From the NCBI GenBank assembly GCA_002633005.1, contig NMRA01000939.1:27356-91355 (forward strand): 64,000 nt of DNA, read 5' to 3'. Below the pieces are notes generated by a model, which was given only the letters and a program-made list of their open reading frames with translations, was not told where the DNA came from and did no database searches. A program made the position numbers and the translations under genes. Below are positions 1 to 64,000 of this stretch, one piece after another. Each line of letters starts with the position of its first letter. Position 1 is the stretch's first letter. Origin of the DNA: Phoronis australis (lineage: Eukaryota > Animalia > Phoronida).

Positions 1-420
1 CGGTAGGCATGTATTATTGGGGTGACGCTATCCTCCCATTTTTGGGCGGATTCGAGGTATTTTGCGCCTCCTAGTTGATATTTTTACTGTTTTCAAGTCT
101 GTTTTTTGGCGTCGACCCCAAACCATTCTAAGGAGGATTTTGAAAATTGACGTATATGTTCTCAGTGTGAAGAGGGCGATTACGCTGACAACTTCGGTTA
201 CTGTGGCACCTCCTAGTGGTGGTTTTGTTTTGTTTTGCGGCCATAGCTGTATCTCCTAAACCCAGGATCTTTATTAAATTTAGTTAGTGTATTTATATGA
301 AGCCTAACAAGAGATGACGACTTTGAGGTGACACTCTGCCCCCTAATAGCAATTTCATTTTTTCACCGTTTTTCTTTTTCTCTGAAGTCCCTTGACAGAT
401 TTTTATAAAATTTGGTGAAT
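1..420. mobile_element. Interspersed non-autonomous repeat fragment, same family as 6630-8007
   Basis: Shares motifs tgtatctcctaaaccc and cc(c/t)cctagtgg/ccccctaatagcaattt with 6630-6980. Confidence 0.45.
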
Positions 421-686
421 AGCTTTCCATTAAAGAAGCGATGGCATGTTCCGTTTTCTGATAGATTGAACATGTTGCACCATCTAGAGACCATTTTTAT
501 TATAGAAATGAACAACTTTAGAAGCACATTGTTTGCGATACATTTGTGGGCACATTTCAATGCTCCGCGTTTGATCTCTTTGTAATTCACTGACCTTAAC
601 AAGCTGTGTGTGAAATAAGCTATACCTACAGGACACACTGTAAAACAATGTGTTAAACTTGTCATAATACATGCTCCTTCTTTTAG

Positions 687-3600
687 GAGGACCATTACTA
701 CAGGAACAAGACCGAGGCTGGCATGGACCCTCGCTCACCGAAGGTCAAGGCCTTGATGAAGGAAGCTAAGATGATTGGAGAGAACCTGCCACTTCATCCT
801 GATGCTGCCATCTTTGTTGTTCAGGTACAAGAACACTGTGAGAAGTATGTTTGTTGCATGTTGCACTAATATCCATTTCACAACTGGCAACGGCGAATAA
901 TCCTTAAGTGCAGAGGTCTGAATTGTGTTTACTTTAGTCGGATTTTTTAATTTTTTAGTTTGGAGACTGCAAGTGGTAGCTCTGCAAGCGCTCCTTACTG
1001 CCTCTCAATTGACTGAGTTGTCTCGTGCTGATAATAGACAAATGCCCCTAAAGAATGCAGAGCACAATGAATAGAGGGACGCCTTATTTCACGTGACTCC
1101 TTTTTCGTTGTGCTGTGTCCCTTGTTTTTGATGTGCTGTTTTCATGTTTTAGCACTGACGTGTCATCGTCATTGTAAATATTACATTAATAAATAATAAT
1201 AAATAAATACCCTGACAGGGTGTTTATGACTTGACCACTTGGGTGCAGTATTATTAGTTAAGATTTTCAATAAAAATATTATGCCTCAGTTATATTTCCA
1301 TGTGAGCTAGTTTACAGCGAAGTTAAACCTATTAGCATTTCATAATCACAGATGGTTATTTTTCGTGTGTTTTTTTTGCTTCACGCTGTTGAATTGGGGG
1401 TCATTTCAAACACGAAACGTACAGTCCCAGAGTTAGAGATATTTTAATTCAGAAATGTACGATGCCAGAACTAGAGTTACCTCAAAAAAGAAATGACTTG
1501 TGCAGTCTCACAGTCAAGGTCATCGCAAATACAATCATATGACAATAGAGTTTGGAAGTAAATGTGACTTTAAACATCCATGTAAAATCATTTATGTGTC
1601 ATTCTGGCCAGGATGAAGATCACATGGACCTTGTACGAGCTGTCATTACCGGACCAACAGATACCCCCTACAGTCTGGGCTGTTTTGCGTTTGACATCTA
1701 CTTCCCCGACCAATACCCCAACGTTCCTCCTTTGGTACAGTTTATCACCACAGGGGGAAAACTTGTCAGGTGAGTCCTCCTGTGTACTTGTGAGTTAGAT
1801 TATCATGCAAAAGTCGAAGTTTTTATTCAGAAGTAAACGAGAATTGTATTAGGCAGATCTAGCAAGTTTGGTGATGCCTCTCCTCGCCTTACAAACCCTA
1901 AGAAGACGGCATACCATTTTATGGGGCTACAGCAAACATATTTTATCTTGAGCAAACTGAGCTACTCTTGTGCTGTTATTCTATTAGTGTAAGTTGTTGA
2001 TGTCCTGCAATCTACTGTTTTTATTTGACTTGTGTAGGTTCAATCCTAACTTGTATGCTGATGGCAAAGTGTGTCTGAGCCTTCTTGGAACATGGCATGG
2101 CTCGAGTGCTGCTGAGAAATGGAATGCGAAGACATCCACACTTTATCAGGTCATTCTTCACGCTAATAATTACATAATTACATCCTGAACTGAACTTATT
2201 TCACAGTAACACTTTAAACAAAATTACTGTCATTTTTCGTTGTATTAAGGTAAAATTAGTCCTCATTTCGTTTCCATCCAATCTCCAATAACAATAATAG
2301 TTTATCATCCAGTGAGTTATGAGATGACGACATTGACTGTTTGCTAGCTGTTACCTGTACACGATGGGTTAATTAAATGAAGATTTGCTGACGATTAAGT
2401 TTGATTTTTTTATAAAAACAAAACCCTGAATAATTGCTGAGCAAAATTTCAGCACTACCAGTTTTTGGTGTGAAACTTAATCAAATATTCAATGAGCTGG
2501 TGTTGAAATATTTCTTTAAGCAACATGTGACTTTACCAGACAAAGGGGGTTCTAAGCGTGTGATAACAGCCAACTTCTTTGTTAACTGCCAAGCAAAGTC
2601 TTTTGCCTGTTATGACAACAGGCAGGCCAATTATCTACCAGGCTTATTACAGACCACGTGTGAACACCGTCAAACCCAGAGCGAATTGGTACATTCAGAA
2701 AGAATAGATTATCATAACTTCGGTTGAAGTTGGGTGATTTTGGCGATTCAAAAACTAATCACGATCACCATTAGACAAGGATTTCAAAAATGCTAATGGT
2801 TTATGTTCAAATATGTTATAACTTAACTTTTGATTGAACAGCACAACCCAGTCAGGCTAGATACAATCTTACTGGAGATAAAAGCAATTATCGAACAAAA
2901 GAGAGCTGGCCCCCCAACCATAAATGCCAGACTGGAGTTAATCAGTCGTGTAAGATATTGGCTACAGGCGTAAACTTTCCAACTTGTTGTTGGGAGCAAC
3001 GGGAAAACGCCATAATGAGTTTTGTTGTCCATGCATTATATAATATTTTTGTCCATATAATATACAATATTGTTATCATCCACAATGTTCAATGTTTTGA
3101 GTGATTAAAAGAAGGGCTTAAGCTATAATTATAGGTAAAAATTATTAGTCTCCTTACACCATATGTTGGTCACATCATATGCCATATACTTAAATAAGAA
3201 AAAAGGTTCTGTATCCTGACCATGGGTTTAGTTATGGACTTATGGATTCATAATTGTTTTGTTGCACGAGCTGTAGAGTCCATCCGAGGAATGGTATATG
3301 TATCAGACCCCATGTTCAGTGGTACATAGATTAATCGTTTGATTAACTTGTTTATTTAACACTGTCTCACCCTAAGACAGTGTTAGGGCAGATAAACATG
3401 CAAACTAAATTAAGTGTGACAAATAAGACTAAGTTATCAAAAGAAAACATAACTTTTGGCTGAAAAGGGACAGTCGATGTACAGATGCCATGCAAAAGAG
3501 GCTACTTAATATTTACATGGGGTTGAGTGTTTGAACTGTTTCATTATGCAGGTGTTAGTGTCCATACAAGGAATGATACTGATATCAGAGCCCATGTTCA

Positions 3601-5120
3601 ATGAACCAGGATATGAAGGTCGAAAGGACATGGCTGATGCTAAGGTATGCTCTTTGCTTTGTCGTTCACATCTGAGTGTCAGACATCACTGTCATATTGT
3701 TATGGCGCCTGTTTATGCGATACGGCATCTGGTGCATTTTGAAATGATATTTTAGTGTGAATCTTTTCAGAAATCATTTTCGAAGCAGAAAATATGGTGT
3801 CTGCTGTTACTTGTTCAAGTTTGATGTGTTCGTGTTTGACTGACAAACTTGCTGACACTGACCAATTGGTATTGTATGGTGTAGTAATTTTGATGGTTGA
3901 TTTATTATTTTTAGAACTTATCATGTTACTTTCAAGTTGAAAGTGTGATTCAATATTTTTCATTGTCAGCAATAAAAACAATTACAGGTGTACCTGATGT
4001 GTTCAGGCCGCTTGGGTAGACCCAGTGCACTGATCTCCTGGAACCATATTTAAGCTTTATTAATATACAGAATAAATCGAGCTGAGGAGCCAAAGACCTG
4101 TCTAGCTGTGTGCTCCAGTAGGACTTGAACCCACGACATTGAGTAAAGGAAGCAGACACCTATTTCACCCACTATACCACACTGCCTCCTCTATTTTTCT
4201 TTAGCATAACTCCTTGTACAACAGACTATTGCTATAATCATTACATACTATCCTTAGACTAAGTGAAACTTCCACTCATATTGTTATAATCACTAAGTGC
4301 TGTCCTGTCATTGTCGCATAGGAAGAGAGCGAGAAATACAACTACCCCCTGTGGTTGCACAATGTTCGTCATGCCATGCTGGGCCAACTGAAGAATCCGC
4401 CAACAGGTAGATGCCAGTCAGTTCTTGTTTTCTAGAAATGCCCTTTGTACACTTTAGAACCATTACAGTTTTTGAATTGGTCTTCACAATAAATGTTTTG
4501 TCAATGAAAAGTGTTGGTAAGATTTGTTGTGTAGGATGGTATGGACTTGTCATGGTATTAAGCCACATATCTATAAAATTGTAGACTTTAGGTTTTTTGT
4601 CTGAAAATAGAAAGCCTGTAGAATTTGATTTGCGACTTGATACCAATCTGCTATTAATTGGATCAGATGGCCATGTTTTTTAAGTAAAATTTAGGAAAAA
4701 ATAAAGTTTCTGTGTCCCAATGTCTAAAGAGTTTTCCAAATTGGAGAAATTTTACCATATCCAAGAAGGTTAGTGATGAAACGATATCATTTACGGTAAC
4801 GATGTGCATTTCAGTTTATAAAACGGAATTGTAAATGAAAGCCAATCTGAATGATTAGGTCAAAGGTTGAGTAAGAGAAACAGCAATATTGTGCAGTTAA
4901 ATAAGAGGAGTAACAGCGTAATAATCTGTTTTTTTGTTTCTTAGGTTGCCATGACATCATTAGACGACATTTTCGCATCCAACGGAATGCTGTGTTGAAA
5001 CAGTGTTCTGATTGGTTGGCAAGGTGCCAAGACACGGACATAAGAAGGAGGCTACTTCATGAAGTTAAAGAGTTGAGAAGCATCCTGCTCTCCTTAGAGG
5101 AGACTGCATGCTGTGAATAA
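687..5120 (+). CDS. BIRC6/UBE2Z-like ubiquitin-conjugating (E2, UBC domain) protein, 3' portion; 5' end lies upstream of the window
   Basis: In-frame GT-AG exons 687-824, 1612-1769, 2038-2149, 3552-3644, 4322-4406, 4945-5120 (TAA). Peptide includes [29 protein letters not shown] and [20 protein letters not shown] (catalytic Cys), then [22 protein letters not shown], typical of the BIRC6/UBE2Z/UBE2O E2 clade. Confidence 0.88.
4075..4192 (-). mobile_element. tRNA-derived SINE
   Basis: Minus strand gaggaggcagtgtggtatagtgg...gtcgtgggttcaagtcc (Pol III A and B boxes); same 5' head as 54928-55012. Confidence 0.7.
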
Positions 5121-5285
5121 GACATGGCATACCAGTCTTATCTTGCACGGTGTTTGTTACAAATATTTTGTAGCTGGATGAGGGTCTTTAAGTTAGGCAC
5201 ATCATCTCGTTTCCCAACCGGCAACTATGAATGTTTTTTTAGATTGCTCAGTTCTTGTAACACATCCAAGAGTTTACCTTAACAA

Positions 5286-5510
5286 TTGGCAGAGGTTTCT
5301 GAAGACCTTGGTGTTGACTCCGCCTAATTCTTCTTTGGTGTAGGTGGCGCTGTATTAAGTACTTTATAATAAAAATGAATGTATGATGAACGGGGATGAA
5401 GGTTACAAGCTCTCCCAGGTTTATGACTAAGTACATCGTACAGCACCACCGACTAGACTGAGGAAGAAGACAGAGTCAACACCATGGCCTTCGAAAACTT
5501 CTGCCAACTT
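5286..5510. repeat. Imperfect inverted repeat (hairpin) in the E2 gene 3' UTR, possible Penelope-like pLTR pair
   Basis: ttggcagaggtttctgaagaccttggtgttgactc...ggtggcgctgta pairs with tacagcaccacc...gagtcaacaccatggccttcgaaaacttctgccaa. Confidence 0.65.
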
Positions 5511-6629
5511 TTATTTTTTTTCATTTTTTGAATGGCAGAAATCGGTTAACTTGGAAAGAAAACTAACCCACATTGCTGTTACTTTGTTTATATTCCCTAC
5601 CTGCATTGTGTAATCTTTCTGAGCAACACAATGGGACAACTGGACTTGTGAACACTACTCAATAGGGCACTTAGCCCAGTGATCTTATTGCCCCCAAAGA
5701 ATGCAGTGAAGTTTGAATGGGTTGGCATCCGAGTTACGTACTTTCCGACTACAAAATAGCCTTTTTTTGTCTATCGAGTAATTAAATTATTATCAGAGAA
5801 AGGTGCTGGGGGCTTTTTGATGTCCTAAGTTACTGAAATTCTAAATATTAAGGGCATGAACCCGGCACTTTAGAATTAAAGTTTTATCTGCAATTTGCTG
5901 CCATTGAAGTGCCATATGCTTTATAACTTAGTCTTAAAGTTTTGGATGACATAAGTCAAATATTAAGTAACAGGGCGTTTTAAAAAAGACCACATTTGTA
6001 AACAATTTCACGTCAGTTTGGCAACATACAGAATCACCCAAGAGGGTGGTTTCTTGAACTATCAACTTTTACAAGACATTTTATACATTAATGCTCCTGC
6101 GCTGATGTTTGGACAATGTCCACAGTATTTGTGAACTTGTTAAAGAAATGTAATACTTTTTATGATCACATCAAAAGGATACCAAACCCGGTTTTTGCCG
6201 ACTCTCGCACCTGAAACAAAATAAGGCTCTGTAATCCTTGACAACTAGATCTTCCACTGGAAGGAGATGTTTCGAAATAACTTAATGAGTGAAGCTGCAT
6301 TAATACAAAACGGTGATTTTTACTTGGTTTCAATTTAATATGAGCTTCTTACATGGGCATAATGTTTTCTTGTCAAAAAATGCATAGGGGCCTACTTGGG
6401 ATTATTGTTGAGTGGGATAGAGGTGGAGGTTGTGTGAGCTTTGACCAGATGTACACTAAACAATAGAATCTGCTTGTTTTTTGTGAATCTAAGTTGTCGG
6501 CTAGACATTCGCTGAAATTGGGACGTGTGACTTAAGCAATTAAATTCGCCTAATTAATCTGTAAGGAATGTGAAATTGTCTCTATAAATATTGCTTATTA
6601 TAAGTCCACATTTTTAAGTGTGGGTTCGT

Positions 6630-8007
6630 ATTGCCGTCATCTCTGCCAGTCTGGGCCTCTGGTGTCTGTTGTTGTATCTCCTAAACCCCTTGCAGGATCT
6701 TGTTGAGATTTAGCAGAATTGTGTTTCTGTGAAGCTGACGATGGATGACGACAAAGTTCGGACGATCTGGTTACCAGTGTGCCCCCTAGTGGCAATTTTA
6801 GTTTTTTATTTTTGCCTTCGTATGTGGATGGATTTTCATGAAATTTGGCAAGTAGGCGACACCTTTTCATTTTTGGACGGCTTGCACGATTCTGTGCCAT
6901 TCAGCTTCGGGAGACGACGACACCTTCCAATTTTTGGACGCATTTGACGTATTCTGCGCCTTCTAGTGGACATTTTCTGGAGGTATTGATGAACACCCTA
7001 GAAGCACTCCGTTTGCGTTGCAGTCGTGGTCCCATTTCAACTCTCCGCGCGTTGCTGTTGTCTTCAAGTGGGGTATGAGTAAATCTAAAAAAGACTAAGA
7101 TTGTTGTTTTTAGATATGGTGGACCGCTCTTGAGAGCTTATGAGAAGTGGCAGAGTGGTTACCGAGTAGGTCGTCTCCATAGAACTTCCTGGCGGCCTGC
7201 CAGTTGCCCAACGTAATCTGCTTGCTCTGCGTGCTGTCCGTTGTCAAGCTCTATAGACGCATCACAAATGATCACTGAATTGTCGAAAACTTGTTTGGTG
7301 GTCTCCTCGTCTTTAATCCCATGTCAAATAAAAAATGTGACGTTGATTTTTACCACTTATGTATGCACGTTTCGGTCCATGAGGCTTATAGCTGCGCCTT
7401 TATCCGTAATTGGGCGCCTGTGCCTATGTGCAAAGCACTCGACTCTTAAACCCAAGATCAAGTGAGTGAAACTTGAACTATACGCTACGTGGAGGCTGGC
7501 GTGTATTCAATTTGATACTAACAATTTAGCCGAAGAATACCAAAAAATGGCCAAACAAAAACACTCGGACATGCGTTGCACAAGGAATAACCGCGCCCGA
7601 CCTTTTCCTTACTGCGCATACATCTATATGTGAAGCGCAAAGTTGAGCAACAATTTTGAAAAATGCATTATTTCGAGTATAGGCGCATAGATCTGAAGGG
7701 GTGCTGGCCGATGAAATATCTACCCGCATTTCCTCGCCACACTTAGCCTTTAGAGGAATCTTTAGGGGATGTTGCTGGTGGAATTGGTGATACCAGAAAA
7801 AATGTACCGGTATCGTCACTTAGTTATATCTGCTGGACATTTACACACTAAGAGGGACTAGTCCCGGCCCGCACCAAAGGCAACTAACGAATGTGTTGCT
7901 CATTACGAAATCTCTTTGCAGAAAAAACTGAAAGAAATACATTGGATGTTTTAAGTATTTTTTGTGTAAGGAGAGTCGGTGGAGCGACCAGCACCGGTCT
8001 ACTTAGT
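6630..8007. mobile_element. Non-autonomous interspersed element with internal sub-repeats (Helentron/DINE-like appearance)
   Basis: Motifs shared with 1-420; ends gcgaccagcaccggtctacttagt; no credible ORF. Confidence 0.35.
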
Positions 8008-10542
8008 ATCTAAAATGTCGACTGTTCGTAGCCGATAAAAATATTTGCAGCGTTGTGTACTTTTTTACTCGTTCGAATCGCATACGAGAGAACCCTGGTG
8101 ACAACTTATAGGGAGTGAAACAAGAGAGAAGAAGAAGTAAATATACCGAGTTTTATTATGCGATAAATATGAAATACAAATCTACAAACTTACAACTCAT
8201 CGCTAACTTCTGTCGACATCGCACTAGGTTTGACTTGTAACACAAAAAATTAATAAACAAGAAGATTTCGCCGAAAAACGTTAAAGTCCAAATTTAAAGG
8301 CCCAAACAGTTAGTTTGCTTGGTTGGGATTCCTTGCGGATAGAGTCGAGACCCGGCAGAGTCCGAAGTTTTAGCGTGAGGGGCCCATGTTTATAGGCGTA
8401 TTCGCACCGCGAATGTTCCAAGTTATGCCAAAATAGGGGTCTCAACTTAAACGTAAAACCAATCAAAATGCAACTAACACATTTCGTTATTGGAAGTACC
8501 AATAAGGAATTGACCATCTTACACCCCTTTAAAACATAATAACCCACTCTAGCTTCTAGAACTTTACTGACGACTCGCCGCTACTCAGGACTCCATCAAT
8601 AGACGGCGCTCCCGTCACACTTGTAATATTTCCTGTAACTATAGTAACAGGCAATTTGTCACTCCAGTGAGAAGGATTTACTAAATTAACTTTTTTTGCT
8701 GAAGGCCAATCGACCAACCCAGTCAAACTAGGCTCTTGTACGCCGCGTTTCGTTTTTCAGATGTTTGATTTATTTACTTTTTGTCATTGATGAAACGATT
8801 TTTTGAAATACTGCGTTCTTTTTACAATTGTGAAAGAAAATTTATTTTATGATACAGATAGACACTGACACGACTCACTGAAGACATGCGAGGAGGGCGT
8901 TTCATGAGGCAGACCCATGGTTCTTTTCACTGAGCCACTCTATAGAGTGTGGTTGTGCATAGCGCATTCACACGCACATTAGATGTGGTCTCTCTTGATG
9001 TTTTCGTTGTTGGACAGCGGGTTACACGCGCATAATAAAACCGTAATAGTGGTTCATTAAACTTTATTTATGATAGTACGATTTAGGAATACGAGAAATA
9101 CGGTTAAACCTGAATGACAATATAATATCTAATACAAACTGATTCATGAATACATCATACTAAAAATATAGAAAAATGCATCTCTGACAGCATTATATTC
9201 AACTCACAACCAAGCAAAAATTAACAGACATTTACAGCTGAGGAACAGTTGTTATTAACAAATCAAATAGTCAAAGAACTGAGGAATAGTTATTTTTAAA
9301 GACAAAGTTAATAATCAAAACATCAAGAAACAAAGTTGTTATAGTTTCTATGTTGCGTACTTGGTGCTATAGTAGTTATTTTACTGCCCCAAGAAGTTAT
9401 TTTATATACTCCAAAGTAGACTAACTTTAACTTACTTATCTTCATGCCTACAATTTTACAGTTCACTTGGGGATTTGCTCAATTTCGCCGGATTTGTGAC
9501 TATTCTAGTTTTAATTTATAAAAGTCACATTCCTTGCCCTATTTTCAAAATTCAAACACATAACCACGTGTATTTTTCATGAACTATTCAAATATGCTAT
9601 TTCAAAAAGTCGAAATGAAACTTTAAAAAATTCTACTGTTGCCCACACTGTTTCAGTAAAATCATATCATTAAGTCACAAAGGGCCGTATCATCGCGCCT
9701 CAAGTTAATGTCCAGCCTAAGAGAACGATAACAGCAGCTGAAGTTGAATAGTTTCTTTGAAGAAAGCGGCGGATTTTAAGGTTAGTGAACCAGTGAGGTT
9801 GTCTGCGTTCAGTTGGATTCGGCTTTTCATGTTTACACTCAGTAACTCGGCCCGGCATTTGGCCGACGGACTCGTCGTCGTCGTTGCAAATAATGAATCA
9901 TGATATAAAAACCTACAGCTAGTGATCGGTATCACTGACGTGCGTTGTATAATTACATATTAGTTTGTACACAACCACTTTACAAAAAAGCAATTATTAA
10001 ATCACTGAAGGAAAATTAAATTGCCGCCGAACGGGCCTTGAGTGAAAGCGGAAATAACGTACCGGTAGCTCATGATTGCTTTAGCCACGTGCGCTTAAGA
10101 TGCTTTGAAACTGTACTTTAACTTCAGACATTGATATCCGCCATCAAAGTTTCATGATGATAGCGGTCTAGGATATTGCAAAAGGGGGCAACCACAACTT
10201 GACTCAGTGCCAACGCCTTGTCCACCTCCCCCCTGCCGCGGCCCTCCTCCAAATCCCCACTGACTTACAGTCATGGGTGAAGATGTAAGACACTCGCAGC
10301 TAAGGCAAGACCACATAACATACCGCGAAGCATTACAAGGTACGCACGTGATCACACTTAGGTGTGACTGTTACGCTCCCAAAGCACTGACAGCCTAGTC
10401 AATGTTAGTGTTTAGGGTAGACCAAAGGAGTCTCTCGCTTCAAACTAGTAACGAGGCTGACTTCCGTTTCTAAACTCAGTCGGCATGTAGATTTCTGGTC
10501 TTCATTGATTACTTGTGAAAAAAGTCTCAGGTGCATCTAATC

Positions 10543-13500
10543 ATGGGTATTTTAGAGAAAATAGCCGAGATTGAAGCCGAGGTAATACTTGTTCTAGCGA
10601 AAGTTTTGGTGTTTTATTGTCAAGTTAGCATTCTATAGCGACAACTGTTCGTCAGCAAGTCACTCCGACTCAGTCAATCAGACAGACAGCCAGGTGGCTT
10701 TAGCCTTTAGACTGTCGTCAAATACAGCTAGGAACCACTGTGTTTTATGCTCCAGTAGACTTCGAAATTTCACACTGCCTGGGTAGTTCTGCTCGTCACT
10801 TTGTCATGAAACTTATTTGAAGATGTATGGTAAAGCTAACGACCGGCGGAGTGTTTGCAAAGTCTGGGAGTCAACCAACACTCACCTTGCTCGCTCCAGC
10901 TTGGAAGAGGATAGCAGCTTCACAGTAGCCAACGGTCCTGAAATTTGGTTTGCTGCTATTAAAACACTGAATAGTCCAGATCTGTAACGTGGTGATAACG
11001 AGTCAGTCAATGAAACGCAAATACTGGTACAATCAACAGTGTACCTTTCAAGTAAAGTCCGAATTTTTGCCAATAATATTCTACATCGGCATTTTTACAA
11101 TTTGCTCTAAACTTAAAAATAGGTAGGTTTTTAAGTAGAAGAATGAATTCGTGACAATTCTGAAAATGGCATAGTTGCTAACGTATTCCTGTAGATATCT
11201 TTCTAAAAGTATCAGGGCTTGGAATTTTCCGCGGAAACGCGGATTTCCGCTTTTTTCAAATGTTCTGTCCGCGTATTTTATAATATTTCCGCGTAAAAAA
11301 AATCGGATTTGATATGAAAATTTCCGCGGCAAATTCCTTCTTACTGCGGCGTTGCAGACTACGTTCACCTCGAAAAGCGGAAGTTGCTCTTTATGTTTCG
11401 GAGGAACGTAAATTGTCAACATTGCCGGGGCATCTGGGATAGCGTGGTGGGATTTTCAATGGCGTCTCGTGTTATTGTAAACCGTGGCGACAAATACTAC
11501 GGCTCTGCAGCCAAAAATGTGTGGGTTGGGAGTGGACGGACGAGCTAAAAGGACGCAGACGCATGCTACTGATGGTGGTAACGTTTTTTTTTTTTAGTCC
11601 TCCCGATTTTTGTTCGGGGAAAGGTTCACATCGACCATTTCAAGGCTGCGTAGCGCGCATGATTTGGGCCGTAAAAGTTTCAAAGTTTCCGCGTTTTTTG
11701 TCATTGGTCATTCCAAGCCCTGAAGTATTGATTTCATCTAAGCATTATTCTCAAGTCCGAGCAAATGAAAAAACATGTGAATCGCTTTGTTAATCTACCT
11801 AATTAAATATCCAAGATGCTGGATAAATCCGTGGACTTGTATGTTGTGCTATTTCTGAAAGAATTTTGGCCGTGTAGTTTTAGATGTACCAACTTTTTGA
11901 CGTCGAACTCAGACAAAGTTTACGCAGATAATGACTGAAGGCTGTGCAAGATATGAGATTGAGTGAAAAAATTACATACTGTCAGCTGTCAAGACCATGT
12001 ATAATAAACAGTGTTTCCCCTGGGTTTTGCAAGGAGCATGGTGGTGAATGGCCAAAACGGGGTGCAAAGCCCGTTGCCGTACGCGAATATGGAAAATGGG
12101 ATCCCCTATTAGCTGGGTTTCGAAAGGAGCATGGCGGTGAATGCTCGACGCGGATGCGGAACCGGGCACCACATGGGATGAAGTGAGATCCTCCCATCGG
12201 GGGGGGGGGGGTTGGTTGGGAGACCCCTGGCAAAATTTGAAAATTAGATGTAATTGGGTGCAGTTTGCATCATAGACAACATAGACAAGACCTTAACACG
12301 AGCATCATGTAGGCCTAGTGGAAGTATCTGGGTAAAGAACACTTCGCAAGACAATTTGGCAATGAAATGTTCGGCATTGTGTGATCTCTGTCACACTTGA
12401 GCACAAAAAACGGTGTTAAAATTCAGTTATCCACGAAGTGACAAACATAGAACAAAAATATTTGAACTTTGTAGACGTAATAAACTAATTCGTGTAACGA
12501 AACTTCCATTGATACCGTCTTGCTAAACATAAATCAGTGATAGTGGATTGGCATTGGCTGGCATAGCAGACAATGTAATAATTCAGTCTATGCTGATGAA
12601 TCTGAGAGTGGTTAACAGTCAATATCATTTTGGCGCAGGGCTATGGTTGACTAAACAGTTGGATGTCATGCCCTGCAGTGTAATTCACAATGTCTTTTGT
12701 AAACTCGGACACGGTAAAATGAATGAAGCAGAAATCTTACTGTTTCTTACTTCATTAGTGAGCCCAGGTGCTTTCTCATTTTAGAAAATTTGGTCGAAGT
12801 CGTTGCCTGGTCCCCGCCTGTATTAAGTTTATATGCATTGTCGGATAATCAGGCAGAAACGAGGTACGAAAGGAGATTGGGGATTGAATGACTATTTAAC
12901 GGGGGCACAATATAAGATCCGCCCATTGTAAAATTATTATTTTTCCCTTTCGATCCACAAACAGTGAAAGGTGTGACTTGTACTTATTCATTGTTACTAA
13001 CGATCATTTTTACTAGCGATCATTTTTACTAGCGATCATTTTACTAGCGATCATTTTTACTAGTGATTTTTGTGTGGCGGTGAAGTTTCCCCGTCACGAT
13101 TAGGTGTGTGGCGGTCAATTTGAGTATGATGTACGAGTGGCGGGGCAAAAAAGGAGCGTGGCGGGCCGCCCAGAAGTTTACACACGGGAAACCCTGATAA
13201 AGATGCGATTCGCTTTACTAAATGCTTCTTGGAAGACAGGATTTTGCTGCTGAAAATTTTGTCTCTTTGTTAGAGTTTTTGAGCTAAGTTGACATTGGCA
13301 TCTGTAGTATGAACGTCACATTCTTTTTCGCATAAAAATGTTTCTGCATACTGTTTCAAACACGTGTGTATAGACTTTTTAAAGTCATTGAATAAACAAG
13401 TGGAGTGTTTTATCAATGACGCTTTTATTTCTACTTCTCTGTTATTACATGAGTGCATACGCACCATGCAGCGATACTGACGGACCACCAAGGCTCGCGG

Positions 13501-16500
13501 GATCTCACATGTTTGGTCAATTTTTTTTGGAAAATTTGAACTCTCAGTTTTGGAATCCAGGATAAATCCCCGCCCATCGCAAAGCTATATATTTACTATA
13601 AAGCTTTGCACCAAGGTGAATCAATGGACGGTCAACGCTAGTCGTAGTACATCACACACAGTCCATGACTGAAACCCAGTGTTTATCTTTTAGAACATTG
13701 AGTGCTCAACATGAGCTGCAGATTGTATTTGCAACCTGCAGTCTGGAAATGCGTTTGGAAATGTCGTAAGTAAATTAGGAAGATTCTCTGGAAGTCAGTG
13801 ATGTTGGCAACTTGTAACATACTAGTATCTGGAGTCGGCTAAGAAATTGTAACTTGTCATCATAGAGATCGTATTGTTTTTCAGATGGCCAAGACACAGA
13901 AAAACAAAGCAACTTCTGGTCATCTCGGTTTATTGAAAGCTCGCTTGGCTAAACTCCGGCGAGAGTTGATTGAACCAAAAGGCGGCGGTGGGGGAGCTGG
14001 GGAAGGGTTTGATGTCGCAAAGACAGGGGATGCAAGGATAGGGTTTGTTGGTATGTTTCAATTGAGTGAATTTGTGGCAATGGTATGAACATTCGACTTC
14101 ATAATTTTCAAAGAATAAAAAGATCATAAGGTGCTTTTCAGTAGGCAAATCACTTACTGAAAAGTACTGTGGGTCTGGTGAGTCAAATGTTCCCACCCTC
14201 TTCCTATTGGCCTTGTTCTCTGACTGGATTTCCCGCGTCAGGTTATCCTGACAGTAAGAGATTCATCTATCGAACATGATATCAGAAAGCAATGAAAACC
14301 TATTCCATCGCATAAATTGCTGGTTTTTGCTTGCCATTTTGTCGCACATGTATACCTTGTATGTATTCTTAAGCTTACATTTGAAAGTTGGTTGATGCCA
14401 TACAAGTTAGGATACTTTGGGTTGGGTGGTAGTTGTTGAATGTTTTAGTGTGACATTCTATTGTGTTCCCCTAGGATTCCCCTCTGTTGGCAAATCAACC
14501 TTGTTAACGAACTTGGCTGGAGTTTATTCAGAAGTGGCGTCATACGAATTTACCACCCTCACCACAGTGCCCGGGGTTATCCGGTACAAGGGAGCCAAAA
14601 TTCAGGTGGGTACTCAAGTGTTTTGATTTTCGCAAGGGCATACTTATTTCTGTAGGGTCATTCTTAAAGTGGCATAGAACATGGAAAACAGACTAAATTG
14701 CACAATTCAAAGTGGTAATTCAAACTGTTCACTGACAGACTTGTTTTTCCACTGGCTCCGCGTTTTCTTGTCTTTGATTAATGCCGGGAAGGCGAAGAAC
14801 TTGGCATCACGAATCCACGGATATTTGTTAAGGTTATCCAACGTTTTCCAGTCAGAGTTGTAGCCAACAGCACAGCTTTAATACCTCGTTGGCATTGGAG
14901 GGACACATAGAGTAATGCAGCAGCTGAGAAAAACTTGTAAAGAATACAACAATAACAAAAGACTATGTGGAACTCCAATAGTGTGAAAACCATTAGGCTA
15001 CAAAAGTACTTGATGAACATTGCAGGCATTGTGGGTAAACACAGCGAGATTTGAGTGTCCCTGTGTAATCTGGGGTGCCCCTATAATGGTAGCCATGTTA
15101 TTTCACACGGGCATAATGTTACTGAAAATCTGCAAGATAAACACAGATGGTTGTCAAGTGATGACAGACATTATGAGAAATGTTCAGATTCAACTGAGTG
15201 CAACAATCCCAACATTCACATAGCCAATCCACAAAACAAGGAATCTTGTTGCTGGTGTATTGTAACTGTCATTGAAAGCACCCTGGCTTGCACTCCATTT
15301 GTACATGTTATATGGATGCATCAAAGAATGCATTACATGTTATACGGATACATCAAAGAATGCAATACATGTTATACGGATACATCACAGAATGCAATAC
15401 ATGTTATATTGATGCATCAAAGAATGCAATACATGTTATATGGATGCATCAAAGAATGCATTACATGTTATACGGATACATCACAGAATGCATTACATGT
15501 AATATAGATGCATCACAAAATGCAACACATGTTATATTGATGCATCACAAAATACATTACATGTTATGTGGATGCATAAAATAATGCAATACAAAAACAA
15601 ATACACCCCCGGCTTCTTGGGCTTATAAGCCACTTGATGAAAATTAACATGTGACCGGTTATACACAATACACTGTAGGCTGCTCTTGCTCCAATCTATA
15701 GTTCTATTTAAATTCTAGTTGCTCGACTTACCTGGGATTATTGAAGGTGCCAAGGATGGTAAGGGGCGCGGTAAACAGGTGATTGCTGGTAAGTAAATGC
15801 ATAAATGGATAATTTCGACATGTCAGTCAAGCTAATTATTCAGGTCACAGGAATATGTAAACACACCATTAGTTAGCCAGCTGAGTCTTGCACACATCTG
15901 TTGTGAACAAAAGTGTTAAGATGGTTGTACGATGCAGCTGAGGCACTTGCAGTGCATGTCAACGGTATGCAGAGAAGGAAAGAGGTAGTTTTTGATACTG
16001 ATAAAAGCATGTAGTTTTGACGATTAGATAAATATACTCGTAGGTAAATCACAGACTATTATGAAGTATCTATGGGTAAACAAACACAGAGTGAAAGAAA
16101 TTCAGCTTCAAAACATGTCACAAATATTTGTTATTTTACTTTATTTTATTTTATTTGATACCTAAATTGAATTAAACATAGAACTGTGGATGGCAACATG
16201 ACTTATGGAAATGTCAACCAAGACACCTAACCCTTGACCATCAGTGGACACCTAACACTTGACCATCAGTGGACACCTAACACTTGATCATCAGTGGACA
16301 CCTAACACTTGACCATCAGTGGACACCTAACACTTGACCATCAGTTGACACCTAAAACTTGACCATCTGTGGACACCTAACACTTGACCATCAGTGAACA
16401 CCTAACACTTGACCGTCAGTGGACACCCAGCACCTGACCATCAGTGGACACCCAGCACTTGACCATCAGTGGACACCTAACACTTGACCATCTGTGAACA

Positions 16501-19500
16501 CTAAAAACTCAAATACAGTCAAATTTCATGAAAATGGTTTTACCCATTAGTTTTGTGAAATAGCTTACTAGGACTCATTATCTTGTTACATGCCTTTATT
16601 TTGCTTTTAAAATTGTCTGTGTTGGATGCAGAGTATTCAATCCTGTAGTGTATGAAATTAACCAGTCATTAGACTGCATTATGTTTGATCTTCAACCCCC
16701 CTCTAGTGGCACGAACATGCAACATTATCTTCCTTGTGCTGGACGTGTTGAAGCCACTACAGCACAAGAGACTGATCGAGCATGAGCTAGAAGGCTTTGG
16801 CATCCGCCTCAACAAATCACCACCAAACATCTCATTCAGGAAGAAGGACAAGGGAGGCATCAACCTCACTGCCACGGTAAGCGGTGCAGCGCTTGCGGTC
16901 GTTCCACGGCCGTGACACTGTGGTGTAATTGGGGAAATGCATGTATTTGTGTCATGCACTCTTTGTAAAACGGACAATGGTATGAAATGAAGCAGACAGG
17001 CTCTTGATACTAGTACTATAAAGCCATGCAAAGCATATCTGTGAAATGAAGCACACAGCCTCATGATACTGTAACTGTACACCCATGCAAATCATGAAAT
17101 GCCTCCATCTTGGTGGCATTTCTCCATAACCAGTATGCCATAGTTTTGACCAGTTTATAACATGAATTGTCGTACGGCATGTAACCAATTGCATGCGTGT
17201 TTTCCTGTGTCTTGACAAAAGAGCTAACCATTTGGCAACAGGCTTGGTTCTCTTCTAGCTTGATTGTGATTAAAGCGAGTGGTGTCTTCAAGATCGCCAT
17301 AGACTGCCTGTGGGTTTCCTCCATTTTTATCGGCATATATCTCATATCTCTGTCTCCAGCACTACTGGCTCCCATTTGTGAATCTCTTCCAGCCACTAAA
17401 CCAAGGCAGCTGGTTGTGAACGCCAGCAAGTTGACCATTCTAAATTTTACCATAGTTGCCTTTTGTGCTGAAAATTGTGGCATAATTGGCTTTCGTGCTG
17501 CTATTTCTAGGAACCAACTGCTCACCAAGTTTCCTGGGATCTGTTTTATGAAATGTGACTTAAGGCTTATTAAGTCAGAAATTTGGTCTTACCCTCCACA
17601 AAACTATTTCTGAAAAATAATTAAATGTCACTTGGACAAAATTGCAGAGTCTCAGAGAATGAACATATAGCTACAAGTTACTGAGAGCTTCATCTATAAA
17701 TATTTCCAGACTGTGATGCGCTGGCAAACTCTTGGCAAAGTCTTTATTCAGAAATTGTGAAGTGGAAGCATAAGACCCAATTTGTGTGTGAAGTCCAAAG
17801 TGATATTTCATGATACAGACCCCTGGATGTTATCAGAGATTCTTTTGTCCTTTATCAATGGTCTTTTCTCATTCAGTAATTTGTGTTGATGGGATGTGGT
17901 ACAGGTTAGCTCTGCACCTCTTGAGCTGTTTGCTTGGTCCTCTTCGGGCATCTTGTATTACTTGGTAGAATGAAATTTCTCCGAGTTTTTTGCTTTGTCA
18001 TGAAATTTTTTTTGTTTTTGTTTTTTTGTTCACGTGCTACAGATCGCATTTGTTATCCAATCAGGGTGGAATGTACACATAACAGGTGTATCGTGAAAAG
18101 CTCAAAGACCATTGTCGCTGTGGCGGCCATTTATTCACTTTTTTGATTTGCGGAGCTATAGCTCAGCTGTTTCTGGTGGGATTTTTGAAACTTTTTTTCT
18201 GTGAATAGATCATTTCAAGGGCATTAGGAAGTTTGCAACTTGTTATCTCAGGTTTGCAACTTGTTATCTCAGGTTTGCAACTTGTTATCTCAGGTTTGCA
18301 ACTTGTTATCTCAAGCGCTTACCGTTTTTGAGTTATTCCAGATATTCTAGTGACTGTCTTGATAATAAATTGGATTTTCACACTGTATCTCCAGCGTCCT
18401 GTGACGAATCTTTCTGAAAATTGGTACATGGATAGATCTCGTGATATGCTATCTATGCATTGCCATTCATTTCTCGCTACGACTTAACTTTCTCAAAATA
18501 TTCGAACTGCTCCGATGACTGTTCCTTTATTGATTTATTTCTAGCTGTACTTTGGTGTTCTATCATATTCGCGCTAGAAATCGCATTTTTCGTCTAATCG
18601 ACTTTAATTGTACGTGCAGTTTTTATCTAGTCAAGAGCTCGAGCCCGCTGGTTTGTGGGCAAAATTTGACACAAGATGGTGCTGTAACTGGCATATTTAG
18701 AATACTGTTTGCAGAGCTAGAGCTCCGCAGTCCTTTGACTGTAGCTTCTCAAATTTGGTATGTAAATAGATCTCCTCAAGGGCTGTCTGCAATGCGTTAT
18801 TGGTTTCTTGCTACAACTTGACAGCGTTTTCTAGTTATTTGAGATTTTTTCTGATTTGACAAATTCCTCTAATGGTTTACCATTTACTGTGCGCTAGTGT
18901 AAGAGTCTTCGCAGTCATGGTTCTTGGTGTTTGTGGTTTCATTGTCTACCTCACCTCTAAATTTTCATTCAATTTCGCTAAGTGTCGCACTTTCATTTTG
19001 TTGTCACTGCTTTAAAAGTTTTGATTTGAATGTCAAACTGTTATGCTTCTTTCTAGAGGTCACACAGCAATGAGAAAAGTGGCAAAATGCTCACAATAAG
19101 TATTAAAATAATTAATGCAGCTATGATTGCAAAATTTGTTATAGTAGTTAAGATTTTTATACATTATTATTTGTCGGTTAGAATATGGAATTAATGTTCC
19201 TTTAATAAAACAGTTTTAAAGCTGGACATGCTGGATTGGTCCTAGCTTCAATTACATCTTTTTTTAATTGACATGTACTATGTTTTGCTATGCAAGGCAG
19301 TGGAGGTAAGAGTCGGATATAACGTGCCAACATTTTGAGAACCAGTTTTCTCCACTGAATAACGAGCATCAAACTGGTGCTCAAAATGTGGGCATGTTAT
19401 ATGCGACTATTGCCCGAATGGACATATCACTTTATACTGATAAGTCACGTTATGGTTTCTGACTTCTGTGCCATTGGGCTGTGATTTCTTTGCGGCGAAA

Positions 19501-22500
19501 CATGACAGTGTAGTTGTCAGCGTGTTGACTGTCTCACTAAGCAGCTTTTGTGTTTGATTACAGGTGACTCAGTCCGAGCTAGATATGGACTTAGTAAAAA
19601 CTATCCTGGGTGAATACAAAATACACAATGCTGACGTCGTGCTAAGGTAATGACGGGAGTTAAAGAGAGGCTATCTGTTCACTCGGAGGCTGTTTACCCA
19701 GGGGTTAATCAGTCTAATATTAGATGGGAGTGCAACGTGTAAGATATGGATTGTGTACAGTTGGTGTTTTCGCCGAAAATATCCACTGTAGTTGTTTACA
19801 AAATTAAGGCCACCTCCTACTGCAGAGTTTTATGGCAAAAAGGTGGTTCAACAAGACACTTGCGGTGATAGAACAAATGCTTATGTTGGTTTTTTACTTA
19901 AAATGTTATCCTAAGTGACCCCCTTCCCTCTCCCCTGCCCCAGCCCTGAGGAGCTTTCTTGGATGGATCTACAACATTGTATTGATATAAGCTGTATTGA
20001 CCTCTGCCATGTGAACAATACATGTGTTGCAAAGTACGAGCTGTATTATCCCCTGCCTTGTGAACGGTAGATGTGTTGCGTAGTATGACCTGTATTGACC
20101 CCTTCCTTGTGAACAGTACATTTGGTGCATTATACAAAAATTATACATGAGTTTTCTGTGGCAAATTTGGTGCTAGAGCTAATGTATATTGTGTCCATCC
20201 TCTTATTTTGGATCAGTTGTGGGATTCTCATCAGCGCTGCAGGCCATTGTATGGTTACCCCTTGAAACTACTGTTGTGATGTATAAGCACAGTCAATGAC
20301 TTGTCACATCACTCACATGCCTTATACTGAGTGTTAGCCATCACTGTATGTTACTGAATTGTAGGTACGATGCCACGTCTGAAGACCTGATTGATGTCAT
20401 TGAAGGAAACAGGATATACATACCCTGCTTATACCTACTGAACAAAATAGATCAGATTTCCATCGAGGTAGGGTTTGGCAGCCAGATTATTGTGTAGTTT
20501 CATATTTATGCAGGGAGTCGGTCTGCTGGGGCCTCATATTTTTCACAGTTACTGAAGAATGTGATTCTTTAAGTCTAGAGCGAATACTCTAAGCTTGTTA
20601 ACGTACAGTTCTAAGGAGGTGTACCGAGTTGTTTTATGTGCTTAAAACCACTGTTTATCTTGTTTTGACAAGTGACTACATTGTCAGCTTCATTAAACCT
20701 TCCTTTATAGTGCTGCATATCACAACTGTGAATTTGATATCACAAAAAACGAGAAAATAGAAGAAAAGCGACTTTAATATAAAAATTTTAGCTCCTCAGA
20801 TGAGAGTATGACTTATGAAATCAATGTACTTTGCGGCAGTGCGTCATGTCCACCAACACACAAGTTTCCTGATAGTGTTTGCGACTGTTCTAATTTGACA
20901 GCTTATCGACTGGCAGGGTTGTCTTTGGTGTTTTGATGTGAAAGTGGTGATTTTAAGCAATTTAAGGTTGTTGGGAATGGCCGATTTGATTCAAACGAAC
21001 GCTTCAGATATAACTTATGCACTGTTCTCCAAAATGCTTTGGGAATTGTTTTTGAATTGTTTTGTTTTTCATAAGATGCTGTTGAAAAATGTGACTTTTA
21101 TGTTTTTATGAAAAAATAATAGTTTTATAAAACAAAAATAAAAAGAACATCTTGGAGTTTCGAAGGTTTTTTGAGTTTTTGTTGTCATGTTCTTGATACC
21201 GTTGTTTTGATCTAAGTGAAAGTTTGTTGACCCAGTCAATAAGTTCACATTTTTACTAGAGTTTGTTGACCCAGTCAATGACAAGGGGCTGAAGTCAAAT
21301 TTTACACAATATCTGCTTTCAGAAAATATGTTTTAAGCGAGGTGAATTGTGTCTATAGTTTTGCAGACATTTGAGTTTATCCAAAGACTTATTGCTAATA
21401 TTAAACTTTGGAGTAACGACAGGTCGTGTATGGAATGACGACTGTGCCATTTGCTTTGTTCAGATGTTTTTTTCAAATCCAGAATTAAATTTCCATCGCT
21501 GGTCTTGGACGTCGTCATTCTGTCCAGTGTTGTGAAACATTAGGCTTTCTGTTGACATTGTACTTATACGTATTTAGAAATGGAAGCAGTGCTTTAATTT
21601 GGATGGTCTGAAGGAACGCTGTTCGTCTTTTTTCCAGGAACTCGACATTATATACAAAATCCCACATACTGTGCCCATATCTGCCCATCACAAGTGGAAC
21701 TTTGATGATCTGTTGGAAAAAATGTGGGACTACCTCAGTTTGTGTCGAATGTGAGTTGATTGAAATCGCCGTGTATACTAAAGCACAGCCCATGAGAGCT
21801 GCAGAAATCCTATCATTTGTTCACTCCCAAATGTTTACAAGTTATATCAGCTGGGTATTTTGCATGTTTCACACTTTGCCTCAAAGAGTAACAGCTTGAG
21901 ATTGACCATTGACTCAGTGGGCTTTTTACTGTTCTGTGGCGCAATGTGAATGTTAAAGCAGATCTAGGTCACTTCAGCAGTGCACGCATTTTCTTTATTT
22001 TCCAATGACAGTCCTCTCTAGTATGTCAGCATATGCTAAAACTGTGATTTTTCTGGTTTCACATTCCAAATCACTGTGTTGGGTCTGTCAAGTAGTTTTT
22101 GTTGAAGTTGATCCATTAGTCTTTGGAGTATTGAACGTAATCGTCGTTGTATTTAGGGGATTCCACCTTCATTCGTAATTACTGTGGTGATTGGCTAGGC
22201 TTTGTGGCCTGCACATGCCCGGTATGATGCGAAAGGAGCGGGGTCACATGCACCTATATGCTGCAGTGGGCATATACAAAAGGATACTAAACCCTGTTTT
22301 GATGATTCCAACCTATCCTTGTTCTGTCACCTGCTAATGCATCGTTGGCGTTAATGTTCTAAGTTAAAGACAGGAATCAACTCATTTTCTGGATGTCACA
22401 GATTGGACGTTATGGTCCTTGGTGGGTGACCTCTTGCCGGGTAAATCACTAAAACGTAGGTCACACTTGCCCGTTAGGCCGACTTTGAAAGGAGTTTTCA

Positions 22501-24163
22501 AATTTTCCTCCAAACTTTTGAGGATTGTCGAGGTTACAGAGCAGAGTTTGGTATCCTTTTATCTAGTGGGGGTAAGCGTCATTGATCTACTGCACACTTC
22601 CTTGTATAAGTCCTGGACCCGCCCTTGTTACCTGTATCTAATTGTGTCACTTGTGCTGTCAGTTACACAAAGCCCAAAGGCCAGCTACCTGACTACTCAG
22701 CCCCTGTTGTTCTGCGGACGGATAACACAACGATTGAAGATTTCTGTAACAAACTGCATCGCAGCCTTATCAAAGACTTTAAGCAGTAAGTCTTCCTGGC
22801 ATTATCTCTTTGATCTATAGAACTGTATACTATACTTATAAATTTATTTATTTGAGTGATTTCTTGGTGGTTCTGTTATGTCATAAATAATGACCAAAGG
22901 TCTAGTTAGCAAGGTAGACATTTCAGAGTGTCTGAAGAGTTCACAATAAGTGTACTGTACGGTACTTTGGCTTTCCTGTATACACAGGGAAAGTGTTTTA
23001 GTGACGGGTCACACAATTGAATGATTTCATGGCCGACATGCTTGGTGTCCCCAAGTCGGGGTCAAGCTATCTAATAAGTTTCAGCAAAGCCATTGAGTAA
23101 AAAACAAACATTGAAAAGAATGTAATCTATTTTGACAGTGCTTTGGTGTGGGGTTCATCTGTGAAACACCAGCCTCAGAAGGTGGGTAAAGACCATGTGC
23201 TGAATGATGAGGATGTGGTCCAGATTGTTAAGAGGTGAGTGTTGTTAGTTTAGAGTGTTTTTGGCTATACCCGTGGTGGTGAAGCAGTCCGGTGGTAGAA
23301 TCCATCAATACTTCGACCAAATCTTTGAATACAGACAGTGGACTCTACCAGTCCTGCCACCGGATTTAAAATCAGCTCGTGTGCTGCCTAAAACAGTGCG
23401 GGTCAGACCTTTAAATCCATTGCCCATGCTCCATAAACAAAGGTCAGATACTTTGCCAAAGAAGTACTGTGTAGTTGCTATATTCTTCACTTGAATATGT
23501 ACTTATGACCTAATTAGATGGTGGACATTAGCATGCATTCAGGCAGTGAAGTACTTGATGTGTAAATTGTATGTACAACTCACTATATTCTCCCGTTGCA
23601 AAGCTGCCTAGCTTCTTTAACTGGCTAATGGGGAAAGACCGATTCTGGGGGCAATTGAGTAGACGTCTCAAGATGTTCCAGGACCCTGGACCATGGATTG
23701 AAACAACTTGCACTCATTGTTGAAAGCTGAGAACCCTCCCTGAATAGTGTATGGTCAGCTTTAAGTTGTCTTAACTGATGGTCCAGGCTCCTGAAGTTGT
23801 TTATGGACCAATTCAATCATCGTAGGAATCAGTTCATGGCTGTTCCACAGTAGGAGCCAGGCAACTCTGTAACACCCGAAGGAAAATACAGCGAATATTC
23901 CTTGAAATTTTAATTTGTATATAACTGAACTAATTGTCTTCAGGTTGCCATTCTTGCACACTGTGACTATAGACTTTACTTTTAATTTGTACACTTTGCC
24001 TTCTCTTTCAATTTAAGGGCAAACTGTTATCATTTTCCACAAGTTGAAATTACAAGATGAGAGTTGCATCATGTTACGTAGGTTGAATCCTAAGAACATT
24101 GATTTCTCAACCATGTATTGGCAACAGTCTGCAATTATATTGTTCTTTCTTTGCAGAATTTAA
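10543..24163 (+). CDS. DRG1: Developmentally regulated GTP-binding protein 1 (OBG-family GTPase)
   Basis: Exons 10543-10581, 13885-14050, 14475-14605, 15719-15788, 16707-16876, 19564-19646, 20365-20467, 21638-21750, 22663-22785, 23139-23234, 24157-24163 (alternatively stop TGA 23236-23238 if the last intron is not spliced). DRG1-diagnostic [66 protein letters not shown], and C-terminal TGS domain. Confidence 0.95.
11213..11722 (+). mobile_element. MITE with CAGGGCTTGGAAT TIRs and 6-bp TSD (hAT-like)
   Basis: TIR cagggcttggaat/attccaagccctg; flanking duplication aagtat (11207-11212, 11723-11728); inverted sister copy at 29554-30030. Confidence 0.85.
12009..13196. mobile_element. Non-autonomous TIR element with 5-bp TSD (hAT-like)
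   Basis: Ends cagtgtttccc / gggaaaccctg; ataaa duplicated on both flanks; internal aaggagcatgg(t/c)ggtgaatg duplication and cgatcatttttactag tandem array. Confidence 0.65.
15301..15590. repeat. ~31-bp minisatellite in DRG1 intron
   Basis: Unit tacatgttatatggatgcatcaaagaatgca, about 9 copies. Confidence 0.9.
16222..16502. repeat. 25-bp minisatellite in DRG1 intron
   Basis: Unit ggacacctaacacttgaccatcagt, about 11 copies. Confidence 0.92.
17150..17900 (-). mobile_element. Heavily decayed CR1/L2-like LINE ORF2 3' remnant
   Basis: Frameshifted fragments [10 protein letters not shown] (like LGVxIDxxLS), [16 protein letters not shown] occur in the order expected for a CR1-clade ORF2 C-terminus; many stops. 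Confidence 0.35.
18030..18899 (+). mobile_element. DINE/Helentron-like non-autonomous element containing a 21-bp tandem repeat
   Basis: Starts after a T-run; gtttgcaacttgttatctcag x4 at 18231-18314; ends with short hairpin aatggtttaccatt followed by gcgctagt. Confidence 0.4.
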
Positions 24164-24214
24164 ATGCGGCTGCCAAGTAGAAGCATGAAAATTTGAGGCA
24201 TCCAGTTGAGAAAA

Positions 24215-24443
24215 CAGATAAAATTTTGAATCTAATTCTGGAATAAAACTTACCGTACTAGAGTTAGCGATGTTGCATCTGGACACACTTACTAAAGTTA
24301 GCAATGTTGTGTCCAGACACACTTACTAGAGGTAGTAATGTTGCGTCTATACACACTTACTTGAGTTAGCAATGTTGCGTCTGGATACAACGTCGCTAAC
24401 TTTAGTAAGTTTTATTCCAGTATTAGATTCAAAATTTTATCTG
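24215..24443. mobile_element. MITE with ~38-bp TIRs and internal ~33-bp tandem repeats, in DRG1 3' UTR
   Basis: cagataaaattttgaatctaattctggaataaaactta versus taagttttattccagtattagattcaaaattttatctg; internal cacacttactaaagttagcaatgttg repeats. Confidence 0.8.
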
Positions 24444-25986
24444 AGACGGCCAAGTATTGATGACCAAATCTGATGCCATATCGAGGCTGACGGCTTGAAG
24501 TCCTTTAAAATTATCACAGAAAGCGAAAACTGTTACGCTCTTTACAGTCTTCCTAAAATAATGCGAAAATTAAGATTGTGCTTAAGAGTGGTTTGTGCAA
24601 AGCAACTAAACTGTCAGTTTTAAATAAAATAAACTATTGTCAGAAGTCAGAAGTTGTTGCTGAACTGCCTCCAGGTGTTTACCACAACAAGAAATTAACG
24701 TAATCTGTTTATTTTTTGTTGCCCCTTTGTGGGTGAGAATGGCAATTTTAACCAATAAACGCGATATAGTTCAAGTAACAGTTTTATTTTGTTGGTGAAT
24801 TAAGAAGTCACGTAGTATGTACAATATACCATAACACAATGACCAGAGCAACATTCCTTTGTACATTATTTTCAACTTTATAAACTCAGTCCTTAAAATA
24901 CAATCAGTACAATGGGCAACTGTGGAAATAGATTGGCTTAATGTTTTGAGTTTGCAAGCAATTTAAAGAACTAGAAAATGGAGCTGATACCCATCTGTAC
25001 TGCAACACCAACAAAAGCATTTGTCAAAGTTGGGGAGAAAACAACATTAAACAGATGAAAAAGTGAAAACTTCTTAACAATAATACATGAATCGAACTCT
25101 CTTGTGCAGTTCATACAGCTGCTTTTTCAATTTCTCCTATCAAATCCAACAGGCCTGGCTGATAAACGGCAATTGATAATACCTGGCAGGTTTCTTGAAC
25201 TGAAGTAAAGATTGCGGAAGTTGGACATGCGCAAGTCAGATTTTTACTGAACCCAGACAGTAATGTTCAGACTAGATTGTACAGGTAGGTGGCGTTGTCA
25301 AAGTGCGAACTCTAGTTTGTGCACTCGACCCTTCATATGAATCCGATTTCAGTAAAAAAATCTCGCAGTATGGTAGCAAGAGTTTTACCGTTTCTGATAA
25401 AAAGTTGCGCGTGAGCAAGCATTTTGGATATTCAACGAGCTAATACATGTTCTCAAGTGTCAAAATTAAGTTACTAAATTAGAAAGAGAAACTTACACTT
25501 CCTACTTTGCGCTCTACCCACAGTCTACTTTGGTACGCAAGCTCAAACACAGCTTTCTCGCAATCTAGCGCATGGGTCTACTCTGTAGCAGCTTCAGGTC
25601 CTTCATATTTCAAGACCCGCTTAATATCGGCCTTGAGCCGCTTTTTTCTCAAATATTTTGTAGTACAAGTCCAAACTAACTGATGCCTTCAAGGGTCACA
25701 AGCCAAATTCCCTTTTCTCATATTTCCACCAAAGCACTTTCAGTTCCATCCAACACAAACGGCTGGTGTGATATTAATAGTCACTACCCCAGCCTGAATG
25801 ACTAAAGACAACAGAATTGTAACAAACAGCAATTTGACTTCTTCAAAACCGGCAACAATGAGCTTAAGTACTGGGTTTTCACCCCGTCAAGGTTCATATA
25901 ATGTCTGATCATATCTGAACACTTCACTGTGTTGAATTCAGCTTGTGTCCCTTTAAGTCAAAACCATCATTCATCCAGTATTAGCT

Positions 25987-38575
<12,589 letters not shown>

Positions 38576-38682
38576 GTTTGGGAAAAACCGGAAAAGAATG
38601 AAACTCTCGTTAGTTCTCGTATGTGTCGTGAAACTCTTTTTTGTTTGGAGGTTCAGTTGTTCTATTTGCGCGCTTCATCAAA
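38576..38682. promoter_or_regulatory. Putative bidirectional promoter/5' UTR region shared by GPS1 and NUDT1
   Basis: Only ~107 bp between the divergent start codons; contains ETS-type CCGGAA at 38588. Confidence 0.6.
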
Positions 38683-41600
38683 ATGTGAGTTTTTGTGATG
38701 TTCTGTTTCATTAACTTTTGATCATGAAATATTTGCTTGATTTACAAGATTCAAACTCGTTACTGTAAGTCCGTGAGTAATAACTGCTAATGTGCCTGTG
38801 TTCGTAGCTCCGGAGGTCAGTTTCGAGTCGTTTTTCTTGTCCTCCGGGCTCGCACGTTCTGCGCATTTGACGATTTGTTTGAGGATTCAAATGACAAATC
38901 TTGCTTCTGACGTTTAGCCAGCCAGCTAGCTGTATGAAGAGTAAGACTGTCGTCAAAATACAGCTAGGTACCACTGTGTATTTTTCTTCCATAGACCCCG
39001 AAATTGCACATAGCCAACTCGCCTTAAAATATCAAGAATCGTGTAGAGCTAAAGACTTGATGGGGTGCATGCAAAATCTGGTAATCAAACGACTCTCGCC
39101 TTGCCTGTTACAGCCGTTTAAGTGGAAAACAATCTAATAAACGTCATTTTCTTGGGTAATCCTCTGCCTTTTCGAACAAAGAAAAGTTATGTCGTCGTAT
39201 TGAAAACAGTACGCTAGTGACACGTGCACACGCCATTTCCTAAATTTTTGCGACATACCTCAGGAGATGATGATAGCTTGGTAGCAGCAAAATTTCTTCT
39301 AAAATTCGGTTTTTCGACATCAAAATTCTAAAAACTTATAATGAAGTGAAACCAGTTCCGATAATATGTTGTGACGTGTACCTCGTGAAAGAACAACAGT
39401 TGTTTGAAAATTCGGCGAAAAAAGAAACTGGCCAATAAGGTGATGCAATATTTCGTGGCACTGAAAGCCATCGCTAAAGATCGCTCCACAACATTAGCAG
39501 CAGAATAATGGTAAAACGTCATTTTTTCCAACACTGTTAAATAATACAGTTTACTCAAGGAAGACTGTAGTTTTTCTGACACTAATTTTGTGTCAGATTT
39601 TATCTTACCACTTTTTTACCCACATCGGCACCGCAAAGCTGTATATTTAGTGTACAGCTTTGTACCATGGCTAGCTTCTGTTCTTCTGTACAGTTGAGTA
39701 GAACTTATTTCTTTTTCAAGCACGCAACTTTCTAACTGATTCATTTTCGTTCTAATTAACACTGCATTTCGCCCTGTGTAGCTGGCTAAAAATGAAAATC
39801 TAATCGAGCCTCATACTCTGATGAGTATCATGGTAAAGAGTATTGGAAGACAGATTTAGAAATCTGTCTAAACTCTTGAATACCATAACAGTGGTTCATA
39901 AAACTTTATGTATGACATTTGTACGAGATAGGGTCACATGATACGAGTAAATGTACAAGTGTACAATTTAAGTACATTATTGTTTTACCAACAATTTGAA
40001 GAACTGATCGCGAGAAAAGCTTGTGTTTCAACAACAACAACAACAACAGAAGATGGAACAACAACTGTTGGCCCTGAGAAAACAGCATGGTATCGCTAAA
40101 GGAGCCGTCACGAGGCTGATCAACCATGGTATGAGCCCCTCATGAAAAACAAAGAAAACATTGATTCAATGCCTGAATTCAACCAGTGTCTAGACGCTGC
40201 TCGCAGCACACAGCATGTGTGACGTGCTTTTGGAAGACGATGTAGAAAAGGAAGAATCAAGCGAGTACAAACAGAGACTGCTTGGCTCGGCTCACAAGTT
40301 CATTACTTAAGTGCAGCAATAGGTGAATGAAGAAGATGCCGATCATTAAAATTCTCTTAAATCATAGAATTCTATTACCGTTACGACCAAGAACATCAAA
40401 AACAGTAGTGACTCAAGAAAATACTTCAGAGTTATATAGGGTTGGTCAACCCTAAAATTGCAGTTTTGATGGCATGTAGGCCTACTCGATTGATTTTGTC
40501 TCAAGTTGGTAATGGAAAGAGAATCCTACTGAGGTAATTAAGCAATATATCATTAGAGACCGATTTTATGAGAATTATAGGCCTTATTTGATTTTCATTT
40601 TTTGCCACCTAAATGGAGCAAAATGCAGCTTTAAAATTTAAAGTACAAATGATAAACCTGCACTGTCTTTTGGTTTACACCATGCGCTTACTGTTTTACA
40701 AATGATAAACCTGCACTGTCTTTTGATTTAGACCATGCGCTTACTGTTTTACAAATGATAAACCTGCACTGTCTTTTGATTTAGCCCATGCGCTTACTGT
40801 TTTACAAATGATAAACCTGCACTGTCTTTTGATTTAGCCCATTGTGCTTACTGTTTTACAAATGATAAACCTGCACTGTCTTTTGATTTAGCCCATTGTG
40901 CTTACTGTTTTACAAATGATAAACCTGCACTGTCTTTTGATTTAGCCCATGTGCTTACTGTTTTACAAATGATAAACCTGCACAGTCTTTTGATTTACCC
41001 CATGCGCTTACTGTTTTACAAATGATAAACCTGCACTGTCTTTTGATTTAGCCCATTGTGCTTACTGTTTTACAAATGATAAACCTGCACTGTCTTTTGA
41101 TTTAGCCCATGTGCTTACTGTTTTACAAATGATAAACCTGCACTGTCTTTTGATTTAGCCCATGTGCTTACTGCAGCCGCTTTACAATCAGTCTCATCCA
41201 TAGACATCTTAATACTAATGTGATCTCTATGGTCTCATCACTGTGTTCTTCCTTACTCAGATTAGGTATGATTTCTGGCATTAAAAATTAATTCTGCTCA
41301 TTTCGTGCCCCTTTATACTTTGTCATTAGGTTTGTACAAGAGCCACTGTGGTCAAGAAGCCTTTTATCAGGAGCACTGTAAAACAGATCAATTACCGCAT
41401 TACCATATACTTCACAGCAATAAAACACTGACTAAAATAAATTAATATGTCCTAGAATAAACCTGGTGATTTTTCAAACTGCTTGGCTTCTTTTTTACCA
41501 GAACAAATAGATCTAAAGTCCTTTTGTGGTATAGATCTTAATTACCGCATTACCAAATTTTTTACAGCTATAAAACACTAATTAAAATAAATTGATATAT

Positions 41601-44600
41601 CGTAGACTAAACCTGGTGATTTGTCAAACTGTGTGGCTTCTGAAATTGAATTTCTCATTTTTTACCAGAATAAATACGATGAAAATTGACCAATATAGAT
41701 ATTAGGTTTGGTTCTCTGAATTACTGCAGTAGATAATTGGCCTGCAAGTCCTGATGTCAGACAAAAGGGCGTGTGAACTGGGTTGATAACTGGGTTAAGA
41801 CTCAATTTGAAAACGGAATCGGGTGGTTTTTGTAATTGTCTTGAGAAGAACAGACAGGTCGTTTTTACTTCAGACGAGGTCCATGAAAGTGCTTGTCACT
41901 GCAGATTAGCGTTAATCACCAACATGAACGCTGTGTTTACAGATTTGACCACTAGGGTTCACTAGTGTCTCCAGACAGTGCATCCTTTGTGTTTCCAAGT
42001 ACGACCAACTAATTGCCTGCTAACTACTTTCCTTATCACTAAAGGCAGGAAGAGATAACCTGCTAAAGGTGCTTAAGTCATTTCAATTTCACAATGCTGT
42101 AAGAGACTGAGCAGTGCAAATGCACTGCCAGCTTGATTAATTCAGTGCGTGGCCTTGAATAATAATCAAAGTTCACCATGCCTTCTCAGTTAGATTTGCT
42201 AGTGCTTAAAAGGTGAAAACTTACCACCTGGAATCAATTTGATTTGTGCACCAGTGTAACCATGGTTAGCATGTTAGCCGGGAAGACATCAGGGCCACCT
42301 GGTTTAGTGAAACCATGCACTTTCAATTCAAACAAAGGAAAGAAACTTCTACATTGAATGTGGTGATGTTGCACTGGAAGTGTTCGGTTTGTAGTACATA
42401 TAGCTTTTAATTTTATAAAACCTCTGATCAATGTCATTAGAGAAATGGTCGACGACATGTATGATTTATTCTCATAGCATAATCAAGTAATGATGAAAAT
42501 AAAACAAGGCCAAGGGTGTTGCTCTCTTATCACAAATATGCATGTCTGGAAGTTAGAGAATATTAATTACCTAAACAAGTCTTGTGCATGTTATACTTGG
42601 GTCTATGGCCATATGGATGTATTGCAATAAATCTCTAGAAAATTACACAGCTATTGAATCTCTAGTTTAGTTGCTATTTCCTTTCAAATTTGGTATTATA
42701 TTTTGATACCAAAATAATCTTAATTGTTAAGAGTATTTTAGCCACTTGTTTTCCAGTCGATTCAAAATTTTAAAAGTTGTTTGTGTCAGGTGTTCGATAT
42801 TGTTAAGAAACTAAACATTTTTTTGCGATTAAGATTCCTGCACTTGCTTATGAACCATATTGTGTCCAAGAATCGAACTTTTGATTTTGTCTCAGCTTGT
42901 TTCTTACTAAGATCAGAAGTGATTTCTAGATTTGTAAAGAACTGGCAGTTCATTATTTGTTGAGACCATGCTCGGCGTATAAAATGACCTGCCGCAACAA
43001 GTCAAATCGTGGAGTCTAATCTTGAGCAATAACTCTCAGTTATTCTAAGTCTGGAATTTGACCCCAGTTTGACCTAGGAATTGTTTGAGGCCGATTTCAT
43101 AATTGATAGGTTGTCTAAGTCAAAAGTTGTTTCTTGTAATGGAAGCCAGGTTATAATCACTTGTCTTTAAAAGTTTCATCCATCTTTATTCTAATTATGC
43201 TAAGAAAACTCCACGAGAATCCCATACTCTGCTTAAGGCCTGTCAAGTCTCTCCAGGCACATAGTTGTTATCAGATGTAGATATGGCATAACCACATGAA
43301 CACACAACATGTACAAGGAGCAATTATCTACCTAACTATTGGAATCATTGTTGATGTAATAATACCTCTACTTCACACAAAAAGCCGAACTTAGATTAGC
43401 ATTCTTGATTATACCATGGGTTGTCCAAAGTGGTTCTTGTTTATATCTATTGACAATGTATAAAATGTGTCAGTGAAATGGGTGTATTTCTAATTAAATA
43501 AGATACCTATCTCTGCCAACTAATTTTATCTTTCATCTATATTAATCATATTTATAAAATAAAATTCTGAAAAACCAGGGATGGCCAAGAGGTGCTATTC
43601 TTTATTTGCTCTTCAATGCTCCTCCTCTGTCATTTCCATAGCACCATCCCTTGTTTCGGTCATGCAGTAATGTTTGTTACTTTTCTCATGTTTAGGAGCA
43701 ACGGATTACGTAGGGTAGCTAACAAACTGCTGACCTTGGTCGTTGTTAGAGAACCCACAAGAGTTCTGCTGGGAATGAAGAAGAGAGGCTTTGGAGTGGG
43801 CAAGTGGAATGGGTTTGGCGGTAAAGTTCATGTTGGTGAAACAATCGTGGAGGCTGCGAAAAGGTATCCATGTTTGTTTTGACTTTATGTATAATGACCT
43901 GTGGACATGGGGTCTGGGTTCCCCCAGATGAAGTATACTTGAAGCTGCGTTTTGCTCTGTTGAGCTGGCTAAAAAATAAAAATTAAGACTTTTACTCAGT
44001 ATAGTAAATATACAGATGCTGAGGTTGCCCAATAGTGCAATATATCAAGTATAACACAGAGAAGTCAGGAACCCCAACTGGGAATTGAACCACAGATTGG
44101 ATTGCCAGTCTAGTGCTCTTACCATTGAGTTACTGAGGACCCGATATCTGTGCAATTACTGTTTACAGTAAGAGCACTAGACCGGCAATTTAGAGACCTG
44201 TGGTTGGATTCCCAGTTAGGTTCCTGACTTTTCTGTGTTTATTTAATACCTTTTACTCAAGATTAATCTCGTAATACTCTGTACTATGACAGGCTTTGCA
44301 TTTCCATTTCTCGCAATAACGTCAAAACCATCAGCGACTCTAGAAACTGTTTCAGAGTTTATTGGGGTTTACCAATCTTACAATTGTGAATTCAAAAGCG
44401 GTGTCTATCCGCATTTCCTGTGACTGGAGTTGGTAATCAAAATAGAATCCTTAGATCACAGAAAAGAATATTATGAGACCGATTTTATAAGGGTAAACGG
44501 TCAAATTCGATTTTCTTTTTTAGTCAGCTCAACAGAGTGAAATACAGTAAGTTGTTTGTATTTAAAATCGTCATTTCTTCGTTTTTTGTTTATGCCAATC

Positions 44601-45731
44601 CCCACATTTTATTTTATATCGCATAGTATGGTAATTCTGATGTTGATTGCTCAGGGAATTAAAAGAGGAAACTACGATTGAAGTTGATGATTTGTCTGAA
44701 GTTGGTCTGCTGATGTTTGAGTTTGTTGGCGAAGAGCAACTGATGGAAGTTCATGTTTTCACGACTGAAAAATACACAGGAACACCGACGGAAACGGAAG
44801 GTAAAACATTATTTGGACATGTAAGACAAAGAACCTCGCAGTTTGTCTTGACAGTTTATCTCCAGGCAACAGCTCAAAAAACACGTAACTGACTCTCGTA
44901 TAGTCACTTAGAATTGCTCGGCATTCCACTTTACATATGTCATAATGGCCTTGTCTGTACACGAACCAATTACACACAATAAAGACGTTTTGAAATTGTC
45001 TTTAAATTTATTAGTATCGGTTGTTTTACGCCTTGTGATTTAACGGTAAAAATTCTCCAGCTTAGGACAGTGAAAATTTTTAAATTTAAATATTAATTTT
45101 TTTTGCTCTAGGTTGGAGCCCGTATCATATTTTAGAAATAGTCAATATTGGCTGTCAAAAGTTCAAGAATCACGAGAGAGACGAATTTAGCATTGGCAAC
45201 GATTTTCAACAATTCTCTGATGATATAAAATGCAGAATCTGGTATTTGAGAAACATGTTAAATGCCAAATTACGCAATGTCCCAATCTTCAGAATCAAGA
45301 AAACTCAATTTTCAGTATCCAAATTTTAGAGACTGCCCAAACTAGAAAATTTTCACTCTACTCAATTGTATCGTCTCTCCTAAAATTTTTGTGTTTCTTT
45401 GTGACAAATCATTTCAAAACATACAAAAACCGTCTATCCATAGCTGCTGGAGTAAAAGATGAATTTAATTGTTCAGTTTTTAGAAAAGGGCATGACTTTA
45501 ATTCATTTACAGCATTATTTGTTTGTTATTGTAGAGATGCGCCCCCAATGGTTTGACCTTGCAAGCATCCCCTATGACTTGATGTGGAAAGATGATATCT
45601 TGTGGTATCCATTGATGTTCAAGGGAGCAAAATTTGCTGGTTATTTCAAATTTGAAGGACATGATAAAATGCTTGAACACAATTTGTGTGAAGTAGACAC
45701 CATTGAGGGACAGTTTGCTCATTTGAGGTGA
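38683..45731 (+). CDS. NUDT1: 8-oxo-dGTPase / oxidized purine nucleoside triphosphate hydrolase (MTH1, Nudix family)
   Basis: Exons 38683-38684 (AT, inferred), 43696-43863, 44655-44800, 45535-45731. Peptide KLLTLVVV...[39 protein letters not shown] (Nudix box)...[15 protein letters not shown]...EEMRPQWF...MWKDD..WYPL is diagnostic for MTH1. Confidence 0.93.
39756..40634. mobile_element. TTAA-flanked TIR element (Kolobok-like MITE family; other copies ~43938-44552, ~54248-54592, ~61445-61772)
   Basis: Terminal ctgcatttcgccctgtgtagctggctaaaaatgaaaat and its reverse complement ending gcagctttaa; shared internal attctatt.ccgttac...aaccctaaaattgc with 61530-61650. Confidence 0.6.
40053..40335 (+). 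pseudogene. Decayed BEL/Pao-type LTR retrotransposon gag N-terminal fragment
   Basis: [24 protein letters not shown] followed by frameshifted helical segment [18 protein letters not shown]...FIT*VQQ*. Confidence 0.4.
40644..41173. repeat. ~53-54-bp tandem repeat
   Basis: tacaaatgataaacctgcactgtcttttgatttagcccatgtgcttactgttt, about 10 copies. Confidence 0.95.
44052..44240. mobile_element. Head-to-head inverted tRNA-like SINE dimer
   Basis: Minus arm tcagtaactcaatggtaagagcactagactggcaat...ggttcaattcccagttggggttcctgac; plus arm cagtaagagcactagaccggcaat...ggttggattcccagttaggttcctgac. Confidence 0.75.
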
Positions 45732-47235
45732 TTGATTTCTTGTATTAAATAACTGTTGCTATTGAAACTGATTGTTCAATTGACATTGTCTTTTATTACT
45801 CTTTCTAACAATTTTAATGGGAAAGGTCCTCCTTTCTCCTGTAGTTAAGAATACTACTTTGCAGTGGACATACGATTGCTATGAATTTGTTTTAGGTGGA
45901 GCTTGTTTGTGTCAAGAAGGATAAGATCTGTACCTGACACTGTGTGTTCCAATTTCGCTATGACTGCAGTAAAAACGTAGTAAAGCTCAGATGTGAGCAT
46001 GAGCTATGTCTATGATGGGCACTACTGGCATAAACAGGGTGCATAAGGGGCCATATCCCCGACCCCCCTCATCATAACAAATAACCCAAATCCGTCAACA
46101 GATTTTCAAATCATCGTTCCAAGGGTAACTTCTCTAGCAGAGAATGGTGAATGAATCTGTTACCACTGCTTTTCTTAGTCTTTAAGAAAATTTCTGGATC
46201 ATTTCCGTAGCAACGTTTTGACCTAAATTACCATTAGTGCAAAAATCAAATGTTATCCACTGGGACATGCTTAAAAGGATAGCAAACCTGGTTTTGACCT
46301 ATTTAGAGATACTAAAAACGACATTCCAGTCTAGTTCTCAGAGAGGAAATAATACTTTGTAACCTTGGACAACCCTCAAAAGTTTGGAGGAAATTTTGAA
46401 AACTCCTTTCAAAGTCCGGTAAAGCTGCAAGCCTTGCCTATGCTTTTAGCAAGTTACACAGCAACTGTGAGAGAAGACCACCCACCAGGGACCGTGATGT
46501 CCAATTTGTGAAATAGGTGTTATGAGTTTTTAGTTGATTCCTGCTTTTATCATTCAAGATTGACTGCAACGATGTATTAGCAGGTGACAGAATGAAGATT
46601 GGACAAAATTATCAAAACAGAAGAATGACTTTCATGGCCAATTCACTAGTAAATGGTGTTTTTAATGCCCTACTGGAGGATTTGCTTTTGTTTACATGAC
46701 TCTCTGGAAGAGTAGATATTCTAATTCCTCAGATTTTGGTAGGCCCCACAAATTAAGTACTCCCAGGGCCCATAAGTTCTGAGGGGGAACGGTTCCAGTC
46801 CAGTTCATGTTGTCTGTGGGTGTCTAGGTTCTGAGCTACTTCAAGATATATGTTCAAGTTGTCTTGAAAGTCAACGATATGTGTCACAAATTGTCATATT
46901 GTGTAAAGTGCGTTAGATTTTACCATTTGTTTGTAGATATCAGCTGCATAGCATGAAGTGTGAATTATAAAAGACTGCTGGGGTCATACCTTGGGTGTCT
47001 GTTTTACCAGTCAAAGTCCTATTTTGATATAAGTAGCTGACTGCATTTCAAAAAATTGATGTTTGGTAGCAACGTTTTGCGACTCCTAAGTAGGCTTATG
47101 TAAAAAATTGAATATTTTCCTATGTCTCTTTGACAGGAGCTCCGATTTAGTGCCGACTTATATAAGTGTAAGCCAGCTGAATATCCCTTAGGAACACAGA
47201 TAATGTCCTTGTCCTTATATTGGAACCAAAACCTG

Positions 47236-47520
47236 TCATTTTGGTTGTTGACACTTTGACACTTTTCGTGCGTGAAAGTAGTGCCCACTAGTCAATTTCA
47301 TTTTGGTTGTTGACACTTTTGGCGCATAAAAGTAACAGTGCCCACTGGTCAGTTTCATTTTGGTTGTTGACACTTTGACACTTTCGGTGCGTGAGATTAA
47401 CAGTGCCCAGTAGTCAGTTTCATTTTGGTTGTTGACACTTTTGGTGCGTGAAAGTAACAGTGCCCACTTGAAAGTAACAGTGCCCACGTGAAAATAACAG
47501 TGCCCACTAGTCAGTTTCTT
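47236..47520. repeat. Degenerate ~55-63-bp tandem repeat
   Basis: tcattttggttgttgacacttt...aaagtaacagtgcccact repeated about 4 times plus short sub-repeats. Confidence 0.85.
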
Positions 47521-48705
47521 TTGTCGCGTTTATGCTTTTCACTATCTGCTTCAGGGCGGCAAGGCTCCTATCATGCTATAGAAGTCCGTGATCATACCTA
47601 GTGGTTGTGCCAGGGCTTGTTCTGTTCAATCGTTGAACGTGGAACAGAAAATGCGAATGGTCTTAATCCATGAACTTGTTTATTGGAGACGAATCGCTTA
47701 AATTAACATAAAATTTAAATCAAATTTCGTGGATAAACTGCAACATAATCAAAAACAATTAGACCTACACTATCGATGATATTGATCCCTCACTTGGAAA
47801 ACCAGCTTTTTTCATTTTTTGTCAGATATTTTATAGACAGGCATCATCGCATTACTTTTTCAGCGAATCTCGAAGCTAGTTTGTGTGGACAGATGAGTAC
47901 CTTTAATGACAGTTAATATATTAAATGCACAGCAGACGACTGAATCTAGCTTGACGCCACTCCAGTTACGAATAATCAGATCAAGCGGAAGTCGCAACAA
48001 TCAAGTTACCAGCGGCTAGTTTTACTGTTTGAGGCTACTCTGGATTTTATTGCCAAGTCTATGTATTAAGCCAAATATTTACAAACTCTAAATTCAAACT
48101 GACCACAAAAACCATCGTATTTTCTGTAAGTAGAATTTGATTTTTGACCTTTTCCCAAACTGCTATTGATTGAGTCACGCGACCTCATCTTTTGGTGACA
48201 TTTGCAGAAAAGAAAGGTACTTAACATAACCAATTTTTTACTTGGTAAAAATATTCAAGATGAGATCTAAAAACGCTATTTCAGTCTACTAAAATTTCAT
48301 ATCGTTTTCGTTTCATAAAATTTTACGGACTTTTTTATTGTCCATCTTGTAAAAGTGGAAAATTTTTAAAATAAATCCTAACGGCGTTTTGGATGGAAAT
48401 CCGATTCCCCCATTTCCGAGACATGAATATTCAAAGTCAGCTTGATTTGGCCATTTTTGTAGTGTCCTACATCTTAAAGAATCAATGAACGCATTCGATC
48501 TGGGGTGTCATCACGTGCTATTAGAAACGCTAACTTTCCGTATTAAAAAAATCACGTATTTCACCCCAAAACGTGCCAAAACAATGTTTTTCAAAGATGG
48601 CGCTATACATTGGGCTTTTGCAATTCACATGTTTCAAAGTTGGCGGTATGAATATTCCTTATGTATAATATCGTGTATATTGTGTCAAAAAATTCCTGAC
48701 AAAAG

Positions 48706-51700
48706 CTACGCGTTTACAATTTCGTCCTCTTTCACACTGTTGTTGTTATCATTTTCGTCGAGATCAGGTATTTCGTTTTGTTCTTGTTGGTCTTTCTTCT
48801 GGTCCTCTGTTAACGTTTCCACGTGGTATCCAGTGACGCAACCCGGCTGTACATCAAGTCGACCACAAAAATGGCATGTCTAAAATACATAGGACAGAGG
48901 ATGTAAATAAATCAAGAATCTAAACCCGTGAAATTAAATATTAATATCAACAGTCAATTCGAAACCGGGTGCCTGGGCTTTTTGGCGATTTGAGTATAAA
49001 CTGAAATATTCCATACTGCGTCCGATCTCATCTCGAATATCACCCTTACTCGCCAAATGCGACTTCAACTTGCCAAAATTCCTAGATAGTCTCCACCACA
49101 GTTTCAGAACGGCGAAGGTCATAACCATTTCTGGTGAAATCGCTTGGCAGGCTGTCGGATGCGCATTTCGTGACCGCTTTTGCGACTATCTTCGCAGTAT
49201 GTTTTTCTTGTATCAGATGTTTCATCTTGTAATTAATTTATGGCATTTATAAGTCAACCTTGCTCTCTCCCGCTATCATTGAAAACGGGCTTCAGATATC
49301 ACGGTAGGCAGATATGAACGACATCAATGTAGACTTCTCTTATTACGAAAATGGCGCTTGGTTGTAAAGTTATTGTACTTGAACGCTTAAATATTGATGT
49401 TTGTGTCGACATGAAATTTTAAAATTTATGCTCAAGTCAGAAGACCCACCGGCGGCCAGCTTTGAAGGCGGACACTAAATTCTGGTTGATTTTTTTTACC
49501 TCCACAGTAAGTGTTGTGCTTAAAAGACGGTACCATGCATTTACATCGTCAGTAAGTTCATTCGATGCCAAGTTCGTTCATTTCCGTGTGTCGTTCATTT
49601 GATGCCAAGTTCGTTCATTTCCGTGTGTCGATATCTTGTACATTACTACTAATTATGTGTACATTGTAACGCTTACGGAAAATGAAATGTGACATTAATG
49701 TGCGTGATCCCTCAGTATGCTTAATATTAGCCCTGTACGTCATGATTTTGACGACATCTAATAAAGAATGTGTTTAAAAAACGATAAGATGTCTTGGCAT
49801 TTGCTAGATATTCACAAAAACAAGATGATTTAGTTTTCGCCTAACACTACGTGGTGCACAATGTACATCTGTTTGATAACCGGACGTGTCGAGCGTTTCA
49901 AATTTTCTGTCAATTACATTAATTTGATTTGAGGCTTTGTCACCGGTTTCCTACTTTATAGTCTGCCAGAACAAAGATTGTGAGAGTGATATTGCCGTGA
50001 CATTTCCAAGTCGAATAGAACTTACCCCCTGTAGCAAAACCGTATGGACGGAGGAAGGAAACATGAAAAGGAAAGAATAATACATGACTAGTTATGTTTT
50101 GACACACTGTTAGTTTCAGATCATCATGTTCGGAGCTCTACGGGGTCGGCGTGATATATTTCCACAAAAATTAATGAACGGTAGTAGACCCACCTTCCGT
50201 CAAAGATTAAGTTTTGTCTTAAGACAAATTAAAACTTGTCCTCTGCTCAGATTAGTTTCCTGGTTTAGGATGTACGTTACTACTTGAGATCAGCGTACTT
50301 TGCTAGTTCTTTCCTAAAGATGCAGAAATACTTCCTCATCCGAGCAAGGAACAAGCTGAGATCAATTTTTAAGTAATCTAAATCAAAAAGTGTTATTTGA
50401 CACTCGCAGGCTGAGTAGAGTTCAATAACCCCAGGACCTTGTTAAAGTCTTTCTAAAATCACGTGCTGTTATATGAAATACAGGCCATATCTTACTTTAT
50501 TTCGCGAAGTTTTGCCTTTTAGCGAGGTCCTCGTTACTGAACTATAACGGGGGGATTTGGGAACTTCAAAATGCAACTGCTTCGCTTCACATCGATGTTC
50601 TAAGCCCTCTACCGATACTTAACTAAAATAATTAAATTATACCGATAAAGCTAATCCGCCGTGGTAGGCTCATAGCATGCTCTAATCTCTGAAAAAGTAG
50701 ACCTTTTGCTATCAAAAAAACGTGAGGACTAAAAAAACGGGGTACCACCTTCAGGCTTGTGAACTGTGCGTCAGCGCCTTTTTAGTGGACTTTTGTCTCG
50801 TTTTCTCGGACTTTTTACCCTCTTCGCCAAATGATCGGTCGTGTTCTTGGCGGTTGGAATCTCGTAAATTCAGTAACATTAGTTTATTCGATTCAAAACC
50901 TCGCAGTACGAAAGGAAACGACTTATTTTTGTAACTTGCGAATAAATTGTTTGTTAAAAAAATATTTTTTGTATAAAATTTCAAAATACTCACTCCCTAT
51001 CGTCGTGATTTCCAGATGCGAAGACATGGAAAAGAAATGAAACGTGTTGAAAATAATACATGCAAGAAACACCAAATACAAGACATTATTAGAAATGGAA
51101 ACATGTTTACAATATCAGATTTGAATTCCATTTTTGACAAGACCGCAACCCTGTTCCTGTTGAATATATATCTGATTGCTTGTTTGACAACATTGTTTTA
51201 ACCAGATATCGCTCTATTTGAGCATATTTCGTTCATAGATAGGTTCATAGATAGTTATCACCAGTTCACTTGTTACTCTCTCAATCGTTTTTGGCTCGGC
51301 ATTTTCTCTGGGTTACTAATGAAAATTATACCTAAAGGATGTGTTGGATTAGTTTTGTTTTGTAAAGTAGTTGCTTTTCACTGGTCACTGTTCGATCCGT
51401 TGGGCCCCGTTTTACCAAAGGTAGTTAGATGTGCCTTGAGACGTTCGTATCATGAAATTTTATGATATATTGGCGTGATTTATGAAGGCCTGTTTCAACT
51501 CAAATGCGAAGTATGATCACGTTTACATCATTAGTAACGTTTCGCTCTGACTCGGTAAAAATACAGCTTCTCTATGTTGCAAACACGTGCTTACCACTGT
51601 CTGAGTTTCACGGGACAAACAAAACCTTTGACAATACAGTCTCCAGGAAAGTATTGAGATCTGAACAATTTCACTGATTACAAAAATCCTATCCAAGGTG

Positions 51701-54700
51701 AAACACGTTTTATATTTTTCTCTTTGCATTAAGAATTTTCCAATGCTGATTTGTGTAAACGTCACATTGCCTGGTAACGATTTTGTCTCGCACAGACATC
51801 ACTTTCTCCAAAGTTTCCAATTGGATCGTGGATCTGCTGATTTGTACAGGAAGAGTTTTAGCACCTTCTGGACACTTGATACTGTTCAATTTCAACGACA
51901 ATAAAATTATAAGACTGAATATACTCACAAATAACTCCAACTGTTCGTTGCCATGGAAATATGAAAAATAAGAAAATACTTTTACAACTTAAGGGCACTG
52001 ATTTCAGCATTTTCATCGATTTAAGTAGTGAACAACAGTCATACAATACAATGTTATTGATTGTACATCGAAGGCATTGCTTACACGTACGTAAATACAT
52101 AAGTGAACAATGAAAAGTGTCGTGCGTTTAACCAATTCTGTATAACCGAAAATTTGCTCCCGAAGTACAGCCAAATTCATAAGTAAAAACAGTCATATTA
52201 TTAATTTTTAACACTTTTGCTAACATCTCATCTTGGCGTTTTGAGAAAACTTCGCGTTTGTTCGGCAACAATTTTAACCCTTTCTGATTTGAAAATTTGT
52301 GTTCTTCGATTGGGTTTGCTTGTAAGAAAGTCTCGAAAACGAACGTTTTGCAGGTTTTGATTAATAATCTTAATAAATGACATTACTCTTCATCAGAGTG
52401 AACTATCACATAATCTCGCCGTAGCTCTAAAATTAAAACAACTTACCGTCTGTTTGAGATTGGCACGTCAAGAATGGCATGAAACAAAAATATACAAAAC
52501 AATGGATAAGAGATAAACGAAACTACTATTATTTCAGTTTAAAGGGCTTCGGCGCTAATTGGTTAGTTCCCCGCAGTTTTTTATCGTCTTATTTACTGTT
52601 CGAAAGGCAACAATACTATTAATCGAGTTAACTATTGAATAGGGTTGAGGCCTCGTTATATTGCTTGCATGATTGTCTTACACCCGAGTCGTTGACCCAT
52701 TGTTGTTGCTTGTCCAAGGAAATGTGTGGTAGTACATGTGCTTATGGTAAATTGATTCTAGCTGGTAAAGATAATACTTACGGGCTGTTGTCGGCAACAG
52801 TCGAAGAGTAATTATGAAAAAAAAAACAAATAATTAGTGTTGGCGTTCAGGGGGTAGAAATGATTCCATGGCGGCCTCGCCTCTAACGTCCAACTGTCAT
52901 CATCTAAATTCCAATCCCGAACCAGGAGACACTAAGTCGGCAGTAGAAATCCCAGACCCGCCTCCCTAAACATGCACGCACTGAAAATGCTCAATACAGG
53001 GTGACCAGATTTAAATCCCAGGGGCCAAACTACAATCCGGGGATGAGTCTGGTTCCCCGGACAGGAGTTTCTTGCTCAGAACTCAGTAGAATTTGGTCAC
53101 CTGATATGGACATTTTAAATGCGTGTTTGGAGTGGCGCGGGTGTGGGATTCCATGTACCGTCCTGTCCGTTTGATATCGCTAGTCGGGACAGGGGTTTAA
53201 GGCGAAGTTAGAGTCGCGGCCATGGAACCGTTTCCTGTTTTTTTTATCAGTCGATACATTGAAAGAAATAAAGATAATGTCTCAGGAGCAAAGGTCTCGT
53301 GAAATTGTATTTCATGTAATTGAATTGAACCGTAAAATATCAAGGCTTGGTTGCATAAAAGTTGTACCCTGGATTGCAAAAATGACGCCGTATTATCACG
53401 CATCTCGTCATTGTTGAACAATGCGCTTGATGCCCTGCAATAATCCACCAATGGATAAGTTTTGAAGTTTTATACAAGCTAGACACGTTTTTAAACACCA
53501 CAGAGTACACAGGTTCGAGACAGAGTCCCGGATGACTCGATATTTTCCTTCCCACAATTCAGAGGACTTCAGAAACTTTAACGATACTCTTTATGATTCA
53601 TTTTAGTCAAAATTTCATAAAACGCATTTTAACACAAGTGAGTTCAGTCGAAAATTAAGCCCAAACACTGTTCATTTAATCAACTCCAAATATTTTCAAA
53701 TTGAATTTAGGTTGGTTTTCATTTTGGTGGTGTACCACCACCTAAAATGACCGCCGTTTTGAATGACAGCTGACTCGAGCATTATGGGTACTCATTCATT
53801 TGCCGCGGCCATATGTAATGATTTTCGGCGGAAACCCCGCCCACATTTAAAAATATAAAAATTAATGATAAAATAAGGAAAATTCAAACATGGTTGAAAG
53901 TTACAAAATGTTCACATTTCATTGATATCTTTGGACTGACTAAATTCATCCTGTGTTCTGAATTGGTGAATGTAAACGAAGCAGTATCAGATTATTTAAT
54001 TTAAAGGCGGTGATTAACAGCTGTCTGTGAAATCTGCAATTTCCAAACAGTGATTCATGGGGATAGAGGGGAGTGTATGAGTAAAAAGCGTGAATATTTA
54101 TTTAAACATTGGATTGTAATACACAGCCACTAATACTAGAATAAATTGGGTTTTGCCCAGAGAGGTACTTCGAGGCTTAGACCCACTTGAATTAAACGCA
54201 CTGGAGAAATTTAAAATGATTACATTCTGCAATGAAAGGTAATACAATTAAAACTGCATTCCACCTCTGTTAAGTTGCCAATGTTGAATTCTAAATCGAA
54301 GCTCTCTGAGCTCGCCACGCTCACCCGATCTTGAATCGTGGTAGAATGAGCAGGTAAGTCAAGTCACAGACAATGCGTAAATACGTCATTTTCGAATCAG
54401 TAGTTATAGGGTTGGCCAACTGCAATGAACTCATAAGCGTTTCCTTGAGTCTCTGATGGTCTCGAGGTTTTCTTTGATAACAGAAAGGGAATCAAATCAC
54501 GGTAAAGAATATTATCGGGTCGATTTTATAAACAGTATGGGCCTTATTCGATTTTTTCATTTTAGCCTCCAAAACAGGGCGAAATGCAGCTCGGTAATTC
54601 CCCGTGTATTTGTCACGAGTAAAATACTCACGCCTTGGTGCCAGACGCAGGCTCGTGGTCGATTCTTTGTGGGGTTGAAATATTTTTTACATCGCAAACA

Positions 54701-57700
54701 GTGCCTCAGCTTAGGGTCATAGCGGGGGCTATTGCAAAAATTCCCTCTGGGAGAAGACTCTGCAGAACTAGCCGATTCACTTCCACTGGCGTCGGAAATG
54801 GAAGTTATGTCGTTGAAAAGGGATTCTGTAAAAGTGAACGATTGTTTCATGTCAGTGTCTAACAGAATGGTCAAATACGTTGTGTGTAATGACTCAGGGG
54901 GTCTAACATGTCGCCTAATCACATTCTAGGAGGAGGCAGTGTGGCTTAGTGTGATAAGTGCCCGAGGTCGTGGGTTCGAGTCCCACTGGGTCACACTGTT
55001 AAATCCTTGACATGCCCAGCCTTTAATATGGGGGGGGCTCGAATTCCTAACGTTGTGGACCTTTTTGGTAACAAAATAGCCGGCGGACTAAAAAAAGGGG
55101 CGCACTTCTGTGATTTGCGCGTTTTGTGCTTGTTTAGTGGACTTTTGTCTCATTTTCTCGGACTTTTTGTTTCTAGCTCCTCAGTTCGGTTTTAACTATA
55201 TATTAATAAAGCATAAAAATGGCTCCAGGTGATTAGTGCAATGGGCCCACGTGCGCGCCCTGCGCACGTTTGGTAAAACGTGTATCAGACCCCTGCATTT
55301 ATTTTTTTATTATAATCACAATCTACAAAAGTCATAAAATGTGATGGCCAACACGGTAACATTTTTGATGGTATCCGGCTTAAGGGGACAGGGCCCCTCG
55401 ATCATTCCTAACTCCGCTTAATGCATAGTCACACATTTTTCTTTGAAGTACACAAATGGTATATGTCATCAGGCACAAGTTGTGACGCGCTAAAATCGTG
55501 ACAGTTTGGGAGGCGATTGATGACCTAAATTGCCATAGTGCACCATTTGTTTGAATTTCATCCTGCCAGGCATAAAACAAGCAGGTAATGATACGTTTTG
55601 AGCTTCACTACGGTCTTGAAACTCTGCAAAGTTCACATCTTTAATTACTTCACCTGATAAACGCAAAATAAAAACAAAGCAAGATTCCGCATTAGAATTC
55701 ATACATTTAGCGACACAATATCCACCACTCGGAACGTGTACGGACAGTGTCGCCATAAAAAAACAAATGGTGTACGTGTAACATACAGTTAGATGCGTAC
55801 CTTTGCTTAGTTCAAACTTCTGCTTGTGTTGTCTGATTTGTTCTCGCTCTTCATGCTGGAGTCGCACGTGCTCATTCAATATATCGTGCCTGTGTTGTTC
55901 CACGGTGGCGTTTAATTTTCTCAAGTTCTTCACAACCTGAGATGGAGAAAGAGCGATGAGTCTTCTATATGTCATACACTCAAATTAAATACATGGTTTT
56001 GTATGTACGATTGCAGTTTGGGTAAGGTTATTTATTTTCCACGCGGAGTAAGGATTTTTTTCTGTATGAATGGTCACAAATTAACCGCACCAACCAGTTG
56101 TCATGTCGCATACTATTCAATGTGTTCTTAAAGGAGCACTCAGATCACTTTTGGTTATTGAAACGTTTTCACTGCTACGGAGATTTTACCAGCAGAAAAC
56201 TTTCCATTACTTCTCGGCTATTTTTGTGAAAAGAAAAAAACGTTAGTTACGCTTTTGCAGTGAGATTTTCGGTACCAAATTGAAAATGGCCACCAACTAG
56301 CTGGACTGAGGGACTGAGATCCATCAACCCACACGTAGAGATCTAAACGGTTTCTAATGACGGGGATTTAAATGTTCTTACCTCTCCTCTAAGTTTCCTT
56401 TCTAAACATCTTTTATTTTTCTGATGTGTAAAGAGATCGCGGTACAGCGTTCTATAACCACAAGCATCACAGCTGACGTGCCGAAAGTCGCACTCATTTT
56501 CGTGTTGCGTTGCCAGATGTCGCTTCGGGGTCACTTTGCATCCAAGACACTCGTTGGCACACCGGACAGGCGCATTGGGACACTCCTTTTTAACGTGGTT
56601 GTCCATATCTCTCATTAAAATTGTTTTGTCGCACTTGTAAGCGCACCGGAGTTCAATGTTCGATAATTTTGTAGTTAACTCATCCGGCGGTTTTTCTGGT
56701 GTCTCGTTCAGTGGTGTTGAGCACGTGGGACACTCGCGAGAATACTTTGACTGGAGCCTTTTCTTTATACATGGAAAACAAAACACGTGGGGACACGCGT
56801 TTGTGACTGGATTTACGAAGACTTTATTGCACAGGTCGCATAATAANAAATCGTCATAGTCCACCATTTGTGTGAATTTCATCCTGCCAGGCATAAAACA
56901 AGCAGGTAATGATACGTTTTAAGCTTCACCAGCGTCTTGAAACTCTGCAAAGTTCAGGGACCCGTTCCAACAAAACTGTCTTAGCTAAGACAAATCTTAA
57001 ATTTTAGTAGATTTTAAAATAAAAGTTAAATTTGTCTCAAAACCAAATCAAGAGAGAAATCTTAAGTTTGACTTAAGTGTATGAGCCAAGCTTTGTCTTA
57101 ATTTTGTCTAACTTTCCAAATGTGGAAGTTTCAAAGTTTGGAAGTTAAGACAAATCTTAGACTTAAGTCAAAAATGAACTTAAGTCAGTTTCTTGGAACA
57201 GGCGATCTTTAATTTTTTCCCATGATAAACGCAAAATAAAAACAAAGCAAGATTCCGCATTAGAATTCATACATTTAGCGACACGATATCCACCACTCAG
57301 GACGTGTACGGACAGTGTCGCCATAAAAAAAAACAAATGGTGTACGTGTAACATACAGTTAGATGCGTACCTTTGCTTAGTTCAAACTTCTGTTTGTGTT
57401 GCCTGATTTTTTCTCGCTCTTCATGCTGGAGTCGCACGTGCTCATTCAATATATCGTGCCTGTGTTGTTCCACGGTGGCGTTTAATTTTCTCAAGTTCTT
57501 CACAACCTGAGATGGAGAAAGAGCGATGAGTCTTCTATATGTCATACACTCAAATTAAATGCATGGTTTTGTATGTATGATTCCAGTTTGGGTAGGGTTA
57601 TTTATTTTCCACGCGGAGTAAGGATTTTTTTCTGTATGAATGGTCACAAATTAACCGCACCAACCAGTTGTCATGTCGCATACTATTCAATGTGTTCTTA

Positions 57701-58467
57701 AAGGAGCACTCAGATCGCTTTTGGTTATTGAAATGTTTTCACTGCTACGGAGATTTTACCAGCAGAAAACTTTCCATTATTTCTCAGCTATTTTTGTGAA
57801 AAGAAAAAAACGTTAGTTACGCTTTTGCAGTGAGATTTTCGGTACCAAATTGAAAATGGCCACCAACTGGCTGGACTTAGGGAAGATCCATCAACCCACA
57901 CGTAACCCAAACGGTTTCCAATGACGGGGATTTAAATGTTCTTACCTCTCCTCTAAGTTTCCTTTCTAAACATCTTTTATTTTTCTGATGTGTAAAGAGA
58001 TCGCGGTACAGCGTTCTATAACCACAAGCATCACAGCTGACGTGCCGAAAGTCGCACTCATTTTCGTGTTGCGTTGCCAGATGTCGCTTCGGGGTCACTT
58101 TGCATCCAAGACACTCGTTGGCACACCGGACAGGCGCATTGGGACACTCCTTTTTAACGTGGTTGTCCATATCTCTCATTAAAATTGTTTTGTCGCACTT
58201 GTAAGCGCACCGGAGTTCAATGTTCGATAATTTTGTCATTAGCTCATCCGGCGGTTTTTCTGGTGTCTCGTTCAGTGGTGTTGAGCACGTGGGACACTCC
58301 CGAGAATACTTTGACTGGAGCCTTTTCTTTATACATGGAAAACAAAACACGTGAGGACACGCGTTTGTGACTGGATTTACGAAGACTTTATTGCACAGGT
58401 CGCATAATAAATCCGGCTCCACATCGCCAACAATTCTACTGGGGTCCAGTCCTGGCATGATGAACAT
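48706..58467 (-). CDS. RING finger / TRAF-type zinc finger / coiled-coil protein with C-terminal CHORD-like Cys/His domain (RNF151/RNF41/PDZRN3-like N-terminus; putative E3 ligase)
   Basis: Exons 57946-58467 (ATG 58467 or 58458; RING CDLC...CPHVFCFPC...CPTC and TRAF-type fingers), 57371-57506 (coiled coil), 54632-54858 (Ser-rich, CLRC...ACVWHQG), microexons 52782-52784, 52447-52449, 51929-51940, 50994-50996, 50026-50028, last exon 48706-48879 (TCHFCGRLDVQPGCVTGYH, acidic tail, TAG). Splice phases are consistent. Confidence 0.8.
50026..50028 (-). CDS. 3-nt microexon (Gly)
   Basis: ttctttccttttcatgtttccttcctccgtccatacggttttgctacag|GGG|gtaagt. Confidence 0.75.
50994..50996 (-). CDS. 3-nt microexon (Gly)
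   Basis: tttcatttcttttccatgtcttcgcatctggaaatcacgacgatag|GGA|gtgagt. Confidence 0.7.
51929..51940 (-). CDS. 12-nt microexon (LELF)
   Basis: ttttcttatttttcatatttccatggcaacgaacag|TTGGAGTTATTT|gtgagt. Confidence 0.78.
52447..52449 (-). CDS. 3-nt microexon (Thr)
   Basis: ttttgtatatttttgtttcatgccattcttgacgtgccaatctcaaacag|ACG|gtaagt. Confidence 0.75.
52782..52784 (-). CDS. 3-nt microexon (Pro)
   Basis: ctaattatttg-(T-run)-cataattactcttcgactgttgccgacaacag|CCC|gtaagt; branch-like ctaat upstream. Confidence 0.78.
52948..53150. mobile_element. Small nested inverted-repeat element(s)
   Basis: Inner TIR cagggtgaccagattt / aatttggtcacctg (52997-53103) within outer arms aatcccagacccgcc...aaacatgca / tgcgtgtttgg...gcgggtgtgggatt. 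Confidence 0.55.
54928..55012 (+). mobile_element. tRNA-derived SINE
   Basis: ggaggaggcagtgtggcttagtg...ggtcgtgggttcgagtccc; same family as 4075-4192. Confidence 0.7.
55527..58408. repeat. Tandem near-identical duplication (copy A 55527-56846, copy B 56848-58408) joined at a single N; duplicates RING-gene exons 1 (partial) and 2
   Basis: Exon copies 56382-56846 and 55801-55936 versus 57946-58408 and 57371-57506; scattered SNPs; N at 56847 exactly at the junction. Confidence 0.9.
56957..57204. mobile_element. MITE present only in copy B of the duplication
   Basis: Copy A reads aagttcacatcttt; copy B has ~248 bp inserted with inverted ends cccgttccaacaaaactgtcttag / cttaagtcagtttcttggaacagg. 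Confidence 0.8.
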
Positions 58468-61400
58468 GTGTCGGCAACGTTGTTAACCGTATGTCCTGCG
58501 GCATAAGATAATAGTCAGTGAGCAAATTTAATTATAGTGCACAAAAGACCAGTAAAATATTATAAAATAATTGCCTTGCAGTTTATTTCTCAGCGTACGT
58601 GATGTAATGATATACGAATTAAGTAATGAAAACTGTTCAAAAATGGATCCGACAATGCCTACTTATCTGGGCAACTAAGTGCAATGCATTAGCACTAAAG
58701 GCCCTTTCCGGTCTGAGCGGAGCGTCGACGCAAACAGTGCAGTTTACTGGACCGTTCATGCTGGCTTCGATCGAAGTAAACGGTAGGTGATGCAGTCGTC
58801 ATCGAAGTTATCGCAAGGTAGCGCTGCATGCTAAGATTTTTTTCAACGTGACAATTTGGGAACATTTACATGTGCTAATTGACGTTAAACTTATTTTTAA
58901 ATCGATTGGTTATTATTAAAGCAAGATATAAGGAGCTATTAGTGACGGCACTACTAGTATCTCACATTTGCTGGTTCGTTTACCATTTAACTTCTTAGGA
59001 AACATTTAGTGGTTCTGAGGGAAACACTACATTCCACCGTGGAAGTTTCCTCCTTCGCCAGTTTTAAATTGCAATATTTCGTCTTCCTGCCAAAGCGTTA
59101 GTAACGCTTGAAGATTTAGCAAACTTTGCGTGAAGTTGAAAAAATTTGCTCCAATCAAATTTTCGTCATGAGTATCACTTGGTATTGTTCGGTTTCAAGA
59201 CCTGAGTTGCCCGGTAGTTTTTAACATCTTTACGATGGTTAAAATCGGATTCAAGGCCTCTTTAAGAAAAAAGTTTGAATTCAGGTCTTTATTATTCACA
59301 GACACCACGAAGTTAAATGCACCAACTGTTCTATTACAGGATCAAAAATTCGAGTTGTAAACATGTTCATTTAGTGCATTTTAATAACGACACATACATT
59401 AGCCAGCTGAAGTAATGGCGTGTTGTTAGTCATTATTCATATGATCAAGTGGTGATACAGAACATTGAGCCAGCAATTCATTAACTAAGTTCAATTTGTT
59501 TTAAAGTGTATTCACGTGATCGAGTAATTAGGGATAATGTCACATTGATTACTTAGCAAATTTGCATTTTATTGACGTTTTCGTTAATTAAAATGACGAA
59601 AATTGGTCGAATTTGTTACGACTACAGCGCAGTTCAAATAAAGACGTTATCTTATCCGTGTTTACACAGTGTTTACACGCAACGGAGCGCCGCAGGATAC
59701 TGTGTAAACAACAACATAGCATTTTGCAATCGATACTCAATTTATAGTTTGATTTGCCACTTCACCAGCGTTCCGAAAGTGTCCCAAATTCAAAACCACA
59801 GTTCTTTACGAATTCGTTACTACATCTTAGGATCGAAACGCATAAAGTGTTTTTGGCCGTCAAACATTTCATTTAGTCAGCGATAAAAGTTGTGCTACTA
59901 CAAGCTCAGCATTCAATAATCACATCTTTTTTCTTTCTCTCTGTTGTCCCTATCTTTGCTCCACATCATGAAAGGTGAACCTCAGTTATGTTTGTCACTT
60001 GTACGCAGCATCCGACAGTAAAATCTTGTTTTCTGGATGCTCATCCATTTCACACAGCAGTCTTACAGTTTCCAAAGAAAACACGTGCGAACGTCAAATG
60101 ATGTAAATCGATTTTGTTATCTGCGATTAAAAACTTGACTGAACTGAAGTTTTGTAATATATGCAGACAATCGTAAAGATGTGTATTGTGTCAGTTTTAA
60201 AAATAAAATCTTTCAGCACCTCAATTCTTCAAGTCGAGTAGGGCCTAAAAGTGTAAAAATGCCTCAGAGAGCCCGCTAGTTCCTCAGATGTGTAGTGGCC
60301 GGCGTAATCGGATTCACGTTACCACTGTCCCGAACATTAAGTTAGTACAACCATTAGAACTAATTTGAAAAGTCTCGGTAACTTTTTATCGTGACCTAGT
60401 TTTCAGACTTCATCATACCTAGGACCAGAGTATATTACTCTCTGATCATACCTTGGTTATCTCTGGCTTTGGTTTGCTGATTTGTTGTCAACTGGATGCG
60501 TCTTGGTATCTAGTCTCCCCGACTGTTGTCTTTGCTACAACCTACCTGTTGCACATTGAAAATGGTCCGCTGTAGGCCTATGCATGATTTTTTCTAAATC
60601 TAGCCTCAACGTTTATCTCTCATCACCGTATAAACAGTGTGAGTGATGGTCTGTCCAGGTTTGTCGTGCGACTCCAAAACAATTCTTCACGGGCCACTAG
60701 TTATGAATAGATACCAGCGATTACCTAAAACAGATCCGTAAACTTCTAGACGATATCCAGTCATCAACCGTCAGCCAGTTCCGCTGAACAGAAGACTATA
60801 CTTCAGTTTATCATATGCTGTCGTCTGGCACTGCGCTCCTCTAAATCTTCGACGGCTTAATCCGTATAATCCCTCTCGTTCTGACACGGGATTTCATGAT
60901 TGTGAAGCTTACGATGACATTTTTATAACTACATGGGTACCCGTCGAGTGGAGTACAATACGAAATACCCCTTTAAACAGGTTCAAGTGCCTTTCTGAGT
61001 TGGGGAAAGCTTTGTTCACTGCTTTGCTGTAATGGAGCATTTGTGTGTTTATCTAGGAGGAATAGGGTAGTGATAAAAGAAGTATTGGTTAAATAACAAC
61101 CTTTACTCACAATATATGTATTCAGTCAGATCCCGAATGTGTTAGAAGTGAGCTAATGTCAACAGATTACGCGGGCTGTATAGAAACCAGCCCATGATTA
61201 GGCCTGCTTGATTAGTCCATAAAGGCTTGTTATTATAAGTTTGTCAAAAGGCTATAGGGTTATTAACGACGGTATCTTGAGCAAACAAGAAGCTCCCAAC
61301 TCACCAATCGATGCTCCATAATCCTCTATGACTGAAGGATGTTGTGTTACCCAAGAAACACGACTGTTTTCCAATATTTTGTCTAAACACTTTCGTTTAC

Positions 61401-62369
61401 TCAACATGGACTGAAGAGTGGGAAACAGTTGATCGAGTGGTCGTTTAAAGTTTCATATCGCCTTGTTAGCTGGCTAAAAATGAAAATAGAATTAGTTCTT
61501 TTATTCTTTAAAATCGATGCCACAAAAAGATTCTATTCCCGTTACCAAGAAGAACATCGAAACCAGGAGCGACCTTAAAAACCCTTTAGGATTTATTGGG
61601 GTCTGCTAACCCTAAAATTGCGCATTCGAAGATGGCGCATGTAGGCATTGTCTTTGACTTAGCAAATGAAATGGAATCCTATCACGCTAAAGTATGGTAT
61701 GAAGCCGAATCATGAGAAGTCTAATTAGATTTTCGGTGTAAGCAAGCTAAACAGGGCGAAATGCATCTTTAAATCATAGGCGGATTTAGGGGGGGCAGGA
61801 GGCCCGCCCCCCCCCCCCTTGGCTGGCGCAAAAAAATAAAACAGGAAGAGCGTAGGGAAATGTTGAGTTTATTAATTTGCCCCGGTAATCAAAATTATAC
61901 GGATGAAAAAAGATTTGAATGTGTGCAGTTTTAGTGTTTGGGGTGGGGGCTCAGATCCAATTTCAAGTGTCAAATTCGGAACACGGCGCATTCGTAACGG
62001 AACTATGGCTAAGTATAAGCTTTCCCGCGATATCCCAGGCGACCGGCAGTGGCGCTGGGCACTACGACTCCGTTTCCGTCGTCTGCTCCACTGTGCAATG
62101 GAGATTTTTTACTTCATTTTTTAAAGACANGATCTATTATAACCCCCCGAAGGTGAAAATTTGGTGATTACCACCCGGGGCCCCCTCCCAACCCGTGGGA
62201 AATATGAAATTTTAGATGACTTCTCACTGCAATTATTGCATTACAGTTAATTGAAGCTTCCTGTGAAAATGGAGAGTATTTGTGAAATTAGGAAAGGTGG
62301 AAATTATTTGGTTACAGACGCCGGTACAAACCGCTTAGTCAAAGTAAAATTATTTGTATCATGAATATT

Positions 62370-62590
62370 TTATGAAAACACAAAAACCACTAGCTGACAT
62401 AGCTGACATAGCGGCAAAGGCTATTTTTGAATTAACAATGGACATGGATAAATATACTGATATCAATGCCAAAATGTGATTAAGCATGTTTGACACAAAG
62501 ATATTACCCATTATGTCGAGTGGGTTGTGAGATTTGGAGATTGGATCCTGCAAAAAACATTGAAATCTTGCAGAATAATTATTGCAAACT
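62370..62590 (+). mobile_element. Decayed non-LTR retrotransposon ORF2 fragment (RTE-X/L2-like, post-RT region)
   Basis: AKAIFEL...LSMFDTKILPIM / GCEIWRLDPAKNIEILQNNYCK resembles the LFDxxVxPILxYGCEIWG...IExxHxxFCK motif; stop and frameshift present. Confidence 0.6.
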
Positions 62591-63290
62591 GCGACTCGGT
62601 CAGCATAAAATAAAATAACAAACACTCAACCCAAATATTTTTCAAATAATTAATTAAATAAAAATCAAGTTCAAGGGGTTTTCTAAGTTGCGCAATGTCG
62701 TAAAACAAGGACTACTTTACGACTTTTTGGCAAACTGTCGAACCCAAATATTGATTTTGCTTGAGTTTTTGTTATTATAGCGCATGACAACAAATTTCAT
62801 GACATTATATTAAACAGAGGAAAATTCATGTACAGATATTAAGTGTGACTTGATTTAAATGTCAAATTTAAATTCGCTAAAGAAGAAACTTAGAGTTTTA
62901 TTGTCTCATAAAATCGCAGGTCTCATAATATCCGTTACTCCTGATGTTCTTGCTGGTAGCGGATATAGAATACAATTACTATCGCGGTAAGGAAATTTAT
63001 TAGCCTGGTTTTTTAAGAGTTAAAGGCTTAAATCGATTTTCGTTTTATCTACCTACACAAGGTTTTTTAAAATTATGTCTTTAATTTTAAACACCCGGAA
63101 ACTTTCAGTCAGAAAAGCTGAATTTTTTACCTCTGAGCATTTTCGTGATGAAATCATTAAGCAACATATTTTATAAGTCACATGTTTTATTTCAAAACGC
63201 TAAATACACGACACCGAATAGTTAGGAGAATAATATATAACTCCAATATTGAAGATAACTTCAAAAACACGCTCCGAAAAGGTAACTGGT

Positions 63291-63430
63291 GCTAATGGTT
63301 TTCCGTTGTTTGTGCTGCCACGGAGTGTGCCAAAGGCACGCTAATGGTTTTCCGTTGTTTGTGCTGCCACAGAGTGGGCCAAAGGCACACTAATGGTTTT
63401 CCGTTGTGACAGAGTGGGCCAAAGGCACGG
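63291..63430. repeat. ~49-bp tandem repeat, 3 copies
   Basis: ctaatggttttccgttgtttgtgctgccac(g/a)gagtg(t/g)gccaaaggcac. Confidence 0.85.
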
Positions 63431-64000
63431 AGATTATAACGTGCGAAATAGACTTTGAACAAAGCGTTGGTACTGTAACAGAATTGTGTTCAACTTATTA
63501 AACGTAGAATTATACGGTACATGAAGTTCTTATGAATAGCCGATTTTGTTTCACGTCTAAGACCAAGTACGGTAAAATCTCGTCAATTTCGGTACAAATG
63601 ACGGCAAGAATTGCCCTTTTCATTTTCAGAAGCCTCTAACGCTGTTGCCAATGTCCACATTTTGTCAAAACATTGTGCAGTTTTTTAATAATGTATGCAA
63701 AAAAATAAATCACAGATCTGCTGCCGTTTGAAACGTACAGTTGTGATGCAGTCATTTCGGCTGTAGGCTAATGTTATTGAAAAGAGCGATAGTGGCAGAC
63801 TGCTGTAAATGGATACGGTAATTCACTTGTTTTGCACAAAAAGGTATTCAAGTTTTCCATTTTCCTCAGATCGCTTTGCAACTGCAACAACGACGTCTTG
63901 TGATGTCGGCCTTTTGTAGTGTATTTCGTTGTCATGAACTTCTTGCGCCTTTTTCTCATGTCGATTTTCGCTGTCGATCATTACTCAGTGACACTATGTT

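Follow-up and report, generated by a model that had tools for sequence, protein, structure and literature searches.

Five serially spliced microexons, four of them single codons, in the CHORD-like domain of a predicted RING/TRAF-type ubiquitin ligase of Phoronis australis

How the spliceosome handles exons that are too small for both splice-site complexes is an open question, and most microexon work has dealt with single neural cassettes that need SRRM3/4. A gene on the minus strand of the Phoronis australis DNA analysed here (64,000 nt in all, the window) raises this question in serial form: eight residues of a zinc-binding domain are assigned to five consecutive exons of 3, 3, 12, 3 and 3 bases. 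Are these exons real, how might they be assembled, and how old is their layout?

In the order of transcription the five are CCC (Pro; 52782..52784), ACG (Thr; 52447..52449), a 12-nt exon specifying Leu-Glu-Leu-Phe (51929..51940), GGA (Gly; 50994..50996) and GGG (Gly; 50026..50028), all on the minus strand. Each has the form YAG-exon-GTRAGT where the first-pass annotation had placed it, every junction of the chain and its flanks is in phase 0 as had been proposed, and the frame is open. Between the flanking donor at 54631 and position 48880 there are only five GTRAGT sites, and these are the five microexon donors. The four inner introns (332, 506, 932 and 965 nt) lie in the 0.3-1 kb range originally given, but both flanking introns (1847 nt upstream and 1146 nt downstream) are longer. 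When in-frame cassettes with a pyrimidine window are counted, the observed number is five, whereas 1000 dinucleotide shuffles averaged 0.045 and never gave more than 1; chance origin is rejected. The pyrimidine fraction at the five acceptors is 0.75-0.85 at positions -40 to -21 and 0.41-0.65 at -20 to -4, and the nearest upstream AG lies between -40 and beyond -100. (The TGC that had been pointed out in three of the five linkers is indeed there, but at background level, 1237 of the 3527 YAG sites of the window having it; P=0.24.) The spliced 24-mer has one pure GT-AG decomposition in the 5.7 kb region (24 once GC donors are admitted as well). The alternative of one hidden exon of 24 nt is rejected, the longest contiguous match being 14 nt.

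RNA reads settle that the chain is spliced. Four reads of run X2, with three different start points, join 48880 to 54632 through the microexons; their 23 inserted letters plus one absorbed base amount to all five microexons in order. This is the insert whose presence across the flanking exons had been predicted, and the direct joining of CAAGGC to ACATGC, which would speak against the chain, does not appear among the RNA joints listed (those with at least 3 reads). One read of run X1 lies at the same joint (its inserted letters are not listed). A read artefact as the source of the chain is rejected. The five are internal, no longer than 27 nt, bounded by canonical splice sites and present in spliced RNA, which places them in the microexon class: they are real exons, spliced in series. 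The four full-insert reads with listed letters come from a single run, of which about 19% was read; its tissue is unspecified, which leaves room for neural-only inclusion, and simple arithmetic makes four of four compatible with about half of the transcripts being in other forms. The combinatorial skipping that was suggested at the outset is unproven: no piece is missing from the lettered reads, and omission of the 12-nt exon fits a single sequence, the coral transcript-type protein P0185 (considered below).

A splicing intermediate is also visible. In two reads of run X3, GGA is still preceded by its genomic sequence but already spliced to GGG and the last exon; both downstream introns are gone while the central intron (50997..51928, minus strand) is retained. 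This intron is often still in RNA: its sense-strand depth (1.2-6.8 over 51120-51749) amounts, in each of the three raw-read runs, to a large share of that of exons (2.6-12.1 for the last exon). An X4 contig over 51478-51631 likewise lies inside the intron, and bins over 52800-54479 have zero depth. The central intron is thus a candidate for the last-removed, or a detained, intron. A 3-nt exon would be too small for both of its splice sites to be recognized at once, so that each microexon would first be spliced onto a long exon next to it. In this way the last exon would grow upstream, the upstream exon would probably gain its Pro codon early, and the central intron would go last (an order based on two reads and low intron depth). 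The set-back pyrimidine tract would leave room for the 3' site factors, with the first AG downstream of the tract being used. For most SRRM4 microexons the accessible text of PMC10250204 reports downstream-first splicing, and that of PMC8831610 reports more retained introns around plant microexons.

The host gene begins with a non-coding exon (60452..60824, minus strand as for all its exons; far end approximate), placed by X4 contigs over 60487-60824 and by the RNA joint 58494-60451 (7 X1 reads, 3 X2 reads, one X4 contig). That joint also fixes the acceptor of the first coding exon (57946..58494; ATG at 58458), in which Pfam zf-C3HC4 and zf-TRAF both score above their curated cut-offs, specifying a RING finger followed by TRAF-type zinc fingers. 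The second coding exon (57371..57506) has AG/GT ends, an open frame and a predicted long helix, putatively a coiled coil, matched by helix 159-208 in the structure model of the amphioxus orthologue; its junctions are absent from the listed RNA joints, which are those with at least 3 reads. A second copy of coding exons 1-2 (55637..56846, minus strand; blastn, 1212 nt at 97.0% identity) adjoins N at 56847 and is possibly an uncollapsed haplotype. Next comes an exon for a Ser-rich linker and the first half of a CHORD-like domain, C-x2-C...C-W-H-Q-G (54632..54825; sequence, RNA depth and RNA joint), and beyond the microexons lies the last coding exon with the second half of the zinc domain, C-x2-C...C-x2-G-x-H, an acidic tail and the stop (48706..48879; RNA depth and an X4 contig over 48600-48880). 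The spliced frame is open to the stop at 48706 with all junctions in phase 0, and gives a product of 346 amino acids with the RING finger at its N-terminus; the microexons contribute 24 of 1041 coding bases.

The gene product, so far uncharacterised, combines RING and TRAF-type zinc fingers with a CHORD-like domain at its C-terminus. The amphioxus orthologue matches TRAF6 in Foldseek (E 8.7e-12), which agrees with the Pfam assignment. The proposal that the host is an E3 ligase fits this architecture, activity being predicted from the domains. TRAF6 and LNX1/2 share the N-terminal arrangement of RING and TRAF zinc fingers, whereas the C-terminal module here is the CHORD-like domain, and no MATH or PDZ family match is found among 8 complete homologues. 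Database labels such as PDZRN3-like, NRDP1-like and RNF151-like describe the N-terminal half only.

The CHORD-type fold that had been assigned to the C-terminus holds in part: the domain is CHORD-like but not a member of the CHORD family. Profiles match RAR1 (2xcm_E; E 5.1e-5) and CHORDC1 (2yrt_A; E 0.0025), and six Cys and two His, the predicted ligands, are invariant in 7 complete domains, in what would be the ligand order of CHORD. With RAR1 and CHORDC1 the domain shares eight ligands (C,C,C,H,C,C,C,H) and an N-x-x-x-x-C-x-aromatic-H-x-G-P core. On the other hand, none of 8 complete homologues matches Pfam CHORD (PF04968) or BTK at E up to 10. By comparison with CHORD as described in the accessible text of PMC2935968, CxxC replaces the adjacent CC pair, the first spacing is shorter, the invariant His188 is absent from the loop, which has F-G-G instead, and a single domain fused to RING/TRAF fingers stands in place of a tandem pair. 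(A best ESM Atlas match of 0.88, to a cluster with 19% CHORD members, is a lead only.) AlphaFold of the isolated domain is poor (pLDDT 58) and uninformative, no VIA-align match having a Z of 2 or more, and the full-length model is likewise weak in the loop region. In RAR1 the position of the microexons corresponds to the loop that contacts Hsp90 and ADP (PMC2935968, accessible text). By analogy of position the loop might be a partner-binding surface; RAR1's invariant His is missing, and the partner is therefore probably another one. If splicing were left unfinished, the proteins made would be missing four of their eight predicted zinc ligands.

Orthologues bear on whether the loop is fixed. 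A word-index protein search with the window exons gave no homologues; those considered here come from a HMMER search. The predicted eight-residue segment, P-x-xxxF-G-G, is present in them, and absence of such a segment between HxG and TCxxC, which would weigh against the chain, did not occur: HxG joined straight to CxxC is found in 0 of 68 sequences. The same spacer length is seen in 21 of the 68, or 21 of the 25 that are complete, and these fall in 6 of 27 clusters (amphioxus, brachiopod, a Montipora-containing cluster and three more). One residue is missing in P0184 and one is extra in P0027, while the coral protein P0185 is without four residues at the position of the 12-nt exon; it fits skipping of that exon on the P-F allele of the coral cluster, but is a single assembly product with a gap that can be placed two ways.

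The expectation that gene finders would miss such exons proved sound, annotation failure being frequent: NCBI models break inside the domain, and so cut off the C-terminal domain of this gene family, in 11 of 14 named genera. The broken models mostly read into donors at the same chain boundaries, leaving VS, VR, VN or AS, as GTRAG or GCAAG would encode. Of the sequences with such footprints, 32 break at position 0, one after residue 2, two after residue 6, and three each after residues 1 and 7; none breaks inside the 12-nt exon (rows P0023 and P0169, which break after residue 6, and P0172 were assigned by eye). Matching boundaries occur in a nemertean, molluscs, an urchin (whose models break directly after microexon 3) and a coral-clade locus; two RefSeq isoforms of Haliotis rubra end in intron read-through after residue 1 or 2. 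Models ending in HxG-VS are a simple tell-tale for locating such chains. For part of these records the reading as intron-retaining transcripts was dropped, because loci L002-L007 show genomic ORFs. In the acoel cluster, a protein from a long contig has its first seven residues contiguous, and introns may have been lost there.

The age of the chain was approached through metagenomes. In a first scan 0 of 87 stretches were related; a second, with the coral-clade alignment as query, gave 10 loci. One of these, L005, has a donor after HKG and, 1230 nt further on, a lone CAG-CCG-GTAAGT with its Pro codon at 3871-3873 (such a cassette arises in 4 of 2000 shuffles). At the protein level L005 is 63% identical to the Montipora cluster, as against 26-35% for named bilaterian proteins, which suggests that it is coral-clade; in a corrected quick tree (four rows left out) the window protein falls outside that clade. 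Outside the window, microexon 1 is the only one seen in DNA. In six other genomic-type loci the Pro cassette is absent or the locus ends early (L002-L004, L006 and L007 reach 0.3-2.3 kb, and L009 ends at the boundary); in L008 and L010, which may be mRNA or intron-free copies, the microexon segment is contiguous. According to the accessible text of bioRxiv 2021.02.24.432780, eMIC arose in bilaterian ancestors; since a coral-clade genomic contig carries microexon 1, the chain probably predates the eMIC/SRRM3/4 system. The layout likely goes back to the ancestor that corals and bilaterians share.

The reading that best accounts for these observations, and that we hold to be probable though well short of assured, is that real serial microexons, probably included by default, encode the loop between the His and the next Cys pair of a CHORD-like domain in a predicted RING/TRAF ligase, and that the layout is ancestral. 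Regulation might operate through intron retention: if the central intron is removed slowly, the protein would be held back or truncated, the chain would serve as a gate, and the ligase would be made with its zinc domain either complete or not. Such a gate is compatible with default inclusion, and the high depth of the central intron beside the empty 52800-54479 bins, the X4 contig within it and the truncated Haliotis rubra isoforms all point that way; but the retained introns may be no more than normal intermediates in the nucleus (the library selection being unspecified) and many read-through proteins are the plain genomic ORFs of L002-L007, which leaves a gate unlikely.

Control by eMIC (SRRM3/4), with combinatorial skipping among 32 in-frame forms tuning the domain or switching it off, was the earlier model and is now more doubtful still. 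Set-back tracts, long AG-free zones and strong donors fit the architecture described in the accessible text of bioRxiv 2024.09.17.613571, where UGC is not strictly needed; every piece is in frame, P0185 fits a skip, and eMIC may have captured the chain later, in bilaterians. Against SRRM3/4 dependence stand the background level of TGC (3/5 vs 35%), microexon 1 in a coral-clade genome outside the group of reported eMIC origin, programmes almost completely rewired between phyla (bioRxiv 2021.02.24.432780, accessible text), the fixed spacer and lack of full skipping among orthologues, and the ambiguity of P0185 itself. Separate origins of the chain in several lineages, or its being a neutral leftover of hard-to-lose intron gains that supplies residues only, seem very improbable: some lineages may have lost it in part or completely (the acoel cluster, L008, L010) and a function of the split itself is so far conjecture, but boundaries are common to nemertean, molluscs, urchin and coral-clade locus, and coral-clade copies without upstream coding introns have nonetheless kept the intron at the start of the chain. 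An extension of the default-inclusion reading, with the complete 3-3-12-3-3 chain already in the cnidarian-bilaterian ancestor, spliced in order independently of eMIC and kept in different phyla because slow assembly gates or tunes the ligase's binding loop, is offered tentatively. If this is true, the chain would preserve in living animals the microexon architecture later taken over by eMIC, and would hint that loops of zinc domains have repeatedly acquired arrays of codon-sized exons. Four one-codon exons and one four-codon exon are spliced serially across kilobase introns here with an intermediate in view, and the occurrence of at least microexon 1 in a coral-clade animal allows microexon splicing in the absence of eMIC to be tested directly, along with the question whether the set-back architecture of the 3' site was there first.

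Microexon arrays are already known (schistosome MEGs, truffle NLRs), and the chain in this gene is not among them; it was not found in the accessible literature, although published microexon tables (e.g. for amphioxus) may include some of its exons. Schistosome MEGs, in the accessible text of PMC10526429, likewise string together very short exons, most of them divisible by three in length and hard to annotate, between introns of 0.1-5 kb. They differ in comprising 10-20 exons, mostly of 15 bp, and in encoding variable, parasite-specific secreted proteins with few conserved motifs, whereas the phoronid gene has four of five exons of one codon in a conserved intracellular zinc domain, a fixed spacer and relatives across phyla. 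NACHT-ankyrin genes of Tuber melanosporum have dozens of 3-bp mini-exons (Iotti et al. 2012, via the accessible text of PMC9815663 and PMC10197012) and share serial single-codon exons in a protein-interaction domain; they form a fungal superfamily, alternatively spliced to diversify recognition, in contrast to an animal gene with conserved residues and mainly full inclusion so far (all four lettered reads, at low depth, and one complete orthologue fitting a skip). eMIC microexons (3-27 nt) share strong donors, here five GTRAGT, the set-back tract and the AG-free zone (bioRxiv 2024.09.17.613571), as well as downstream-first splicing (PMC10250204). They are, in the accessible text of bioRxiv 2021.02.24.432780, tissue-switched cassettes of bilaterian origin, poorly conserved between phyla, unlike a five-exon series with TGC at background and a coral-clade counterpart (its taxon taken from protein identity). 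Several microexons in one gene region are also reported, in the accessible texts, for RPS24 (3, 18 and 22 bp; PMC12207440), for the Dctn2 9+6 nt and PTPRD meA pairs (PMC7821500) and for a rice 5+12 nt pair (PMC8831610). These involve two or three exons, at most one of them of 3 nt, and the animal cases are alternatively spliced, whereas in the phoronid gene four single codons build one loop.

The serial microexons of this Phoronis australis gene are real and supported by RNA. On the minus strand, the exon that ends in the HQG codons has its 3' end at 54632 (GTGAGT donor) and the last exon begins at 48879. The five phase-0 YAG-exon-GTRAGT cassettes of the first-pass annotation are all found between these exons, at 52782-84, 52447-49, 51929-40, 50994-96 and 50026-28, with introns of 1847, 332, 506, 932, 965 and 1146 nt in order; joined to the last exon and the three upstream coding exons, they leave a frame of 346 residues open. 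The intervening 5.7 kb contain five GTRAGT sites in all, every one a cassette donor. Against these five in-frame cassettes with a pyrimidine window, 1000 dinucleotide shuffles yield a mean of 0.045 and never more than 1, and the opposite strand of the region has none. Coding exons 1-2 are present twice in tandem (55637-58410; 97% identity; single N at the join, 56847), likely as an uncollapsed haplotype, possibly as a real duplication. Between coding exons 2 and 3, an exon-like open stretch following a TTATCAG acceptor (55544-55653, minus strand) could be an optional exon; the joints listed include none for it.

RNA came from three raw-read runs (X1-X3; ~18-19% of each read) and one contig set, all with the same species label, with reads placed on 48600-54890 at 97% likeness and joints reported only at at least three reads. 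Four X2 reads with three start points join 48880 to 54632, and the intervening letters are the five microexons in order, the full string that the first-pass annotation proposed to search for. (X1 adds one read at this joint, its letters not listed.) Contiguous matches of the joined 24-mer in the window reach at most 14 nt, and it can be parsed with GT-AG introns in exactly one way. Splicing of the HQG exon straight to the last exon, named beforehand as evidence against the chain, is absent among the listed joints, as is any other direct skip or sub-combination, with the reservation that minor forms could escape the three-read threshold. In two X3 reads a single letter separates 48880 from 50993 at the joint; on the minus strand these reads run from the central intron (between microexons 3 and 4) through GGA and GGG into the last exon. 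They come from a molecule whose splicing is incomplete and fix GGA at its genomic site. Sense-strand depth is 1.2-6.8 over 51120-51749 in the central intron vs 2.6-12.1 on the last exon; over 52800-54479 it is zero at 97% likeness and low, above zero, at 90%. Interspersed repeats at 50700-50820, 54930-55300, 57000-57200 and 61600-62050 draw many both-strand reads from elsewhere.

In the first coding exon, matches to RING and TRAF zinc fingers exceed the Pfam cut-offs, in keeping with the proposed identity of the host as a putative E3 ligase. An HMMER search with E up to 1e-30 returns 18 proteins; members with a species name belong to nemerteans, molluscs, an annelid, a brachiopod, a hemichordate, echinoderms, amphioxus, an acoel and Montipora corals, and none of 30 clusters looked up has a vertebrate, insect or nematode name (which is no test of absence). 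In the model of the amphioxus orthologue, TRAF6-like RING/TRAF fingers are followed by a helix of 50 residues, a disordered linker and an end domain for which the prediction is weak. A quick tree places the window's gene outside the coral clade. Neighboring genes, judged from ORF fragments, are presumably a ubiquitin-conjugating domain protein (1549-1773), a DRG-type GTPase (13843-23234), COP9 signalosome subunit 1 (31809-36564) and a NUDT1-like hydrolase (43571-45731).

Among 199 proteins examined, 68 (in 27 clusters) contain the first half of the end domain, and none fuses its terminal HxG directly to the CxxC of the second half; the anticipated counter-evidence, orthologues that skip the ~8-residue segment, is absent from these 68. 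Twenty-five domains are complete, 21 of them (6 clusters) with the spacer length of the window and the others differing by +1 (one), -1 (two) and -4 (one) residues. The other 43 are truncated, 41 of them ending in VS, VR, VN or AS, which is what a donor translated as codons would give. With three rows of the break table assigned by hand, breaks fall directly after HxG (32 sequences) or after segment residue 1 (three: Tubulanus, Solemya, Haliotis rubra isoform X1), 2 (one: H. rubra isoform X2), 6 (two: Strongylocentrotus) or 7 (three: the acoel cluster), with none at residues 3-5 and two unclassified; at the level of protein sequence, they coincide with boundaries of the chain. That gene finders would miss such exons is borne out by the NCBI models: those of Lingula, Branchiostoma and Symsagittifera are whole, and those of 11 further genera are broken. 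The acoel segment (P0007 cluster), one residue shorter and apparently contiguous to residue 7 in long-contig records, suggests loss of the first introns in that lineage; another orthologue, P0027, is longer by one residue, which may stem from an additional microexon.

A metagenome scan yields 10 loci (L001-L010). The L005 protein shares 63% identity with the Montipora cluster and 26-35% with named bilaterians. Its HKG codons are followed by a GTAAGT donor and, 1230 nt further, by a single CAG-CCG-GTAAGT, whose acceptor side shows a set-back pyrimidine tract, a long stretch free of AG and TGC at -12 (chance of such a cassette, 4/2000 shuffles); the contiguous relative L001 has the same Pro codon. 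No second cassette is found in the 1.07 kb before the contig ends. In L002-L004, L006 and L007 the first donor is present, and the Pro cassette is not found in the 0.3-2.3 kb available. One coral-clade lineage has GCAAGT, the donor of a GC-AG intron, behind its HxG codons (L006:942, L007:1137). In L008 and L010 the segment is contiguous and adjoins an intron-free aconitase frame; these represent RNA assemblies or else copies that lack introns. The L009 sequence stops exactly at the boundary. In L009:1-4871 and L008:1-3022 the orthologue lies directly downstream of an intron-free 783-aa frame, which we take to be aconitase-like, and a divergent intron-free frame, an arrangement reflecting either the merging of transcripts or a compact locus with few introns.

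The observations on the chain are its full inclusion, one intermediate spliced downstream-first, strong donors and set-back tracts. Each tiny exon would be joined onto a long neighbor and hence would never need to be defined by itself; both ends of the chain would be assembled first and the central intron removed last. This order agrees with reports that SRRM4 microexons are spliced downstream-first (PMC10250204) and with the retained introns described as commoner near plant microexons (PMC8831610). The resemblance to targets of the SRRM3/4 (eMIC) machinery noted in the first-pass annotation holds for the set-back tracts, and the strong donors fit it as well; TGC is at background level. The eMIC reportedly arose in ancestors of the bilaterians, and its targets are described as almost wholly rewired between flies and mammals (bioRxiv 2021.02.24.432780); together with the coral-clade copy, this speaks against a need of the chain for the eMIC at its origin, with later capture possible. 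TTYCAT occurs in 5/5 chain acceptors (-46 to -18, three at -35), at the end of the set-back tract, and in 0/4 ordinary acceptors tested (background, 137/3527 YAG sites and 23/121 pyrimidine-rich YAG sites). It is only a lead, because the motif was picked after looking and its exact form is missing from the L005 acceptor; it resembles a 3' splice site whose G has been exchanged, and it could act as a decoy on which 3' site factors land. The sole sign of skipping, in orthologue P0185, is consistent with the 12-nt exon being lost from the P-F allele, two alignments being possible.

Six Cys and two His are invariant in seven complete end domains; the profile built from these matches the solved structures of RAR1 (E 5.1e-5) and CHORDC1 (E 0.0025), in support of a CHORD-like domain as proposed. 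Pfam CHORD matches 0/8 homologues. The microexons encode the stretch matching RAR1 His181-Cys196, which is described as touching Hsp90 and ADP via the invariant His188 (PMC2935968). In contrast to RAR1, the end domain lacks that His and has CxxC in place of CC. Going by sequence, it probably works like a CHORD; it is not a member of the CHORD family.

Literature searches, with most subscription papers outside their reach, found no published description of this gene's chain, which is probably ancient. Clusters of two or three microexons are reported in RPS24 (PMC12207440), Dctn2 and PTPRD (PMC7821500) and rice (PMC8831610), and arrays of tiny exons in schistosome MEGs (PMC10526429) and truffle NACHT-ankyrin genes (cited in PMC9815663 and PMC10197012), both described as diversifying and lineage-specific. 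Serial microexons as such are already known, and the chain of this gene is a new variant of them.
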